Origin: an uncultured Bacteroidales bacterium
GTDB lineage: Bacteria > Bacteroidota > Bacteroidia > Bacteroidales > Muribaculaceae
Assembly (NCBI GenBank): GCA_945829225.1
Contig: CALZTY010000002.1
Span: 9,060-73,059 of the forward strand
Reading direction: 5' to 3'
DNA length: 64,000 nt
Position numbers and translations under genes: made by a program. Below, piece by piece: positions 1 to 64,000 of this stretch; positions within the stretch are counted from its first letter, which is position 1, and every line of letters begins with the position of its first letter. Below the pieces are notes generated by a model. It was not told the origin of the DNA. It did not search any database and was given only the letters and a program-made list of their open reading frames with translations.

Positions 1-112
1 CGGGATTGCTGACGAGGGTGTGCAAGTTGCCGGGGGTAGATACCACCGACTCTGCGCCGGCGCTCAGTGTAGCCACTGACATTGCCGTATACAATAGTAC
101 GTGTTTCAACAT
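1..112 (-). CDS. 5' end (signal peptide) of a secreted protein; the gene continues past the window start
   Basis: Reverse-strand ATG at 110-112 translates to MLKHVLLYTAMSVATLSAGAESVVSTPGNLHTLVSNP..., a signal-peptide-like N-terminus. A TAAATTTG box lies upstream at 146-153. Too short to appear in the ORF track. Confidence 0.35.
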   Translation of the reverse strand, partial: MLKHVLLYTAMSVATLSAGAESVVSTPGNLHTLVSNP

Positions 113-145
113 TATAGATGTAAAATATTTATCGCTTATAAAGCG

Positions 146-153
146 CAAATTTA
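146..153 (-). promoter_or_regulatory. Bacteroidetes -7-type promoter box (TAAATTTG)
   Basis: Reverse complement of caaattta matches TAnnTTTG, 34 nt upstream of the ATG at 112. Confidence 0.4.
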
Positions 154-186
154 CAAATTTTTCCCTTTCCCCGCAAGTTTTCTAAC

Positions 187-597
187 TTAACGTGCCTGTT
201 GTATGAATTCCAACGGTGTAAGGACCGGTATCTTGGAGAAATTAAAATGCTTGATATTCCTTGTTACAATCACGTCACAATTGTTTGATATAGCACAAAT
301 ATATTGGAGTACATCCTCAAAATCTGTCGCATTGATAGTTAATGCTTCCTTTAATTGGGATTCATCCATTTTTAAGATTTCAAACAACTCAGCAAGTCCA
401 TTCATTACACCATATAACTCTTCCTGAGTTCTACCCCTTCTTGCAACGTAGGCGGTATTTGCCATTGATAAGATTGAAACACATAGAAAGGCACGGTTAT
501 CTTCGCCTAATTGTAAGATATCACATGCTTCCTCATATCCTTGTCGCTGAGTAACGAAATCAAGGATGATATTGGTATCAAGAAAAGCTCTTTTCAT
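187..597 (-). CDS. vapC: PIN-domain toxin (VapC-like ribonuclease)
   Basis: 136 aa. N-terminal FLDTNIILDF and C-terminal CDVIVTRNIKHF fit the conserved acidic-residue pattern of PIN/VapC. Its start overlaps the upstream small ORF by 4 nt. Confidence 0.8.
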   Translation of the reverse strand: MKRAFLDTNIILDFVTQRQGYEEACDILQLGEDNRAFLCVSILSMANTAYVARRGRTQEELYGVMNGLAELFEILKMDESQLKEALTINATDFEDVLQYICAISNNCDVIVTRNIKHFNFSKIPVLTPLEFIQQAR

Positions 598-830
598 TTG
601 CTTAAGAGATAAGCAAGGCGTTCATCGCCGGCAATGTCCTCTTGAGTAATACCTGTTCCGCACAGTTTGCGAAGGTTCTCTATTTTGGGAGAATATTTCT
701 TTGTGGTTGTTACCTTAGGAGAGTCGGATTTCCATACTTTTGCCGAAGTAACACCGCGAAGCATCTTGATAGCATTGATGATGCTATCAAGAGCTCGAGT
801 ATTGTCTATTGTTACAATTATTTCTGCCAT
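594..830 (-). CDS. Putative antitoxin partner of the PIN toxin (family not recognised)
   Basis: 78-aa ORF directly upstream of, and overlapping by 4 nt, the PIN gene, which is the classic antitoxin-toxin order. A -7-type box lies at 847-854. Confidence 0.6.
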   Translation of the reverse strand: MAEIIVTIDNTRALDSIINAIKMLRGVTSAKVWKSDSPKVTTTKKYSPKIENLRKLCGTGITQEDIAGDERLAYLLSK

Positions 831-846
831 AATCTTTTGTTTTTCG

Positions 847-854
847 CAAAAATA
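847..854 (-). promoter_or_regulatory. -7-type promoter box (TATTTTTG) for the TA pair
   Basis: Reverse complement of caaaaata matches TAnnTTTG, 17 nt upstream of the ATG at 830. Confidence 0.4.
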
Positions 855-991
855 GTATTTTTTCGGCTAATGACCAAAATATTAGGAAAAAACAACAAAA
901 CTATTGTCTTATGTGTGGGACAAAATTAGGTATTTTTTGTCTTATATACAAGACAATTCGGCAAATTGTGGGTTGAGTGGACAAAGGTTGT

Positions 992-1036
992 AAAAAATGA
1001 GCCATTCTCCGGGCGTGCAGAGACGTCGGAGAATGG
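992..1036 (-). terminator. Intrinsic terminator after the Sel1-repeat gene
   Basis: 10-bp stem ccattctccg (1002-1011) / cggagaatgg (1027-1036), followed on the minus strand by a T-run (plus-strand aaaaaa at 992-997). Confidence 0.5.
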
Positions 1037-1078
1037 GGGAGAGAGGAGAATGGAAAGCACAGTGGAAAAGAGTGTTCC

Positions 1079-2650
1079 TTACGGAACTATCTTGAGGAAA
1101 TCCCAAAGTGCCGTTGCATAGGGAGCGTGGTTGGGGATGAGGAACGGGTCGTGGATAGCACCTTGTTCGATGCAATCCTGGAAGCGGTTGGCAGCGTCGG
1201 CAAACATATATCCGGCGTCCAAAGCATTGGTATAGAAAGATACCGCAGCGTTGATATCCTTGGTTTCACCGAGACCTTCGTAGGCGAAGTTGCCTAAGTT
1301 GATCCAGGCGAGGATGTGTTCACCCTCAATGGCTTTTTTGTAGAGTTCGATAGACTTGGTGTAGTCGGGAGCGATGCCGTCGGTGCCGCGTTCGTAGAGG
1401 CGAGCGAGTTGGAATGTAGCCTCGACGTTGCCCTTGTCAGAGAGTTTGGTGAGTTCCTTGAGACCCTTGGCGATGTCGCGCTTGGGGTTGGCGGGGCTGA
1501 GGGTCATCATCACGTTGAGGAGGTCGACGTTGGCAGCAGCGCAATTCTTGAGGGCTTTGACAGCGGACTTGAAGGCTTTTTCGTCGCCGGCGTTGATAGC
1601 GCGGAGGGCGAGGATGTAGTTGTGGAAGTTGGTGCCTACCAAGTTGGCGGCGTCGCTTGAGGTGAAGAGGTCGGTCATCTGCTGCATATATGAGTTGCGA
1701 GCGGTGAGCCATGAGAGCATATATGCGGCGTCGATGAAGTTGTCTTGACGGGCGGCAACGACGGCGTAATCAAACATTGCGCGGTTGAGGCCCTGGAAGG
1801 CTGCGGTGCGGAGCCAGCGGTTGGCTTCGGACTCGGATTTTTCCACACCGGTGCCATTGCGGTAGAGAGTGGAGACGAAGTACTGAGCGTTGGCGAGGTC
1901 CTTCTCGGCGGCGCGGAGGGCGTAGACGAAGCCCTTGGAGGGGTCGGGAGTTATACCCATGCCGTTGACGAGCATCTGACCGTAGTAGTATTCGCTGACG
2001 GTATCGTGTTGGTCGGCACCTTTCTTGAGCCACTTGAGGGCATCGCGGTATTCCTTGGCGTTGAGGTAAGCGACGCCGGCGCTGCGTGTGGCGAGGATGT
2101 CGCCCTTGGCGGCGAGGAAGCTGTAGTATTTGCCGGCGAGGGCAAAGTTGCGCGAGCAGCCTATGCCGTTGTTGTAGAAGTAGGCGACGGCGGCGCACTC
2201 AAATGTCGACTTGCGGTCGGCTTCGGCGAGGAGGTTGGCAAATAACTCGGGGTTGCCCTTGCGCAGCGAGACGCTGTAGAGTTGCATTGCTCGTACCGAG
2301 TCGGCTTCGACGCCGTGACCATATTGGTAGCAGATGCCGAGGTTGCCTACGGCTTGGTTGTTGCCCATCTCGGCGGCGCGAGCCCACATCTTGGCGGCGA
2401 GGTCAAAGTTTTGCTCGAGACCTTCGCCGGTGTAGTACCATACGCCGAGTTGATTGATTGCGGCGGCATTGCCATTCTCGGCTTCGGCTACTACGGCGAG
2501 GACTTGGTCGCGAGTGAGACCTTCCTCGACAGCAGCTTCTATAGTATCGACCGGTTCGTCGGCTACACGCGCCGGGGTTACAACCTGTGCGTTGCCATAT
2601 AGGGAAGAGAGGAGAACGAGAGAGGCTGATATGTAGCGTAATGTCTTCAT
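1079..2650 (-). CDS. Exported Sel1-repeat (TPR-like) protein
   Basis: 523 aa. Signal peptide MKTLRYISASLVLLSSLYGNAQ. Many ~36-aa Sel1-like units, e.g. AINQLGVWYYTGEGLEQNFDLAAKMWARAAEMGN and AVGNLGICYQYGHGVEADSVRAMQLY. Confidence 0.8.
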   Translation of the reverse strand: MKTLRYISASLVLLSSLYGNAQVVTPARVADEPVDTIEAAVEEGLTRDQVLAVVAEAENGNAAAINQLGVWYYTGEGLEQNFDLAAKMWARAAEMGNNQAVGNLGICYQYGHGVEADSVRAMQLYSVSLRKGNPELFANLLAEADRKSTFECAAVAYFYNNGIGCSRNFALAGKYYSFLAAKGDILATRSAGVAYLNAKEYRDALKWLKKGADQHDTVSEYYYGQMLVNGMGITPDPSKGFVYALRAAEKDLANAQYFVSTLYRNGTGVEKSESEANRWLRTAAFQGLNRAMFDYAVVAARQDNFIDAAYMLSWLTARNSYMQQMTDLFTSSDAANLVGTNFHNYILALRAINAGDEKAFKSAVKALKNCAAANVDLLNVMMTLSPANPKRDIAKGLKELTKLSDKGNVEATFQLARLYERGTDGIAPDYTKSIELYKKAIEGEHILAWINLGNFAYEGLGETKDINAAVSFYTNALDAGYMFADAANRFQDCIEQGAIHDPFLIPNHAPYATALWDFLKIVP

Positions 2651-2703
2651 GATTATTTTTTTTGTTGGGAGTGTGGGTAAAATGAGGTGGCGAGGAGTGA
2701 AGA

Positions 2704-3402
2704 TTAGAGGTCACCAATGAAGGGGTCGTCGGCGATGACGTCGTCGGGACAGTCTACGGCTACTTCAGCGTCGTCAATAATCTCGGTGGTAACCACTTCT
2801 TCGTCGATGAATTGGTCGCCGATGATGATTTCGTTTTCGTCAACGATGGGTTCGTCGACTTGTTCGCCCTCGACGATGGTGCCCACGGCTTGGTTGGGGT
2901 CGATGTCGCCGGTAATATCATTGATGTTAACAGCGATAGGCTCTTCTTCGATGGGTTGGTTGGGAGTTTCGTCGCTGCCGCGGACGTCTTGGATAGCCTG
3001 GAGTTCTTCTTCGTTTGCCTCAGCCTCGGTCTTGTCGTTTGCGGTGGGGACGGGTTCTTCGTCGAGATCTTCATCGAGGGGACCTTCGGGGTCATGTTGC
3101 TGCCGGGGATGCTGTTGGTGGGCGGTGTGGCGAGCAGCGGGAGCCTCGTCTTCTTCAAAGACGATTTCCTCGATTTCTTCCTCCTCGGCGGGTTGACCGT
3201 TGGTGGCGGCGTAGATTGCTCCGGCGCCTGCTACACCTACAGCGGCTGCACCGGCGATGGCAGCGCCACGCTTGTAGGATTTACCCTTTTCGGGCTTCTC
3301 TTCCTCGTTGAATTGCTCGGTGAGGTCTTTTTCAACTTCGTTTACAGTACCGTTGATATCGTTGTTGTATGCCGAAGGATGGATGGTTGAGTCAAGTTTC
3401 AT
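2704..3402 (-). CDS. Single-pass membrane protein with a strongly acidic C-terminal (predicted extracytoplasmic) region
   Basis: 232 aa. About 50-aa N-terminal tail, Ala/Gly-rich TM helix AAIAGAAAVGVAGAGAIYAA, then a D/E-rich region ending DDVIADDPFIGDL. Same architecture as 4026-4892. Family not recognised. Confidence 0.6.
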   Translation of the reverse strand: MKLDSTIHPSAYNNDINGTVNEVEKDLTEQFNEEEKPEKGKSYKRGAAIAGAAAVGVAGAGAIYAATNGQPAEEEEIEEIVFEEDEAPAARHTAHQQHPRQQHDPEGPLDEDLDEEPVPTANDKTEAEANEEELQAIQDVRGSDETPNQPIEEEPIAVNINDITGDIDPNQAVGTIVEGEQVDEPIVDENEIIIGDQFIDEEVVTTEIIDDAEVAVDCPDDVIADDPFIGDL

Positions 3403-3430
3403 AGTCGTATTATTTTTGAGTTTTTAGTTG

Positions 3431-4021
3431 TTATTTTTTTGTGAAAATCATTGATGTCTTGCCCATGACGATGGTGTCGCCAAATTTGAGTTGTAATTTT
3501 TCGCCGTTGTGCAATTCCTTGCCGTTGACCTTGATGGGGTTGCGGCTCTTGATGACGGTGAAGAAGAAGAGGGCGTTGCCGTTGGCACTCTTCTCGATGT
3601 CGATAGAAGCGCAGCGGCGCGAGATAGTGGGGTCACCTGAGATTTGAATGGTGCTTGGGCAAGTGATGTCTTCGCGTCCGATGGTGTAAGAGCCGAAACC
3701 GTTGATGTCAAAGTTCTTGGTGGTGGAGGGGAGAAGTCGGCGGTGGATATTCACCTTGAGGGTAGCGCTGGGGGCGATGATGCTGTCGGGGTCGAGGATG
3801 ATGGTACCCGAGCCGGTGGTAGCCACGATGGTCTTATTGAATTTGTTCTCGGCGGGCTTTTCCTCGCCCTTGTCGGCTTTACCATCGAATTTTACGGCGA
3901 AGACTTTGCCGCAGCCCGGGCAGGTGAATTTGATAGTAGCGGGCTTGTCGGGCTCTTTGGTGATGAGAACCTTGCCGCATGCCGGGCATTTGAATGCTTT
4001 CTGTCCTTCCTTGAGAGCCAT
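3431..4021 (-). CDS. Zinc-ribbon plus FHA-domain protein (cytoplasmic)
   Basis: 196 aa. CPACGK...CPGCGK is an MJ0042-like double CxxC zinc ribbon. C-terminal FHA-like domain: YTIGRED...ISRRCASI...KSRNPIKVNGKEL...GDTIVMG. Confidence 0.7.
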   Translation of the reverse strand: MALKEGQKAFKCPACGKVLITKEPDKPATIKFTCPGCGKVFAVKFDGKADKGEEKPAENKFNKTIVATTGSGTIILDPDSIIAPSATLKVNIHRRLLPSTTKNFDINGFGSYTIGREDITCPSTIQISGDPTISRRCASIDIEKSANGNALFFFTVIKSRNPIKVNGKELHNGEKLQLKFGDTIVMGKTSMIFTKK

Positions 4022-4025
4022 GGCG

Positions 4026-4892
4026 TTATGCTAAGTCGTCGGTGATGATGATGTCTTGGTCGTCGATTTCAACGTCAACGTTGTCGGTGGTCTCGTCGTA
4101 GGCGAGGTATCCGTCTTCGGCTTGTTCCTGTGCTTGAGCGACGGTGAAGCCGGCGCCGTTGATGTCGTAAGAGCCGAATTGGGGGTCGTCGTAGACGGCT
4201 ACGTCCAATATACCGTCACCGTCGAGATCGACTGCTACGCCCATATCGCCTTCGTAGTCGATGAAAGTGGCTTGAGTGGTGGCGTTACCCTCGATGTCGT
4301 AGACAACCTCTACATCGGTGAATTCGAGCATCGAAACACCGTCGAGGTCGTTGGGGTCGACTTCCTCGCCGGCGATAATGGCATCGGCGATTTCACCGGG
4401 GTCGGAGACGGTGACTTGGGGGTCGACTTCTACCGGAGTCTCAGCGGGGGGAGTGGTAGGGTTGACGGGAGTAGGGGTCTCACCGGGGATAGCGGGGTTA
4501 TTGGGGTCGACGGGAGTTTCAGCGGGGGGAGTAGTGGGGTTGACGGGAGTAGTGGTCTCGCCGGGGGTAGAGGGAGTAGCGACGGGGTTCACGCCGGGGG
4601 CTGTAGCACCGGGAGTGGTGGTGTTATCGCCGGGAGTGGTGGTGGGGTCTTGACTGTTGTCGGTGGGTGTGCGGTGTGCACCTACGTTTTCGGCTTCTTG
4701 GATTTCGATGCCATCGATTTCCTCGGCATCGTTGGCTTGGTTGACAGCCCAAACACCTGCGGCACCTACGCCGGCACCTGCGGCGGCTGTTGCGGCGGCT
4801 GCTACGCCTACATTCGACTTGTTGCCGTTTTTCTTGGGTTGTGTTGCCTCGGCTGCGGGGTCAACAAATAAGGTTGCGTCAGTTGTTGCCAT
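4026..4892 (-). CDS. Single-pass membrane protein with a Pro/Thr-rich spacer and an acidic C-terminal domain
   Basis: 288 aa. Short N-terminal tail, TM helix VGVAAAATAAAGAGVGAAGVWAV, a 26-aa tandem repeat (PVNPTTPPAETPV...), and an acidic tail with a DLDGDGILD Ca-binding-like motif. A TAACTTTG box lies upstream. Confidence 0.6.
   Translation of the reverse strand: MATTDATLFVDPAAEATQPKKNGNKSNVGVAAAATAAAGAGVGAAGVWAVNQANDAEEIDGIEIQEAENVGAHRTPTDNSQDPTTTPGDNTTTPGATAPGVNPVATPSTPGETTTPVNPTTPPAETPVDPNNPAIPGETPTPVNPTTPPAETPVEVDPQVTVSDPGEIADAIIAGEEVDPNDLDGVSMLEFTDVEVVYDIEGNATTQATFIDYEGDMGVAVDLDGDGILDVAVYDDPQFGSYDINGAGFTVAQAQEQAEDGYLAYDETTDNVDVEIDDQDIIITDDLA
4435..4566. repeat. 78-bp in-frame tandem duplication inside the 4026-4892 CDS
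   Basis: ggagtctcagcggggggagtggtagggttgacgggagtaggggtctcaccgggg (4435-4488) recurs with a few substitutions at 4513-4566. It encodes GETxTPVNPTTPPAETPV twice. Confidence 0.8.
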
Positions 4893-4944
4893 ATCTTTTA
4901 AGTTTTTTGAGTTTTTGTAATTGGGTTGTTTATCGTTTACATTG

Positions 4945-4952
4945 CAAAGTTA
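4945..4952 (-). promoter_or_regulatory. -7-type promoter box (TAACTTTG), internal to the cluster
   Basis: Reverse complement of caaagtta, 53 nt upstream of the ATG at 4892, within the only long (156-nt) gap in the cluster. Confidence 0.4.
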
Positions 4953-5048
4953 AGGCTTCGTCGCGACCTTTTGCAAATATTTTGCGAGGTCTTTGACGAA
5001 GCCTTTATAATTTTGGACGAAACGGGCTGTTTCGCTGACGAAGAAGAA

Positions 5049-5789
5049 TTACTCTTCGGGATACTCAATCAAGATGGTATCGTGCATGGTTGAGGGGGCG
5101 ATGAGCACGGGGTGCTGTGAGCCGTCGGAGCGTCGTACACAGTCCTTATATATGTGCTTGAAGAGTTCCATGATGGTGACTTTGCGGTCGTGGTTGGTGT
5201 CGGCTTTGCCACGGTATCCGGTGAGGAGCCCGACGGTGAAGAAAGACTTCTGATAGTACCCGGCGGCGATGCTATATTCCTCGGGTCGGCAGCCGAGGAA
5301 GTAAGCGTGCCCCTTGACGGCTTCGATGCCGTTGTACCAATTGGAGGCGTCACCGACTTCGCCGCCGATGGTGCCGGCATGGCAAGCATCGATGAATACC
5401 ACTACCTCGCCTGCCTTGGATGTCGAGAGCAGTTGTACCAATTGGTCGTAGGGGTACTGGGAGTCGTAGCAATACAGCCCGCCGGGGTAGCCGTGACCGC
5501 TGTAGTAGAATATGATGCGGTCAGAGGCTTGTGCGCGATTGACGATGGCTGAGAGTTTCTCCTTGATGTTATCGGCATTGGCGTATGACGAGGTGAGGAG
5601 TGTGACGTCCTTGGTGTGAGTGAGGAGGATGTCACGGAATGCCTTGGCATCGTTGGTGGGTTGAGTGAGGTTGAGATCGGGGTCGCCGTAGTTGGAGATG
5701 CCTACCACGAGGGCAAATGTACGGGCTTGGGTGTTGAGGGTGCACAGAGCCGCTATGGCGACAAGCAGTGCGGTGAAGATGCGTTTCAT
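5049..5789 (-). CDS. Exported caspase-family (peptidase C14) protein
   Basis: 246 aa. Signal peptide MKRIFTALLVAIAALCTLNTQA. Catalytic His context IFYYSGHGYPGG and catalytic Cys context VVFIDACHAGT, which are the metacaspase-type HC-dyad motifs. Confidence 0.8.
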   Translation of the reverse strand: MKRIFTALLVAIAALCTLNTQARTFALVVGISNYGDPDLNLTQPTNDAKAFRDILLTHTKDVTLLTSSYANADNIKEKLSAIVNRAQASDRIIFYYSGHGYPGGLYCYDSQYPYDQLVQLLSTSKAGEVVVFIDACHAGTIGGEVGDASNWYNGIEAVKGHAYFLGCRPEEYSIAAGYYQKSFFTVGLLTGYRGKADTNHDRKVTIMELFKHIYKDCVRRSDGSQHPVLIAPSTMHDTILIEYPEE

Positions 5790-5828
5790 TGTCTTATTAT
5801 TTATAATGAGGAGATTGTTGTCGATTAA

Positions 5829-6482
5829 TTACATAGCCTTGCACACCGAGCACTTGCAGTTGCGCACGTCGTAGTCGGAGAGGACACGCCAGCACTTGGG
5901 ACACAGCAGGAATTTGGCTCGGGTTTCCTTGATGCGCTTGAGTCGCTCAGAGTCGCTACGATATTTGAGTCTCAGCAAGCCGGGTGGCAAGGCGGTAGCC
6001 ACACCACAGAGGGCGAGCATCAGCATGGGATCAATGGGGGCGAAGATGCGCACGATAGCCACCAAAGATACGCAGATGATGGGGGCTATAATCATATTGA
6101 GGTTGTGCTTCTTGACCACAGCGGCATGCTCTTCCTCGGCTTTCTTAAAGCGCTTGTCCATAGCACGCAGGTATTTGAACTCGTAGGAGTAGTCGTTGGG
6201 TGCCACGAGTTGGTGAGCCATAAATGTGAAGGACTTGGCATTCTCGGGACCGAGGCGCAGCACATCGTTGGGCTTGATGTGGCAGTTGACTACCAAGCGG
6301 AAGTCGCCGGCGCTGTCGCGCAGGTACACGCCATTACCCTTGCCCCCCTTGAGGTCCTCGAGGTACCAGTTGTCGGAGTGCTCATCGACGGTGATGCGCA
6401 CATGCTCGTTGTGAACAAATTGTCGGTCTTGTCCTATTTCAAATTTTTGGTCGCCACTGCGGCCGACGGTGAATACAGGCAT
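5829..6482 (-). CDS. FHA-domain membrane protein with a C-terminal zinc ribbon
   Basis: 217 aa. N-terminal FHA-like domain (FTVGRSGD...NEHVRI...YLEDLKGGKGNGVYL). Two hydrophobic helices (IIAPIICVSLVAIVRIF and MLMLALCGVATALPPGLL). C-terminal CPKC...CKCSVC. Confidence 0.7.
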   Translation of the reverse strand: MPVFTVGRSGDQKFEIGQDRQFVHNEHVRITVDEHSDNWYLEDLKGGKGNGVYLRDSAGDFRLVVNCHIKPNDVLRLGPENAKSFTFMAHQLVAPNDYSYEFKYLRAMDKRFKKAEEEHAAVVKKHNLNMIIAPIICVSLVAIVRIFAPIDPMLMLALCGVATALPPGLLRLKYRSDSERLKRIKETRAKFLLCPKCWRVLSDYDVRNCKCSVCKAM

Positions 6483-6499
6483 AAAATTTTTACGAAGAA

Positions 6500-6886
6500 T
6501 TATACAGCGCCTTCAGCCTTGGGTGCCGCGGCGTATCGTTTGGTGAACTTCTCCTTGAGCAATTTCAACAACGCCTTGGACACCGGCAACTTGTGCTGGT
6601 GGCTGTCGATATCGCTGAGCACCAAGTATTGCTTCAGGAGGTTAATGTTGCTGAGGTAGTTCTCATTGATGATGAGACTGCGACCCAATCTAACGAATGA
6701 GGATGTACCCTTAGCCAAAGTTGCCGAAAGCAGTTTCTCTACCCCGGATAGCCCCATATTCAGTGCGAGCGCCTGACCGCTGATATAGGTCAAGCGTGTG
6801 TAGTTGCCGTTGGCTTGGAAGTAAGCAATCTTATCTAAGTCCAGTATCAGCAATTCGTCTCGTGTATTTATACAGACTTTTTTCAT
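6500..6886 (-). CDS. Stand-alone LytTR-family DNA-binding protein (no receiver domain)
   Basis: 128 aa. LILDLDKIAYFQANGNYTRLTY...SFVRLGRSLIIN matches the LytTR domain pattern. First gene of the cluster. Confidence 0.75.
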   Translation of the reverse strand: MKKVCINTRDELLILDLDKIAYFQANGNYTRLTYISGQALALNMGLSGVEKLLSATLAKGTSSFVRLGRSLIINENYLSNINLLKQYLVLSDIDSHQHKLPVSKALLKLLKEKFTKRYAAAPKAEGAV

Positions 6887-6918
6887 AGCATTACTGTTTG
6901 TATTAGGAATTTATGTCG

Positions 6919-6926
6919 CAAAGTTA
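6919..6926 (-). promoter_or_regulatory. -7-type promoter box (TAACTTTG) for the LytTR gene
   Basis: Reverse complement of caaagtta, 33 nt upstream of the ATG at 6886. Confidence 0.45.
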
Positions 6927-6971
6927 GCAAAATTTTCAAATAATAAGCATAATTTTCATAAAAAATGGCAT

Positions 6972-7008
6972 AAAAATAATGAAAGTGCGCTACTTCGCAG
7001 TAACGCAC
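6972..7008 (-). terminator. Hairpin plus T-rich tract downstream of tonB
   Basis: gtgcgctac (6985-6993) / gtaacgcac (7000-7008) form a 9-position stem with one mismatch. The minus strand continues tttcattattttt. Confidence 0.45.
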
Positions 7009-7104
7009 CTTCCTCATAACCAAAATTCAAGTATATATTGTGAGTCTAACAAAACGTTATCACTTAAGATTATTCTTGAATTGCTCCAAATCATTAATAC
7101 GGTG

Positions 7105-7112
7105 CAAAGTTA
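7105..7112 (-). promoter_or_regulatory. Orphan -7-type box (TAACTTTG) about 100 nt upstream of the 6985-7008 hairpin
   Basis: Reverse complement of caaagtta. It lies between the tonB stop and the terminator hairpin. Confidence 0.3.
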
Positions 7113-7209
7113 CGCCTATAAAATGCAATCTACAACAAAAAATATGTAAATAATCATTAATAATATTTAACAAACAACAGATATTTTGCTATAAATCGCT
7201 GATTTGTAA

Positions 7210-8010
7210 TTACTTGAAGGTGTAGGTAATGATGGCGATGGATCGATCGGGGGCGTTGTTGTCGGCGCGGGTGTATCGGCGTGCTTTTACCTCGTTGATG
7301 ACGGCTTGTCGCAGTGCGGGGTCGGCACCGGCGGGCGGAGTGCCGTCGAGGAGGGTGACCTCGGTGGCGCGCCCGGTGCGGTCGATGACGGCGCGGACGC
7401 GGATAGAGCCGGTGGTGGTGGCGGGTATGCGGGCATACCGCGGCACTACCCAGCCACCGGTGACTTCGCCGTTGGCATTGCCGTTGAAGGCATTTGACGA
7501 GCCGTTAGGGTTGCCCGAGTTGCCGGGTGTGGCACCGTTGTTGGAGGTGTTGTTGTTGCCGGCAGCGCGGTCGAAGGCATTGCGAGTGGCAGAGGAGACA
7601 CGGCGGCGAGCCTCAGCCTCGGCGAGTTCCTGCTGAGTGGGGCCGGTGGGTTGTGGGGGAGTAGCCTGTTGCTGTACCGGTGATTGGTTGCGCGAGGTGG
7701 CAGGTGTCGGGGGCGCTCCGGCGGCGCCGGCATCGCGGAGGTCATGCCCGGTGGTAGGCTCGGGCACCGAGTGGTTGTTGGCAGTGATGTCGTTGTATGA
7801 CGGCGAGGCGCTCTCGGCGACGGTGGGTATGGCGACGGGAGCCTCGACGATGTCAAAGAATTGGTCGTCGACCAGAGCCACAGAGTGGTCGTGTTGCGGC
7901 GGCCACTCGCGCTGCGAGGGTATGGCGAGGTGGAGGCACATCATCAGCACCACAGCCGCCACGCCGATAAGGGTGGTGAGCGTCAGGGCGATGTTGCGCG
8001 GGTTATTCAT
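7210..8010 (-). CDS. tonB: TonB-family energy transducer
   Basis: 266 aa. N-terminal TM anchor, Pro-rich spacer and C-terminal TonB-like domain. Overlaps the exbD stop by 8 nt and follows exbB-exbD. Confidence 0.7.
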   Translation of the reverse strand: MNNPRNIALTLTTLIGVAAVVLMMCLHLAIPSQREWPPQHDHSVALVDDQFFDIVEAPVAIPTVAESASPSYNDITANNHSVPEPTTGHDLRDAGAAGAPPTPATSRNQSPVQQQATPPQPTGPTQQELAEAEARRRVSSATRNAFDRAAGNNNTSNNGATPGNSGNPNGSSNAFNGNANGEVTGGWVVPRYARIPATTTGSIRVRAVIDRTGRATEVTLLDGTPPAGADPALRQAVINEVKARRYTRADNNAPDRSIAIITYTFK

Positions 8011-8440
8011 GGGCTACGGGGATTTGGGAGTCGCCGACGCGAGTGGCGAGGACCATCTTGATAGAGTTGGCGGCACCGAGATTGAGGACTTCGACCACCT
8101 TGCCATATTGCACGTCGACATCGGCATAGACGGCGATGGAGGCATCGGCGCCGGCGGTGTCGGCATAGGCGGTGAGGCAGGGCAGGAGCGAGTCGGCAGC
8201 CACGGGCTCGGGCGAGGCATTATTGAAGCCTATGTAGTAGGCGCCGTCGCGGTCGATGAACACGCGAGTGACGGGCTTGGAGGGGCTTTGCTCGACACCC
8301 TCGGGGAGGGTGACGTCGATGGCTGTGGGGAACACATAGGTCGAGGTGACCATGAAGAACACCAGCAACAGGAAGATGACGTCGGTCATCGAAGCCATCG
8401 AGAATGTGGCGAGCATATCGTTGGGGCGCTTGAGAGCCAT
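8003..8440 (-). CDS. exbD: ExbD/TolR biopolymer transport protein
   Basis: 145 aa. Single N-terminal TM (VIFLLLVFFMV) and an ExbD-like periplasmic domain. Confidence 0.8.
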   Translation of the reverse strand: MALKRPNDMLATFSMASMTDVIFLLLVFFMVTSTYVFPTAIDVTLPEGVEQSPSKPVTRVFIDRDGAYYIGFNNASPEPVAADSLLPCLTAYADTAGADASIAVYADVDVQYGKVVEVLNLGAANSIKMVLATRVGDSQIPVAHE

Positions 8441-8453
8441 AGCGGTAGGGATG

Positions 8454-9077
8454 TTAAGCCGGCTCGTTGAGCAGGTCCATAAATTCCATGGTGCGAGCCT
8501 CGAGGAGTTTCATCACCTTGTTGACGCGAGCCACGAGATAGTTGTAGGCAAAGAGGGCGGCAATACCGACGATGAGACCGGCAACTGTGGTCGACAGGGC
8601 GGTGTAGATACCGCCGGCAAAGGTGCTAATCTGGGCAGCCGAGCCGGCATTGGCAATCTGGAAGAAAGCCTGCACCATGCCGATAACGGTGCCGAGGAAG
8701 CCGAGCATGGGCGCGGCGGCGGCAGTGGTGGCGAGCCATGGGAGACCCTTGGAGAGGGTCGACACCTCGATGTTGCCGGTATTCTCGATAGCGACGAGCA
8801 CGTCGTTCATGGGTCGTCCGATGCGGCTGATGCCCTTGTCGATGAGGCGAGCACAGGGGTTGTCGGTATTCTTGCACAGGTTGTGGGCGCTCTCGAGTTC
8901 GCCCTCGTGGATGTAGTCGCGGATGCGCTTCATGAAGTCGTCGTCGTAGGTCGATGCGCGACGGATGACTGTGAAGCGCTCGATGAAGATGTAGATGGAG
9001 ATGAGGGCGAGGAGCGACAGCGGTATCATAATCCAGCCGCCGTCGACGAATAATGACCAAATAGAGGGTGAAGACAT
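8454..9077 (-). CDS. exbB: MotA/TolQ/ExbB proton-channel protein
   Basis: 207 aa, three TM segments, conserved PMLGFLGTVIGMVQAF region. Confidence 0.85.
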   Translation of the reverse strand: MSSPSIWSLFVDGGWIMIPLSLLALISIYIFIERFTVIRRASTYDDDFMKRIRDYIHEGELESAHNLCKNTDNPCARLIDKGISRIGRPMNDVLVAIENTGNIEVSTLSKGLPWLATTAAAAPMLGFLGTVIGMVQAFFQIANAGSAAQISTFAGGIYTALSTTVAGLIVGIAALFAYNYLVARVNKVMKLLEARTMEFMDLLNEPA

Positions 9078-9106
9078 ATCGAGAAATTTTTAAGAATATT
9101 TAATAT

Positions 9107-9838
9107 TTAGCGAAGACAAGCGAGGTAGCGATGGATGGTCTCTTCGAGCCCGAGGTAAAGGGCGTCGCAGATAAGGGCATGCCCGATAGACACCTCGTGA
9201 AGCCAAGGCATGGCTTGGTGGAAGTATTGGAGGTTTTCGAGCGAGAGGTCGTGTCCGGCATTTATCCCCAAGCCGAGGTTGTGAGCGACGCGTGCAGCCT
9301 CGATATATGGGGCGACGGCGGCGGCGGGGTCGGAGGGGTAAAGGTCGGCATAAGGCTTGGTGTACAACTCGATGCGGTCGGTGCCGGTGGCGGCGGCGGC
9401 GCGGATGTTGTCGGGGTCGATATCAACAAATATAGATGTGCGGATGCCCGAGTCCTTGAGGCGCTCGACGATGGAGCACAGGAAGTCGTGATTGGGAGCC
9501 ACGTTCCAGCCGGCAGAGGAGGTGAGGGCGTCGGGGCTATCGGGCACCAGAGTCACCTGCTCGGGGCGGTTGCGTCGCACCAATTCCATAAAAGTCTCAT
9601 CGGGGTAGCCCTCAATATTGAACTCCACCTTGACGATAGGGCGCAGGGCGAAGACGTCGGCGCGGCGGATGTGGCGCTCGTCGGGGCGAGGATGGACGGT
9701 GATGCCTTGTGCGCCGAAGGCTTGGCAGTCGGCAGCCACTTGCTCCACCGAGGGACGATTTTCGCCTCGCGCGTTGCGCAAAGTCGCTATCTTATTGATA
9801 TTTACGCTCAGATGCGTGGTTGGTTTGGTCTGGCTCAC
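9107..9838 (-). CDS. pdxJ: Pyridoxine 5'-phosphate synthase
   Basis: 243 aa. [16 protein letters not shown] at the N-terminus and [13 protein letters not shown] are typical of PdxJ. Confidence 0.9.
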
Positions 9839-9884
9839 TTTTAATATATTTTCTTCGTTTTAGATGTTAATCAGAAAAAATTCG

Positions 9885-9892
9885 TATATTTG
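9885..9892 (+). promoter_or_regulatory. -7-type promoter box (TATATTTG)
   Basis: Matches TAnnTTTG, 39 nt upstream of the ATG at 9931. It overlaps the GTG start used by the ORF track. Confidence 0.4.
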
Positions 9893-9930
9893 TGACGATT
9901 TCAGAATACAAATTTAGTCATAAAAATAGA

Positions 9931-10287
9931 ATGACGAAAGAAAAAGTATCAAAAGACGCAAAATTTGAGAGCGCCGAGGTGAATTTTCCGCCTGTCGAGG
10001 AGAGTAGCCGCCTGCTGATAGCGTGCCGCCCGAGCGACTATATGGCATCGGAGATAGCCCGCGCTGTCGAGGATGCCGATGCTCGCTTGCTCAACCTCAA
10101 TGTCACAGCCATCGACAGCGACGGCTTGACAGTGACGGCATTGCGAGTTGCACGCCGCGACCCGCAGCCGGTGGCGCGGTCGCTTGAGCGCTATGGCTAC
10201 ACCATCGTGGAGTGCTCGGCTCCACATGCCGATGACGATACTCTCCGAGCACGATATGACGAACTGATGCATTACCTATCCATTTGA
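9931..10287 (+). CDS. Small conserved hypothetical protein (possibly an ACT-like regulatory fold)
   Basis: 118 aa counted from ATG 9931. Lies between pdxJ and nadK, with only 4 nt before nadK. No confident family recognition. Confidence 0.45.
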   Translation: MTKEKVSKDAKFESAEVNFPPVEESSRLLIACRPSDYMASEIARAVEDADARLLNLNVTAIDSDGLTVTALRVARRDPQPVARSLERYGYTIVECSAPHADDDTLRARYDELMHYLSI

Positions 10288-10291
10288 AAAT

Positions 10292-11146
10292 ATGAAAATA
10301 GCCATCTACGGCTCGCGTCGACAGGAGCCTTACCTGCAGTATATACGCCAATTCTTTGATGCCCTGGCACAGATGGGCGATGAGGTCATTCTGCACTCCA
10401 AGATATACGATTATTTGTGGCAAACGTTACCCGAGGTGTTGCCGCGAGTGAGTCGTGTGGTGTCGGGAGGCGATTTCGATGCCGATGTGGTAGCATGCAT
10501 CGGCGGCGACGGCTCGTTCCTGCGCACGGCAGCGTGGGTTGCCGACAAGGAGATCCCCATCATAGGCATCAACACCGGGCATCTGGGATATATGTCATCT
10601 ATTGCTGTGGAGGACCTGCCGGGTCTGCCACAGTTGCTGCGCCACGCTGATATGAGCGTGGAGGAGCGGTCGCTGGTGGCTGTCGACTGCCCGGGTATCA
10701 CCGGGTGGCAGTATGCCCTCAACGAGGTGGCGATTACCAAGGGCGACGGTGCCTCGATAATCAATATTCACGCAAGTATAGATGGCTGTGAATTAGCCAC
10801 ATATCGTAGCGATGGCTTGTTGATAGCCACGCCTACGGGGAGCACCGCCTACAACCTGTCGGTGGGTGGACCCATCGTGCAACCCTCGGCGCCGGTATTT
10901 GTGCTGTCGCCTATCGCGGCACACTCGTTGTCGATGCGCCCGCTGGTGGTTGCCGACCGCTCGCTGCTCACGTTTACCTGTACCAGCCGCGCGCGCAACT
11001 TCCGCATTGCCCTCGACGGGCGCTCATACCCCATCGACTTGGACACTGCCGTGGGCATCACTCGTGCGCCATTTGTCGTCAAGGTGGCAATGGCTCCCGG
11101 CTCCAACTTTGCGCGCACCCTGCGCAATAAACTTGCCTGGGGATAG
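10292..11146 (+). CDS. nadK: NAD kinase
   Basis: 284 aa. GGDGSFLR and TPTGSTAYNLS motifs of ATP-NAD kinases. Confidence 0.9.
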   Translation: MKIAIYGSRRQEPYLQYIRQFFDALAQMGDEVILHSKIYDYLWQTLPEVLPRVSRVVSGGDFDADVVACIGGDGSFLRTAAWVADKEIPIIGINTGHLGYMSSIAVEDLPGLPQLLRHADMSVEERSLVAVDCPGITGWQYALNEVAITKGDGASIINIHASIDGCELATYRSDGLLIATPTGSTAYNLSVGGPIVQPSAPVFVLSPIAAHSLSMRPLVVADRSLLTFTCTSRARNFRIALDGRSYPIDLDTAVGITRAPFVVKVAMAPGSNFARTLRNKLAWG

Positions 11147-11191
11147 CCCGACGAAAGCAAGCAGTGCAAAAAATTTTTTTTGATATAAAAA

Positions 11192-11219
11192 GAGGGTGTG
11201 TCAATTTTGACACACCCTC
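11192..11219. terminator. Perfect 11-bp hairpin between convergent nadK and the LRR gene
   Basis: gagggtgtgtc (11192-11202) / gacacaccctc (11209-11219) with loop aatttt. T-run on the minus-strand side. Confidence 0.6.
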
Positions 11220-11239
11220 GGGATAATGAGATTCAGGGA

Positions 11240-14200
11240 CTATTTCACTGCGAGTTTTGTAACTTGGTTGCCAACTTTGACAATGTAGAAACCCGGGGTT
11301 ACGGCGACAGTAGCGTTTGAGGCTTCTAATGAAGCGACGTGCAGACCATTTGCGGAGTAAATAATGATTGAGGTTGGTGCCTCGGCAACAACATTGATGT
11401 TGCCGTTTGAAGCAAATACGCGTGCGTTGCCTGCATCTACATCCTCAATGCCTGTAATAATACCATTGTTTGCCAATGCTGTGAATTTCAAAGCATTGCC
11501 ATCTTTCGACACAATACCCGTGAAAGAACGCCATCCGCTTTCACCCAATTGGAGAGTAGCAGGGTCGTAATATGCCTTCATAGTAAGAGGTGCTACAGCC
11601 TGCTGTGCAGACCGGAGAACGAAATAGTTATCCTCGGTGTTTATATCCTCCGTACTCATATAACCTGTAATTGAACAATATTCAGCCGGCTGCGGAGCCA
11701 CGAGCCAAATGTTTCTCACTTCATCATTGTCTGCATAGATATTGAAATTAGCCACGCTGAATGCGTTGTAACTCATGCTGCTATCTTTAGTGGAAACGGT
11801 GCCTTCCGGGAATGAGATTATCGGATATTCGTCGTTGGAAACTACAGTTGCAATGTTGCCACTTTCAATTTCCTTTCCTACAAAGTCGGAAGTCAAGCCG
11901 GAGATAGCCACCCAATCTTCCTGGTTGAAGTCAGCATCATTATCGCTTCCCGGTTCAGATTTTTTATCTTCATTGAAAGTGTTCTTAGATGAGCCACTGT
12001 TGCCCATGGTAGAGGCATAGAGATAAGTGCCGTCGAAATAATGTCCAAATAGATTTGTGTTGATTCGATAACACTCACCGGCATTTGCGGTCAACACTTT
12101 GTCAAGACCATTCTTGGTGTCGGCATATGTATCTGTAATCTCAATGGTTAAGCATGGGATTACGACACTGTTTTCTGCCGGTTCAATTGATGGCATTGAA
12201 GCAGGAGTTTCAGATTCATATGGTGAAGCGAAGATATAGAGATATTTGTCAGTAGGGGTTGAAAATTCATATTTCAAGCCATCAAGTTCATCGACAAATA
12301 CAGGCGTTCCGTCTCCAAGGAGGAGAGTAAGACGAGCATTGCCGTACCTAAAGAATGAGTTAAAGGCAATGCTACCTGTACCTTTAACTTTTACTGCGAT
12401 ACCATTGAAATTGCTATATACGTCCTGACTTCCCTCCACATCTCTATTGAATTGGGCAACATCCTCAATCGACGACGTTCTATTGAGTACTAACCCACCA
12501 TACTGATTATATCCGCTTTTGTTGTCAGTGATGCTGTAGTAGACGTTATCTATTACCACATTGTACAAAGTTTCATATCCGCTGAGGGTTGTGAAATCCA
12601 CATTTACTGTTCCTTGCGGGATAGTTGAGATATCGTATACGCGACTTGGTTCCGGTTCGGGAGCCTCGTAGGTATATTCAAAAGAAACAGGTTCGCTACA
12701 AGAAGTATCATCGCTGACATAAGCCACCACTTTGCAAGTAGAATTAATTGTTATTGGCGTGGAGTAAGTCTTGACGGTATGAACAGCAGAGGCATCGTCG
12801 CCTTCTCCAACAATGTAATAATAAACAGTGCCAACATCGTTAGGATTAGTGAGTGCCAACGCAAACGGGTTGTTAAACACGCATGTCTCGCGAGAAGGTA
12901 TAGGAGCATCAAAAATGCGCTCACCGAATCCTTGCTTGATTCTATCTTCGAAATATGACCATGGAGCATATGATTTATATGCATCAAGACTTCCAAACGG
13001 CACATAAAGATAACCTTTCGAATAAACTTCATTGTCGAATGCGTTGTCAGGACAATCATCGCCATTGAGCGGTAAGGGTCCCTTGTTGATTATTGTATTA
13101 ATATTTGTGCAACCGGCAAATACGTTATTGCCAATGGAGGTCAAACTTTCGGGGAGCGTAACGCCTGTGAGACCCGTGAGGCCTTGGAATGTGCTTTCTG
13201 CGACAGACACTACATCGCTTGAATTGTATTGTCCGGGAATCTCAAGCATACCGATGAAATCCTCATTGAGAGCGTAAGGCGATTTGCCGACGGAGTAGCC
13301 GCCGGTCACTTCGGTATAGGCGAACAAAGACGGGTGCTTGTAATGGGTGAACTTGCCCCAAAATGCGTCAGTGGTAAATGTGCTATATTTATCGTCGGGC
13401 ACTTCAATCAAAGTGTTAGCGAAATGCCACTCATCAAAAGCATTTTCGGTTTCCACAGTCGGCAGAGTGACTGACGAAGGGTTGAAACTGATTGATGACA
13501 ATGAACTGCATCCGGTGAATGCCAAGGTGCCTATTGATGTGACATTAGCCAAGTCAAGGCTCCGCAAGGCGGCGCAGCCTCTGAAAGCAGTTTCGCTAAC
13601 TACAAAGGCTTGCTCCGGGATAGGCACTTCTGTAAGGCTCTCGCAACCGTCAAAGCAACTATAGCCGATTTTATTCAACTCAGGGCTACAAATGGAGGTA
13701 AATTTTTGGAGACTTTTACATCCTACGAAGACACTGTCCATTTCATTTCTCTCGCCGGTTCCCTTGAGGCGATAGACCTCGACAGTCTCCAAGTTATCGC
13801 ACCATCTAAACGCATCGGGAGTAATTTCGATATAGTCGTCGCCGGAGCCGTTAATAGTAACGCTTTTGAGAGCCTTGCAATCTTGGAATGTATAGAGGCT
13901 TGTCCTGCCAAATTGAAAATTACCATTGGTTGTTACGCTTTTTAGATTTTCGCAAGCAGCAAATGTGTAATAGCCCTCCACGAATATCTCATCTGATGTA
14001 ACTGCGGTGAGGTCAAGATTTTCGATGCCGGAACGATAGAATGCCTGTTGATCGATTCTTTTTGTATTTGCAGGAAACTCAATCGACTTGAGGTTTGAAC
14101 ACCAACTGAAAGTAGCCATGGGTATAATAAAACCATCGCTAGAGTTTTTTGGCAATATTACCGTTTGTAGACTACTGCAACCGTCAAAAACATTATTGTA

Positions 14201-14836
14201 AAAGCCGTAAGAATAATAGCCACCTTCATCTGTATAGAAATCCAGATCTTCCGCAAACTCTACAGTCTCGAGACCGGTGCAGAGTCTGAATGCATTCTCT
14301 CGCAGTACTTTCAAACTTGCCGGCAACTTAATGGACTTGAGGGATGTGCAGCCTTCAAAGCAGGAAATGCCAATATATTTCAGACCTTCACTCAGGGAGT
14401 TTTCTTCGGTGTTTATATCCTCCGTGGATATATCTCTAAGCCTCGTACAGCCATAGAATGCATAATCACCTATGGTTTCAACAGTATTGGGCATGCCCGA
14501 TACAAATTCTATTCCTGTACACCCTTCAAAAGAACCGATTTTTTTCACTTGGCTTCCCTCGAAGAATTGAATACCGAGGAGTCGCTCTTGGTAATCAAAC
14601 CCTTCAACGCTTACAATAGGGATACCATCACTTTCGCGCACTGCCGGCACGTCGAGCACGCCTTCATAAGTTTCATAGGGACGGGGTTTCATTATGTAAC
14701 CGCTTCCGTCTTCCGTTAATTCAAACAGAAACGGCTCATCTTGGGCTTTAGCAGGCAATACCGAGGTAATAATCAACAATGCCAACAACCATACAGCCGG
14801 TCTATGTGATAATTGCAATTTTGTTAACATAATCAT
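11240..14836 (-). CDS. BspA-type leucine-rich-repeat surface protein with a T9SS C-terminal sorting domain
   Basis: 1198 aa. Signal peptide. Many units such as FEGCTSLKSIKLPASLKVLRENAF and FTGCSSLSSISF. C-terminus IIIYSANGLHVASLEA...GFYIVKVGNQVTKLAVK is T9SS CTD-like. The gene is visibly AT-richer than its neighbours. Confidence 0.8.
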   Translation of the reverse strand: MIMLTKLQLSHRPAVWLLALLIITSVLPAKAQDEPFLFELTEDGSGYIMKPRPYETYEGVLDVPAVRESDGIPIVSVEGFDYQERLLGIQFFEGSQVKKIGSFEGCTGIEFVSGMPNTVETIGDYAFYGCTRLRDISTEDINTEENSLSEGLKYIGISCFEGCTSLKSIKLPASLKVLRENAFRLCTGLETVEFAEDLDFYTDEGGYYSYGFYNNVFDGCSSLQTVILPKNSSDGFIIPMATFSWCSNLKSIEFPANTKRIDQQAFYRSGIENLDLTAVTSDEIFVEGYYTFAACENLKSVTTNGNFQFGRTSLYTFQDCKALKSVTINGSGDDYIEITPDAFRWCDNLETVEVYRLKGTGERNEMDSVFVGCKSLQKFTSICSPELNKIGYSCFDGCESLTEVPIPEQAFVVSETAFRGCAALRSLDLANVTSIGTLAFTGCSSLSSISFNPSSVTLPTVETENAFDEWHFANTLIEVPDDKYSTFTTDAFWGKFTHYKHPSLFAYTEVTGGYSVGKSPYALNEDFIGMLEIPGQYNSSDVVSVAESTFQGLTGLTGVTLPESLTSIGNNVFAGCTNINTIINKGPLPLNGDDCPDNAFDNEVYSKGYLYVPFGSLDAYKSYAPWSYFEDRIKQGFGERIFDAPIPSRETCVFNNPFALALTNPNDVGTVYYYIVGEGDDASAVHTVKTYSTPITINSTCKVVAYVSDDTSCSEPVSFEYTYEAPEPEPSRVYDISTIPQGTVNVDFTTLSGYETLYNVVIDNVYYSITDNKSGYNQYGGLVLNRTSSIEDVAQFNRDVEGSQDVYSNFNGIAVKVKGTGSIAFNSFFRYGNARLTLLLGDGTPVFVDELDGLKYEFSTPTDKYLYIFASPYESETPASMPSIEPAENSVVIPCLTIEITDTYADTKNGLDKVLTANAGECYRINTNLFGHYFDGTYLYASTMGNSGSSKNTFNEDKKSEPGSDNDADFNQEDWVAISGLTSDFVGKEIESGNIATVVSNDEYPIISFPEGTVSTKDSSMSYNAFSVANFNIYADNDEVRNIWLVAPQPAEYCSITGYMSTEDINTEDNYFVLRSAQQAVAPLTMKAYYDPATLQLGESGWRSFTGIVSKDGNALKFTALANNGIITGIEDVDAGNARVFASNGNINVVAEAPTSIIIYSANGLHVASLEASNATVAVTPGFYIVKVGNQVTKLAVK

Positions 14837-14891
14837 ATGATTTTTTACGGTTATGAGTATCGAAAACGAATAATCAATACCACCTTTTCGG

Positions 14892-14899
14892 CAAAGTTA
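14892..14899 (-). promoter_or_regulatory. -7-type promoter box (TAACTTTG) for the LRR gene
   Basis: Reverse complement of caaagtta, 56 nt upstream of the ATG at 14836. Confidence 0.4.
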
Positions 14900-15010
14900 C
14901 ACATAAACTTTGATTTAATTTTTCCATTTGGAAAGTTTTTTTGAATGGAGAGCGTAATTATCACATTTTTTCCATGAACGCTTTAATTTTCACCCACATA
15001 ATAGACAAAT

Positions 15011-15046
15011 GGGGTGTACCAAAATCTTGAAATTTTGATACACCCC
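15011..15046 (-). terminator. Long hairpin downstream of fabH
   Basis: ggggtgta...caaaat cttgaa attttg...tacacccc forms a nested stem. The following T tract is weak. Confidence 0.4.
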
Positions 15047-15089
15047 CTAATATTTTCGTTATTGTTATGATTACGAATTATTGCGGTAA

Positions 15090-16076
15090 TCAGAGGTCCC
15101 ACACGAGGTACATAGCACCCCAGGTGAAACCGGCACCAAAGGCGGTGAGGACGATGCGGTCACCGGCTTTGAGTTGCCCTTTGTACTCGTCGAGGCACAA
15201 GGGAATAGAAGCGGCTGATGTGTTGCCTACATGTTGGATGTTTACCAGGACCTTGTCCATGGGGAACTTGGCGCGGTCGGCGACAGCCTCGATGATGCGG
15301 AGGTTTGCTTGGTGGGGAACCAGGTAGTCGACGTCGTCGGCGCTGAGGTTGTTGCGCTTCATGATGTCGAGAGTGGATGTAAGCATGTCCACCACGGCGT
15401 TTTTGTAGACGTTGCGGCCGTCTTGGAAGAGGAAGTGACCGCCCTCGTCGAGTGTTTGTTGCGAAGTGGGGAGGACCGAACCGCCGGCGGGCATGAAAAG
15501 ATGCTCGCGACCGCGACCGTCGACGTGGAACACGCCGTCGATGACGCCAACGCCTTGCTTGTCGGTGGGTTCAACCAGTACGCAGGCGGCGCCGTCGCCG
15601 AAGAGGGGGCAAGTGGCGCGGTCGGTGTAGTTAATCATAGACGACATCTTCTCGGTGCAGCAGACGATGACCTTACGGTAGATGCTCGACTTGATATAAG
15701 CGGCGGCATCCTGGAGGGCGACGATGAAGCCGGCACAAGCGGCTTGTATGTCGTAGGCATACGAGTTTTTGAGTCCGGTGCCATGGGCGATAACCGATGC
15801 TGTAGAGGGGAAACGGTAGTCGGGGTTGGAGGTTGCGCAGATGAGGAGGTCGATTTCGGCGGGGTCGATGTTATATTGGGCGAGCATCTTGTTGACGGCT
15901 TCGATGCCCATATAAGACGAGCCGGCGCCATCACGGTGGAGGATGCGGCGTTCCTTGATGCCGACGCGAGTAGTAATCCACTCGTCGTTGGTATCGACCA
16001 TCTGCGACAGCATCTCGTTGTCGAGGATGTCGTCGGGGATATATGAGGCTATGGCTGAAATGCGAGCGCTAAGCAT
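15090..16076 (-). CDS. fabH: 3-oxoacyl-ACP synthase III
   Basis: 328 aa. Active-site Cys in AACAGF, His in VPHQANLRI and Asn in GNTSAASIP. Confidence 0.9.
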   Translation of the reverse strand: MLSARISAIASYIPDDILDNEMLSQMVDTNDEWITTRVGIKERRILHRDGAGSSYMGIEAVNKMLAQYNIDPAEIDLLICATSNPDYRFPSTASVIAHGTGLKNSYAYDIQAACAGFIVALQDAAAYIKSSIYRKVIVCCTEKMSSMINYTDRATCPLFGDGAACVLVEPTDKQGVGVIDGVFHVDGRGREHLFMPAGGSVLPTSQQTLDEGGHFLFQDGRNVYKNAVVDMLTSTLDIMKRNNLSADDVDYLVPHQANLRIIEAVADRAKFPMDKVLVNIQHVGNTSAASIPLCLDEYKGQLKAGDRIVLTAFGAGFTWGAMYLVWDL

Positions 16077-16135
16077 AGTATAATAATGTTTTGTTATGAC
16101 TGAAATTGCGGTTACTTAATACAACAGTTGGATAT

Positions 16136-16170
16136 GAAAAATCGCTCCTTACTGATGATAGAAAGGAGTG
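16136..16170 (-). terminator. Hairpin plus T-run between rpmF and fabH (terminator or attenuator)
   Basis: cgctcctt (16143-16150) / aaggagtg (16163-16170). The minus strand continues atttttc. Confidence 0.35.
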
Positions 16171-16195
16171 TTTTTCATAGCCATGGGACGAGACA

Positions 16196-16384
16196 TTATA
16201 CTGCAGCCTCTTCCTTGACGATAGCGGGCAAGCCGCGATAGTAGCCACATTCGCCACATACGGTGTGGCAAAGGTGCCAAGCGCCGCAGTTGGGGCAGAT
16301 TGACAGGGTGGGGGTAACAGCCTTGTCGTGGGTGCGACGTTTTGCAGTACGAGTCTTCGATTGTTTGCGTTTAGGATGTGCCAT
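16196..16384 (-). CDS. rpmF: 50S ribosomal protein L32
   Basis: 62 aa. MAHPKRKQSKTRTAKRRTHDKA plus a four-Cys zinc ribbon (CPNCG...CGECG). Confidence 0.95.
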   Translation of the reverse strand: MAHPKRKQSKTRTAKRRTHDKAVTPTLSICPNCGAWHLCHTVCGECGYYRGLPAIVKEEAAV

Positions 16385-16450
16385 GATGTTTTATTGTTTA
16401 CTTTTGTTATTATTTTTATTGTTGAAAGCCCCGACGGCAGGGCTTGTTGT

Positions 16451-17008
16451 TTAGTCGTTAATATCGATGTTTTTCAGAGCATCCCATCGGGGGTCGGAGG
16501 CGGCTTCCACATCGTCGGTGTCGATGTCGTCGAGGTCTATGTCCTCATCGGTGAGCCCGGTCTGGTGCTTCTTGAGCAGAGCGCTCATCTGTCGGTTGCA
16601 CTTGCCCATGGGGTGGACGTGCTTGATGGGGATGGCGAGCACGACGGTGTCGTAGAGCATATAAGCCACGTTGAGGTCGTTGTCGGCGGTGGGGATGATG
16701 AGGGTGTCATCCGAGGAGTCGTCATAGTCATCGCCATACTCTACGGTGATGTCGTAGGTGGTGTCGATGGGTATCTCCAGGTCGTCGAGGCAACGGTCGC
16801 AGAGCATGGTCACCGAACCGCGGAGGGCGAAGTGGAGGCGATAGGCGTCGTGGTTGTACTCGACGGAGAGGTGAACATCCACGTTGGCATCGCGCGCGTC
16901 GTCATACTCCATATTGGCAAAGAAAGCCTTGTCGAGTTTGTAGTCAAACTCGTGGACTCCCTTGTGCAACGACTTCAGGGGCAACTTGTATGCTGAGAAC
17001 TTTCCCAT
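16451..17008 (-). CDS. YceD/DUF177-family protein
   Basis: 185 aa, acidic, with a CDRC motif. Sits directly upstream of rpmF, as is typical for yceD. Confidence 0.75.
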   Translation of the reverse strand: MGKFSAYKLPLKSLHKGVHEFDYKLDKAFFANMEYDDARDANVDVHLSVEYNHDAYRLHFALRGSVTMLCDRCLDDLEIPIDTTYDITVEYGDDYDDSSDDTLIIPTADNDLNVAYMLYDTVVLAIPIKHVHPMGKCNRQMSALLKKHQTGLTDEDIDLDDIDTDDVEAASDPRWDALKNIDIND

Positions 17009-17031
17009 AACGAGGTGCGTGAAAAACTTTG

Positions 17032-17039
17032 CAAAGTTA
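17032..17039 (-). promoter_or_regulatory. -7-type promoter box (TAACTTTG)
   Basis: Reverse complement of caaagtta, 24 nt upstream of the ATG at 17008. Confidence 0.45.
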
Positions 17040-17120
17040 CGGATAATCTTGCAAATGACAAAGTTTTAATTCAAAATATTGTTAATTTGCGCGTTATTAA
17101 GCCTCTAAACACCCAATAAT

Positions 17121-18410
17121 TCAGTCGCGCAAGCATCCAATGGGCACTACTTTGACGCCATCGTGGCGAGTATAAGCCATCTCGCCGGCAGTCACAATCA
17201 TCAGCAAGTCGGGCTCGCGCATGGAGAGTTGGCTGTTGGCAACGCTGAATTTGTGCACGAGATCTTTGATTTTGAGCAGGTGTTGTGCGCCCATTTCAAT
17301 TTCATTACTGCCTAATTTGAACTCTATGAGGGCATATTTGCCTGACGATGTGTGGATGACTGTATCGGCTTCCAAATCATAGCGGTCGTGGTAGTATGAG
17401 ATTTCTCCTCCTATTGCCGATGTGTAAACCGTCAAATCGCGGATAGCCAGACATTCAAAGATAAATCCGAAGGTCTTGAGGTCCATATCTAAGATTTCGG
17501 GAGAAAGGTCGAGTGCGGCAACAGCGACCGAGGGGTCAACCAATCCGCGCTTGGGGCTACGACGGATAACGGTTGCCGAGCGTATGGCGGGTGACCATGC
17601 CGATATATCTTGAATTACAAATAGGCGCGTCAAAGCCTGTACGTAGTCGTCAAAAGTGCGTTCGGTGCAGTTGCACATTGCTGTTACGTCCTTGAATATA
17701 TTGCTACGCTTGGCTAATGTGGATAGATTGCGAGCATAGGAGCGTATGATGGCGCGAGCAATGCGCGGGTCGCGATTGACGCCGTCTACATTAATAATGT
17801 CGGCATCGACCACGCCATCGAGGTAGTCTCGAGCAATGCGTAGAGCCTCGCGACTATTGGGCAAGCGCACTGCGGCAGGCCATCCGCCACGGCAGGCACA
17901 CCTGATAAGTTCGTTGATATCAAGGTTACTTTGAATCCCATCGATATCCATCTCGGGGTTGTCAAACAGGGCTTTTATGGAGATGGCTCCGGTGGATTCG
18001 CCCGACTCGAAGAGAGTCATCGGGAGCATTTTCATACGCGAAATACGCCCGGTGCCGCTATGTAAGATGGATTTCAGGTCGATAGAGTTGCTGCCGGTGA
18101 GTATGAATTGACCGGGCTCGCCACCGCGCCGGTCAACCATTGTGCGGACAGCGTCCCACAACACCGGAGCATCCTGCCACTCGTCGATGAGCCGCGGGGT
18201 GTCGCCGATAAGCAGATTCGACGGCTTTATTTGAGCCGTCGCGAGATATGATTGCCGCTTGTCGGGGTCTTGAAGTTGTATTATGCTCTTTGCTTGTTGA
18301 GCGGCGGTAGTTGTTTTGCCACACCATTTTGGTCCCTCAATAAGCACTGCTCCCATGTAATTGAGGCGAGTGGCAAGTTCTTGGTCGGCGATGCGAGTTA
18401 GATATTTCAT
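17121..18410 (-). CDS. Orphan AAA-type ATPase (AAA plus DUF4143-like architecture)
   Basis: Walker A EGPKWCGKTTTA. About 430 aa. The start is moved to MKYLTR (ATG 18410) because a TATCTTTG box (18432-18439) lies inside the longer track ORF. The gene is AT-richer than its flanks. Confidence 0.7.
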   Translation of the reverse strand: MKYLTRIADQELATRLNYMGAVLIEGPKWCGKTTTAAQQAKSIIQLQDPDKRQSYLATAQIKPSNLLIGDTPRLIDEWQDAPVLWDAVRTMVDRRGGEPGQFILTGSNSIDLKSILHSGTGRISRMKMLPMTLFESGESTGAISIKALFDNPEMDIDGIQSNLDINELIRCACRGGWPAAVRLPNSREALRIARDYLDGVVDADIINVDGVNRDPRIARAIIRSYARNLSTLAKRSNIFKDVTAMCNCTERTFDDYVQALTRLFVIQDISAWSPAIRSATVIRRSPKRGLVDPSVAVAALDLSPEILDMDLKTFGFIFECLAIRDLTVYTSAIGGEISYYHDRYDLEADTVIHTSSGKYALIEFKLGSNEIEMGAQHLLKIKDLVHKFSVANSQLSMREPDLLMIVTAGEMAYTRHDGVKVVPIGCLRD

Positions 18411-18431
18411 ATTTAGTAACTTATTGTGCCG

Positions 18432-18439
18432 CAAAGATA
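18432..18439 (-). promoter_or_regulatory. -7-type promoter box (TATCTTTG) for the ATPase gene
   Basis: Reverse complement of caaagata, 22 nt upstream of the ATG at 18410. Confidence 0.45.
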
Positions 18440-18466
18440 GTAAATATTTTGAATATATCCAAGGTA

Positions 18467-18558
18467 TTGCGCTTTTTTGAGGTATTTTGTTGCGCTTTTT
18501 TGAGGTATTTCGTTGCGCTTTTTTGAGGTAATTCGTTGCGCTTTTTTGAGGTAAAAAA
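18467..18558. repeat. Four tandem copies of a 23-bp unit (ttgcgcttttttgaggtatttyg)
   Basis: Copies at 18467-18489, 18490-18512, 18513-18535 and 18536-18558. They differ only in the last ~5 nt. There are no spacers between copies. Confidence 0.9.
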
Positions 18559-18590
18559 CAGAGGGCCGAGCCCGATGTGGCTCGACCCTC
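18551..18590 (-). terminator. Intrinsic terminator after the 938-aa lipoprotein gene
   Basis: gagggccgagcc (18561-18572) / ggctcgaccctc (18579-18590) with one mismatch. The minus strand continues tgtttttta. Confidence 0.55.
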
Positions 18591-18614
18591 CGTGAGGTAT
18601 GGTTTACCGTGGGA

Positions 18615-21431
18615 TTATTCCCAGGTGAGGTTCCAGATAGCGATGCGGTCGCAGTTGCTTGCCTTGTTTGATAGCGACTTGTTGGTGATGATGATTTGGA
18701 AGTCGCCGCTGAGGCCTACGTTCACCGAGTAGTCGTAGGCGGTCTTCTGAGTAATCTCGGTGACCTTGAGGGTCTCTTCCTTGACAACGTTGCCGCCCTG
18801 GATGAATTGGATGCTAATCTCAGCCTGGGTGTCGGAGAAGGCGAAGCCGTACTTGAACGAGAGTTTGGAGATACCGCCCGTGATAACCGGTGAGGTGAGG
18901 ACACCGACCTTGGTGTTGTTGCCGTTGAGGGCAACAGCGAGGGTCTTGTCATCGCCGATGAAGGCAAAGCGGGGGTTCTGCTCGGTGCCGCCGGCTGCGA
19001 CACCGCTGAGGATAGCCGAGTTAACGGCTTCCCAGCCGGTAGCGTTGGTGTAGGTGCCGTAGGTCGACTTGGGAGTACCACCGTTGAAGGTGTTGAATTG
19101 ACCCTTGTATTCATCGGTAGGCTGAGGCTCGGGGTCGGGGTCGGGAGTAGGACCGGGTTCACCCTTGCCCTCGATGACGATAGTGCCGTCGCCGGTGAGG
19201 GTGAGGTTGCGGATTTCCCAGGTGTCGGCGCCATCGGCGGTCGAGCCGTACTTGAAGGCGAGTTGGATCTTCTTGCCGGCGAGCGAGCTCAGGGAGATGT
19301 TGCCCGAGGATGCAAAGGTCCAAGAGCCGGCTGCGGGCCATGTGGGCACGGTGAGCATAGTCCACGATGAGGCACCTTCCTCGCGCACGGCGATGCCGCA
19401 GAGCGATGTGAGGGTGGTCTGGAACTTGGCGGCGTGCTCAAATGTAGCGCTGACGGTGGTGTTGCCGGCGAGGTTGATGATGGGCGAGATAGCCCAAGCC
19501 TCTGAGGCATTGGCGGCGCCGCTCACATAAGCCGAGCCGTTGAGGTAGTAGTTATTGTTGTAGTTCTTCCATGACCACACGTTGTCGGGACCGCTGACAG
19601 TCTGGAATGTCCAGTTGTCGCAGGCGGTGCCGTCGGTGGCGTCGAGGAGGACTACCGAGTTGCCGGGTTGTGGATCGGGGCCGGGGCCGGGGCCTTCGCC
19701 GTTAATCTTGTATGCCGAGGTGTTCTTGATGCCCGGGAGGGTGTTGTACTTCATCACGTCACCCTGTACCGATACTTGAGCGCCGAGGACTGTGGGGTTG
19801 TCGACGAGGTTGAGGGCGTTGCGCACATCGGTCTGGGCGACAAGTTGGATACATACGCAGTCGCTGGCGGCGGCAGCATCGGCTTTGTCGCTGATGAGGA
19901 TGTTGGCGCGCTGGGTGGTGGCAGTCTCGAAGTGAGCGTCATAGTTCTCGTAGTAGCCTACGATGTATCCCTTGACCCAGATGCCGCTCTCGACGGCTTC
20001 GGTGGTCGATGAGGGAGCCATGGCGATTACTTGGGCGCAGGTGTAGGGCTTGTCTTCGGAGCCGTCGCCCTTTTCTTCTTCGCCACCGCCCTTGCCGTCA
20101 ATCTTGAACTCGGAGGTGGCGCCGGAGTTGCCGGTGATGCCATGGGTGCCCATCACGGGAGCGAAGGTACCACGGATATCGATTTGCTTGCCGTAGTTGT
20201 CGGGATTCTCGCGGAGAGCACCGAGGGTGCGGAGGGCAGAGCCTTGGGGCAGAGCGACAACGAGACATTCGGCGATGTCCTTGGTCTCGGCGGTTTGACC
20301 GATGACGAGGGTGTTGCCGAGGGTCGGGGTAGCGGTCCACTCGATGTCGTCATTCGACGATACGGTCTCCACCTCGGGAGCGACGGTACCGACGATATAG
20401 CCGCGTACCCAGCCGTTCTTGCCTTGGTCGTTAACTTGGAGGGCGATAGCCTCAAGCACGTTGTAGGGATTGTCCACATTGCCCTTGGGCACGGAGGGCG
20501 AGCCTACATTCATGATAGAGTTGGCATCGAGGAGGGTGAGTTGCCAGCCACCGGTGCCGGCGAGGGATACATAGTAGCCCATGATGGCTACGACGTCGCA
20601 GCGCTCGGCGGGCAAGGTGATGTTCCAGAAGTTGGCATAGCCGCTGGTGCGGACGTCGAGGGTGTTGCCGTCGGTGTCGCGAATCTGCTGAGTGACACCG
20701 CTGGAGTGGTAGGTCGACAGGGTGGGAGTTTCGGTATTGGGCACCCACTCAACGTTGTTGAAGCGGACGATGCGGCTCTGCCAGTAGCGCAAGCCGGCGG
20801 GGGTGACGCTCAGATCGCTGATGCGGTCGACGGTGAGGGTGTCAACCTTGGCGGGTTCTACTCTACCGTTGAGTTCGATGTGGCTGCGGAACAACTCGGG
20901 AGCCATGAAGGAGGTCTCGAATTGGTCGCCATAGGCATCGGGAGTGAGCGAGGTGTTGAAACTGGGGAAGCCCACCTGCTCCAAGCCACGATATTTACCC
21001 ATGAACATGTCGGTGAGGTCGACGACGATCTCCTGACCCATGCGGTAGTTGAGGTAGAGGTTGTAGGAGTTGATCGAGAAGTTGAGAGCGCCGGTCTCGT
21101 CTTGCAACACGATGTATTTGAAGCAGTTGCCGGCATAGTCTGACGATACTACGCGACCCGAGATGATGATGTGAGTGCCGGTGAAGTCGATATCGTCGGT
21201 GCGCTCAGCCTCGGGGGTATTGTACCACTCGAGGGTGTGGATGCGGGTGCAGTAGTTGTTGTCATCGCGCCACAGCCATTCCTTGACTTGAGCGATGGTG
21301 GTATTGGGCTGCATCGTGGCGACCGGCACCTCGTCCATATTGGGCTCGTCGAAGTGGTCCTGGCAAGCCGGCAAGGTAGCCAATGACGCGATGGCTGCGA
21401 TACCAAGGATATATTTTTTCAGATTGTTCAT
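18615..21431 (-). CDS. Large surface lipoprotein with repeated OB-fold-like modules and choice-of-anchor-J-like beta-sandwich domains
   Basis: 938 aa. Lipoprotein signal LATLPAC. Module HIIISGRVVSSDYAGNCFKYIVLQDETGALNFSI resembles the N-terminus of the adjacent 442-aa protein. Gly/Pro linkers (GPGPGPDP, PGPTPDPDPEP). KKIQLAFKYGSTADGADTWEIRNLTL is anchor-J-like. Confidence 0.6.
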   Translation of the reverse strand: MNNLKKYILGIAAIASLATLPACQDHFDEPNMDEVPVATMQPNTTIAQVKEWLWRDDNNYCTRIHTLEWYNTPEAERTDDIDFTGTHIIISGRVVSSDYAGNCFKYIVLQDETGALNFSINSYNLYLNYRMGQEIVVDLTDMFMGKYRGLEQVGFPSFNTSLTPDAYGDQFETSFMAPELFRSHIELNGRVEPAKVDTLTVDRISDLSVTPAGLRYWQSRIVRFNNVEWVPNTETPTLSTYHSSGVTQQIRDTDGNTLDVRTSGYANFWNITLPAERCDVVAIMGYYVSLAGTGGWQLTLLDANSIMNVGSPSVPKGNVDNPYNVLEAIALQVNDQGKNGWVRGYIVGTVAPEVETVSSNDDIEWTATPTLGNTLVIGQTAETKDIAECLVVALPQGSALRTLGALRENPDNYGKQIDIRGTFAPVMGTHGITGNSGATSEFKIDGKGGGEEEKGDGSEDKPYTCAQVIAMAPSSTTEAVESGIWVKGYIVGYYENYDAHFETATTQRANILISDKADAAAASDCVCIQLVAQTDVRNALNLVDNPTVLGAQVSVQGDVMKYNTLPGIKNTSAYKINGEGPGPGPDPQPGNSVVLLDATDGTACDNWTFQTVSGPDNVWSWKNYNNNYYLNGSAYVSGAANASEAWAISPIINLAGNTTVSATFEHAAKFQTTLTSLCGIAVREEGASSWTMLTVPTWPAAGSWTFASSGNISLSSLAGKKIQLAFKYGSTADGADTWEIRNLTLTGDGTIVIEGKGEPGPTPDPDPEPQPTDEYKGQFNTFNGGTPKSTYGTYTNATGWEAVNSAILSGVAAGGTEQNPRFAFIGDDKTLAVALNGNNTKVGVLTSPVITGGISKLSFKYGFAFSDTQAEISIQFIQGGNVVKEETLKVTEITQKTAYDYSVNVGLSGDFQIIITNKSLSNKASNCDRIAIWNLTWE

Positions 21432-21453
21432 TGTCTGATGTATTATTTAGTGA

Positions 21454-22782
21454 TTAGTTCTTGATAGCGGTTACGACGACATTCTTGACTTCCCAAGTGC
21501 CGGCAGAGGCGGCAGATGAAGTGTAGTGGAAGCCGAATTGTACCTTCTTGCCGATGAATGCGCTGAGGTCAATCTCGCCCGAGTCGACAAATGTCCAGTC
21601 GGCGTTGCTCGAGAATGTGGGTATCTCGACAGGGGTCCAAGTGGTCTCGCCCACGACGCGCACGGCGCAGGATACCTGGGTGGCGGGGTCGACGTCAAAC
21701 TTGTTGGTGCAGTGGCTGAAGGCTACCTTGGGGTCGTGCACGTCGCTGAGGTCGATGGCGGGAGATACCAGCCACGAGTCGGCGGGGTTGCAGGTTTTGT
21801 TGACAAAGCCCGAAGCGGTCATGCCATAATTCTCGGTGGCTTTCCATACATACGACATACCCTCAGCCATGGAGATATCCTCGATGGTGAAGTTGCCCTG
21901 GCTGTTGGCACCGAAGGGCTCGTCGAGCAGGGTCACTTGGTTGGGGTCGGGAGCGCCCTCGCCGTCGAAGTCGATGCACGAGTTGGCGTCGATGAGCAGC
22001 AACTGCCACGAGGTGCGGTAGCACGAGAGGATGCCCACTACCGAGCCGTTGCCCCAGGGGAGCAAGTCATAGGCAAAGTCGCTGTACGAACTATTGTAAA
22101 CAATCATGCGGTTGCCATCGGGGTCGATGATGTAGCGCGAGGTAGTGGAGCCGTTGGTGAAGGGTTGACCTGCCTCGACAAACTTGATGTTGTCGATGCG
22201 CACCAAGCGGCTCTGCCACTTGTTCTTGCCTTCGGTGGTCTTGTTTGCCTCGGCGAGTTCGGCGAGGGTGACGGTGGTGGTGTCACCCACTTCCATGCCC
22301 TTGAGCCTGATGTGGCGGTGGGGCTGGAAGTCGGCATCACTGATGCGGTTGACACCCGAAGATGTGTCGGTGCCCAGTTGCATCAAGCCGCTGTAGCGAC
22401 CGATGCACATGCCGGTGACGTTGATGGCTACCTCGATGCCCATGGGATATAATTCCTCGACATTGGTCTCGTTGATGCCGATGGTGATGGCGCCGGTGGC
22501 GTCCTGCACGATCATCGACTTGTAGATGTTGCCCGAGGCGCATGAGGATACCACTTTACCGACAATCCAGATGTCTTCGCCTTCATTCTGTCCTATCACG
22601 GTGCCGTAGGAGTCGGTGTCTTGCCAGAACATGGTCTTGAGGTCGTAGATGCTCATGTTGGCTTGAACATCCTCGGGGATGGTGGGGTATACCAGTGGCG
22701 GCTGCTCCCAGTTGTCATCGCAGGATGACAGCGCGACACTTCCCAGCACGATGCTTGCTATATATAATGAAATCTTTTTCAT
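21454..22782 (-). CDS. Surface lipoprotein with an OB-fold-like (DUF5689-type) N-terminal module and a choice-of-anchor-J-like C-terminal domain
   Basis: 442 aa. Lipoprotein signal VALSSC. IWIVGKVVSSCASGNIYKSMIVQDATGAITIGI, then C-terminal KKVQFGFHYTSSAASAGTWEVKNVVV. Confidence 0.6.
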   Translation of the reverse strand: MKKISLYIASIVLGSVALSSCDDNWEQPPLVYPTIPEDVQANMSIYDLKTMFWQDTDSYGTVIGQNEGEDIWIVGKVVSSCASGNIYKSMIVQDATGAITIGINETNVEELYPMGIEVAINVTGMCIGRYSGLMQLGTDTSSGVNRISDADFQPHRHIRLKGMEVGDTTTVTLAELAEANKTTEGKNKWQSRLVRIDNIKFVEAGQPFTNGSTTSRYIIDPDGNRMIVYNSSYSDFAYDLLPWGNGSVVGILSCYRTSWQLLLIDANSCIDFDGEGAPDPNQVTLLDEPFGANSQGNFTIEDISMAEGMSYVWKATENYGMTASGFVNKTCNPADSWLVSPAIDLSDVHDPKVAFSHCTNKFDVDPATQVSCAVRVVGETTWTPVEIPTFSSNADWTFVDSGEIDLSAFIGKKVQFGFHYTSSAASAGTWEVKNVVVTAIKN

Positions 22783-22795
22783 ATCTTGTTACGTA

Positions 22796-25567
22796 TTAAA
22801 ATCTGATACCGATGTTGAGGAATGCGCGGATGCCCTGAGCATAGGTGTAGCGGTTGGGGTACTCGCCGCGGTTGTAGTCGGAGGTGTCGACACGTCCCTG
22901 CTGGTAGGCATAGGTGACAACGTCCTTGTTGTTGAGCACGTTGTTGATGTTGAGGTTGACGTTCATCGATACGGTGCGAGTGAGGTAAATCAACTTGCCG
23001 ATGGAGATGTTGAGGGTGAAGGCATTCTTGAGTTTGTCCTGAACCGAGAGTTCGGCAACCTTGTTGGCGAGTTGCTCGGGGTCGGGATACTTCTGCCACA
23101 GGTCGGGCAGAGCCTCGTGGTAGGCGGGCGAGAGGTTGACATATGCGTCACCTTGCCAGGTGCCGTTGATGCCGAAGAACCACATACCGGGTGCTGCCCA
23201 GTCGAGACCTACGTTTGCCGAGTATTGGGGTGTCGAGCCTACGTAGAAGTTCTTGAGGTAGACGGTCTGAGTGGTATCGGGGTGCAAGCCGTTCTCAAAG
23301 GTACGAGTACCCTTGGGGTTGTTCTTGTACTGGAAGCGCGAGTAGTTGCCGGCAAATGTAGCGGTCAACGACGGGGTAATCTTGTATGCCATACCCAGTT
23401 CGACACCCTTGTAGACTTTCTTCACGCCTGAGAGTACATAATAAGTATATGAGTTGTAGCGGTCGTCGTAGAAGCCGGTGCGCTCGATGCCGTTGTCGCT
23501 GAGGGTAGCGAATGCCGACAAGGTACCGCGGAAGCGGCGATAGTTCCATGTGTAGGCAATGTCGGCGGCTGCGATGCGCTCGCTGGTGAGGTCACTGACT
23601 ACGTCGTTCTTGACGCGAGGCATCAGGTAGATGTTGTCGGCGAGAGGTGCGCGTGTGCCATACTCGGCGTGTGCGGTGAAGAAGTTGTGACCGTCGAGTT
23701 TGTAGGTGGCACCTGCCTTGAAGCCGGCGTTGTCAAATGTCTGCCATGCGCCCTTGCCGTAGGAGGTGAGGGGTGCACGACCGTTGCGCATGTGACCTTC
23801 GCGCTGATACTGGGTGTAGGCGATATTGAAGCCGTAGTTGATGTCCCAGCGGGGCAGTGCGATGGTGTTTTGTATCCATGCCTTGGCTTGCAGAGCGTAG
23901 ATGTTGTAGTCGTAGCCAAACTTGTCGCCCTTGTAAACGCGATGGGTGTAGGGGTCGGCGTAGTTGTAGTTGTTCACGAGGTTCTCGGGAGCCAGGGTGA
24001 TATCGCGGTCGCTGAAGGGGTCGATATCAATCCAGAATTCGCCGCCGAGGAGGTCGCGGATGGTCTTGTAGTTGGCGCTGTTGGCGTATGCTACCGACAC
24101 ACCGCCCTGGAGGCTCAGATACTTGTTGATGCGAGTGTTGAGGTAGGTGTTGAACTTGAGGTTGAAAGTGGTGTTGATGCGGTTCTCAAGTATGTAGCTG
24201 GCACCTTGCTGCTGGTCGTAGGGCAGGTATTGGTTTGCCTCGTTGTTGAGTTGGTTCACGCGATAGAGGTTGTCCCAGTTAATCTGCGAGAAACTCTCAT
24301 CGTTTTGCCACAGCCAGGTGTAGTATTCGCTCTGGATGGTGTGCTCGCCTTCGTCAGTGAGGTAGTATGAGGGCAAGTAGCGATAGTAGGTGGGGTTGGG
24401 GTCGTTTGCCTTGTAGTACTGCAGTGCCGAGCGGTTGTAGTAGTTGTACGAGGCGGCAATGGCGGTATTCACGGTAGTTGAGCCCTTCTTGTACAGCCAA
24501 TTGAGCATGGCGGTGGGGTCGTAGGTCTCGGTGATGCGTGAGGCACGTTTCTTGCCCTGGTACCAGCCCCAGTTGGGGTTGTAGAGGTTGTCACCGAGCA
24601 GGTCATACACCTCTTGGTAGGTAGCACCGGCGGTAGCGCGCTGGGTGGGACCGCCCCATGCGGTGAATACCAATTGGTTGTTGGCGTTGAAATATTTCTC
24701 AATCGACAGGAACAAGCCGCCCGAGTTGTAGAATGTACCCTCGATAACGCCTTCCTTGGCGTAGCGGCCGATGGCGCTAACGGTGAATGCCCAGCCCTTC
24801 TTGTTGAGGCCGGTGGAGTAGGTCACCATGGCGCGCATCAAGTAGTTGGAGTTGGTGAGGGCTATCGAGCCGTTGAAGCCGGTGGCATACAAGTCGGTGG
24901 TGGTGTTGTAGTTGATAGAGCCACCGAGGTCGCCGAAGCCGAAGTTGTTGGCATCCAAGCCCACACCGGTGGTCTTGTTGCGGAAGGCTCGCGAGGTCAT
25001 ACCCAGCAGCGATGAGAAGTTGAAGCGACCGCGGATGAGGTCGTTCATCTGTACACCATTGATATACACCGCTTGATACTGGCTGTCGTAGCCGCGATAG
25101 CGGAAGTACATCGGTCCGAAGTTGTACGATGCCGTGTTGTAGTAGATGTTGTCCTGGGCGCCGGTGAGTGCGGCGATGCCCTGGGTGTTGTCGTCTTCGT
25201 CCTCGAGGAGGGCTTCGTCAAACACCAGGTCTTGGCTGTCGCCATAGTAATCGTCGGAGGTGAGGTTGGGCACCATGCGCAGGTGTCCCAAGTCGTTGGC
25301 ACCCTCTACGATTTTTACATCGAGCCCCAAGGAGGTGTATCCTTCGAGGTCTACTACCAAATAATCATTCCCGGCAGGCACTTCCAGGCGGAAGTCGCCA
25401 TTGAAACCGGTCGTTGTTGCAACCCCGGCGGTGCGCAACACCACGGTTGCGCCGTGTACCGGTGAGCCTGTCTGGCTGTTGACCACCACGCCCGTTACGG
25501 TGGTGGCTTGCGCGATAAGCGGCAGCACTGCCGTCAGTATCGCTAAGAGAAACGGTTTTAGTCTCAT
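22796..25567 (-). CDS. TonB-dependent outer-membrane receptor with an N-terminal carboxypeptidase-regulatory-like domain
   Basis: 923 aa. Signal peptide, TVTGVVVNSQTGSPVHGATVVL, beta-barrel-like composition and a C-terminal aromatic residue (...NIGIRF). No SusD-like gene follows it. Confidence 0.8.
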   Translation of the reverse strand: MRLKPFLLAILTAVLPLIAQATTVTGVVVNSQTGSPVHGATVVLRTAGVATTTGFNGDFRLEVPAGNDYLVVDLEGYTSLGLDVKIVEGANDLGHLRMVPNLTSDDYYGDSQDLVFDEALLEDEDDNTQGIAALTGAQDNIYYNTASYNFGPMYFRYRGYDSQYQAVYINGVQMNDLIRGRFNFSSLLGMTSRAFRNKTTGVGLDANNFGFGDLGGSINYNTTTDLYATGFNGSIALTNSNYLMRAMVTYSTGLNKKGWAFTVSAIGRYAKEGVIEGTFYNSGGLFLSIEKYFNANNQLVFTAWGGPTQRATAGATYQEVYDLLGDNLYNPNWGWYQGKKRASRITETYDPTAMLNWLYKKGSTTVNTAIAASYNYYNRSALQYYKANDPNPTYYRYLPSYYLTDEGEHTIQSEYYTWLWQNDESFSQINWDNLYRVNQLNNEANQYLPYDQQQGASYILENRINTTFNLKFNTYLNTRINKYLSLQGGVSVAYANSANYKTIRDLLGGEFWIDIDPFSDRDITLAPENLVNNYNYADPYTHRVYKGDKFGYDYNIYALQAKAWIQNTIALPRWDINYGFNIAYTQYQREGHMRNGRAPLTSYGKGAWQTFDNAGFKAGATYKLDGHNFFTAHAEYGTRAPLADNIYLMPRVKNDVVSDLTSERIAAADIAYTWNYRRFRGTLSAFATLSDNGIERTGFYDDRYNSYTYYVLSGVKKVYKGVELGMAYKITPSLTATFAGNYSRFQYKNNPKGTRTFENGLHPDTTQTVYLKNFYVGSTPQYSANVGLDWAAPGMWFFGINGTWQGDAYVNLSPAYHEALPDLWQKYPDPEQLANKVAELSVQDKLKNAFTLNISIGKLIYLTRTVSMNVNLNINNVLNNKDVVTYAYQQGRVDTSDYNRGEYPNRYTYAQGIRAFLNIGIRF

Positions 25568-25704
25568 GCGGTTTATTGTTAGTTATATTTCTTTGCTTCT
25601 TATTTTTCCATGGTTTAATTAATTCGGACTTCAAATGTACGACTAAATAGTGGCTCTACAAAAATTTATTTATAAATTTTACAAAAGATTAACAATAATC
25701 TCTC

Positions 25705-26529
25705 TCATTTGTACAGCGAGTTGCGGTAGTCGGAGGGCGAGCAACCGGCATATTGCTTGAAATAGCGCCCGAAGAAGGATTGCTCCGAGAAATTCATTCT
25801 ATAGGCTATCTCCTTGATGCTCATCTTGGGGTTGGCGAGCAAGTGCTTGGCTTCCACGATGACAAACATTGATATCCACTCAATGGCTGTCTTGCCCGAA
25901 ATGCGATGAATGAGTGTGGTGAAGTAGCGTGGCGTGAGATTTTGCAATTCGGCATAATAGGTGACGTCGCGATGGTGGCGGAAGTTGCGATACAGGTCGG
26001 TCATGAATTGCTGAAAAATCTTGTCCTTGCGGCTCTGCTTTGCCATCGGCATGGGCTTGTTGGTGAGGAAGGCATCTATCACCTCGAAGCAGAATACGCG
26101 CACCAATGAGTCGATAACATACTTATATAGAGGCGTATGGCGCTCGGTGCGTCGCGCGGCATAGGCGATGACGCTCTCGATGCGCTCGCGCTGCTCATCG
26201 CTAAGGCTCACCACGGGGTTGAAGCGCAGATACACCTGGCTCTCGCTGTTGGAAATGGCGTCGAGCGACTGTATCACGTAGTCGAAGTCGGCAATGCCTG
26301 CGATGCCCTCAAAGTCGGCACTCACAGCCTCAATGCTCGTCCACGAAAATGCCGGATATATGTACATATCATCTTGGTTCAGCGTGTAGGAATTGTCGTC
26401 GAGCGACACCCTCAGGCTACCTCGCCGACATAGAATGAAGCCATGCTTCTCCAAGCGGACACGCTCGTTAAATCCGCGCACTTTGGCGCTATCTATCTCT
26501 ACAATTTCGACTCTTGATTCTTCTGCCAT
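25705..26529 (-). CDS. AraC-family transcriptional regulator
   Basis: 274 aa. C-terminal double HTH (YYAELQNLTPRYFTTLI...IKEIAYRMNFSEQSFFGRYFKQYAGCSPSDYR). Confidence 0.85.
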   Translation of the reverse strand: MAEESRVEIVEIDSAKVRGFNERVRLEKHGFILCRRGSLRVSLDDNSYTLNQDDMYIYPAFSWTSIEAVSADFEGIAGIADFDYVIQSLDAISNSESQVYLRFNPVVSLSDEQRERIESVIAYAARRTERHTPLYKYVIDSLVRVFCFEVIDAFLTNKPMPMAKQSRKDKIFQQFMTDLYRNFRHHRDVTYYAELQNLTPRYFTTLIHRISGKTAIEWISMFVIVEAKHLLANPKMSIKEIAYRMNFSEQSFFGRYFKQYAGCSPSDYRNSLYK

Positions 26530-26705
26530 GTTAATTTGTTACTTTTACAAGTGCAAAGTAAACAAAAAAACGACAAAAGGTGTTGTATTATTGTGTTATT
26601 ATTTCCAAAAAGCGACACATAGTCCAATAATAACTCACAATCGTTATTTGTCTTTTTTATCCTAACAAGTAATTTTGCGCTCATCAATAAATTCAATGAA
26701 CCACC

Positions 26706-27779
26706 ATGCGTATGAAGACTATTATGCTTAAGTGCGGAGCGGTGACAGCCATCGCTGCCGCGTTGTGTGGCTGTGGCGGCTCCAAGGTCGACACAATGGC
26801 GCCACCGGCAGTGCAATTATATACTGTGGAGACAGCCGCCACGGGCATCTGCCACCAATATCCCGGCAAGGTCAAGGCTGCCGAGGAGGTCAATATGGCA
26901 TTCAAGGTCAGCGGCACCCTCATGGCTATTCATGTCGATGCCGGCACATATGTGCATGCCGGGCAACTCATCGCCGAGATTGACCCTCGCGACTATCAAC
27001 TGCAAGTTGATGCCGTCGAGGCTGAGTATCAGCAGATTGCCGCCGATGCACAGCGTGTCATTGCCCTCTATGGCGACAGTGTCGCTACCGCTGCCGACTA
27101 CGACCGCGCCCGCTATGGCTTGCAGCAGATTACCGCCAAGCGCGACAACGCTCGCAACCAACTCGCCGACACCAAGATTTATGCCCCCTTCGACGGCATC
27201 GTGCAAGACCGCTTCTTCGACCCGCCCACGGTCATCGGTGCCGGTATGCCCGTCCTCTCGATAGTCTCGCAGGGCAAGCAGGAAATTGAAATCAATATCC
27301 CCGCGACGGCTTATCGCAGCGCATCGCGGGCACGCTTCACCACCGCATTCGACTTCGTCGACGGTGCCGTGCCTCTCACCCTCATCAGCATCGCTCCCAA
27401 GGCAAATGCCAACCAATTATACACCGTGCGTCTCGCCATCCCGCCGACCGGTGCCTCGCTACCCGCGCCGGGCATGAATGTCATGGTCAACATGGCTATC
27501 ACCGATGATGCCGACAGCGCTGTCGTGGTCCCCTCGCCGGCAGTTGTCGCCGATGATGCCGACAATTGCTATGTGTGGGTGTTCAACCCCGAGGACTCCT
27601 GCGTGAGCCGCCGCAGTGTCGCTGTCGACCGACTCACCGCCGACGGCATGACGCTGCTCTCCGACGGGCTCGCCACGGGCGAGGTGATTGTTGCCGCCGG
27701 CGCTCATCATCTCACTGATGCACAGCGAGTAAAGCCCATGGAGGCTCCTGCCAAATCTAATATCGGAGGCTTACTATGA
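26706..27779 (+). CDS. RND efflux periplasmic adaptor (membrane fusion protein)
   Basis: 357 aa. Lipoprotein signal AALCGC. Biotinyl-lipoyl-like hairpin region (GQLIAEIDPRDYQLQVD). 4-nt overlap with the RND pump gene. Confidence 0.85.
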   Translation: MRMKTIMLKCGAVTAIAAALCGCGGSKVDTMAPPAVQLYTVETAATGICHQYPGKVKAAEEVNMAFKVSGTLMAIHVDAGTYVHAGQLIAEIDPRDYQLQVDAVEAEYQQIAADAQRVIALYGDSVATAADYDRARYGLQQITAKRDNARNQLADTKIYAPFDGIVQDRFFDPPTVIGAGMPVLSIVSQGKQEIEINIPATAYRSASRARFTTAFDFVDGAVPLTLISIAPKANANQLYTVRLAIPPTGASLPAPGMNVMVNMAITDDADSAVVVPSPAVVADDADNCYVWVFNPEDSCVSRRSVAVDRLTADGMTLLSDGLATGEVIVAAGAHHLTDAQRVKPMEAPAKSNIGGLL

Positions 27780-30700
27780 TTGACTTCGGCAAATGGGCTT
27801 TTGACAACCGCAAATTGATTTACTTTGCGGTGGCTGTCCTCTTGGTGGGAGGTGTCTTCAGCGCCCGTCAAATGAGCAAACTCGAGGATCCCGAGATTAA
27901 GGTCAAGATGGCAATGGTGATTGCCACCCGTCCCGGTGCCTCGGCTCACGAGGTCGAGATGGAAGTCACCGAGCCTCTCGAGAAGAATATTCGCACCATC
28001 GGCGAGGTCGACAATGTCACCTCGTGGTCTTATAACGACTTGGCTATCATTCAAGTCGAAATCAAGAGCACCGTCCCCGACGACTACATCGAGCAGTGCT
28101 GGGATATGCTCCGCCGCAAGGTCGCCGACACTGCCGCCACCCTGCCTTCGGGCACCTCGGTGCAAGTCAAGGACGACTTCGGGCTGGTCTATGGCATGTT
28201 GTATACCCTATCGGGCGACGGTGCCGACTACCGCACACTCAGCGACTACGCTCGACTCATCCAGCGTGAACTCACCAACATCGACGGTGTGGCGCGCGTC
28301 ACCATCTACGGCGACCGCCCCGAGTGCATCAACATCGAGATGCTCCCCGAGCGCATGGCTACCCTCGGCGTATCGCCCGCCGAGGTCCTCGTCACCCTCA
28401 AGGGGCAGAATGACGTCTACTACTCGGGCTATTACGACAACGGTACCTCGCGTGTCCGTGTCAGCGTCAGCGACAAGTTTAGACAAGTCGACCAGATCCG
28501 CAATATGATTATCCAGGGGCACGAGGACGACCAACTGCGCCTCGGCGACATCGCCCGCGTATCCGAGGGATATGCAACCCCGGTGCGCGAGGCTATGGCT
28601 TTCAACGGCGAGCATGCCCTGGGTATCGCTGTCGCCGGCGCCTTGGGTACCGACATCGTCAAGGTGGGACATGCCGTCGAGCAGCGCCTCGCCGAGTTGC
28701 AACGCGACCAATTCCCCGCCGGTGTCGAGTGCCACAAGGTATTCTACCAGCCCGAGCGTGTCACATCGGCGCTCGCCAACTTCTTCATCAACTTGCTCGA
28801 GTCGGTCGCCATAGTGGTCGCTATCCTCATGATTACCATGGGCTTTAAGAGCGGCATCATCATCGGCTTGAGCCTTATTATCATTGTCATCGGCTCCTTC
28901 CTCTTGTTGGGTATGGCTGACGGCTCGATGCAGCGCGTGTCGCTGGCATCGTTCATCCTCGCCATGGGTATGCTGGTCGACAACGCCATAGTGATTATCG
29001 ATGGCATCCTCGTCGACCTGCGACGCGGATTGCCGCGACGCGAGGCACTCACCGCCATCGGGCGCAAGACCGCTATGCCCCTGCTGGGTGCAACGCTTAT
29101 CGCCATCCTCGCCTTCTTGCCGGTATTCCTGTCGCCCGACACCGCCGGCGTGTATGTGCGCGACCTCTTTATCGTCTTGGCGGTATCCCTGTTGCTCAGT
29201 TGGATTTTGGCTCTGGTGCATGTGCCACTGATGGCTGACCGATGGCTCCATGCCCCTAAGGACGATGGCAAGGCGCTTTATAGCGGCAAAATTTACGACT
29301 GCTTGCGCGCTACCCTGCGGTGGGCGCTCGCTCATCGCATCGCCACCACTGCCGTGGCTGCCGCATTGGTCGCCCTCAGCATTTGGGGCTATCGCTTTAT
29401 GAAGCAGGGCTTCTTCCCCGATATGGAGTATGACCAATTGTACATAGAGTACAAACTCCCCGAGGGCACCAACTCCACGCGTGTGGCTGCCGACCTCGAG
29501 CAGATGCGTGCCTACCTACAAGAACGCCCCGAGGTGGGCAATGTCACCACCTCGATTGGCGGCACACCGGCTCGCTATTGCTTGGTGCGTAGCATCGCCA
29601 ACCCCTCGCTCGCTTATGGCGAACTCATCGTCGACTTTTCCTCGCCTCGCGCCTTGGAGGACAACCTCGTCGATATTCAGAATAATTTGTGCGAGATGTT
29701 CCCCGATGCCTATGTCAAGGTCAAGCGATATAATATAATGTATAAGAAATACCCCATCGAGGCGCTGTTCAGCGGTCCCGACCCGGCGGTCCTCAAGGCT
29801 CTGGGCGACTCGGCACGGCGCATCATGGAGCAGACCCCCGAGGTGTGGCTCATCACCTCCGACTACGACCCGGCTCAGGCTCAGATGGAAATCAACTTCG
29901 ACCAGTCAGCCGCCCGGCGTGCCGGGCTGAGCCGTGGCGACATCGCCACCTCGGTGCTCAGTGCCGCTGGGGGCATCCCCGTGGGTACTTTCTACGAGGG
30001 TATCCATCCCAATACTATTTACCTCAAGTGTGCCGAGGAGGATGGCGCTTCCATCGACAATCTCGAGAATGTGCCCGTATTCTCGATGATGCCCAACCTC
30101 AACGGCTTGCTCGACGAGGAGACTGTGCTGAAGTTGCGCACCGGCAACATCGATCGCAGCGCCGTGGTGAGCGCCGTGATGCACACCACGCCTCTGCGCC
30201 AGGTGAGCACCGGCATCTCCATCTGCCGCGAAGACCCCGTGGTGCCACGATACAATGGGCAGCGCTCACTGTCGGTAATGTGCTCGCCTGCCCCGGGCAT
30301 CGAGACCGAGCACGCCCGTCAAGCCATCGCCGAGCGCATCGAGAGCCTCGACCTCCCTGTCGGCTACTCCCTGCGCTGGATGGGCGAGAAGGATGCCAGC
30401 ACACGCACCATGCACTACCTGTTTATGAACGTCCCCGTGGGCATCGTGCTGATGATTGCTATCCTCATCATGCTCTTCAAGGACTATCGCAAGCCCACAA
30501 TCATCTTGTGCAGCCTGCCGTTGCTCGCCATCGGCATCGTTGCCGCAATACTCATCAGTGGCTTCACCTTCACTTTCTGTGCCATCGTGGGCGCTCTCGG
30601 GCTCATGGGTATGATGATCAAGAATTGCATAGTTCTCATGGACGAAATCAACGAGCAACTCGCCGCCGGCAAGGAGCCGGTGACCGCGCTCATCGATGCC

Positions 30701-30892
30701 TCGGCGAGCCGTCTGCGCCCCGTGATGATGGCGTCGCTCACCACCATCCTCGGCATGATTCCTCTGCTCACCGACCCCATGTTTGACTCTATGGCGGTCA
30801 CCATCATGGGTGGCTTGCTCTTCTCGACCATCGCAACCTTGCTGTTCATGCCCGTCCTTTATGCCTTGTTCTTCAAAATCAAGATAAAATGA
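27776..30892 (+). CDS. RND efflux transporter permease (AcrB/HAE1-like)
   Basis: 1038 aa. 12-TM layout with two large periplasmic loops. Flanked by adaptor and TolC-type genes with 4-nt overlaps. Confidence 0.9.
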   Translation: MIDFGKWAFDNRKLIYFAVAVLLVGGVFSARQMSKLEDPEIKVKMAMVIATRPGASAHEVEMEVTEPLEKNIRTIGEVDNVTSWSYNDLAIIQVEIKSTVPDDYIEQCWDMLRRKVADTAATLPSGTSVQVKDDFGLVYGMLYTLSGDGADYRTLSDYARLIQRELTNIDGVARVTIYGDRPECINIEMLPERMATLGVSPAEVLVTLKGQNDVYYSGYYDNGTSRVRVSVSDKFRQVDQIRNMIIQGHEDDQLRLGDIARVSEGYATPVREAMAFNGEHALGIAVAGALGTDIVKVGHAVEQRLAELQRDQFPAGVECHKVFYQPERVTSALANFFINLLESVAIVVAILMITMGFKSGIIIGLSLIIIVIGSFLLLGMADGSMQRVSLASFILAMGMLVDNAIVIIDGILVDLRRGLPRREALTAIGRKTAMPLLGATLIAILAFLPVFLSPDTAGVYVRDLFIVLAVSLLLSWILALVHVPLMADRWLHAPKDDGKALYSGKIYDCLRATLRWALAHRIATTAVAAALVALSIWGYRFMKQGFFPDMEYDQLYIEYKLPEGTNSTRVAADLEQMRAYLQERPEVGNVTTSIGGTPARYCLVRSIANPSLAYGELIVDFSSPRALEDNLVDIQNNLCEMFPDAYVKVKRYNIMYKKYPIEALFSGPDPAVLKALGDSARRIMEQTPEVWLITSDYDPAQAQMEINFDQSAARRAGLSRGDIATSVLSAAGGIPVGTFYEGIHPNTIYLKCAEEDGASIDNLENVPVFSMMPNLNGLLDEETVLKLRTGNIDRSAVVSAVMHTTPLRQVSTGISICREDPVVPRYNGQRSLSVMCSPAPGIETEHARQAIAERIESLDLPVGYSLRWMGEKDASTRTMHYLFMNVPVGIVLMIAILIMLFKDYRKPTIILCSLPLLAIGIVAAILISGFTFTFCAIVGALGLMGMMIKNCIVLMDEINEQLAAGKEPVTALIDASASRLRPVMMASLTTILGMIPLLTDPMFDSMAVTIMGGLLFSTIATLLFMPVLYALFFKIKIK

Positions 30893-32217
30893 AACGCTTC
30901 CTCCTATATATCCTTGCCTGCATGCCGCTGACAGCCGGTGCACAAGCCCTCAGCATCGACGATTGCATCGCCCTCGCCCTCGAGAATAACAAGCAAATCG
31001 AGGCGTCGCGCCACGGCTACGATGCCGCCGTGTATCAACAGCGCAGTGCGCGAGCCCTCTTCTTCCCCTCTTTCAGCCTCACCGGCACCGCTATGTATTC
31101 CACCGCCTCGGGGTCATACTCCTCGGGCATTCAGCAGTTGCCGGTCATCGGTCCCGACGGCTTGCCCACCGGCGCCAATGCCCTTATGGCTCTGGATATC
31201 AACTATGATGTCGACTGGCTCTTCAGCGCCGGTGTCAAGGTGCAACAACCCATCTTCATGGGCTGTAAGATACGCACCGGATACATTATGAGTAAGTTAG
31301 CCACCGAGATAGCATGGCAAAATCAGCGCCTGAGCGAGGCTGATGTCATCGTTGCCACCTCGCAGGCATTTGCCGGCGTGGTGCGTGCCCGCGAGATGCT
31401 CGCTGTGGCTCGCTCCTACGATGCCCTGCTTGCCGAGTTGCTGCGCACTGTCGAGGTTGCCCATGCCCGTGGCGTCAAGCCTCGCAATGATGTCCTCAAG
31501 GTTGAGGTGAAGGTCAACGAGAGCCGCCTCAACATTCGCCGCGCCGAGAATGCCCTGCGACTCGCATCCATGAATCTCTGCCACTATATCGGGCGCCCGC
31601 TCACCGACTCCATAGCCATCGACGATGTGCTACCCGAGGTGGATATCAACGGCTTGACTGCCGACATCTCCAATCGACCCGAGCACCTCATGCTCATGGG
31701 CAAGGAGGAAATCGCCTCGCGCAATATCGCCATGGCACGCAGCGAGATGCTGCCCCAAGTCGCTCTCGTGGGGCAGTATGGCTACTCAAACGGCATCGAA
31801 CTCAACGGACGCAAGTTGCTCGACTCGTGGAACTTTGCCGTGGGCGTGCAGATGACCTTCTCGGTGTGGGACTTCGGGCACAACAGCAACAAGGTGCGAG
31901 CCGCCCGCGCGCAGTATGACCAAGCCGTCGCCGAGCGTACCGACACCGACGAGCAACTCACCCTGCAACTCACCCAGTCATTCAATAACCTCGACGAGGC
32001 GGCGCTCGAACTCGACCTCGCCAACTCATCGGTGATCTCAGCCGAGGAAAACCTGCGCTCGGCAGCCCGCCAATATCAAGCCGGCACCGAGTTGCTCAGC
32101 GACTATCTCGAGGCGCAAGCCCTGTGGCAACAAGCCCTTGAAACACAGATAGATGCCCGCGTGGGCTACTACCTGCGATACCTCGACTACCTCCGCGCCT
32201 CGGGCTCGCTCAATTGA
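30889..32217 (+). CDS. TolC-family outer-membrane efflux protein
   Basis: 442 aa. Signal peptide, LSIDDCIALALENNKQIE start and two coiled repeat halves typical of TolC/OprM-type factors. Confidence 0.85.
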   Translation: MKRFLLYILACMPLTAGAQALSIDDCIALALENNKQIEASRHGYDAAVYQQRSARALFFPSFSLTGTAMYSTASGSYSSGIQQLPVIGPDGLPTGANALMALDINYDVDWLFSAGVKVQQPIFMGCKIRTGYIMSKLATEIAWQNQRLSEADVIVATSQAFAGVVRAREMLAVARSYDALLAELLRTVEVAHARGVKPRNDVLKVEVKVNESRLNIRRAENALRLASMNLCHYIGRPLTDSIAIDDVLPEVDINGLTADISNRPEHLMLMGKEEIASRNIAMARSEMLPQVALVGQYGYSNGIELNGRKLLDSWNFAVGVQMTFSVWDFGHNSNKVRAARAQYDQAVAERTDTDEQLTLQLTQSFNNLDEAALELDLANSSVISAEENLRSAARQYQAGTELLSDYLEAQALWQQALETQIDARVGYYLRYLDYLRASGSLN

Positions 32218-32253
32218 CACACCCCCTTGCAACCAAGCATGCATATAGAGCAA

Positions 32254-32281
32254 ATCCCCGGCACTGCGTAGTGTCGGGGAT
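32254..32281. terminator. Hairpin between the TolC-family gene and tRNA-Glu
   Basis: atccccggcac (32254-32264) / gtgtcggggat (32271-32281) with one G-T pair. The T tracts are weak. Confidence 0.4.
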
Positions 32282-32283
32282 TG

Positions 32284-32355
32284 TAGCCCATAGCAGAATC
32301 GAACTGCTCTTTCAAGAATGAAAATCTTGCGTCCTAACCGATAGACGAATGGGCC
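32284..32355 (-). tRNA. tRNA-Glu (anticodon UUC), copy 1
   Basis: The 72-nt reverse-strand sequence GGCCCATTCGTCTATCGGTTAGGACGCAAGATTTTCATTCTTGAAAGAGCAGTTCGATTCTGCTATGGGCTA folds as a cloverleaf by hand: 7-bp acceptor stem, anticodon loop TTTTCAT and T-loop TTCGATT. No encoded CCA. Confidence 0.9.
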
Positions 32356-32371
32356 GACATCTCTAAAAACT

Positions 32372-32407
32372 CAAAAAAGGAACGCTACGGTTCGTTACGA
32401 CGAACCG
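32372..32407 (-). terminator. Intrinsic terminator after rpsT
   Basis: cggttcgt (32388-32395) / acgaaccg (32400-32407) with loop tacg. The minus strand then reads ...cctttttt. Confidence 0.55.
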
Positions 32408-32422
32408 GCTATGACTTGGAAA

Positions 32423-32680
32423 TCAAGCGCCGAGCTTTGCAACGAGACGAGCCAATTTGCCCTTGAGGTTGGCTGCTTTGTTCTTGCTGATTGCCTTCTT
32501 GGAGGCGAGGCGATCGAGCATAGCAGATACAACGCTCAACTTTGCTGCTGCTTCGGTTGCATCGGTGAGTTTGCGCAAGTTGCGCACTGCGTTGCGAGCA
32601 GTCTTGGCATAGTAACGATTGTGCAAGCGACGACGGCTTGTTTGACGAATTCTCTTAATGGATGACTTATGGTTTGCCAT
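32423..32680 (-). CDS. rpsT: 30S ribosomal protein S20
   Basis: 85 aa. [33 protein letters not shown] is typical of S20. Confidence 0.95.
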
Positions 32681-32718
32681 TACTTTTCTTTCTTTGTTGG
32701 TTGTTACTTTATTAATTG

Positions 32719-32790
32719 TAGCCCATAGCAGAATCGAACTGCTCTTTCAAGAATGAAAATCTTGCGTCCTAACCGATAGACGAATGGGCC
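32719..32790 (-). tRNA. tRNA-Glu (anticodon UUC), copy 2
   Basis: Identical 72-nt sequence to copy 1, including the attg trailer. A TAACTTTG box lies 20 nt upstream. Confidence 0.9.
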
Positions 32791-32809
32791 ATAGGCGCGT
32801 TTTGCGGTG

Positions 32810-32817
32810 CAAAGTTA
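32810..32817 (-). promoter_or_regulatory. -7-type promoter box (TAACTTTG) for the tRNA-Glu / rpsT unit
   Basis: Reverse complement of caaagtta, 20 nt upstream of the tRNA 5' end at 32790. Confidence 0.45.
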
Positions 32818-32905
32818 CAAACTTTTTTCATTGTGACAAAATTATTTACCACTTTCCTCTCATTTTTTTCATTTTTCTGCCTAAAAACGAAGCCTAAGAC
32901 AAGAC

Positions 32906-35900
32906 TCAAGCTACTGTGATAGTGTCGTGAAGCATTTCTACAAATTTTGCTACTTGACTTATCTTATTCTGGAAGTGGTTAAGAAGTGCTTCGCGGAAAA
33001 CACGATTATTACGGAATACAATCTTTTCCATATCTCCGTTTTGGCAGACATAATTAAGAATGTTGTTAATAAATTCTTCTTGTTCAGCGGTCAGTGAATT
33101 TGCAGAAATATAATCAGAGAAAAGTTGTATTGCCTTTTGACGGTCGAGTCCCACGAGTTTACGAATAAATGCTGCTACAGGGATATCAGCGGTCATTTGC
33201 TCGTGGCTGAGATAGCGTTCGTAATCCTCTTTGCTACCGAGTTCTTGCCATAAGATATGTTCTAATTCGTCAATATCTTGGCTCGTGAGGTATTCGAGAT
33301 TATAGATTTTTTGTAATACCGGGTGGCTACGATGTTGAGTGAGAAAATCAAGTAACTTTTCGCGATAACTTACATCGGTGTTGATTTTCGGAGCAACGCC
33401 GCCATCGGTAACATCGTCCTCGATTGTTACGGTAAAAGTCTTGCCGCCATCGCTGACAAGATATTTCATAAGGTCGCGAAGCTCACTGCGCATATTCTCG
33501 ATAGAGGCGAGGGTCTTGTTATCCCAAAATGCCGAGGTCATAACTTCGTTTAGCAACGGCATTTTAGCCTGAATATCGGGAATAGTAGCGCGTTTACGCA
33601 GTGCGTCGGCAATACGAGTGATTTGTCCCTCGTGGCGCCCACTGTCAAAGTTTTCGTCGACCAGACCGAGTTGAACGTACAGTGAAAGCAGGTCGAATTT
33701 CTTGGCGAGTTCGTTTTCGAGCGACTTGGGAAGAAGCGGAGCAACTTCATTTTTCAAGTCGAGTACATCGACTTCGGAGATGTACTGCCACGTTTCAGGC
33801 TTGCGGAATTTATCGACCGCAGGCCAGTGGTTACGCACGGCAATGTGAGCATCGTCGAGCTTGCCGACCTCGGCTTGAAGAATCTGCTTCAATTCGTCGT
33901 GAAGCCTCTTGGCAAAGTCGTCAGCCTGATATTGCGGTGCTTGCAGAGCACAGGCAATGTCGGCTCGTACACCAAACAGTCGCTCTGTGAGCGATGTTGT
34001 CTTAACGGCTTTGCCCTCCTTGGGATTCTCGCCGAAGTATTTGAAGTTGCCGCCCCAGTCGAAGATGTAGAAAAGCTCTTTGTCCTGACCATCGCCGAAG
34101 ATGTCAGGGCTTAAACGAGTGCCGCGGCCAATCATCTGCATAAACTTGATGCGCGAGCGCACACGTTTGAAGAAAACAAGATTGAGCACGTCGGGAACGT
34201 CTATACCGGTATCGAGCATATCGACCGACACTGCAATCTGCGGCATTTTGTCGCGGAGGCTGAACTTGTCGATAAGGTCTTGCGAGTAGTTGATTGAATA
34301 ATCTATCTGCTCGCAGAATCCGTCGCCGTATTCGGGATAGAGCAAGTTGAAGCGTTCGACAATGAGCTTCGCTGTCTTGGAGTTCATTGCGAAGATGATA
34401 GTTTTGCCGATCACCTCGCCCGACTGCACTTTCAAGCCGTTAGCCATAAGGTCTTGAAGCATCTTGTCGATGGTATCAGTGTTGTAGATATATTTGTATA
34501 TCTCTTGTTCGCCGATGTCGCGCGGCTCCCAGTCTGCGTCAGGGTCTTTGTTGACCTGTTCATATTCCCACACCTGTTCGAGCTGCTGCTTCTCGTCGTC
34601 AGAGAGATCATCATACTTGATGCCCTCGTTGACGACCTTTGAGCCGCGGATATATCCCTCGTAGTCCACGAGGTATTTGTCTTTGACTGCTTCGCTGTAT
34701 TCGTAGTAGTCGGTCGGCTGACCTCCTTCGAGGTGGAGAAGTTCGTATGTTGACTTATCCACCTGCTCGCGAGGGGTGGCTGTCAGCCCCACGAGCAGAC
34801 TGTCGAAGTAGCGGAATATGTCGCCGAATTTGCCGAATACGGAGCGGTGAGCCTCGTCTATGATAATCAAGTCAAATCTGCCGACGCTGTAAGGCTTTTG
34901 GTCGGTGTTGACATAGTTAATCATAGTCTGATATGTCGAGAATGTGATACGGGCGTTCGGGTCGACATCGGTAGTTTTGTCGCTCAAAACAGTAACCGAT
35001 GTATTCGGGAGCAACTTCGAGAAGTTGCGGGCCGCCTGATTGACGAGCGATGTACGGTCGGCAAGAAACAGAGTGTTCTTGACCCAGTTGTTGCGTTGCA
35101 ACACGTCGACGAGCGAGATAGCGGTACGAGTCTTGCCCGTGCCGGTCGCCATGACGAGCAGTCCTCGGCGATGGCGTTCATTGAACCACTCGCACATATT
35201 CTTGATTGCCCGCTTCTGATAATATCGGTCAGAGATTTGGTCGTTGACCGAGAAATCGGAAATGTCGGGGCGAGATGTGCGACGCGACATTATCAATTCG
35301 AGGTCTTTGGCGGTATGGAAAGCAAAGAGCCGACGTGCGGGATAGCCCAGCCCGTCAATGCAATATATTTCGTAGCCGTTGGTGTAGTATATCACCGGGC
35401 GAACATGGTATTTTCTTTGGAGGCAGTCGGCGTACAGTTCTGCCTGATGTTTGCCGACGTTGGCATCTTTGCTGGTGCGTTTGGCTTCAACCACGGCAAG
35501 AGGCTTGCCGTCGGTGCCAAACAGCACATAGTCGGCATAACCTTTACCGGCGTTGTTCGGCATACCTGCAACTTCGACTTCAATACAGGCTTTGCCGCCT
35601 ACGACATCGCCCTCCGTTTTCAGAACCTCCCAACCTGCTTCGCGAAGCATAAGGTCGATGAAGCGGCGACGAGTTTCGGCTTCCGAAATGTCACCCCAGG
35701 AAATGTCAGCTTTGACCTGCGGAGCTTCGGCAACCGTAACCGGCTCAACCGTATCGGCAAAAGCCTCAGGCGTTTGCTCGGCACGGATAACCAAGATGCG
35801 CGGGCGCGGTTGTCGAGTAGGCAGCAGCGACTTGTCAAACGGTGCGAGTGTATCGAGCACTCGTAGTTTGAGAAGCACACCGCCAACGAGGTTATAAAGG

Positions 35901-36235
35901 TTGAGCACGGTAAAGAACGCATCGCTGCGTGTTACCTTGCCGTCATGGGCGGCGAGGTTGCCGACTTTTCTGATCCAGTGAACCGCTTTCATCAGTTCGG
36001 GGTCAGCGAGAAAGTCGGCGAACACGTCGGCGGTGGTGAGTTGGAGAAGTGAAGCACGTTCTCCCGGCTCCACGCCTTTCATTTTGTATATAGCCTTGAC
36101 AAGCCATTCAAGAGCCTTACAGGCATTGATGGCTGACGAATCAGGCTCGGTGTACTGTCGTTGCTCGCACAGGTCGCAAAGTTGATGCAGCGGTGCGAGT
36201 TCCGGTATATCTTTAAGGTAGTCGAAGTTCAGCAT
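32906..36235 (-). CDS. hsdR: Type I restriction enzyme R subunit with an N-terminal DUF4145-like extension
   Basis: 1109 aa. About 180-aa N-terminal extension (ACKALEWLVKAIY...IRKVGNLAAHD). PD-(D/E)xK region GYADYVLFGTDGKPLAVVEAKRT. Helicase motif I VMATGTGKTRTA and DEAH box IIIDEAHRS. Confidence 0.9.
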   Translation of the reverse strand: MLNFDYLKDIPELAPLHQLCDLCEQRQYTEPDSSAINACKALEWLVKAIYKMKGVEPGERASLLQLTTADVFADFLADPELMKAVHWIRKVGNLAAHDGKVTRSDAFFTVLNLYNLVGGVLLKLRVLDTLAPFDKSLLPTRQPRPRILVIRAEQTPEAFADTVEPVTVAEAPQVKADISWGDISEAETRRRFIDLMLREAGWEVLKTEGDVVGGKACIEVEVAGMPNNAGKGYADYVLFGTDGKPLAVVEAKRTSKDANVGKHQAELYADCLQRKYHVRPVIYYTNGYEIYCIDGLGYPARRLFAFHTAKDLELIMSRRTSRPDISDFSVNDQISDRYYQKRAIKNMCEWFNERHRRGLLVMATGTGKTRTAISLVDVLQRNNWVKNTLFLADRTSLVNQAARNFSKLLPNTSVTVLSDKTTDVDPNARITFSTYQTMINYVNTDQKPYSVGRFDLIIIDEAHRSVFGKFGDIFRYFDSLLVGLTATPREQVDKSTYELLHLEGGQPTDYYEYSEAVKDKYLVDYEGYIRGSKVVNEGIKYDDLSDDEKQQLEQVWEYEQVNKDPDADWEPRDIGEQEIYKYIYNTDTIDKMLQDLMANGLKVQSGEVIGKTIIFAMNSKTAKLIVERFNLLYPEYGDGFCEQIDYSINYSQDLIDKFSLRDKMPQIAVSVDMLDTGIDVPDVLNLVFFKRVRSRIKFMQMIGRGTRLSPDIFGDGQDKELFYIFDWGGNFKYFGENPKEGKAVKTTSLTERLFGVRADIACALQAPQYQADDFAKRLHDELKQILQAEVGKLDDAHIAVRNHWPAVDKFRKPETWQYISEVDVLDLKNEVAPLLPKSLENELAKKFDLLSLYVQLGLVDENFDSGRHEGQITRIADALRKRATIPDIQAKMPLLNEVMTSAFWDNKTLASIENMRSELRDLMKYLVSDGGKTFTVTIEDDVTDGGVAPKINTDVSYREKLLDFLTQHRSHPVLQKIYNLEYLTSQDIDELEHILWQELGSKEDYERYLSHEQMTADIPVAAFIRKLVGLDRQKAIQLFSDYISANSLTAEQEEFINNILNYVCQNGDMEKIVFRNNRVFREALLNHFQNKISQVAKFVEMLHDTITVA

Positions 36236-36246
36236 AGTGGAGAGTT

Positions 36247-37359
36247 TTAATTAAACCAATAGTCCATGCGGCTGTCGAGAAGCGTTTGCAGTTCTGCGAT
36301 AGTCTGCTCAACAGCTTTCTTCTGCGCCTCAATCTGCTCAATTCGTTTAGCAAAATTTTCTTGTAGTTCTATGGGAGGTACTATCAACTCTAAATTTCTT
36401 AGAAAAACCAAAGTTAATTCTGCGAATACTGCACCTCGTAGATTCGCAAACTTTTCGATGATAACTTTTGATAAAGCAAATTTCAACCATTTGCTTGAAT
36501 AAACATCATGATTAACATGAATCCATAACACACGGCCATCTTTGAAATACAGAGGGTCAGGCGTGTTTACTTCCCAAACATATCCGTCGGGGTTAATAGA
36601 CGGTATGAGTAAATCGTTCAATTTAGGGACGCCAGTAATAGCTTTGACTTTTTCATAATGTTCGGGAGTTATGAACATTGTAAAAACACTTGAATCAAAA
36701 CTATTTTGTTTAGATAAAAGTGCGAGTTCGGTTCCTCGAATAAAAGGAATCCCGCTATCTACAACATCTTGGACGAGAACACGCTTGGCAGAAGATATTT
36801 CATTCCGTAGACCAAGTTTGTCAAACTTAAATCCTTTGGGGTTGGTAATTGGATCGCCGAAGAAGTCGTAGAAAAGGGATTGAGCGAGAGCGTCGAGGTT
36901 GCGAAGCAACTCGCGGCAATCTTCAATCGTCTCGTTTATCTTGTCAAGCTCCGCAACAATCCGCTCCTGCACCTCCATCGGCGGCACCGGCATTTTGATA
37001 TTTAGCAAATCTTTTTTCACAAGACTTGGTATCGTGGTTGCCTTATTATGCTTTTCAAAATCATAAATTAAGCAGAAATAAAACAAAAATCGAGGATGTA
37101 TTGCATTTGAAGGAGACAGCCCAAAAGCTGTATCAACATTCCAGAACTTAGAGGATGTATAAATTGGTTTGTTTATATTTCCTTTTCTACCGATAACTGT
37201 GCAATTCTTAGGACACAAATAATCATTAGCATAGCCCATTATGCCTCCACTTCCATATATAGGATATTTACCGTGTGGATTTTCTACAGATTTCTGATTC
37301 TTACCATTTATAATAATCAGAACATCTTTCCAATATTTATACTCCCAGTTATGCTTCAT
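36247..37359 (-). CDS. hsdS: Type I R-M specificity subunit
   Basis: About 370 aa from MKHNWEYKYW (ATG 37359). Two target-recognition halves separated by a conserved coiled spacer (MEVQERIVAELDKINETIEDCRELLRNLDALAQSLF) and ending in a matching helix (LQENFAKRIEQIEAQKKAVEQTIAELQTLLDS). Confidence 0.85.
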   Translation of the reverse strand: MKHNWEYKYWKDVLIIINGKNQKSVENPHGKYPIYGSGGIMGYANDYLCPKNCTVIGRKGNINKPIYTSSKFWNVDTAFGLSPSNAIHPRFLFYFCLIYDFEKHNKATTIPSLVKKDLLNIKMPVPPMEVQERIVAELDKINETIEDCRELLRNLDALAQSLFYDFFGDPITNPKGFKFDKLGLRNEISSAKRVLVQDVVDSGIPFIRGTELALLSKQNSFDSSVFTMFITPEHYEKVKAITGVPKLNDLLIPSINPDGYVWEVNTPDPLYFKDGRVLWIHVNHDVYSSKWLKFALSKVIIEKFANLRGAVFAELTLVFLRNLELIVPPIELQENFAKRIEQIEAQKKAVEQTIAELQTLLDSRMDYWFN

Positions 37360-37906
37360 GACTGTTGCGGTAAATAGTTCTTGCGTTATACATTTGCTCT
37401 TTGATGCCACCATTTTGGAGGAAGTCAGCTTGAAGCCTCTCGATATAATTCCTGAGCAACATATCAGCTTGATGTATCAGAGTGATTGCAATATTGCAGA
37501 TTGTCTCATCGCTCCTCTTTACGATTGCTTCCCGATAAAATGCGGATTCGTTGTGGCGAGCACATACGCGACGAGTTTGGACCGCCTTTTCTGAGTTTAT
37601 ATTCCATAGAGATAGATTTCTGACCCTCAGGTAATCTTCATAATCCAGCAATAATTCTTGCAGGCTTGCCTTGGCAACGGTGAGAAGTTTAATTTCGCTT
37701 TCGACAGACGCTGTGCCGTCCTCACATCCTTCGGCAATGTTCTGTCGTCCACTGCGGGCAGCTTGTATCATTTGGTCAACAGTACGGTCATTCGCCTTGA
37801 GATATTTGTGGGCAAAGTAATATGTAATATCATAGATACATTCCGCTTTCTGGAATGCAATCAAATCTCTATAATTACCTTTTTGCTGAAGGAATGTTTT
37901 TGCCAT
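37349..37906 (-). CDS. Four-helix-bundle protein (formerly 23S rRNA-intervening-sequence protein family) with a C-terminal suffix domain
   Basis: 185 aa. YRDLIAFQKAECIYDITYYF...QMIQAARSGRQNIAEG matches the four-helix-bundle family pattern, followed by an extra ~70-aa C-terminal region. Inserted between hsdM and hsdS. Confidence 0.7.
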   Translation of the reverse strand: MAKTFLQQKGNYRDLIAFQKAECIYDITYYFAHKYLKANDRTVDQMIQAARSGRQNIAEGCEDGTASVESEIKLLTVAKASLQELLLDYEDYLRVRNLSLWNINSEKAVQTRRVCARHNESAFYREAIVKRSDETICNIAITLIHQADMLLRNYIERLQADFLQNGGIKEQMYNARTIYRNSHEA

Positions 37907-37934
37907 CGGGTTGTGATTATCTACATTTATTAAT

Positions 37935-37970
37935 TATAGGGCCTATAGGGCGTATAGGGCGTATAGTCGA
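37935..37970. repeat. 9-bp tandem repeat, tatagggcS x3 plus a partial copy
   Basis: tatagggcc (37935-37943), tatagggcg (37944-37952), tatagggcg (37953-37961) and tatagtcga (37962-37970). Located 3 nt downstream of the hsdM stop codon. Confidence 0.85.
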
Positions 37971-37973
37971 GGG

Positions 37974-39479
37974 CTATTGCTTATTGATTAGAGAATGGAG
38001 CGAATTGATGCCGTCGGTAATTTTGGCGGCAAGAGCAGCGGCGCGACCTATAAGAACCTCGGGAGCTTCGTATTCTACGACTTCGCGAATTGTCTCTTTG
38101 TAAGTGTTGAAAGCGAGGTCGTAGTCGTGTTCGCGGATTTCATCGACCGGCACGAGGAACGACTTGTCGGTGCGTGTGCGGTCGGCTTCCGCATCGAGAG
38201 CTTGGAAACGTGCGATGATGTCGGGAATGTCGTTGTCGGAAATGGGATTGCGCTTGTCATCAAGCGAAAAACCGTCGGCTTTCATGTCGTAGAACCAAAC
38301 CTTATCAGTGCCGCCCGCTTCTGTTTTTGTAAAAATCAGGATAGCGGTAGATACGCCGGCATAAGGTTTGAATACACCTGACGGCATGGAGATAACCGCT
38401 TCGAGGCGGTTATCGTCGACGATAGCTTTACGGATAGCTTTGTGAGCGTTTGAGGTACCGGTCAAAACGCCATCGGGAACGATGGAAGCGCATCGACCGC
38501 CAAGGGCGAGCGAGCGCAAGAAAAGCGCGAGGAACAGCAGCTCGGTTTTCTTCGTTTTGGCTGTGGCGAGAAGCGATTTAGATACCGCCTCGTAGTCGAG
38601 ATTACCGGCAAACGGAGGATTTGCAAGAATCAGAGTGTAGCGGTCGGTATCGGTGTTGTCGCTCGAAAGCGAATCGCGGAATGCTACATCGGGGTTGTTG
38701 ATGTCATGGAGCATGAGGTTCATAGCACCGATGCGCAACATAGTTTGGTCGGTATCGAAGCCGTGAAGCATTGAGCGGCGGAAGTGTTCGTCGTTGTGCT
38801 GCTTCATCAGCTCTGCATGGTAGTGGTCCTTGATATACTTTGCGGTCTCAACGATAAAACCGGCGCTACCCATTGCGGGGTCGCAGACGGTATCGTTGAG
38901 CGTGGGGCGCATAAGCTCCACCATCATGCGGATAATGTGGCGCGGAGTGCGGAATTGTCCGTTTTTACCACTTGCCGCCATTTTGCCGAGGATATATTCG
39001 TACACGTCGCCCATCGTATCGCGGTCGTTCATTTCGAGCGTGTCGATACCGTCAACAATTTTGACGAGGGCGCGGGGCGAGGCAATCAGGAAGTTGGCAT
39101 TTCCCATAAAGCGCGAGTATGCCGAGTTTTCGCCACGGTTGAGGGTCTTGATATAAGGGAACACGTCGCGCTGAATAGTGCGGTACATCTCCTCGGCCGG
39201 CAAGTTCTTGAAGTAGTGCCAACGCAGATTGAGCATTGGCACATTCTCACCGGTCTCGGGGTTGTGCCATGAGCCATAATCGAAAGTGTCGTCGGAGGCA
39301 TGAGGCATATCAAGTTGTGAGTCCAAAGCTTCGCGCTGCATCTGGGCATCATCAAGCATCTTGATGAAGAATAAATATGTCATCTGTTCGAGCACTGTCA
39401 TGGGGTTGGTGATACCTGCACTCTCCCAGAAAGTGTCCCATATCTGGTCTATCTGATTTTTTATTTTACCTGTGATCAT
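37974..39479 (-). CDS. hsdM: Type I R-M N6-adenine DNA methyltransferase subunit
   Basis: 501 aa. AdoMet motif VCDPAMGSAGFI and catalytic motif LILANPPFAG. Confidence 0.92.
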   Translation of the reverse strand: MITGKIKNQIDQIWDTFWESAGITNPMTVLEQMTYLFFIKMLDDAQMQREALDSQLDMPHASDDTFDYGSWHNPETGENVPMLNLRWHYFKNLPAEEMYRTIQRDVFPYIKTLNRGENSAYSRFMGNANFLIASPRALVKIVDGIDTLEMNDRDTMGDVYEYILGKMAASGKNGQFRTPRHIIRMMVELMRPTLNDTVCDPAMGSAGFIVETAKYIKDHYHAELMKQHNDEHFRRSMLHGFDTDQTMLRIGAMNLMLHDINNPDVAFRDSLSSDNTDTDRYTLILANPPFAGNLDYEAVSKSLLATAKTKKTELLFLALFLRSLALGGRCASIVPDGVLTGTSNAHKAIRKAIVDDNRLEAVISMPSGVFKPYAGVSTAILIFTKTEAGGTDKVWFYDMKADGFSLDDKRNPISDNDIPDIIARFQALDAEADRTRTDKSFLVPVDEIREHDYDLAFNTYKETIREVVEYEAPEVLIGRAAALAAKITDGINSLHSLINKQ

Positions 39480-39492
39480 AATACTAGTTTAA

Positions 39493-39534
39493 TCCTTGGT
39501 TGCAAAGATACTAATTTTTTGTCATTTTTTTGAC
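39493..39534. repeat. Copy A of a ~42-bp direct repeat (contains the hsdM promoter box)
   Basis: tccttggttgcaaagatactaattttttgtcatttttttgac. Copy B at 39928-39970 differs by 4 substitutions and one extra T. Confidence 0.8.
39503..39510 (-). promoter_or_regulatory. -7-type promoter box (TATCTTTG) for hsdM
   Basis: Reverse complement of caaagata, 24 nt upstream of the ATG at 39479. Confidence 0.45.
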
Positions 39535-39867
39535 ATGGCGAATGTGTGACCAACTCAATTTGTGGCACACTGTGTCACAAATTGGAAAGGATAAGTAGAG
39601 TTGTCTCATCCTTCGCAAATTTGACGAATCGAATCCTTTGCCAAATTCTGCCGTGAGACGTGTTGATAACACATTGAGTAGGTTGTCACCATATGTAGCT
39701 TTGTATTTGCCTCCCTGTGCATTGACTATGAGTTTACCTACAGCCCAATATGCTTGTATCATTGTTGTGTTAACAGTAATAACAGCCGTATTTCTGGCAG
39801 ATATAAGGACCTTTTTAATGTCAGCATAAAGGTCATCGTAAAAGTCTTTATTTACCAAGTTATTCAT
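39511..39867 (-). pseudogene. Truncated DUF1016/YhcG-like gene (N-terminal fragment only)
   Basis: 118 aa. The N-terminal DUF1016 pattern (IQAYWAVGKLIV...FSSSNLRRMRQLY...LSWSH) stops where the PD-(D/E)xK nuclease part should begin. The last 8 codons are read from repeat copy A. Confidence 0.6.
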
Positions 39868-39927
39868 ATATCATGTTACATCAAAGGGTATAGGCAAATT
39901 GCGGCTATATTATTATTTAGATTGCGT

Positions 39928-39970
39928 TCCTTGTTTGTAAAGGTGCTAATTTTTTGTCATTTTTTTTGAC
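39928..39970. repeat. Copy B of the ~42-bp direct repeat
   Basis: tccttgtttgtaaaggtgctaattttttgtcattttttttgac. Its -7 box is degenerate (CACCTTTA). Confidence 0.8.
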
Positions 39971-40176
39971 CGGGAATTATTGTTTGATGATAGATTTGTA
40001 ACATTTTTGTAGCATTTTCGAGCGGTTGGTGGATTTTAGTTGTATGTGTTAGTGAAAATGCGGGGCAATGCCACTCGAAGGGTGTTTTTGGTGGCAAAAT
40101 GACAGTAAAGTGATAAAGAATGTTAAATGCCGAAAAATAGTTGCGAAAAGTTATGTTTTATAACATAAAATGTTTG

Positions 40177-40184
40177 TACTTTTG
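40177..40184 (+). promoter_or_regulatory. Orphan -7-type box (TACTTTTG) ahead of two plus-strand terminators
   Basis: Matches TAnnTTTG. No annotated plus-strand gene lies between it and the terminators at 40224-40296. Confidence 0.35.
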
Positions 40185-40223
40185 TGCAGTGTTTTTCATG
40201 GTATTAGATTTAAGGTTAAAAGA

Positions 40224-40253
40224 TTGCTCGTCGGGATGACGAGTAATTTTTTT
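40224..40253 (+). terminator. Intrinsic terminator 1 with no upstream plus-strand gene
   Basis: ttgctcgtc / gacgagtaa stem with loop gggat, followed by T7 (40247-40253). Confidence 0.6.
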
Positions 40254-40269
40254 GCCTTAATCGTTTTCA

Positions 40270-40296
40270 GGGCGCAGTAGCGCCTATTTTTTTTTT
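40270..40296 (+). terminator. Intrinsic terminator 2 with no upstream plus-strand gene
   Basis: gggcgc agta gcgcct hairpin followed by T10 (40287-40296). Confidence 0.55.
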
Positions 40297-40304
40297 GCCC
40301 ATAC

Positions 40305-40342
40305 TTGGCGCAATCTCACTAAAAATACCACGATTGCGCCAA
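40305..40342. other. Perfect 11-bp inverted repeat with a 16-nt loop upstream of the yfhO promoter
   Basis: ttggcgcaatc (40305-40315) / gattgcgccaa (40332-40342). Confidence 0.7.
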
Positions 40343-40380
40343 CTTTCAACCTCCAATCTTGGCATAATCTTATTTTTTTG

Positions 40381-40388
40381 TACCTTTG
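40381..40388 (+). promoter_or_regulatory. -7-type promoter box (TACCTTTG) for the YfhO-like gene
   Basis: Matches TAnnTTTG, 21 nt upstream of the ATG at 40409. Confidence 0.45.
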
Positions 40389-40408
40389 CACGATAATTGA
40401 TTTTGGAA

Positions 40409-43078
40409 ATGGAAAAAACGACAAATATATGGGCGCGAGTGGGGCAATGGCTCCGCCGCCCGCAGGTGTGGGGCTTCGCCGTGTCGGTGGCAGTGATAGC
40501 CATCGTGTCGATAGCCTTCTTCTATCCCGACAACATTGATGGCAACAGCCTGCGCCAGGCTGATATGATGCAGGGCGCCGCCAATGGTCACGAGGGTGTG
40601 GTGTACGAGCAGCAGACCGGCGAGAAGGCGCTGTGGACCAACTCGCTGTTCAGCGGCATGCCCGCCTATCAGATTTCACCCTCTTACCCATCCAACAGCC
40701 TCTTCACATCGCTCAACGACCTGTTTGGCTTCAAGTTGCCGGCGCCGTCCAACTTGCTGTTTATGATGATGTTTGGCTTCCTCATCCTCATGTTTGCCAT
40801 GGGCATGCAGTGGTACTATGCCCTCATCGGCTCGCTGGCGTGGGGCTTCTCGTCCTACTTTGTCATCATCATCGGCGCCGGGCACATCTGGAAGTTTGTC
40901 ACCCTGTGCTACATACCGCCCACGATAGCGGGCTTGGTGCTCGCCTATCGCGGCAAATACCTTGCCGGTGGTGCTCTCACCGCCCTATTTGCCATGCTCC
41001 AACTCAATGCCAACCACCCGCAGATGTCTTACTACTTTGCCTGGGTGATGGCGGCATTGGTCATCGCCTGGCTCGTGGAGGCGGCGCGTAAAGGGCAGAT
41101 GCGTCGCTGGCTCATCGCCTCGGCTGTGGTCCTCGGCGCCGGCACTCTGGCTATCTGTGCCAACCTTCCCTCGATATACCATACCTATGAATATAGCAAG
41201 GAGACCAAGCGTGCCGACAGCGAACTGACCCCGCTGACCACCGCCACCGCTACCGCCGAGCCGGCATCGCGCCCAACCGGTGGCATGCCCTACGACCAGA
41301 TTGTGGGCTGGAGTTACGGCAAGTCGGAGTCATTCTCGCTCCTCATCCCCAATATCAAAGGCGGCGCATCTGCCAAGCCCATCGAGGGGCAAATGGCTTA
41401 CTATAGCCTCAATTACCTCGACGAGGCGCGTCCCTACGACAACACCGCCGCAGCGACACTGCTCAACTACATGCCCCAGTACTACAACGACTCGGAGGGC
41501 ACCAACGGTCCGGTTTATGTGGGTGCTGCCGTGTGCTTGCTCTTCCTCATCGGCTGCTTCATCATCAAGGGTCCCGTCAAGTGGGCGCTCGTGGTGGTCA
41601 CCATCCTATCGCTGTTGCTGTCGTGGGGCAAAAATATGGAGTGGCTCACCGACATATTTATATATAATGTGCCGCTGTACAACAAATTCCGCGCTGTCGA
41701 GAGTATCTTGGTCATTGCCGAGTTTACCATGCCGTTGCTGGCTATCATGGCATTGCACCGCCTGCTGAGCGACCGACAAGTCATCTTCACCCACCGCCGC
41801 CACATCATCGCCGCCACCGTCATCTGTGGCGTGCTGTGCCTCGCGGCTTGGCTCGTCCCCTCGATTTACGGCGATGCGGTCACCGCCACTGATGCCGAGA
41901 TGTCGCTCAACCTCGCTCAGCAATACGAGCAATATGCCCTCCAGAGCGGCTACTCGGCTGCCGACGCTCAGCAACTGGCTTATCAAGTGTCGCTCGCCAA
42001 TCCCGACAACCTCAGCGCTGTGGAGACCCTGCGCTACGGTCTCACCCGTGCCGACGGCTTGCGCTCTTTGCTCTTTGTCCTAGTCGTTGCCGGCGCCATT
42101 CTGGGCTTCTATCGCGGCTGGTGCAAGCGATACACCGCTGTTGCCATCGTTGGCATCGCCATCCTCATCGACCTCTTCGCCGTCGACAAGCGATATGTCG
42201 ACAGCGAGAGTTTTGTCGAGGTGACCCCCACCACCGCCGACTTCACCCCCGATGCCATTGACAACTTAATCCTCACCGATACCTCATACTACCGCGTGCT
42301 GGACATCCCCGGCTTTCAACGCCCCGACCGCTCATACTTCCACCACTGCATCGGTGGCTACCATGCCGCCAAGTTGCGCCGATATGAGGACCTTATCCAG
42401 CGCCAACTCAACTATGCAGCGTCCTACGGCTACCTGCCCGAGTTGCGCATCGACAGTATCGCCGACCAATACACCGGCGAGGAACGCCAAGTGGTCGACC
42501 GCTTGCTTGCCTCATACCGCGTGCTCGATATGCTCAACGCTCGCTACATCATCACCGGCGAGCAGGGCATGCCCGTGCTGCGCAATCCCGATGCCCTGGG
42601 CAATGCCTGGCTCGTCGACCGCATCACCTATGTCGATAATGCCGATGCCGAGATGTCGGCACTGGACACCATCGACCCCGCAAGCGAGGCTGTCGCCGAC
42701 CGCCGCTTTGCCTCGGTGCTCGGCTCGCAATATGCTCCGCTCGACTCCTCAGCCACCATCACGCTGACTTCCTACTCGCCCAATCGCCTGCGCTACCGCA
42801 GCCACAGCGGCACCGATGCTCTCGCAGTATTCTCCGAGGTGTACTATCCTCACGGCTGGCATGCCACCATCGACGGCGCCGAGGTGCCGGTGGGACGCGT
42901 CAACTATCTGCTCCGCGCCATTGCCTTGCCTGCCGGCGACCATGAGGTGGAGTTGCGCTTTGACCCGCAGTCGCTGCACACCACGGGCACCATTGCCACC
43001 ATTGCCATCATACTCATCTATTTATTAGCGCTCCTCGCCATAGCCGACCCGCTGTACCATGCTGCCTCGCACGCTTAA
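40409..43078 (+). CDS. YfhO-family polytopic membrane protein (putative glycosyltransferase)
   Basis: About 889 aa from MEKTTNIW. Many TM helices in the N-terminal two-thirds, a large C-terminal soluble region and a final TM, which is the YfhO-like layout. Confidence 0.65.
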   Translation: MEKTTNIWARVGQWLRRPQVWGFAVSVAVIAIVSIAFFYPDNIDGNSLRQADMMQGAANGHEGVVYEQQTGEKALWTNSLFSGMPAYQISPSYPSNSLFTSLNDLFGFKLPAPSNLLFMMMFGFLILMFAMGMQWYYALIGSLAWGFSSYFVIIIGAGHIWKFVTLCYIPPTIAGLVLAYRGKYLAGGALTALFAMLQLNANHPQMSYYFAWVMAALVIAWLVEAARKGQMRRWLIASAVVLGAGTLAICANLPSIYHTYEYSKETKRADSELTPLTTATATAEPASRPTGGMPYDQIVGWSYGKSESFSLLIPNIKGGASAKPIEGQMAYYSLNYLDEARPYDNTAAATLLNYMPQYYNDSEGTNGPVYVGAAVCLLFLIGCFIIKGPVKWALVVVTILSLLLSWGKNMEWLTDIFIYNVPLYNKFRAVESILVIAEFTMPLLAIMALHRLLSDRQVIFTHRRHIIAATVICGVLCLAAWLVPSIYGDAVTATDAEMSLNLAQQYEQYALQSGYSAADAQQLAYQVSLANPDNLSAVETLRYGLTRADGLRSLLFVLVVAGAILGFYRGWCKRYTAVAIVGIAILIDLFAVDKRYVDSESFVEVTPTTADFTPDAIDNLILTDTSYYRVLDIPGFQRPDRSYFHHCIGGYHAAKLRRYEDLIQRQLNYAASYGYLPELRIDSIADQYTGEERQVVDRLLASYRVLDMLNARYIITGEQGMPVLRNPDALGNAWLVDRITYVDNADAEMSALDTIDPASEAVADRRFASVLGSQYAPLDSSATITLTSYSPNRLRYRSHSGTDALAVFSEVYYPHGWHATIDGAEVPVGRVNYLLRAIALPAGDHEVELRFDPQSLHTTGTIATIAIILIYLLALLAIADPLYHAASHA

Positions 43079-43544
43079 ACGACTGCGTCACCGCCGAGGC
43101 TTCGGCATACATTCGCCGTGGGCGTACACCTTCGTGCGCGAGGTGCTATGCCCTCGGCGCGGCTATGCCTACTATGCCTACTGTGGCTTGCCTCGCCTCC
43201 ACGGGCATATCAACGAGCGTCTACTCTTCCGTTTGATAGTTGCCCTACAACCGGCGAGTGTGGCTGTCGCCGGCGCTACCGAGAGCCGTTTAGGGGCGGT
43301 ACGCACAATCGTCGCGGCTGCATGCCCCGGCTGTGCCATCGTCGATGGCGATGCCGACCTCTTGCTGTGCTTCGGGCGTCAAGCCCCTGCGTCACAGAGC
43401 CGACATGCCATATATGTCGACCGACGCAATCCCGCCGTGGGGCATATTACACCGGCTCACCGCGGCACCCTCTTCCGCAGTCGCCACTGTGCCATCTTCA
43501 TCGCCCGCGATGTCGACTTCTCATGTTTAGATGTGCCACTTTAG
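43059..43544 (+). CDS. Conserved hypothetical protein, possibly a degenerate methyltransferase-like fold
   Basis: 161 aa. RGFGIHSPWAYTFVREVL at the N-terminus. Overlaps the yfhO-like stop by 20 nt. Confidence 0.45.
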   Translation: MLPRTLKRLRHRRGFGIHSPWAYTFVREVLCPRRGYAYYAYCGLPRLHGHINERLLFRLIVALQPASVAVAGATESRLGAVRTIVAAACPGCAIVDGDADLLLCFGRQAPASQSRHAIYVDRRNPAVGHITPAHRGTLFRSRHCAIFIARDVDFSCLDVPL

Positions 43545-43650
43545 TCGCTCGATGCTTGAAATTTTGCCATTTTTATCGGCTTTTTCTTATATTGTGTACT
43601 AATTTATGTTAAATTCCTTATTAATTTGTACTATTTGTTAAGAAATTATG

Positions 43651-43658
43651 TAACTTTG
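43651..43658 (+). promoter_or_regulatory. -7-type promoter box (TAACTTTG)
   Basis: 36 nt upstream of the ATG at 43694. Confidence 0.45.
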
Positions 43659-43693
43659 CCACAAACATATGGTACAAACAAACTTTCATTACT

Positions 43694-44164
43694 ATGCAGA
43701 CCATCGATAATCTCGACCGTAAGATTTTGCAAATCATCATGCGCAACGCACGTATACCGTCCAAGGATGTTGCTGTGGCATGTGGGGTTTCACGAGCAGC
43801 CATCCACCAGCGCATCCAGCGACTCATTGAGTTGGATGTCATCACCGGCTCGGGCTACACTGTTAACCCTAAAGTCCTGGGCTACACCACTTGCACATAC
43901 ATTGGTGTCAACCTCGAGCGCGGCGCTATGTACCGCGACGTGGTCCCCGAATTGGAGAAGATACCCGAGATTGTCGAGTGCCACTTCACCACCGGTCCTT
44001 ACACCATGCTCATCAAGTTGTATGCTCGTGACAACGAGCAACTTATGGACCTGCTCAACAACAAGATACAGATGATTCCGGGCGTCACCGGCACCGAGAC
44101 TCTCATCTCGCTCGACCAGTCTATCGACCGCACCATCCCCACCAATGAACCAAAAGTGCGCTAA
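43694..44164 (+). CDS. Lrp/AsnC-family transcriptional regulator
   Basis: 156 aa. LDRKILQIIMRNARIPSKDVAVACGVSRAAIHQRIQRL HTH followed by a RAM/ACT-like C-terminal domain. Confidence 0.9.
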   Translation: MQTIDNLDRKILQIIMRNARIPSKDVAVACGVSRAAIHQRIQRLIELDVITGSGYTVNPKVLGYTTCTYIGVNLERGAMYRDVVPELEKIPEIVECHFTTGPYTMLIKLYARDNEQLMDLLNNKIQMIPGVTGTETLISLDQSIDRTIPTNEPKVR

Positions 44165-44217
44165 CGCAATTATCCCATATAGGGCTATCAAGCCCATAAA
44201 GTGACGTTTTGATTAGT

Positions 44218-44259
44218 ATAGTGGAGGCGAGTCGTTGAGCAACGACTCGCCTCCACTAT
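44218..44259 (+). terminator. Perfect 19-bp palindrome (copy 1), likely the Lrp-family gene terminator
   Basis: atagtggaggcgagtcgtt gagc aacgactcgcctccactat. The core recurs at 46588-46617 with the loop reverse-complemented. Confidence 0.5.
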
Positions 44260-44322
44260 TCTCCATACCAAGATGTTTCGTTAAAAAATTATTCTTTGAC
44301 GTAATATCTTGGCGATTTTTAT

Positions 44323-44330
44323 TAACTTTG
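44323..44330 (+). promoter_or_regulatory. -7-type promoter box (TAACTTTG) for mntA-hepT
   Basis: 21 nt upstream of the ATG at 44351. Confidence 0.45.
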
Positions 44331-44350
44331 CAATCGGTAAGTACAGATAT

Positions 44351-44653
44351 ATGCACATCATAACTGACAACATACACAAGCTATTTGACTTATGCCACAA
44401 GTATAAGGTCAGCAAGTTATATGCCTTTGGCTCGATACTTACTTCGCGTTTTAACGATAATAGCGATGTGGATATTCTCGTTGATTTTAGCTCGGAAGTC
44501 GACCATAATTCTTATGCCGATAATTATTTTGGTCTTTATTATGCTTTAAAATCCTTATTCGGTAGGGATGTCGACCTTGTCGACGACTCTGCTGTGAAGA
44601 ACCCGTATTTCAGAGCTGAACTTGATGACACAAAATACCTCATCTATGGATAG
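44351..44653 (+). CDS. mntA: MNT-type nucleotidyltransferase antitoxin
   Basis: 100 aa from MHIITDN. The GS...DxD motif is present (AFGSILTSRFNDNSDVDILVDF). Confidence 0.8.
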   Translation: MHIITDNIHKLFDLCHKYKVSKLYAFGSILTSRFNDNSDVDILVDFSSEVDHNSYADNYFGLYYALKSLFGRDVDLVDDSAVKNPYFRAELDDTKYLIYG

Positions 44654-44984
44654 AAAGTTGAAAAAATACTTATCCGACATCCTCACCTCAATTGTAGAAA
44701 TTGAATCCTTTATGGAGGATAGACCTAAAGAGTATGCGACTTTTTGCCATGACCTACTTTTTAGGAGAGGCGTCGAGAGAAATATAGAAATAATGGGGGA
44801 AGCTATGAATCAGGTCTTGAAAATTGACCCTAATATCCCTATTACAGATTCTCGAAAAATTGTTGATACGAGAAACTTTGTGATTCATTCATACGACTCC
44901 CTTAAGCCTGACATCCTTTGGGGTATTGTTATAAATCATATACCAATATTGAAGAAAGAAGTTCAAGCCCTACTTGGTGAGTAA
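44646..44984 (+). CDS. hepT: HEPN (DUF86) toxin
   Basis: 112 aa from MDRKLKKY. Rx4HxY motif RNFVIHSYD. The start overlaps the mntA stop (ATGGATAG). Confidence 0.8.
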   Translation: MDRKLKKYLSDILTSIVEIESFMEDRPKEYATFCHDLLFRRGVERNIEIMGEAMNQVLKIDPNIPITDSRKIVDTRNFVIHSYDSLKPDILWGIVINHIPILKKEVQALLGE

Positions 44985-45004
44985 AACTTGACACACCCTC
45001 GTGG

Positions 45005-46420
45005 TCAGAACAGGTCATCGAGGATCACTTGCGCTTGCGCCACATCTGCGTGGGCTCCCGGTAGCACTCCATAGGTGGTAATCAATGTGGGAATGATGCC
45101 ACAACGCGTGGCTGTCGCTACGCGGAACATCTCCACACGAGTACGTATTTTTAAGTCCTCATCCTTACTAATGGTATAAGGCGCCTGTGAATATTTTATT
45201 TCGCACAAATTAATCAGATTGTCGGCACGCTCAATCAGCAAATCGACTTGCGCGGGAGTCTCTGCATTGCCGCGCCACGAATAATACTCGGTATGGATGC
45301 GGTCAATCCCCAAGGCTCGCTTGATCTGCTGAATGTGAAGTATACACACTCGCTCAAATGCCAGTCCATACCATGTGTTTTGCTTGGGCTGCCCCATCAG
45401 GTGTGTCCACAGTTCGCTATCGGTGGTTGGGCGAGAGCAGAATTGGAGATAAAATAATGTGTATAAGTCTGTTATCTGATAGAGATGGTCGGTTTGCTTT
45501 ATTCGTTTTTCACGGGTATTGTATCGCCTGATGAAGTCGCAGTTGACAAGTTCTTGCAACACCTTGGTGAGCAAGCCTCCTGCCGAAATACCTAATTTAT
45601 CGGCTATTTCCTTGCGCATCATGCCCCTGTGATTGCTCGCCAACAACTCAAGAACTCGCACATGCGTCTCGGAGTTTTTGAACAACGAACTATATAATCG
45701 GCGATACTCATGGCGCAATTCGCCTTGCTCGGCAAAGAACAGTCGGTCGATATTTGCTGCAACGCCCGACTCGCGTTGCAAGAGTCCAAGATAATAGGGG
45801 ACTCCTCCCATTATGCTGTAAGTCTGCAGAATAGATAGCCTATTCCACACAAATCCACGAGCCTGGAGATATTCCTCGGTCTCACCCAAGGTGAATGGCG
45901 CAAGGTGTATCTCGTGGGTCAAGCGATTGTGAAGTCCTCCGTGGGCTTCGACCAAATTGCTAATCATCCACGACGTGGCAGATCCGCACACTATCAGCAT
46001 GATCTCGGGCTGGTGAGATGCCCAGCCATTCCAAAAATGTTCAAATGTCTGCTTAAACCCCGAGCGAGGTGTATCCAAGCAAGGCAATTCGTCAATAAAC
46101 ACCACCAAGCGCCCCTGTCCTAAGCGTCTTGAAAGCAAGGTCTTGAGCATATCAAATGCCTCCACCCAATTTTTGGGCGCCGGGCTCTCGCCATAGCCAT
46201 GGTCACGCAGCGCATAAGCAAAATTGGATAATTGCACGCGCGTAGGAGCATCGATTGACCCAGTCATCTCAAAGCAGAACTTATCCCCGAAGACATTGCG
46301 TATCAAGAATGTCTTGCCGATGCGTCTGCGCCCAAAGACCGCTACAAATTCCGCTCTGCCACTATTATAGTAGTCCTTGAGGTTTTGTATTTCTTTTTTT
46401 CGCCCGATGAGTGTTTCCAT
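45005..46420 (-). CDS. Orphan AAA-type ATPase (archaeal-ATPase/DUF234-like architecture with a C-terminal winged-helix-like region)
   Basis: About 471 aa from METLIGRKKEIQNL. Walker A VFGRRRIGKTFL and Walker B LVVFIDELP. A TAATTTTG box lies 21 nt upstream. Confidence 0.7.
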   Translation of the reverse strand: METLIGRKKEIQNLKDYYNSGRAEFVAVFGRRRIGKTFLIRNVFGDKFCFEMTGSIDAPTRVQLSNFAYALRDHGYGESPAPKNWVEAFDMLKTLLSRRLGQGRLVVFIDELPCLDTPRSGFKQTFEHFWNGWASHQPEIMLIVCGSATSWMISNLVEAHGGLHNRLTHEIHLAPFTLGETEEYLQARGFVWNRLSILQTYSIMGGVPYYLGLLQRESGVAANIDRLFFAEQGELRHEYRRLYSSLFKNSETHVRVLELLASNHRGMMRKEIADKLGISAGGLLTKVLQELVNCDFIRRYNTREKRIKQTDHLYQITDLYTLFYLQFCSRPTTDSELWTHLMGQPKQNTWYGLAFERVCILHIQQIKRALGIDRIHTEYYSWRGNAETPAQVDLLIERADNLINLCEIKYSQAPYTISKDEDLKIRTRVEMFRVATATRCGIIPTLITTYGVLPGAHADVAQAQVILDDLF

Positions 46421-46440
46421 AATTATACTATTTATTGCTG

Positions 46441-46448
46441 CAAAATTA
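46441..46448 (-). promoter_or_regulatory. -7-type promoter box (TAATTTTG) for the ATPase gene
   Basis: Reverse complement of caaaatta, 21 nt upstream of the ATG at 46420. Confidence 0.45.
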
Positions 46449-46475
46449 AGCAAAATATCGAGACAAAACAAGCGA

Positions 46476-46571
46476 ACCGGTGCTAAAGTGGCGAATTTTT
46501 TATCAGTTTAGCACCGGTTTATGCTTATAGTGGTGCTAAAGTGGTGATTTTTTTATCAGTTTAGCACCGGT
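46476..46571. repeat. Two direct copies of a ~42-bp unit, each itself a hairpin
   Basis: Copy 1 (46476-46518) is accggtgctaaagtggcgaattttttatcagtttagcaccggt, with a 12-bp stem and 19-nt loop. Copy 2 (46531-46571) is tggtgctaaagtggtgatttttttatcagtttagcaccggt. Confidence 0.85.
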
Positions 46572-46587
46572 TCGAGAAGATATAGAG

Positions 46588-46617
46588 GAGGCGAGTCGTT
46601 GCTCAACGACTCGCCTC
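46588..46617 (-). terminator. 13-bp palindrome (copy 2 of the 44218-44259 element), likely the GH66 gene terminator
   Basis: gaggcgagtcgtt gctc aacgactcgcctc. Same arms as copy 1, but the loop is GCTC instead of GAGC. Confidence 0.45.
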
Positions 46618-46705
46618 ACTTGACTTGCATAGCACTTGTCTACTGGTTAAAAATGTAGGAATTAGACACTTAGAAGTGTACCTTGGTTATGAGGAATGGT
46701 GCGTA

Positions 46706-48517
46706 TTATTCAATCACAATCATGGTCCAGTAACGTAGTTGCGGGACGGTGAATGTGAGAGTGTTGCCGCTGAGGGTGAATGCCAGTTCCTGCACGGCGC
46801 CGCCGTGATAGTCGGGAGTGGCTACCCACACGCGGGTCACCGGAGTCGATACTGTGACGCTCACGGGGATGTCGAGGGCAAGTGCCGGGGCGCGACGGTC
46901 GCCATTGTAGTCGCGCCAACTCATGTCATCGACGTTGCGGAAGTTGAGCAGGTTGATGACGCGGCTGTTGCCGACATTGCGCGAGTAGGTGACTATGTTG
47001 CCTTGCTTGGGAGGCCAGGCGCTGAAGGTGAGTTTCAGCGAGGGGTCGGTGCAAGTGATGGCGGTGGCTACCTCCGACGAGGTGTCGGTGCCGCGCAACA
47101 GGTTCTCATAGGCGGTCATGAAGTCGTAGTAGCGGATAATGCCCGTGCGCAACTCTTGCGGCATGCTCAGGTTGTTGTTGGGGAAGTATTCGCTGCCGAG
47201 CATATGGTCGCCGAGTTCGAGGTGGCTGCCACCGAGGGCAAACATTACAGCATCGGTCAACAATACACCGGGGGTGTTAAACTCGCCCTTGGAGCCACTC
47301 TTGCCATAGTTCATGTAGGCGGCAAAGACTGTGCGCAGGCTGTGGTTGGAGTAAGTGTCGTTGGCACGAATTACATCGTGGAGGCTCTTGAACTCAGCCT
47401 CTTGGTCCCACATCTCGTTGTAGCAGAAGTCCACACAACCCGATGAGGCGATGTTTTGAGCGCCGTAACTGCCCACCGAGTTCATGACCAAGCGCTTGCC
47501 GGGGTGCAGGTTCTTCATATAGGCGATAAACTTGCCATAGGCTTGGGGCAGATTGACCTTGACGCCATGGTAGTCGTAGCGGTCGCCACGATAGCCCAAT
47601 TGGTCGATCTGATAGCCGTCAAAATCGAGCACGGCGTATACATCGTCGTTGCGCTCTCCCAGGTAGGCGAGCCACTCATCATTGGCGGGATCGACCAGAT
47701 AGATATCGCTCTTCCACGACGAGGGCAGGAAGTGTCCGTCTTGGTCGTTGTGGTTGGTATCCTTGAAGAGACCCCACTGAGCCTTGACGCCATCGGCTGC
47801 GGCATCGTTGAGCACGCCGAAGCACAGGTTGTAGAATATCGACTTCATACCGTAGGCGTGTTGCACGGCGATATAGCGCTCTACTACCGAGCGGTGCACG
47901 GTGCGGTTGGCGATATCGGTATATACGTCGAGGGGTGCCTCGCGGGTGCCGCCCAGCGGCCAGTGGTGCTTCCAGTGCCAATCCTGGAATTGCACCCCGT
48001 TGATGTGGCAGCGGTTGAGGTATTCCATTTCGCTCTCGATAACGCCCTCGGGGAGTTTGGAGTCGTCAAAGGTCGCTACGAAGCCGTAGCGCGGGAAGCG
48101 AGTCCAGTCGGATGATACATCTACAGCGATAGTGCCGTAAATCATATCCTCGCCGGCAGTGGTGGGCTTGTACAGTTCGACCATGTAGCCGGTGAAGTCG
48201 GTTGTGGGGGTTACCCAGTCCCATTGAGCGGCGGCATCGACCTCGGCGATGACCTCGGCGCCGTGGCGATAGCGCACCTTGGTGCCGCTGAGCACCTGCG
48301 AGGCGGTGAAATGCACGGTTTCGCCCGGGTTGTACACTGCCTTGTCGGTTGAGAGGTCGACGATGAGCGACGACTTGACGGGACGAACGTCGGTGACCGA
48401 TGAGCCCCCACCACCGCCCCCGGGTTCGGGGGACGGTGTGGGTGTGGGATCATCGCCACCACAGGCTGCTGCTATCGGCAGCAGCGCTGTGATTAGCAGA
48501 ATATTCATTTTGCTCAT
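46706..48517 (-). CDS. Glycoside hydrolase, GH66-like (dextranase / cycloisomaltooligosaccharide glucanotransferase type) lipoprotein
   Basis: 603 aa. Lipoprotein signal IAAAC. FPRYGFVATF, VQFQDWHWKHHWP and LDFDGYQIDQLGY resemble GH66 signature regions as I recall them. Last gene of the Sus-like locus. Confidence 0.55.
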   Translation of the reverse strand: MSKMNILLITALLPIAAACGGDDPTPTPSPEPGGGGGGSSVTDVRPVKSSLIVDLSTDKAVYNPGETVHFTASQVLSGTKVRYRHGAEVIAEVDAAAQWDWVTPTTDFTGYMVELYKPTTAGEDMIYGTIAVDVSSDWTRFPRYGFVATFDDSKLPEGVIESEMEYLNRCHINGVQFQDWHWKHHWPLGGTREAPLDVYTDIANRTVHRSVVERYIAVQHAYGMKSIFYNLCFGVLNDAAADGVKAQWGLFKDTNHNDQDGHFLPSSWKSDIYLVDPANDEWLAYLGERNDDVYAVLDFDGYQIDQLGYRGDRYDYHGVKVNLPQAYGKFIAYMKNLHPGKRLVMNSVGSYGAQNIASSGCVDFCYNEMWDQEAEFKSLHDVIRANDTYSNHSLRTVFAAYMNYGKSGSKGEFNTPGVLLTDAVMFALGGSHLELGDHMLGSEYFPNNNLSMPQELRTGIIRYYDFMTAYENLLRGTDTSSEVATAITCTDPSLKLTFSAWPPKQGNIVTYSRNVGNSRVINLLNFRNVDDMSWRDYNGDRRAPALALDIPVSVTVSTPVTRVWVATPDYHGGAVQELAFTLSGNTLTFTVPQLRYWTMIVIE

Positions 48518-48523
48518 ATACTA

Positions 48524-50014
48524 TCAGTTACGAACAATTGAGATGGTGTCGTGGAGTTGGTCGAGCGTGATGGTGTAGGTGCCGGCAGTGCTTATCTTCC
48601 ACTTGCGGTCGATGTCGCCCACGCTGAGGTCGGTGTAGAGGTTGATAAACCAGTCGTCGCTCTTGTTGAGGAAGATGACAGGCTCTACCTCGCCGGTGGG
48701 CTCGGCATTCTCTGTGGCTGCCATGAACCATGCACCGCCCCAGTCGCTCTGCTTATCGGCAGAGAACTTCAACTCGCCTGCGGTGAGCGAGCCGGTCCAG
48801 GTGAAGATGTAGGGGTCTTCGCTCGACAGGGTCATCGGGGTTGCGTTGCCCAGATCCCAGCCGTTGGGGGTTGCATCGCCCACCAGATACATCTCGGTGT
48901 AGGGGGTGAACTCGCGCATAAGCATTCGCATATTGGTCGAGCGGGTGTCTACCCATATGCGGTAGGGCTTATTGTTCTGGTCGGCAGTCAGATACCACTT
49001 GTTGTCGGGGTCAAATCCCTTAACCAATTCCATCGATGTGTCGGTGTAGGGTGCATTGGGCTGGGTAGCCTTGAGCATATTTTCCCATGAGCCGTCGACG
49101 GTACCAAACTTGAACTCGCCACCGGTGGTGAAGTGGATACCAATCTTGAAGGTGAAGGCATCCAGCGGGTCGGCATCCATGCGCCGGAAACTCCAGCCTG
49201 TCTCTTCGCCTACGAAGAACAACTCGCTGTATTCGGGTGTGATGGCGCCTGAGGTTTGGGTGACTTTGATGCTGAGGGTGAGCAAGTTGACATCGATGCG
49301 GTAGAAACCTGCCTCGGCGATGCCGAATTTCTCGTCGGGTTGGTCGTCGCTGTCGCGATATACCAAGCCACCGTTGCCATTGGAGTTGTATGAGGGCAGG
49401 AATTGACCGCGGGTGGTGATGAACTTGAATTCACCGGCGCGCATCTCGCAGGTGCAGGTGAAGATACCGTTGTCGCTGCGAGTCATCTCGGTGGCATTGT
49501 CCGCGCTCCAGCCGTTGGGCGAGGCATCACCGATGATATAGAGGGTTGAGGTCACGGGAGTGTAGGGAGTCACTGAGAATGAGGTGGTTGACTCCTGCAC
49601 ACCCTCCACCTCGGCAACGGTGGCGGTGACGCGGGCTTCAAGAGCCACGGGATAGCCGGCGCTGAGGTGCAAATCATTGAGAATAATGGAGTTGAGGTCC
49701 TCGACAGAGGGCGACCACGCATATTCCTGTGTGGCGTCTACCACGGCGAGGTAGGGCTCGGCAAAGTTGGTGCCTGCCTCGGCGATTTCGAGGGTATAGG
49801 AGATGCGGTTGCCGGTGCCGTGGTTGGTGCCGGTAGTCCAGCTGAGCTCGATGGCTGTGGAGGCATGATTTGCCTCCTCGAGGGTCACCTCGGTCGACGA
49901 TGCCTTGATTTCCAACTCAGCCTCGCCCTTGTTGAGCTCCATATAGTCGTTGTCGGTGCACGATGCAAGCAGGGCTACTGCTGCTATCGATTGTGCTATA
50001 TATTTGAGTTTCAT
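48524..50014 (-). CDS. SusE/SusF-like surface glycan-binding lipoprotein
   Basis: 496 aa. Lipoprotein signal LLASC. Repeated beta-sandwich modules with GDASPNGW and GDATPNGW motifs. Positioned after susD. Confidence 0.65.
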   Translation of the reverse strand: MKLKYIAQSIAAVALLASCTDNDYMELNKGEAELEIKASSTEVTLEEANHASTAIELSWTTGTNHGTGNRISYTLEIAEAGTNFAEPYLAVVDATQEYAWSPSVEDLNSIILNDLHLSAGYPVALEARVTATVAEVEGVQESTTSFSVTPYTPVTSTLYIIGDASPNGWSADNATEMTRSDNGIFTCTCEMRAGEFKFITTRGQFLPSYNSNGNGGLVYRDSDDQPDEKFGIAEAGFYRIDVNLLTLSIKVTQTSGAITPEYSELFFVGEETGWSFRRMDADPLDAFTFKIGIHFTTGGEFKFGTVDGSWENMLKATQPNAPYTDTSMELVKGFDPDNKWYLTADQNNKPYRIWVDTRSTNMRMLMREFTPYTEMYLVGDATPNGWDLGNATPMTLSSEDPYIFTWTGSLTAGELKFSADKQSDWGGAWFMAATENAEPTGEVEPVIFLNKSDDWFINLYTDLSVGDIDRKWKISTAGTYTITLDQLHDTISIVRN

Positions 50015-50031
50015 AGTCGTAGATGATATGA

Positions 50032-51525
50032 TTAATAGCCGTAATTTTGTTCCATCAGCGGGTTGGCGTCAATCTCGGTCTGCGGGATGGGGAAGAGCAG
50101 ACGGTTCTTGTTGACATTCTCCTTGCCGATAGATTTGAGGAAGTTGACAGCGTAGTCGCCGCCTTGGAGACGGATGAGGTCAAACCAGCGGTGTCCCTCG
50201 AAGGCGAGTTCCATGCGACGCTCGTGGATGATGACCTCGCGCATTTGTTCCTGCGAGATGTTGCCGATTGAGGGTAAGCCGGCGCGAGTGCGCACGATAT
50301 TGAGGGGTATGGCGGCATCAGCAGTGAGGCCCTGCTCGTTGAGTGCCTCGGCTTGCATCAGCAGCACATCGGCATAGCGATATACCACAAAGTTGGCGGG
50401 CGATGTGTTGTACTCGGGAGATATAGTCTTGGAAACCAAGAATTTGCGCACATTGTAGCCGGTGTTGGACCACGATGGACGGTAGGCGGTGCCTTCAAAG
50501 TCGGGGCAGCCTTCGTAGAAGATGGTGATGTCCTTGCGCAAGTCGCCTTCTTCATATTGGTCGACAAACTCCTGGGTGGGTTGGTTCCAGCCATAGCAGC
50601 CGGCTACCAAGTTGGAGTTACGCGGACCCATGAAGGTCGACAGCCACGATGCCTGAGGTGTGTTGCCCCAGAAGTCCTCGTCGGTGTCGCCCGAAAATTG
50701 TACCTCAAAGATTGATTCGGGACCATTGTTGATGGTGGCATCGAAGTTGGCGGCATAGGAGCACGACGACAGGTCATAGCCAAGGGCGGTGACGCGGTCG
50801 CAGAGGTCCACCACTTGCGAGTAGTACTCGGGATGCTGGGGAGCCAGGGTGAGGTAGATGTCGGCGAGCATGGTGAGGGCGGCATCCTTGCAAGCACGGC
50901 CCAACTCGACAGCGCTGTACTGTGCCTTGGCGGGCAGCAACTCGGCAGCGCGGGTGCAGTCGTCAATAATCAAGGCATAGGTGTCCTCGAGGCTCTCACG
51001 CTTGATGGCTGTGGAGGTGCCGGGCACATAGGGCTCGGTGCGCAGAGGTAGTCCGCCATAGAGGCGAGCCAGCACATAGTAATAATGTGCACGCAAGAAG
51101 AGCACCTCGCCGAGGCGCTGGTCGAGGAGGTCTTGGTCGACGCCTTCGGCTTTGTTGATAGATTGGATAGCATCGTTGCAGTGACCGATGCCCACCCACG
51201 GCGAGCGCCACATGTACAGAGCCATTGCATTGTCGCTCTGAGTGATGAAGTTGGCTGCCTGAATGGTCTCGAGACCGTCGGTGCCGCCACCGGCGCCTAC
51301 ATTGGAGTTGCCGGCTACGATATCCAAGGTCCACAGACGTTGGTTGTACATATTGGACGACTGCAGGGTGATGTAGCAGGCATTAGTCAGGGCGGTAATG
51401 GTCTGCTCGGTGACATCTATGTCGGTGTCCACGCGGTCGTATGGTGTCTTGTCCAGGAAGTCGTCGCAGGAGGCTACGCCCATAGCCATGGTGGCGACGA
51501 GGATGGAGTTGATAATGTTTTTCAT
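50032..51525 (-). CDS. susD: SusD/RagB-family nutrient-binding lipoprotein
   Basis: 497 aa. GVASCDDFLDKTPYD start and a TPR-like helical pattern. Immediately downstream of susC (3-nt gap). Confidence 0.9.
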   Translation of the reverse strand: MKNIINSILVATMAMGVASCDDFLDKTPYDRVDTDIDVTEQTITALTNACYITLQSSNMYNQRLWTLDIVAGNSNVGAGGGTDGLETIQAANFITQSDNAMALYMWRSPWVGIGHCNDAIQSINKAEGVDQDLLDQRLGEVLFLRAHYYYVLARLYGGLPLRTEPYVPGTSTAIKRESLEDTYALIIDDCTRAAELLPAKAQYSAVELGRACKDAALTMLADIYLTLAPQHPEYYSQVVDLCDRVTALGYDLSSCSYAANFDATINNGPESIFEVQFSGDTDEDFWGNTPQASWLSTFMGPRNSNLVAGCYGWNQPTQEFVDQYEEGDLRKDITIFYEGCPDFEGTAYRPSWSNTGYNVRKFLVSKTISPEYNTSPANFVVYRYADVLLMQAEALNEQGLTADAAIPLNIVRTRAGLPSIGNISQEQMREVIIHERRMELAFEGHRWFDLIRLQGGDYAVNFLKSIGKENVNKNRLLFPIPQTEIDANPLMEQNYGY

Positions 51526-51528
51526 ATT

Positions 51529-54528
51529 TTAGAAGTTGAAAGAGAGACCAAAGTTAAATGTGCGCGAGGAGGGGAAGGTGGAGTAGTCGATGCCGGAGAC
51601 ACCAACTTCGGGGTCGAGACCGCTGTAGCCGGTGATGGTGGCGACATTCTCGCAGGAGAAGGTGACGCGTGCCTGCTCGAGAGCAAAGCGACGCAGCAAC
51701 TTGGAGGGCAGGTTGTAACTCAAGGTGATGTTCTTCAGGCGGATATATGAGCCGTCCTCGACAAAGCGGTCGCTCACGCGGCAGTTTTGGTTGGGATCTG
51801 CCCACACGGCGCGAGGCATATCGGTGACTTGTCCCGGGGTGGTCCAGCGGTCGGCTACTGTGGCATACTGGTTGTAGGCGGCTGCCATGCCTTCCATGTC
51901 GATGCGGGTGGCATTGTATATCTTGTTGCCGGCGACGCCTTGGAAGTAGATGGAGAGTTCAAAGCCCTTGTAGGTGAGGCGGTTGCCCAGTGAGAACAAC
52001 CATGTGGGGTTGGGGTTGCCGATAATGGTGCGGTCCTCGTCGTTGATGACACCGTCGTTGTTGAGGTCCTTGAAGCGGATATCGCCCGGCTCGGCACCCG
52101 GCTGGATAGCGTGGGCGCGTACCTCCTCGGTGCTCTGGAAGATACCATCGGTGACATAGCCGTAGAATACGTTCACCGGATAGTCGCGGTCGAGCATGGT
52201 CACAAACGAGTTGTTCACTTGATTGAGGTACTCGGGGGTGTCGCTGTTGAGGTCCTTGATGCGGTTGTGGTTGTAGGTAACTACCAAGGAGGTCTCCCAG
52301 GTGAGTTCGTTGTTGATATTCAGCGAATTGGCGCTAAGTTCCCAACCCATATTGCGCATCTTGCCGGCATTGGAGTAGGTGGTCATGGTGTCCTCAAAGC
52401 CCGAGGTGATGGGCACCGACGACTTCACCAGCATGTCGTTGGTATTCTTGATATAGCCGTCCAAGGTGACGTTCAAGCGCGAATTGAAGAGGCTCAAGTC
52501 AACACCGGCATTGAATTGCTCGATGGTCTCCCAGTGGATATAGGGGTTGGCGAGGGTTTGAGCCACCAGTGCATATTGGTTGGTGCTTGTGGAGCCGAAG
52601 GGGTAGGTGAGGGTGTTGAGCGTGGGCAGGTAGGAGAGGTCGGATACCGATGCTTGCGAGCCGGTGCGACCGTAGCCCAAGCGCAACTTGAGGTCGTTTA
52701 CGACGCTCTCGCGGTTGTAGAAACTCTCGTTGGAGATGCGCCAAGCGGCTGATACCGAGGGGAATGTGCCCCAGCGCTGCTTGGGACCGAAGCGGCTCGA
52801 GCCGTCGCGACGTACCGTGGCGGTGAGCATATAGCGGTTGTCAAACGAATAGTTGGCACGTGCCATGTACGAGAGCAACGACCACTCGCTGCGGCTGCCG
52901 TAGATGGCATACATTTCCATGCCATTGTTCATCTGATGTACGTTGTCAAAGAGGAAGCCGTTCATCTGTCCGGTGAGGTAGCGATAGTCGTTCCACTGTG
53001 CCGAGGTACCTGCCATGACGTTCAAGGCGTGCTTGCCGAAGGTCTTGTCGAAGGTGAAGTAGTTGTCCCACAGGTAGGTAAATGAGCGATAGTCGCCCTC
53101 GTAGTTGCTGCTCTCTTCCTCGGGGATGGGTTTCCAATCGTAGGCGGGCGAGAATGCCTCGTTGTACCAGAAATGGGCATCGTAGCCGAATGTCGAGCGG
53201 AACTGCAACCAATTGGTGAAGTAGATATCGGCAGAAATATTAGCCAAGAGGTTGTAGCCGTTGGTTGTCGAGCGATACACCTCGTTCTCGCCGATGGGGT
53301 TGCGAGTCGAACCATACCACTCGGCATTGCCCTCGGGACCGGTCCAGTTGCCGTCTTCGTCCTTGATGGAGAAGGTAGGCAGGGCGCGCATCGTCGAGGT
53401 CATATTGTAGCGTCCCGAGCGTTTGCGGTCGGTGGAGAACAGCAGGTTGTTCGACACCTTGAGCCATGAGGTGAGGCGAGCATCGTTGTTGCTTTGGAAG
53501 GTAAAACGGCGATAATCAACGTTTTCAACGATGCCGGTTTGGTCGAGGAAGCCTGCCGAGAAGTAGTAGTGAGCCTTGTCGTTGCCACCCGAGTATGAGA
53601 TGTTGTAGTTCTGCATCACGCCGGTGGTGAGCAGGGCGTCCATCCAGTCGGTGCCTTTGCCCAGAGCCGAGGGGTCAACCCATTCGGGATTGACATTGCG
53701 TCCCGAGTTGAGCATCATATCGTTGTTGAGAGAGGCGTAGCCGGCTGCGTCGAGCAGTTCCATAGTGCGTGCAGCGCTCTGTACGGCGACATTTGCCGAG
53801 AAGTTTAGGCGCGGAGTGCCTTCGGCACCGCGGCGAGTGGTAATCATCACCACGCCGTTAGCGCCACGCGAGCCGTAGATGGCTGTCGCAGAGGCATCCT
53901 TGAGCACATCGAGGCGCTCGATATCTTGGGGGTTCAACGAGTTGATACCCAGTTCGGTGGGCACACCGTCGATAACCACCAAGGGGTCGGAGTTGCGGGT
54001 GGAGCCGATACCACGTATCTTGATGGTGACATTGTCACCGGGCTTGGCGGCATCAATGACTTGTACACCCGAGATACGACCCTGCAGGGCTTGTCCCACC
54101 GAGGCTACGGGCACATCTTTAATGTCGCGCGCGCCCATGGAACCTACGGCACCGGTCAAGTCGCTCTTTTTCATCTGTCCGTAGCCCACTACCACCAACT
54201 CGTTGAGTGTGGCGGTGTTCTCTGCCATGACTACGTCGATGTGGTTGCGCCCTTCGACCGCGATGGTTTTGTTTTCAAATCCGATGTAAGAGAATTGGAG
54301 CTTGCCGTTGTCGGCAACCGTGATTGAGTAGTTGCCATCGAAGTCGGTGGCTACACCGGTGGTCTGTCCCACCACTACTACCGACGCACCGATAAGCGGC
54401 TCGCCGGTCACATCTGTCACTATGCCGCTGACTGTGATGTCGGCTGCATAAACACTCGCTGTGGTCATCAGTGATGCAACTATCGTTGCTAATGCCCTCA
54501 GTGAGTTTTTGAACTTTTGGGGATGCAT
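51529..54528 (-). CDS. susC: SusC/RagA-type TonB-linked outer-membrane transporter
   Basis: About 999 aa from MHPQKFKNSL. ITVSGIVTDVTGEPLIGASVVVVG carboxypeptidase-regulatory-like domain, NELVVVGYG plug region and C-terminal ...GLSFNF. Confidence 0.92.
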   Translation of the reverse strand: MHPQKFKNSLRALATIVASLMTTASVYAADITVSGIVTDVTGEPLIGASVVVVGQTTGVATDFDGNYSITVADNGKLQFSYIGFENKTIAVEGRNHIDVVMAENTATLNELVVVGYGQMKKSDLTGAVGSMGARDIKDVPVASVGQALQGRISGVQVIDAAKPGDNVTIKIRGIGSTRNSDPLVVIDGVPTELGINSLNPQDIERLDVLKDASATAIYGSRGANGVVMITTRRGAEGTPRLNFSANVAVQSAARTMELLDAAGYASLNNDMMLNSGRNVNPEWVDPSALGKGTDWMDALLTTGVMQNYNISYSGGNDKAHYYFSAGFLDQTGIVENVDYRRFTFQSNNDARLTSWLKVSNNLLFSTDRKRSGRYNMTSTMRALPTFSIKDEDGNWTGPEGNAEWYGSTRNPIGENEVYRSTTNGYNLLANISADIYFTNWLQFRSTFGYDAHFWYNEAFSPAYDWKPIPEEESSNYEGDYRSFTYLWDNYFTFDKTFGKHALNVMAGTSAQWNDYRYLTGQMNGFLFDNVHQMNNGMEMYAIYGSRSEWSLLSYMARANYSFDNRYMLTATVRRDGSSRFGPKQRWGTFPSVSAAWRISNESFYNRESVVNDLKLRLGYGRTGSQASVSDLSYLPTLNTLTYPFGSTSTNQYALVAQTLANPYIHWETIEQFNAGVDLSLFNSRLNVTLDGYIKNTNDMLVKSSVPITSGFEDTMTTYSNAGKMRNMGWELSANSLNINNELTWETSLVVTYNHNRIKDLNSDTPEYLNQVNNSFVTMLDRDYPVNVFYGYVTDGIFQSTEEVRAHAIQPGAEPGDIRFKDLNNDGVINDEDRTIIGNPNPTWLFSLGNRLTYKGFELSIYFQGVAGNKIYNATRIDMEGMAAAYNQYATVADRWTTPGQVTDMPRAVWADPNQNCRVSDRFVEDGSYIRLKNITLSYNLPSKLLRRFALEQARVTFSCENVATITGYSGLDPEVGVSGIDYSTFPSSRTFNFGLSFNF

Positions 54529-54591
54529 ATTAGACTTTAGGTTAGTTAATAAAATGTTGTGATTTTTAGGTTGTATTTTGGTTATACGGTG

Positions 54592-54599
54592 CAAAATTA
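54592..54599 (-). promoter_or_regulatory. -7-type promoter box (TAATTTTG) for susC
   Basis: Reverse complement of caaaatta, 64 nt upstream of the ATG at 54528. Confidence 0.4.
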
Positions 54600-54724
54600 A
54601 CAACAATTAATACCCAATATGAATTTGAGTATTAAAAAAGTAGATAGTTAAGGTGTGTAAAAATAATTAAGCGCCTGAATGTCAATATTCAAGCGCTCGG
54701 CTGCGGTAGTGAAACAAGTAGGCG

Positions 54725-56374
54725 TTATCTACCGATTTTTGCTACTTCTTCTTCCAATAATGCGCGGTCGCCGGCGGCTCGATTGCGCACCTTGGTGCGG
54801 TAGTTGTAGATGGTCGTCACCGAGTAGCGCAGGAATTTGGCTATCTTGGCGCTGTCGGTGATGCCAAGGCGGATGAGGGCGTAGATGCGCAACTCGGTGT
54901 TGAGCGTACCCTCGTGCTTGGGGTAGATGCGCTCGTCGGGATTGAGCAGATTGTTGAAGTCCTGCACAAAGGTGGGGAACAACTTGAGGAACGTGCTGTC
55001 AAAGTCGTTGTAGAAGTTGTCAAAGGCATCATCGAGCACGGCATCGCTCTCCAGGGTACGAGCCACGCGGTCGATATTGCCGGCGGCAAGGAGTTTGCGC
55101 AACTGCTTGCGATAGGCGGCGAGGGCATCGATGTTGTGGAGGCATTGCTCCATATATCGCCCGATATACTCGGTGCGTATGCGCGAGTGCTCGGCGATAT
55201 CGGCATTTGCCTCGTGCAGTTGTTCGTTGAGGCGACGCAGATTGGTGTTGGCATCGGCGACTTGTGCGCTGATGCGACGGGCATGGCGCATCTGCTTGTA
55301 TACCCAGAAGAGCGCCGCGGCAAGGAATACTACCAATAAGGCTATGAGCCACAGCATACTGCGCTGGCGACGTTGCTGGTCGCGGATGGTCGAGATATAC
55401 ATCTCGTTGATTAGCGGGAATGCCTCGTTAATCTCGAAGATGCGCAGGCGCGAGCCACTCGAGGTGGCATCATCGAGGCATAGTCGCAGCAACTGATAGG
55501 CTCGCTCCAGGTCTCCCTCATTATATAATAATACGGCGAGTTGGCGAGGCGATACATACTCGCGCACTCCCGAGCGCAGGTCGTCGATGGCTGAGATGAG
55601 CAGGTAGCGCTTGTAATTGGCTTCGTCGCCGGTGAGGCGGTATGCCTCGGCGAGGGTGTAGGCAAATATCGCCTCCTCGTGCTCGCTCATCGGGTGGTTT
55701 GAGATATACGCGTTGAGGGTGGCGATGGCTTGCTCGCTCTGCCCCGTGGCGTTGTACATGTCGCCCTTGATGAGCGACCATGTGCTCGTGGTGCGGTCGT
55801 TGACCGTCAGCAACGAGTCGCGATAGCATGCGGTGAGATAGCGGTAGTGACGTCGGTCGCTCTCGCGCACGGCATAGTCTGCCATATTGCCGTAGGTGGT
55901 ACGCTTGATATGGAAGTAGTAGGGGTAGAGGTAGTCGGGCAGGTCAAGCAAGGTGATGTCGCGCATGATGTCGAGAACCTCGGTATATGAGCCGGTCATA
56001 CTCAGCACATTGGCGGTGTTGAGGCGCCCGTTGATGTATTGCTCGTGTGAATTGTTGCTCAGTCCCACAGCCTCGCGCTCGGCGGCGATGGCTATGGCTG
56101 AATCGGCGGCATATGACAAATATTCGTCGTAGAGCCGTCCCAGCGCCGCGAAGCGCTGGTCGGCGGTGTGGGTGGTGTCGACGGCATCGCGTAGCCGTGC
56201 CAGGCGCTCTTCCTTGATTTGCAAGTAGTATTGGCGACGCTCCATCACGTTGTCGAGTACGCCCATCAGCGAGTCTATGGGCGCATCATTCAGCGAGGCT
56301 CTTGCAGGCACAGCGCTGCCTGCAATGGCTATGGCAGCCATTATTGACAGTACCGCTGTGCCTATCTTGCTCAT
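54725..56374 (-). CDS. PUL-associated membrane regulator (DUF6377-like: periplasmic TPR region, one TM, cytoplasmic HTH)
   Basis: 549 aa. Signal/anchor, TPR-like repeats, TM LWLIALLVVFLAAALFWVY and C-terminal HTH LRIYALIRLGITDSAKIAKFLRYSVTTIYNYRTKVR. Adjacent to susC. Confidence 0.65.
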   Translation of the reverse strand: MSKIGTAVLSIMAAIAIAGSAVPARASLNDAPIDSLMGVLDNVMERRQYYLQIKEERLARLRDAVDTTHTADQRFAALGRLYDEYLSYAADSAIAIAAEREAVGLSNNSHEQYINGRLNTANVLSMTGSYTEVLDIMRDITLLDLPDYLYPYYFHIKRTTYGNMADYAVRESDRRHYRYLTACYRDSLLTVNDRTTSTWSLIKGDMYNATGQSEQAIATLNAYISNHPMSEHEEAIFAYTLAEAYRLTGDEANYKRYLLISAIDDLRSGVREYVSPRQLAVLLYNEGDLERAYQLLRLCLDDATSSGSRLRIFEINEAFPLINEMYISTIRDQQRRQRSMLWLIALLVVFLAAALFWVYKQMRHARRISAQVADANTNLRRLNEQLHEANADIAEHSRIRTEYIGRYMEQCLHNIDALAAYRKQLRKLLAAGNIDRVARTLESDAVLDDAFDNFYNDFDSTFLKLFPTFVQDFNNLLNPDERIYPKHEGTLNTELRIYALIRLGITDSAKIAKFLRYSVTTIYNYRTKVRNRAAGDRALLEEEVAKIGR

Positions 56375-56378
56375 TGTA

Positions 56379-59300
56379 TTACTTCAGCACGATGAACGAT
56401 ACTGTGGCGGTGTTGCCATAGGAGCGTCCCGAGGTCGAGAGTATCGAGGCTTGGTAGCGACCGTCGCCGACGGTGTTGCCGTTGTTGTCCTTGAGATTCC
56501 ACTCGTAGGGGAGGGTAACATTGGTGGCGCTGAACACTGTGTTGCCCACAGCATCGCTGATTATCAGGCGATTGTCGCCGCTGATGGCTGTCTCGCTGTC
56601 GATGGTGGCAACGGTGACGGCGGGTTCCTCGGCAACGGTGAGCGGCGTGGCTGTGCTGCGGGTGACGACCACAAAGTCGATGGTGGCTTGGTCGACTTCG
56701 CCGATATTGTTCACAACGGTGAGGGTTGCGGTGTGGATGCCGTCGCTCAAGTCGCTCAGGGTCATCTTGAAGCGTGTCACGTCGTCGCTCTCGTAGGAGA
56801 ATGTCGATGCCGGGCATTGTATCGGAGTGCCGTTGTCCACCAGGAGGGTGGTGTGAGTGCTCAGATTGGTGTTGCCCAGGGCGATGCCGGCAGCCGAGGG
56901 ATTGACGAGGGCTACGATGGTGGGATTGGGCGAGGTCTCGCCGCCGTTTTCAAATTGCTCCTGGTCGAGGTAGATATCCAATATCTCGGGAGCGCCGGCA
57001 ACGACTTCGCCCGTGTCGTTGGGGTCGTAGTCAAGTACCTTGAGCACGCGGCCGCTACCGATGGCGGCAACGCGTCCGTCAGCATCGTATGCAGTGACTA
57101 TCAGACGGTTGAGACCGCTGTTTGCCGGTATAGGTGCAGTGATGGTGGCATCGAAGGCACCATTGGTTACCGCTACCTCAACCGCTGTGAGCACATCAAA
57201 TTCCTGGGTGACCTCTGCCGGGGTATATGACGACTCGCCATAGGTGTTGTATGTGCTGTTGGTGACCGGTGTTGCGAGGATTTTCACTATAGCAGTGCCG
57301 GAGAAGTCGGCACCGTCGGTGATGGTGCCACACACGTGGAAGGGTACCATAGGCTTGACACTCACCGGAGTAGCCTCGGGGTCGGTGGGGTCAACCGCGT
57401 TGCCTGCCACGCTCTCGATGGCTACGGCGTATTGGGGTGTATATGCAGGCAGGGCGGGGTCGCCGGCGAGGTTGTAACTCATGCAGTTGAGCAACGAGGG
57501 TGTGGGCTGGGTGATGTCGCCGGCTTGATATCTGTCAATGATGATATCGCGAGTGCGCATGAAGATGTCGCCATAGGTGTCGCCGGGTTGTGATTGAGCG
57601 TAGGCGCGAGCCGTCGACAGGCATTGCAGTTGGTTGTAGTTGATATACACGCTGCGCACGGCGCCGATGCCGGCTATCATGCCACCGTTTGCCGAGAAGA
57701 GCATACTCTCCATCAAGCCGTTGGCTTGGCGGTCGAAGGCAAATTGGTCGCACGACGAGAACATCACAAAGGGTGGGTAGGGAACCTTCAATTCCGAAAC
57801 AATGGAGTTGTCCAAGCCCTCGATGTAGGTGGGACCGCCGTGTCCGCTGTAGGAGAAGTAGCCTACACCGTCCTGCAAGGCGCTCTTCAGGAGCACGGGG
57901 AGTGCGCCCGAGACTTTGCCGTCGCCCGAGTCATACAGTTGGGAGTGGACGTTGACACAGGTGATGTCCGGGCAATCTTGTACCATGTATTTGCTTACCT
58001 CTTCGGCGTGCTGCAGGTGAGCGTTGAGGTCGCCCGAGCCACCGAAAGCCATGGCGCGCATGGTGACATCGGCATGGCGAGGCGTACTCAAGTGGGCTAT
58101 CGCCTTGTCGACATATGTGCAAGCCTGTCCCACGCTGATGGCGGGGATGCGTCCTACAGCTATCTGTGCGCGTTGTTGCGTGATTTCGCTATGGCGGTAG
58201 GAGTCGAGCAGTGCCGCAAAGTACATATCGCCGGCATAGTTGGTGATGATGTTGCTACTCTGGGTTTGGTCGGTAGTCTGGTAGGTAACCAGGCGGTCGA
58301 CGGGAGCCGACTGTATGCAACGGTTGTCGTACAGCGACTGTCCCAGGAATAGTAAGTATTTGAATTTCGATGAGTTGCGGTCGTAGAACATCTTGGCAAG
58401 GCGACGATAGCCCATGGCATCGCGCGAGCCGCTCGAGAACTCGTTGAACACGGCATTGTGCTCGGCAACGACTACATCAAGACCCTGGTAGGTGCGGTGT
58501 GCGGCGGCGAGGCGCTCAGCCTCCTCCATCATGTCGGCAGTGGCGATGATGAGCATGTCGGGAGTCGACAGTCCGTGGAGGTTTTGGTTGGCTACCACGC
58601 CATTGATGCTCGGAGTCGGGAAGGTCAGGGTGGGGTTGAAAGCCACCGAGCGGCGAGTGTTGCTCTCGCTGAGCACGTATGTGGCGGTGCCTGCTTCGCC
58701 ATCAAAGGTCAAGGGATACGATGCCATCTTGGCGGTGTTGTCGATGCTCCACACTGCCAGTTCGCCCTCGGCGGCGGTGAATTGTATCGGACGCCCTACC
58801 TCGTTCTCGTCTTCGCCGTAATTGACTATCAGATAGGGGTTGTCGGCATCGAGAACGTTGGCGCGGGGGTAGCGCAGTACCACGTAGTCGGGGGCGGCAT
58901 AGCGGATTTTGGTCGACGGAACGGTGACGGTGAAAGTCACTGTCTCGCTATTGAGGTCAACGCCATCGGCGGGTTGGAAGTAGAGGATACCGCGGCAGTT
59001 GGAGTAGTATGTGTAGTCGTTCTCGCTCAGCGGCGAGGGGTTGCTGTTGGAGGTGCTCAGTGTGGTCACATTGGCGGTGGCAGCGCTGCTCAGCGACTTG
59101 GATGATGTCTCGGAGATGGCAAAGAAATAGCAGAACGACCCGCGGTCGTACATTGTCGACCCTTCAAAGTTCTTGATGTGGTAGTCGTAGTCGATTTTGG
59201 CACCGGCACTCACGGGTGCTCCGTGATAGTTGACACCGCCATTGATGGGATTTTGCAAGTCGAGGTCGTTGAGGTCGAGGTGGATATGGTTGGTGCGAGC

Positions 59301-59786
59301 GCTCTTGGTAGCCGTTGTGACAGCCTTGGCGGGGATGGCGCTCACGCCAAATGCATCGGTGAGGAAGTAGTGCGACTGTGTGTCGTAGTAGTTCTTGGCG
59401 GTGATGAAGCGATCGTTGCTATTGCCGATGCACGACAGCGTAGCCATCGACACGTTGCCTTGTCCGAAGAACAGGATGCGCCCGTCGGAGGTGTGCATCG
59501 TCGGCGTGGCGACGAGGTCATCGGGGTCGTTGGCACTGAAGGTGTTGGCTGCCAGTTTCATAGCGCCGTAGCCATACACCTGCACTTGCTCGGGATTGGC
59601 AAAGCCCATATCGCGCAGTTGGTCGTAGGTGAATTGATAAATGCCCTCCTCGGGAGTGCTTACCTTCACCCAGTGTCCCGTACTCAACACGGATGTCTTG
59701 GTATAGTAAGATGTCGACAGGGCGAGGGCACCTTGTCCCATGCCTGCTAATGCTATCAGTATCAGAGCGATGAACCTCGTTTTCAT
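56379..59786 (-). CDS. Peptidase C25 (gingipain-family) protein, PorU-like T9SS C-terminal signal peptidase candidate
   Basis: 1135 aa. N-terminus SVLSTGHWVKVSTPEEGIYQFTYDQLRDMGF resembles PorU proteins. Catalytic His context YSGHGGP and Cys context MFSSCDQF. Ig-like C-terminal domain. Confidence 0.55.
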   Translation of the reverse strand: MKTRFIALILIALAGMGQGALALSTSYYTKTSVLSTGHWVKVSTPEEGIYQFTYDQLRDMGFANPEQVQVYGYGAMKLAANTFSANDPDDLVATPTMHTSDGRILFFGQGNVSMATLSCIGNSNDRFITAKNYYDTQSHYFLTDAFGVSAIPAKAVTTATKSARTNHIHLDLNDLDLQNPINGGVNYHGAPVSAGAKIDYDYHIKNFEGSTMYDRGSFCYFFAISETSSKSLSSAATANVTTLSTSNSNPSPLSENDYTYYSNCRGILYFQPADGVDLNSETVTFTVTVPSTKIRYAAPDYVVLRYPRANVLDADNPYLIVNYGEDENEVGRPIQFTAAEGELAVWSIDNTAKMASYPLTFDGEAGTATYVLSESNTRRSVAFNPTLTFPTPSINGVVANQNLHGLSTPDMLIIATADMMEEAERLAAAHRTYQGLDVVVAEHNAVFNEFSSGSRDAMGYRRLAKMFYDRNSSKFKYLLFLGQSLYDNRCIQSAPVDRLVTYQTTDQTQSSNIITNYAGDMYFAALLDSYRHSEITQQRAQIAVGRIPAISVGQACTYVDKAIAHLSTPRHADVTMRAMAFGGSGDLNAHLQHAEEVSKYMVQDCPDITCVNVHSQLYDSGDGKVSGALPVLLKSALQDGVGYFSYSGHGGPTYIEGLDNSIVSELKVPYPPFVMFSSCDQFAFDRQANGLMESMLFSANGGMIAGIGAVRSVYINYNQLQCLSTARAYAQSQPGDTYGDIFMRTRDIIIDRYQAGDITQPTPSLLNCMSYNLAGDPALPAYTPQYAVAIESVAGNAVDPTDPEATPVSVKPMVPFHVCGTITDGADFSGTAIVKILATPVTNSTYNTYGESSYTPAEVTQEFDVLTAVEVAVTNGAFDATITAPIPANSGLNRLIVTAYDADGRVAAIGSGRVLKVLDYDPNDTGEVVAGAPEILDIYLDQEQFENGGETSPNPTIVALVNPSAAGIALGNTNLSTHTTLLVDNGTPIQCPASTFSYESDDVTRFKMTLSDLSDGIHTATLTVVNNIGEVDQATIDFVVVTRSTATPLTVAEEPAVTVATIDSETAISGDNRLIISDAVGNTVFSATNVTLPYEWNLKDNNGNTVGDGRYQASILSTSGRSYGNTATVSFIVLK

Positions 59787-59795
59787 GCGTATGTA

Positions 59796-60311
59796 TTATT
59801 TTATTTTAAATGTCAATAATGAGTTGCCGTCTTCGGCTTTTATATCTATCAATTGGTGGTTGCAGAGCTTGAAGCGAGCGATGACCTCGGGGAGGATTAT
59901 CACATCGCCGGTCTTGAAGGTGGCGCCGATGCTCAATTTGCTGATAGCCTCGGCGATCGCCTCGCTGTCGGGGACAAAGACCCCGGTGGCGATGTCGCTG
60001 CTGTAAGCGATGGGAACGATGCCCTCAATCCATGTGCCCTGGATTATGGAGTCGTCGCTCCAGGGTAGCATCTCGGGGCTGTGCACATATGCCACGAGGG
60101 CGATTGCGCCTGCATAGCGCAGGGCAAATTGCCGATTGATGCACTTGCCGAGGCGGTCGATGCGCACCGCTGTGCGTATCTCACACTCTACCTCATCGGC
60201 TCCGCTCTCGGGCATAAACAGCGGGCGTCGGTCGGGACGCCATGCCGAGTCTGCCATCAATACAGCGGCGCGAGCATCGGTGGGTGTGCTGTCGAGCCTC
60301 AGTATCTTCAT
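59796..60311 (-). CDS. Hypothetical protein translationally coupled to rex (possibly a degenerate FAH-like fold)
   Basis: 171 aa from MKILRLDS (ATG 60311). ATGA overlap with the rex stop. The longer track ORF would overlap rex by 130 nt. Confidence 0.45.
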   Translation of the reverse strand: MKILRLDSTPTDARAAVLMADSAWRPDRRPLFMPESGADEVECEIRTAVRIDRLGKCINRQFALRYAGAIALVAYVHSPEMLPWSDDSIIQGTWIEGIVPIAYSSDIATGVFVPDSEAIAEAISKLSIGATFKTGDVIILPEVIARFKLCNHQLIDIKAEDGNSLLTFKIK

Positions 60312-60988
60312 CGGCTCGTCGGGTCGGGAAGGTTGGACAGGCGATTGTACATCACCGCCAAGTGGGAGTATATCGAGGTGTTGGTCACCACCACGTCGTC
60401 GTTGTCGACGCGGATGCGCGTCGGGGTAAAGTTCCACAGGGCGCGCACTCCGGCGGCTATCAAGGCGTCGGCGACAGTCTGTGCGCTCTCCACGGGCACC
60501 GCGATGATGCCCACGGTGATGTGTAGCCTCTCGACCATCGGCGCCAATTGCTCGGGTCCGTACACCGGGATGCCGGCAATCTCCGTGCCTATCAATCCCG
60601 GATTGGTGTCAATGCCCGCCACGATATTCAAGCCGTAGCGCTGCAAGCCGCTATCCTGCATCAGTGCCGCGCCCAGCGAGCCGGCGCCTACCATCACCGC
60701 ATCGTGTCGCTGCGAGAAGCCCAGGAACGACCGCAACGCATCCTCCAGCGATGCCACTTCGTAGCCGATGCGTGTCTTGCCCTTGATGTTGATGAAGGAT
60801 AAGTCCTTGGCAATCTGCGACGAGTCGACGTGCAATTCCTCGGAGATGCGGGTCGACGACACATACTCGATGTTCTCGCTACGCAACATCGATACATATG
60901 CCAAGTACCACGGCAACCGGCGTATCGTCGGCTCCGGCAGCAACTCCGTCGCTTTGTTCGGCTTATTTTCGCTCGTTCCTCGTCTCAA
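60308..60988 (-). CDS. rex: Redox-sensing transcriptional repressor Rex
   Basis: 226 aa. RRLPWYLAYVSML...VSSTRISEELHVDSSQIAKDLSF winged helix and a Rossmann motif VMVGAGSLGAAL. Confidence 0.88.
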   Translation of the reverse strand: MRRGTSENKPNKATELLPEPTIRRLPWYLAYVSMLRSENIEYVSSTRISEELHVDSSQIAKDLSFINIKGKTRIGYEVASLEDALRSFLGFSQRHDAVMVGAGSLGAALMQDSGLQRYGLNIVAGIDTNPGLIGTEIAGIPVYGPEQLAPMVERLHITVGIIAVPVESAQTVADALIAAGVRALWNFTPTRIRVDNDDVVVTNTSIYSHLAVMYNRLSNLPDPTSR

Positions 60989-61014
60989 TTGCTCATTAGT
61001 TTATAAATCAAGCG

Positions 61015-61022
61015 CAAAGTTA
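61015..61022 (-). promoter_or_regulatory. -7-type promoter box (TAACTTTG) for rex
   Basis: Reverse complement of caaagtta, 27 nt upstream of the ATG at 60988. Confidence 0.45.
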
Positions 61023-61088
61023 CAAAAATCTCGCCAATTATTCAACATCTCACATTTGCCAAATCGATAAATATTAATGGTGTACGGT

Positions 61089-61124
61089 GAGAGCGGCTGT
61101 TGCAATGACGCAACAGCCGCTCTC
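61089..61124 (-). terminator. Perfect 15-bp hairpin downstream of the 636-aa T9SS cargo gene
   Basis: gagagcggctgttgc aatgac gcaacagccgctctc. There is no clear T tract. Confidence 0.4.
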
Positions 61125-61142
61125 GCTGTATTGTGGGGTGTA

Positions 61143-63053
61143 TTAGAGGCGTACCTTGGTGGCGGTGGTGCCGCAGCGGCGGATGTAGATGTTGCCGGCG
61201 GCGGGATTGCTCACGCGCATGCCCTGGAGGTTGTAGTACTCGACAACACCCTCGATGGTGTCGTCCTCGATGGCGCTGATGCCTCCGAGTTTCTTCACCT
61301 CGATGGCGTGGCTGCCGGTGGTGACGAAGGTGCAGATGCCGTCCTCGTCATACTCGCCGAGGACACCGTCGATGTAGACCTCGCAGTCGTCATCGGGAAG
61401 TATCTGAAATTCGGTGCCGTCGTAGCACTTCAGCGGTTCGCTGAAGTCTTCCCAGAAGACAATCTTGTCGTAGCATACTATGGCATAAGCATCTTCGGCG
61501 ATAGTGCAAGTCACGTCTGATGCGCGGTGGGTAGTGCCGTCAAAGAAGATTTTCACTACCGACTCGTTGCCGGGCTTGATTACAAATTGGCTGTAAGCAT
61601 CGGGAGTAATAGCCTTGCCGTCGACAACTACGGTCGGGTTGTTGATATCCGACAAGGAAGCCACGGTCAGGGGCGACATGTAGTCGTAGTCGAAGGATAC
61701 ATAGTTGTAGCCCTCGGTGAGCACTCCGGCGCTGAAACGTACATTGGCGGGTTCGCCGGCATAGTAGACGATGATGTCGGTATCAGCCTCAATTTTCTCG
61801 GCTACCACATACAATGTGGTGGAAGTCACGGGGTTGGAGGCGAATACGGCGGTGTCCTCGCAGCGGGCGGTGCGCAACCAGTAGCCGTCGGTCACAAAGT
61901 AGTTGATATAGGTGTATTTGCTGCTTACCTCGAAGGTATATTTGCGCACATCGGCGGCGGGAATGGTCCATGCGCCGTCGACATCGCTTTGAGGTAGCAC
62001 GATATCCTCGGTGACTGCTTCGCCCTCGCCGAGGTCCACTACATAGCCGTTGTGTTGGTTGCCTGCCCATATTTCGACGCCTTCACCTGCAACGATATAT
62101 GCGGTGTAGGTGACTGTGCCATATTGCTTGGGGCTTGCATCTACCTTGAGCGTGCCCGAGGTGTTGACAGTGAAAGTCAACTGGGTCGACTCACTGCTAT
62201 AGCCGAGGTCCTCGCCCTCAAAGGTCACCTTGGTGATGTCGTATTCGTCGCTGAAGGTGAGGCGCACGCGGTTGCCCTCCTCGACCACGAAGGTATTGTT
62301 CTCGAGAGAGAGTATCTCCAGGAGCGAACTGTTGAAGTAGTTGGTGATGCAATCTTCGCAGCCCTCGGGAAACTCGACGGTTACCGTGCAGGGCTTGGGA
62401 GCATCGTCATCGTTCTCGTACACGCGCACCACGATTACATCGCCATTGGCGATATTCACGCGGAAATAATTCTCCCACGAGCGGCGTGTTACTTCGGTAC
62501 CGTTGAGTGTCACCTTGTAGATTTCGGTGCCGGTCTTGGGGGTGATATACATCTGTGTGTCGAGGGTGGAGTTGAAGGTGTAGACGTTCTCACCGGCATT
62601 CACCGGGGTGAGCACCTCGCCGGTACCGACGAGCATGAGCGACTCAATCTTCTCGACACCATTCTCGATATTGACGGTTACCGAGGCATCGCGCACCAAT
62701 TCGCTGGTGGTGATGGTGAAGGTGCGACCGGTGTAGGTGGTCGAGGTCATCGAGATAGAGAAGGAGTTGTTCTTGAGCGCTACCGAGCAGGTATTGCCAT
62801 TGTCGTCGAGGTAGGTGCACGACTCGAGGATGCGGTTGGTGCCGGCGGTGATGGTGGCGCTGGGCCAGTCGCTCTTGGGGTACGTGAGGGTGATGGTGGT
62901 GGCATCGGCGGGTATGTCGACGTTGTTGCGTCCCACGCGCACATTGATGGCGCCGGGGAGGTCCCAGTTGAGGGTAATGGATACGGTTTCCTCTTGTGCG
63001 GCAGCGCCTATGGCTATAATTGCCGCAATGAGGGCTGTATAGAGCCTTTTCAT
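61143..63053 (-). CDS. Secreted protein of unknown function with a T9SS C-terminal sorting domain
   Basis: 636 aa. Signal peptide, beta-rich and Cys-containing repeats. C-terminus VVEYYNLQGMRVSNPAAGNIYIRRCGTTATKVRL is T9SS CTD-like. Confidence 0.65.
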   Translation of the reverse strand: MKRLYTALIAAIIAIGAAAQEETVSITLNWDLPGAINVRVGRNNVDIPADATTITLTYPKSDWPSATITAGTNRILESCTYLDDNGNTCSVALKNNSFSISMTSTTYTGRTFTITTSELVRDASVTVNIENGVEKIESLMLVGTGEVLTPVNAGENVYTFNSTLDTQMYITPKTGTEIYKVTLNGTEVTRRSWENYFRVNIANGDVIVVRVYENDDDAPKPCTVTVEFPEGCEDCITNYFNSSLLEILSLENNTFVVEEGNRVRLTFSDEYDITKVTFEGEDLGYSSESTQLTFTVNTSGTLKVDASPKQYGTVTYTAYIVAGEGVEIWAGNQHNGYVVDLGEGEAVTEDIVLPQSDVDGAWTIPAADVRKYTFEVSSKYTYINYFVTDGYWLRTARCEDTAVFASNPVTSTTLYVVAEKIEADTDIIVYYAGEPANVRFSAGVLTEGYNYVSFDYDYMSPLTVASLSDINNPTVVVDGKAITPDAYSQFVIKPGNESVVKIFFDGTTHRASDVTCTIAEDAYAIVCYDKIVFWEDFSEPLKCYDGTEFQILPDDDCEVYIDGVLGEYDEDGICTFVTTGSHAIEVKKLGGISAIEDDTIEGVVEYYNLQGMRVSNPAAGNIYIRRCGTTATKVRL

Positions 63054-63071
63054 GATGCTTTATTATTAAGA

Positions 63072-63998
63072 TTATTTAACGATTACCTTGGCGACACCCT
63101 TGCTTGTGGCGACGATGTACATGCCGGCGGGCAGGGTGGCAACTTCTTGTGCCTCGGCTACTTGGGCTACCTTCACACCTTGGAGATTGTAGATGGTGGC
63201 GGGTCCGCTCAGTGCCTCAGCGGCTTGGTCGGTGGTGATATCCTCGATGCCGGCACCGCCATCCAGGGGCAGGTCGTAGAAGTCTAAGCTATAGATATAT
63301 ACGCCGTCGATGAGGCGACGCACTACGCCGAGGGTGGGTTTCTTGCCATTGGTGTACACGAGGATGGAGGCGAGGGCACCGCGCTCGTCGGGAGTCACGC
63401 GCAGCAGTTCGCGTCCGTCGGGATACTCGGGCGAAGCCACTTGACCGATTACGAGGTTCTCGGTAATTGAACCATCGCTCTCGAGGTGCTTGATGAGCAC
63501 CATGTATTCGTTGTTGTCGTCGCTGTGGTAGAAATTGGCGGCGAGGGCTTTGCTGTCAATGTAGCACATGGCATACTGCACACCGCTACCCATATCCATG
63601 TGGTCGATGCGGTTCTCGGAGCCATCGGCATTGAACCATGCCACGCGCATCAGCGAGTGATTGCCATTGAAGGTGGGGTCGCGCATCTCCACGGCATAGC
63701 AGTATGAGTCGCCCACCGGGGTGCGGTCGATATTGGAGGTCAGAGCGTCGGTGTCGCTCACCTCGGTCTCCAGGGTGTAGGCAAAGGTGGCTGTCTGGCG
63801 GCACGAGTATAGGTCAACAAAGTTGAAGAATACGTTGCCGTTGTCGTCGGAGGTGAGGAAGAGGTGCTGGGGCTCGAAGCCGTCGATGTCGCTCAGCGCC
63901 AGTGTGCTCTGGGCGTTGCGGAAGATGGTGTTGCGCACCGAGCCGTCGGGGTTGACCACGTAGTACGAGTATATGAGGTAGTCGTCGGTCGAGGTCAC
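63072..63998 (-). CDS. Secreted protein with a T9SS C-terminal sorting domain (5' end lies outside the window)
   Basis: More than 308 aa, open to the window edge. C-terminus ATIYNLQGVKVAQV...LPAGMYIVATSKGVAKVIVK is T9SS CTD-like. Confidence 0.6.
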   Translation of the reverse strand: MTSTDDYLIYSYYVVNPDGSVRNTIFRNAQSTLALSDIDGFEPQHLFLTSDDNGNVFFNFVDLYSCRQTATFAYTLETEVSDTDALTSNIDRTPVGDSYCYAVEMRDPTFNGNHSLMRVAWFNADGSENRIDHMDMGSGVQYAMCYIDSKALAANFYHSDDNNEYMVLIKHLESDGSITENLVIGQVASPEYPDGRELLRVTPDERGALASILVYTNGKKPTLGVVRRLIDGVYIYSLDFYDLPLDGGAGIEDITTDQAAEALSGPATIYNLQGVKVAQVAEAQEVATLPAGMYIVATSKGVAKVIVK

Positions 63999-64000
63999 CT

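Follow-up and report, generated by a model that had tools for sequence, protein, structure and literature searches.

A conserved LytTR, FHA and exported caspase-like protease operon of Bacteroidales, best read as an undescribed signalling system

Seven genes on the minus strand of a 64-kb window, the whole stretch of DNA analysed here, form a real operon that is conserved across Bacteroidales gut bacteria and is best read as an undescribed signalling system. The explanation that we prefer, to which we give an even chance, is a Bacteroidales-specific signal-transduction operon, in which a variant of the LytTR regulatory systems is combined with FHA/phospho-Thr recognition, an exported caspase-like protease and a Sel1 protein. 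According to the initial annotation, the composition of the cluster fits no described pathway, and the literature and curated family libraries yielded no pathway, family or defence model that matches it.

The seven ORFs occupy positions 1079-6886, with inter-gene gaps of 17, 39, 156, 4, 28 and 53 nt, an exact match to the genes and gap lengths first reported (Table 1). The domains assigned to them earlier are also present in all seven: Pfam finds LytTR, Peptidase_C14, the FHA domain and zinc ribbon of gene 5 and the Sel1 repeats, and the FHA domain of gene 2 is visible only via a family profile and a structure model. At the upstream boundary, a terminator-like hairpin stands between ExbB-ExbD-TonB-like genes and the cluster. 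The flanking genes are different in every other species, and the GC content of the cluster matches that of its flanks. A PIN toxin pair adjoins the cluster in the window.

Table 1. Genes, protein segments and cis-elements of the cluster, in transcription order
Feature	Residues (aa)	Position (nt)	Strand	Description
Terminator-like hairpin + T-run		6981..7012	-	Upstream boundary of cluster
Promoter P1		6919..6926	-	Bacteroidetes -7 box TAACTTTG, 40 nt upstream of LytTR start codon
Gene 1		6500..6886	-	Stand-alone LytTR protein, 128 aa; Pfam LytTR 4.8e-11
Gene 2		5829..6482	-	FHA, two-helix membrane hairpin and zinc ribbon; profile, AF2 and Foldseek
Gene 2 FHA	1-88	6219-6482	-	N-terminal, followed by coiled helix
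Gene 2 hydrophobic membrane hairpin	~130-170	5973-6095	-	Two helices; AF2 and hydropathy
Gene 2 zinc ribbon	194-214	5841-5903	-	4-Cys: C194, C197, C211, C214
Gene 3		5049..5789	-	Exported caspase-fold (C14, clan CD) protease; Pfam 1.4e-21
Gene 3 signal peptide	1-22	5724-5789	-	Sec-type; conserved AxA ending right before RT
Three direct repeats		4994..5042	-	Caspase-gene 4 spacer, 21-bp spacing; candidate LytTR binding sites
54-nt palindrome/hairpin		4952..5005	-	Contains proximal repeat, inverted GACGAA (4957-4962) and -33 element
Promoter P2		4945..4977	-	-33 TTTG (4974-4977), -7 TAACTTTG (4945-4952)
Gene 4		4026..4892	-	Acidic anchor protein, predicted single TM; 22-homologue alignment
Gene 4 tail motif T7-L-F-V		4863-4874	-	N-terminal, K/R patch next
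Gene 4 predicted TM	28-50	4743-4811	-	Ala/Gly-rich, then Pro/Thr-rich linker
Gene 4 acidic C-terminal domain	~176-262	4107-4367	-	DLDGDGILD loop; conserved
Gene 5		3431..4021	-	Cytoplasmic zinc ribbon + FHA
Gene 5 zinc ribbon	12-37	3911-3988	-	4-Cys; Pfam
Gene 5 FHA	112-187	3461-3688	-	Pfam 8e-9
Gene 6		2704..3402	-	Second acidic single-pass protein, gene 4 layout but no conserved globular domain
Gene 6 predicted TM	46-68	3199-3267	-	Ala/Gly-rich
Gene 7		1079..2650	-	Exported Sel1-repeat protein; Pfam Sel1 x6, 8.5e-41
Gene 7 signal peptide	1-21	2588-2650	-	Exported Sel1 protein

The cluster had been proposed to be a functional module, and its neighbourhood is indeed co-conserved well beyond close relatives, in 24 species-level loci. 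The genes for LytTR, gene 2 and the exported caspase are adjacent in 21 of these 24 Bacteroidales loci, and this trio is followed by genes 4 and 5 in most of them. Gene order is kept down to 23-30% gene 2 identity and across several Bacteroidales families; four loci (L009, L016, L019 and L020), with gene 2 identities of 41-51%, hold all seven genes in identical order. Chance juxtaposition is excluded by this synteny. The Sel1 protein gene was found in 14 related loci; neither it nor gene 6 is universal, gene 6 is dispensable in some loci, and the downstream partners differ by lineage (Sel1, WG-repeat, PEGA-FGE or unknown proteins).

The initial annotation also held that the usual partners of FHA and LytTR domains are missing. 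This applies to the present lineage, in which no Ser/Thr kinase or PP2C gene lies within the cluster or elsewhere in the 64-kb window, and Pfam finds no histidine kinase or receiver gene within the cluster. It does not apply to relatives, since 13 related loci encode, within the cluster or next to it, one or both of a PP2C phosphatase and a membrane Hanks-type Ser/Thr kinase, which makes this kinase/phosphatase/FHA signalling and not FHA without a kinase. In L016, a member of the kinase-less clade, PP2C and kinase genes lie 3-4 kb downstream, and in Phocaeicola coprophilus (L032) two operon-encoded kinases carry Sel1 ectodomains as kinase-TM-Sel1 fusions. The LytTR protein lacks a receiver domain, so that a histidine kinase would not be expected. 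Cassettes of Hanks-type kinase, PP2C and FHA proteins include the mycobacterial PknB-PstP-FhaA-FhaB/FipA and the type VI PpkA-PppA-Fha1/TagH. As in these, the 13 related loci combine in one operon a membrane kinase with a sensor ectodomain, a PP2C and FHA readers; one FHA reader is membrane-anchored, and a Thr-bearing target tail is present. The differences from these cassettes are that kinase and PP2C are missing in cis from the window lineage, that signalling would end in a LytTR transcription factor, that Sel1 takes the place of PASTA as sensor, that the set invariably includes an exported caspase, and that genes for wall synthesis or secretion are not linked to it.

The LytTR domain of gene 1 covers residues 11-114 of 128, and the protein is proposed to be the output regulator of the system. 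For gene 2, Pfam gives no FHA call in the window protein itself. The profile of its family, which has about 194 representatives at E<1e-10, matches the FHA domain of ArnA (2.4e-5), the best among solved structures, and the best Foldseek matches of the AF2 model (pLDDT 91.6) are all FHA domains. On this evidence, the FHA domain of gene 2 is real. R8, G51 and the four cysteines of the zinc ribbon are invariant in the gene 2 alignment and N50 is nearly so; the canonical phosphate-binding Ser is replaced by His in most family members. Gene 2 shares no Pfam domain with the known inhibitors of LytTR regulatory systems, and it is proposed to tether the LytTR protein to the membrane or to inhibit it. 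In gene 5, the canonical phospho-Thr-binding residues (G-R, S-R-R and N-P) are kept across 23 homologues. ArnA of Sulfolobus acidocaldarius (PDB 5a8i) resembles gene 5 in having a zinc ribbon and then an FHA domain, and it is also the best solved-structure match of the gene 2 profile. ArnA belongs to a kinase/phosphatase-controlled transcriptional circuit, a setting that the proteins of the cluster would share. The vWA partner of ArnA (ArnB) has no counterpart here, and the present proteins belong to a membrane-linked bacterial system with periplasmic components and LytTR as its output.

In gene 3, the claimed catalytic dyad stands up to a proper alignment: SGHG (His99) and DACHAG (Cys136) line up with the catalytic residues in structures of the clan-CD enzymes GSU0716, legumain and metacaspase, and both residues are invariant in 20 homologues. 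Asp134, two residues before Cys136, completes a metacaspase-like D-x-C-H-x-G, and the position of this Asp suggests a specificity for basic P1. The signal peptide, likewise claimed earlier, is of the Sec type with a conserved AxA/RT junction, and because of this conservation the protease is placed outside the cytoplasm. Gene 3 has the clan-CD fold, the aligned His-Cys dyad and the D-x-C-H-x-G motif in common with orthocaspases, metacaspases and GSU0716 (PDB 3bij). It differs from these in being a short single-domain protein, about 225 aa when mature, that carries a conserved Sec signal peptide and keeps to one operon context.

The topology of genes 4 and 6 is based on a pattern of K/R before and acidic residues after the TM, together with conservation; the TM segments are Ala/Gly-rich and of marginal hydrophobicity (Kyte-Doolittle 1.47 and 1.71). 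After its TM, gene 4 has one K/R versus 53 D/E. Its C-terminal domain, with invariant D/Y/G columns in the alignment, is unclassified: gene 4 matches no Pfam or NCBIfam family, and its AF2 model, with a beta domain at 187-261 (pLDDT 81-87) and poor elsewhere, has no fold match in the PDB at E<=0.001. The gene 4 profile matches gene 6 in the N-terminal and TM part only. It had been suggested that the FHA domains read the N-terminal tails of both acidic proteins. This receives support in the case of gene 4, of which 17 of 22 homologues, in the kinase-less clade too, have T-x-x-[ILVFM] among their first 10 residues versus 22% of control ORFs, and the motif is a candidate FHA ligand; there is no such support for gene 6, where 2 of 10 homologues have it. 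Gene 7 is proposed to be a periplasmic sensor or adaptor module. A periplasmic Sel1-repeat protein in a trans-envelope signalling context is reminiscent of ExoR-ExoS/ChvI, the analogue named in the initial annotation. Unlike in that system, no histidine kinase or response regulator is found here, the NCBIfam score for the ExoR family is 18 against a cut-off of 450, and relatives have Sel1 repeats fused to Ser/Thr kinases. An ExoR-like proteolytic switch would be pure analogy.

Two promoters can be recognized. Transcription of LytTR, gene 2 and the caspase would start at P1; in most related loci the LytTR gene is preceded by a -7 box at about -35 to -67, and no TTCGTCA repeats lie upstream of that gene in the window or in related loci. 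P2, of which the -7 box had already been pointed out, would drive genes 4-7, and almost all related loci have its -33 and -7 elements at conserved positions. The repeats upstream of P2 (TTCGTCA 5036-5042, TTCGTCC 5015-5021 and TTCGTCA 4994-5000) make three matches versus 0.52 expected, a number reached in 0 of 100 shuffles, and within the intergenic DNA of the window such paired sites occur only in this spacer. In about 20 loci they keep a constant phase relative to the promoter, at fixed distances of -48/-69/-90 from the -7 box, and the consensus of the -69 site (GTTTCGTCAAAAAA) is 80-100% conserved over 21 loci. Strict repeat pairs are present in 10 of 22 loci versus 0.005 in shuffles. L029, a locus without a LytTR gene, is also without repeats and promoter.

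These phased direct repeats of LytTR type inside the cluster strengthen the analogy, drawn at the outset, to the LytTR regulatory systems HdrRM and BrsRM, where 9-bp direct repeats with a 12-bp spacer lie just upstream of the promoter (PMC6193735). The format here is the same (9-bp type, 12-bp spacer, 21-bp phase), and again the gene for a stand-alone LytTR activator directly precedes that for a membrane protein and is nearly coupled to it. In contrast to those systems, the partner has FHA and zinc ribbon domains instead of DUF2154 or similar, there are three repeats and not two, and five more conserved genes are present, including the exported protease, with kinase/PP2C in relatives. The repeats would also serve an internal promoter and not that of the LytTR gene; as they are not upstream of this gene, the defining positive autoregulation is absent.

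The following mechanism is proposed. From the observed gene order and promoter box, LytTR, gene 2 and the secreted protease would be expressed constitutively from P1. The LytTR protein would be kept inactive at the membrane by gene 2, as by HdrM and BrsM; this restraint is suggested by analogy and by the adjacent, translationally coupled genes. A membrane Ser/Thr kinase and PP2C, in this lineage presumably encoded elsewhere in the genome, would set the phosphorylation of the conserved Thr in the cytoplasmic N-tail of gene 4, and the FHA domain of gene 5, gene 2 or both may read its state. Periplasmic input, the weakest step, could arrive via cleavage by the protease, via the Sel1 module and via the acidic ectodomains, which possibly bind Ca2+. 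Freed LytTR protein would then bind the three phased TTCGTCA repeats, an observed cis-element, and activate P2, giving more of genes 4-7 (in relatives also of PP2C and kinase) in a feed-forward loop. We infer the LytTR binding, the gene 2-LytTR contact, the phosphorylation of gene 4 and a substrate of the protease, whose part in the system is putative. Envelope monitoring is the most economical guess for the function. The system contains no obvious effector besides the protease.

A different function, unlikely in our estimate yet the strongest competitor, would be envelope or cell-surface assembly, with genes 4, 6, the Sel1 protein and the protease building or remodelling a structure in the periplasm or at the surface, the FHA proteins acting as phospho-scaffolds and LytTR being merely a local activator. 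FHA scaffolds elsewhere include FhaA and FhaB/FipA in mycobacterial wall synthesis and division and TagH/Fha1 in type VI secretion. Gene 2 weakly matches the NCBIfam models of FhaB/FipA and T6SS TagH, but with scores well under the cut-offs (19.5 vs 125 and 16.9 vs 120). The FHA protein of two loci (L010 and L033) touches the YscD cytoplasmic-domain family, the gene 4 and 6 ectodomains are extremely acidic with a DxDGDG loop, and genes 4-7, as the sole detected putative LytTR targets, may be output instead of signalling parts. Against assembly, none of the genes conserved with the cluster encodes a biosynthetic enzyme, ATPase, transporter or secretion component, and its lineage-variable downstream partners are typical of sensor modules.

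The conflict or abortive-infection role that the initial annotation offered as an alternative, in which the caspase would be a suicide or defence effector, set free once kinase and FHA sense phage, finds little support and is judged improbable. The nearest NCBIfam model of gene 3 is indeed an EACC1-associated (conflict-system) caspase, but at a score of 66 against a cut-off of 140, and PADLOC reports a generic caspase match but no system and no other component. One relative (L007) lies beside an integrase and DUF4435/AAA_21, another (L010) beside WYL/WCX, and the window cluster beside the PIN toxin pair; however, plasmid or phage copies were not found and the GC content does not depart from the flanks. 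NTPase, vWA and effector-associated domains are all absent, the protease is exported and not cytoplasmic, and an ordered transcription-factor output is unusual for abortive-infection systems. That the genes are unrelated neighbours and the repeats chance or another regulator's is scarcely credible: each genus has flanking genes of its own, some loci lack gene 6 or the Sel1 gene and the three-repeat pattern is also seen in unrelated metagenomic DNA, but an order kept in 24 loci down to 23% identity and a phase-locked repeat footprint, with its excess of strict pairs over shuffles, effectively refute it.

For the LytTR signalling operon that we prefer, a further parallel is provided by AlgR of Pseudomonas aeruginosa, which recognizes the 9-bp site CCGTTCGTC, and by algD, which has AlgR sites in the same orientation and one inverted near the promoter (PMC4064291). 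The 3' six bases of CCGTTCGTC equal the repeat core TTCGTC. AlgR differs in being a two-component response regulator with a receiver domain, and its sites are widely spaced, whereas those found here form a tight 21-bp array. As at algD, an inverted copy, GACGAA, is found in the close clade between -33 and -7. It is part of a spacer hairpin confined to that clade (RNA fold -38.1 kcal/mol, z = -5.96), which is a candidate operator, second-orientation LytTR site or terminator of the P1 transcript.

The seven co-directional open reading frames of the initial annotation were found on the minus strand with gaps of 17, 39, 156, 4, 28 and 53 nt, as it had claimed. They form a real, conserved and undescribed operon in which known kinds of signalling are present in a new combination. 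Most of the proposed domains were also recovered with Pfam, namely LytTR (gene 1), Peptidase_C14 (gene 3), the zinc ribbon and FHA domain of gene 5 and six Sel1 repeats (gene 7), but the FHA domain of gene 2 was not called. Existing public annotation of these proteins consists of generic names or "hypothetical protein", and a literature search for the domain combination returned no description, in line with the initial annotation, which could not assign it to a described pathway.

Positions of the cluster genes, regulatory elements and neighbouring or related features
Feature	Sequence	Positions	Strand	Remark
Seven-gene cluster	Window	1079-6886	minus	
Gene 1, LytTR	Window	6500-6886	minus	
Gene 2, FHA/two TM/zinc ribbon	Window	5829-6482	minus	
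Gene 3, exported caspase	Window	5049-5789	minus	
Gene 4, acidic anchor	Window	4026-4892	minus	
Gene 5, zinc-ribbon-FHA	Window	3431-4021	minus	
Gene 6, second acidic protein	Window	2704-3402	minus	
Gene 7, Sel1	Window	1079-2650	minus	
Promoter P1, -7 box	Window	6919-6926	minus	LytTR gene's own box
Repeat TTCGTCA	Window	5036-5042	minus	156-nt caspase-gene 4 spacer
Repeat TTCGTCC	Window	5015-5021	minus	21 bp from neighbouring repeats
Repeat TTCGTCA	Window	4994-5000	minus	
Promoter P2, -33 TTTG	Window	4974-4977	minus	Bacteroidetes promoter downstream of repeats
Promoter P2, -7 box	Window	4945-4952	minus	TAACTTTG
54-nt palindrome/hairpin	Window	4952-5005	minus	Proximal TTCGTC and inverted GACGAA enclose -33
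Hairpin (14 pairs) and T-run	Window	6981-7012	minus	Between cluster and ExbB/ExbD/TonB-like genes
Second Bacteroidetes -7 box	Window	7105-7112	minus	TAACTTTG
PIN-domain toxin	Window	187-597	minus	PF13470, 3e-14
78-aa partner	Window	594-830	minus	4-nt overlap with toxin
BspA-type LRR_5 protein	Window	11240-14836	minus	1198 aa
Integrase, 295-aa and DUF4435/AAA_21 genes	L007 (Odoribacter MAG)	11473-14940		
PEGA + FGE-sulfatase proteins	L030	8339-9481, 10687-11778		Beside kinase
Ser/Thr kinases	L032 (P. coprophilus An818)	12537-14144, 16710-18485		Kinase-TM-Sel1
Three phased TTTCGTCA repeats	L055 (JAEEGK010009816.1)	5829-5877		Perfect repeats, correctly spaced -7 box

A homologue scan with one genome per GTDB species, onto whose loci the seven proteins were then mapped, resulted in 24 loci, found only in Bacteroidales, among them Muribaculaceae, Bacteroidaceae (with Phocaeicola coprophilus), Prevotellaceae, Odoribacter and Marinilabiliaceae, as well as Muribaculum caecicola. 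The window, which belongs to a Muribaculaceae metagenome-assembled genome, matches L012 at 99%. The LytTR, gene 2 and caspase genes lie side by side in 21 of these, gene 4-type and gene 5-type proteins come next in most, and the Sel1 protein is present in 14. The complete seven-gene order is also found in L009, L016, L019 and L020, related loci with a gene 2 identity of 41-51%. Since the order is kept in 24 species-level loci, the lack of co-conservation that the initial annotation had named as a refutation was not seen, and the set is co-conserved beyond close relatives. Out of 1.84 billion cluster representatives, about 194 belong to the gene 2 family at E<1e-10. The genes flanking the cluster are not the same in any other species, and the cluster does not differ from its flanks in GC content, apart from the downstream PIN toxin pair, whose GC is low. 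In the Odoribacter locus (L007), the cluster ends at the caspase and is followed by a tyrosine integrase, a 295-aa protein and a DUF4435/AAA_21 protein, which suggests that it was cut off by a mobile or defence element.

The LytTR domain spans residues 11-114 of the 128 residues of gene 1, and the protein carries neither a receiver nor any other domain. Its gene overlaps or abuts gene 2 in four related loci (L007, L018, L023 and L024), compared with the 17 nt between them in the window. The FHA domain of gene 2 is real, although Pfam makes no call. FHA matches were already precomputed for gene 2 homologues, a profile of 20 family members matches the FHA domain of ArnA, a zinc-ribbon-FHA protein of Sulfolobus acidocaldarius (2.4e-5), and the best Foldseek matches of the AlphaFold2 model are FHA domains without exception. 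In this model (pLDDT 91.6), residues 1-88 form a beta-sandwich, followed by a long helix and a hydrophobic hairpin of two helices, with a zinc knuckle at the C-terminus. The four Cys of the zinc ribbon and the Arg of the FHA domain are invariant and the Asn nearly so, with His instead of Ser in most members. In addition, NCBIfam showed a weak likeness of gene 2 to FhaB/FipA and TagH. Gene 2 may be described as a putative membrane tether of the LytTR protein.

The 156-nt spacer between the caspase gene and gene 4 contains three phased repeats, the last of which ends ~16 nt ahead of the -33 TTTG of promoter P2. In the intergenic DNA of the window, paired sites occur in this spacer only (three matches versus 0.52 expected; none of 100 shuffles reached three). 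In related loci, the repeats are fixed at 48, 69 and 90 nt from the -7 box, and strict pairs are present in 10 of 22 loci versus 0.005 in shuffles, while elsewhere in the loci such pairs are rare and scattered. The columns of the -69 site consensus, GTTTCGTCAAAAAA, are 80-100% conserved across 21 loci, and the repeat core matches the AlgR site CCGTTCGTC (PMC4064291). The DNA upstream of the LytTR gene contains no phased repeats in the window, nor in any of 23 loci. The related locus L029 has no LytTR gene, no repeats and no promoter. The LytTR protein would bind the phased repeats, and the most economical reading of the sequence is that of two transcription units, with P1 serving LytTR, gene 2 and the caspase and a LytTR-activated P2 serving genes 4-7.

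In the close clade, an inverted GACGAA is located between -33 and -7 and gives rise to a 54-nt palindrome, seen in the window and also in L013, L014, L016 and L018. The spacer RNA folds with z = -6. RNAalifold indicated an outer stem that is conserved in sequence with covariation nearly absent, while the inner stem varies in sequence by species and keeps its complementarity. This palindrome may be an RNA terminator, a DNA operator or an inverted LytTR site. A metagenome scan with the three-repeat pattern resulted in at least 120 loci, nearly all of them unrelated and mostly periodic coding repeats of 21 nt, and none of these loci encodes the system itself. The one promoter-phased match, in the metagenomic contig L055, precedes a 1580-aa BspA-type LRR_5/dockerin surface protein. 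It hints at control of LRR surface proteins elsewhere by a LytTR protein with a similar specificity; no such site was found before the LRR_5 genes on the flanks of the cluster in the window.

The FHA domain of gene 5 keeps its canonical Arg (GR), Ser (SRR) and Asn (NP) in 23 of 23 homologues. Genes 4 and 6 belong to no Pfam or NCBIfam family, and their Ala/Gly-rich membrane segments are only marginally hydrophobic, so that the proposed topology leans on the charge pattern (K/R before and acid after the predicted TM segment) and on conservation. Gene 4 homologues start at the N-terminal extreme with [D/E]-T-x-x-[I/L/V/F]. This is followed by a K/R patch, then by the Ala/Gly-rich segment and a variable linker of Pro/Thr/Glu, and finally by a conserved acidic domain, ~110 residues long, which contains a DxDGDGxxD loop (alignment A2, of the C-terminal domain). 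In the window protein, the ectodomain of 239 residues contains 53 D/E and one K/R. The C-terminal domain is modelled as a small beta domain (pLDDT 81-87; with a shallow alignment, the model is confident at residues 187-261 only), and Foldseek against the PDB gave no match at E<=0.001. A homologue search with gene 4 returned seven matches, swamped by low-complexity words, and one match with the C-terminal domain alone. Gene 6 has the same layout without the globular domain and without the Thr motif.

The T-x-x-hydrophobic form is the classic FHA ligand. An N-terminal T-x-x-[ILVFM] is present in 17 of 22 gene 4 homologues versus 22% of control ORFs, making this Thr a candidate phospho-site; the phosphorylated tail would be read by the FHA domains. 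The initial annotation had stated that the usual FHA partners are missing. This stands for the window, in which a six-frame search of all 64 kb yielded no Ser/Thr kinase or PP2C, but not for 13 relatives, where one or both are encoded in or beside the cluster. In distant versions, Pfam and phmmer mapping placed a PP2C (~305 aa) and then a Hanks-type kinase (~490 aa, membrane helix at about residue 340) after gene 5, and L016, a member of the kinase-less clade, encodes both 3-4 kb downstream. The Thr motif is still present in this clade, a point in favour of a kinase gene at another place in these genomes. In Phocaeicola coprophilus An818, the cluster is rearranged and contains two Ser/Thr kinases of kinase-TM-Sel1 architecture, followed by several further Sel1 proteins; through this fusion, the Sel1 module is linked with the extracytoplasmic sensor side of the kinase. 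Other cluster variants have PEGA-FGE-sulfatase, WG-repeat or WYL proteins as additional members, and in the L030 variant two PEGA proteins with an FGE-sulfatase domain lie beside its kinase and an HRDC-domain protein is also inserted.

The gene 3 product belongs to peptidase family C14 by its caspase fold and His-Cys dyad (Pfam, 1.4e-21). No variation at His99 (SGHG) or Cys136 (DACHAG), proposed earlier as the catalytic pair, was seen among 20 homologues, and both residues line up with the dyad of solved clan-CD enzymes, including 3bij, legumains and metacaspases. The predicted signal peptide is likewise conserved, with an AxA end just ahead of the first strand; a lipoprotein was discarded as there is no conserved lipobox Cys. 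In metacaspases, an Asp at the second position ahead of the catalytic Cys goes together with a basic P1 residue, and because this Asp is also found here, a basic P1 preference may be expected. The protease, together with the Sel1 protein, would supply the periplasmic input.

By comparison, the cluster would work most like a LytTR regulatory system (LRS) fused to a Hanks kinase/PP2C/FHA cassette. LRS are widespread, their input signals are unknown, and their sites are direct repeats of ~9 bp with a spacer of 11-13 bp (12-bp) directly upstream of the -35 element (PMC6193735). The analogy with HdrRM and BrsRM drawn earlier holds for the regulator, a LytTR protein without receiver or sensory domain, and for the direct repeats, which match this format just upstream of a promoter; an adjacent membrane protein is present and may have the role of the LRS partner that inhibits the regulator. 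In contrast, the cluster repeats precede gene 4, downstream of the LytTR, gene 2 and caspase genes, and strict LRS membership fails because the cluster's own promoter has no autoregulatory site and the membrane partner has no homology to known LRS inhibitors in Pfam. The likeness to the Hanks cassette lies in gene 5, with its phospho-Thr-binding Arg, Ser and Asn, and strict membership fails for the window genome since kinase and PP2C are not encoded in cis. Gene 5 also has the same domain order as ArnA. The suggested parallel with ExoR-ExoS/ChvI breaks down at family membership (ExoR model, 18 bits versus a cut-off of 450), and the cluster has no histidine kinase or receiver. A defence system, raised before as a conflict or abortive role, is poorly supported: a generic caspase model was the sole PADLOC match and no system was called, NCBIfam caspase_w_EACC1 scored 66 versus a cut-off of 140, the protease is exported, no locus has an NTPase or vWA gene, and tblastn of gene 2 against plasmids and phages gave no match.

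The mechanistic model of an LRS with phospho-Thr input has, taken as a whole, about an even chance of being correct, with higher confidence in the link between LytTR and P2 and lower confidence in the role of the protease. The broader proposal is doubtful: that gut Bacteroidales have a new class of trans-envelope signalling, with acidic, cation-binding anchors in the periplasm as the targets of the exported caspase and a Sel1 sensor, and with FHA proteins, one being the membrane tether of the LytTR activator, as readers of the Thr-phosphorylated cytoplasmic tails of these anchors. If true, it would be the first link of Hanks-type phospho-signalling, and of regulated proteolysis, to LRS. The operon would represent an LRS version whose membrane partner bears a recognisable input domain (FHA), while its relatives name upstream enzymes (kinase and PP2C) and a candidate sensor (Sel1). 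It also provides a cis-element that is specific and can be tested, as well as a candidate phospho-site, and would give a role to a bacterial caspase homologue that is exported and to two unannotated protein families. Its hosts (Muribaculaceae and Phocaeicola) are abundant commensals of the gut, and their Ser/Thr-kinase signalling is poorly studied. As two carriers are cultured, P. coprophilus An818 and Muribaculum caecicola NM86_A22, genetics should be feasible.

The ExbB/ExbD/TonB-like genes upstream are set apart from the cluster by a hairpin with a T-run, and a functional link to these genes was rejected because the neighbours are not conserved in other loci. The second -7 box lies ~90 nt before this hairpin, and the two could delimit a small RNA of ~110 nt or simply reflect the terminator of the TonB-like operon; the candidate (~6981-7112) has no Rfam match, nor was any match obtained for window positions 1-12000 at E<=1. 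A BspA-type LRR_5 surface protein is encoded upstream of the cluster region, and another LRR_5 gene follows the Sel1 gene directly on same-species contigs. The PIN toxin and its upstream partner, with a GC content of 0.37-0.40 versus 0.52-0.60 in the cluster, have the appearance of a toxin-antitoxin pair that was inserted between the Sel1 gene and the following LRR gene.
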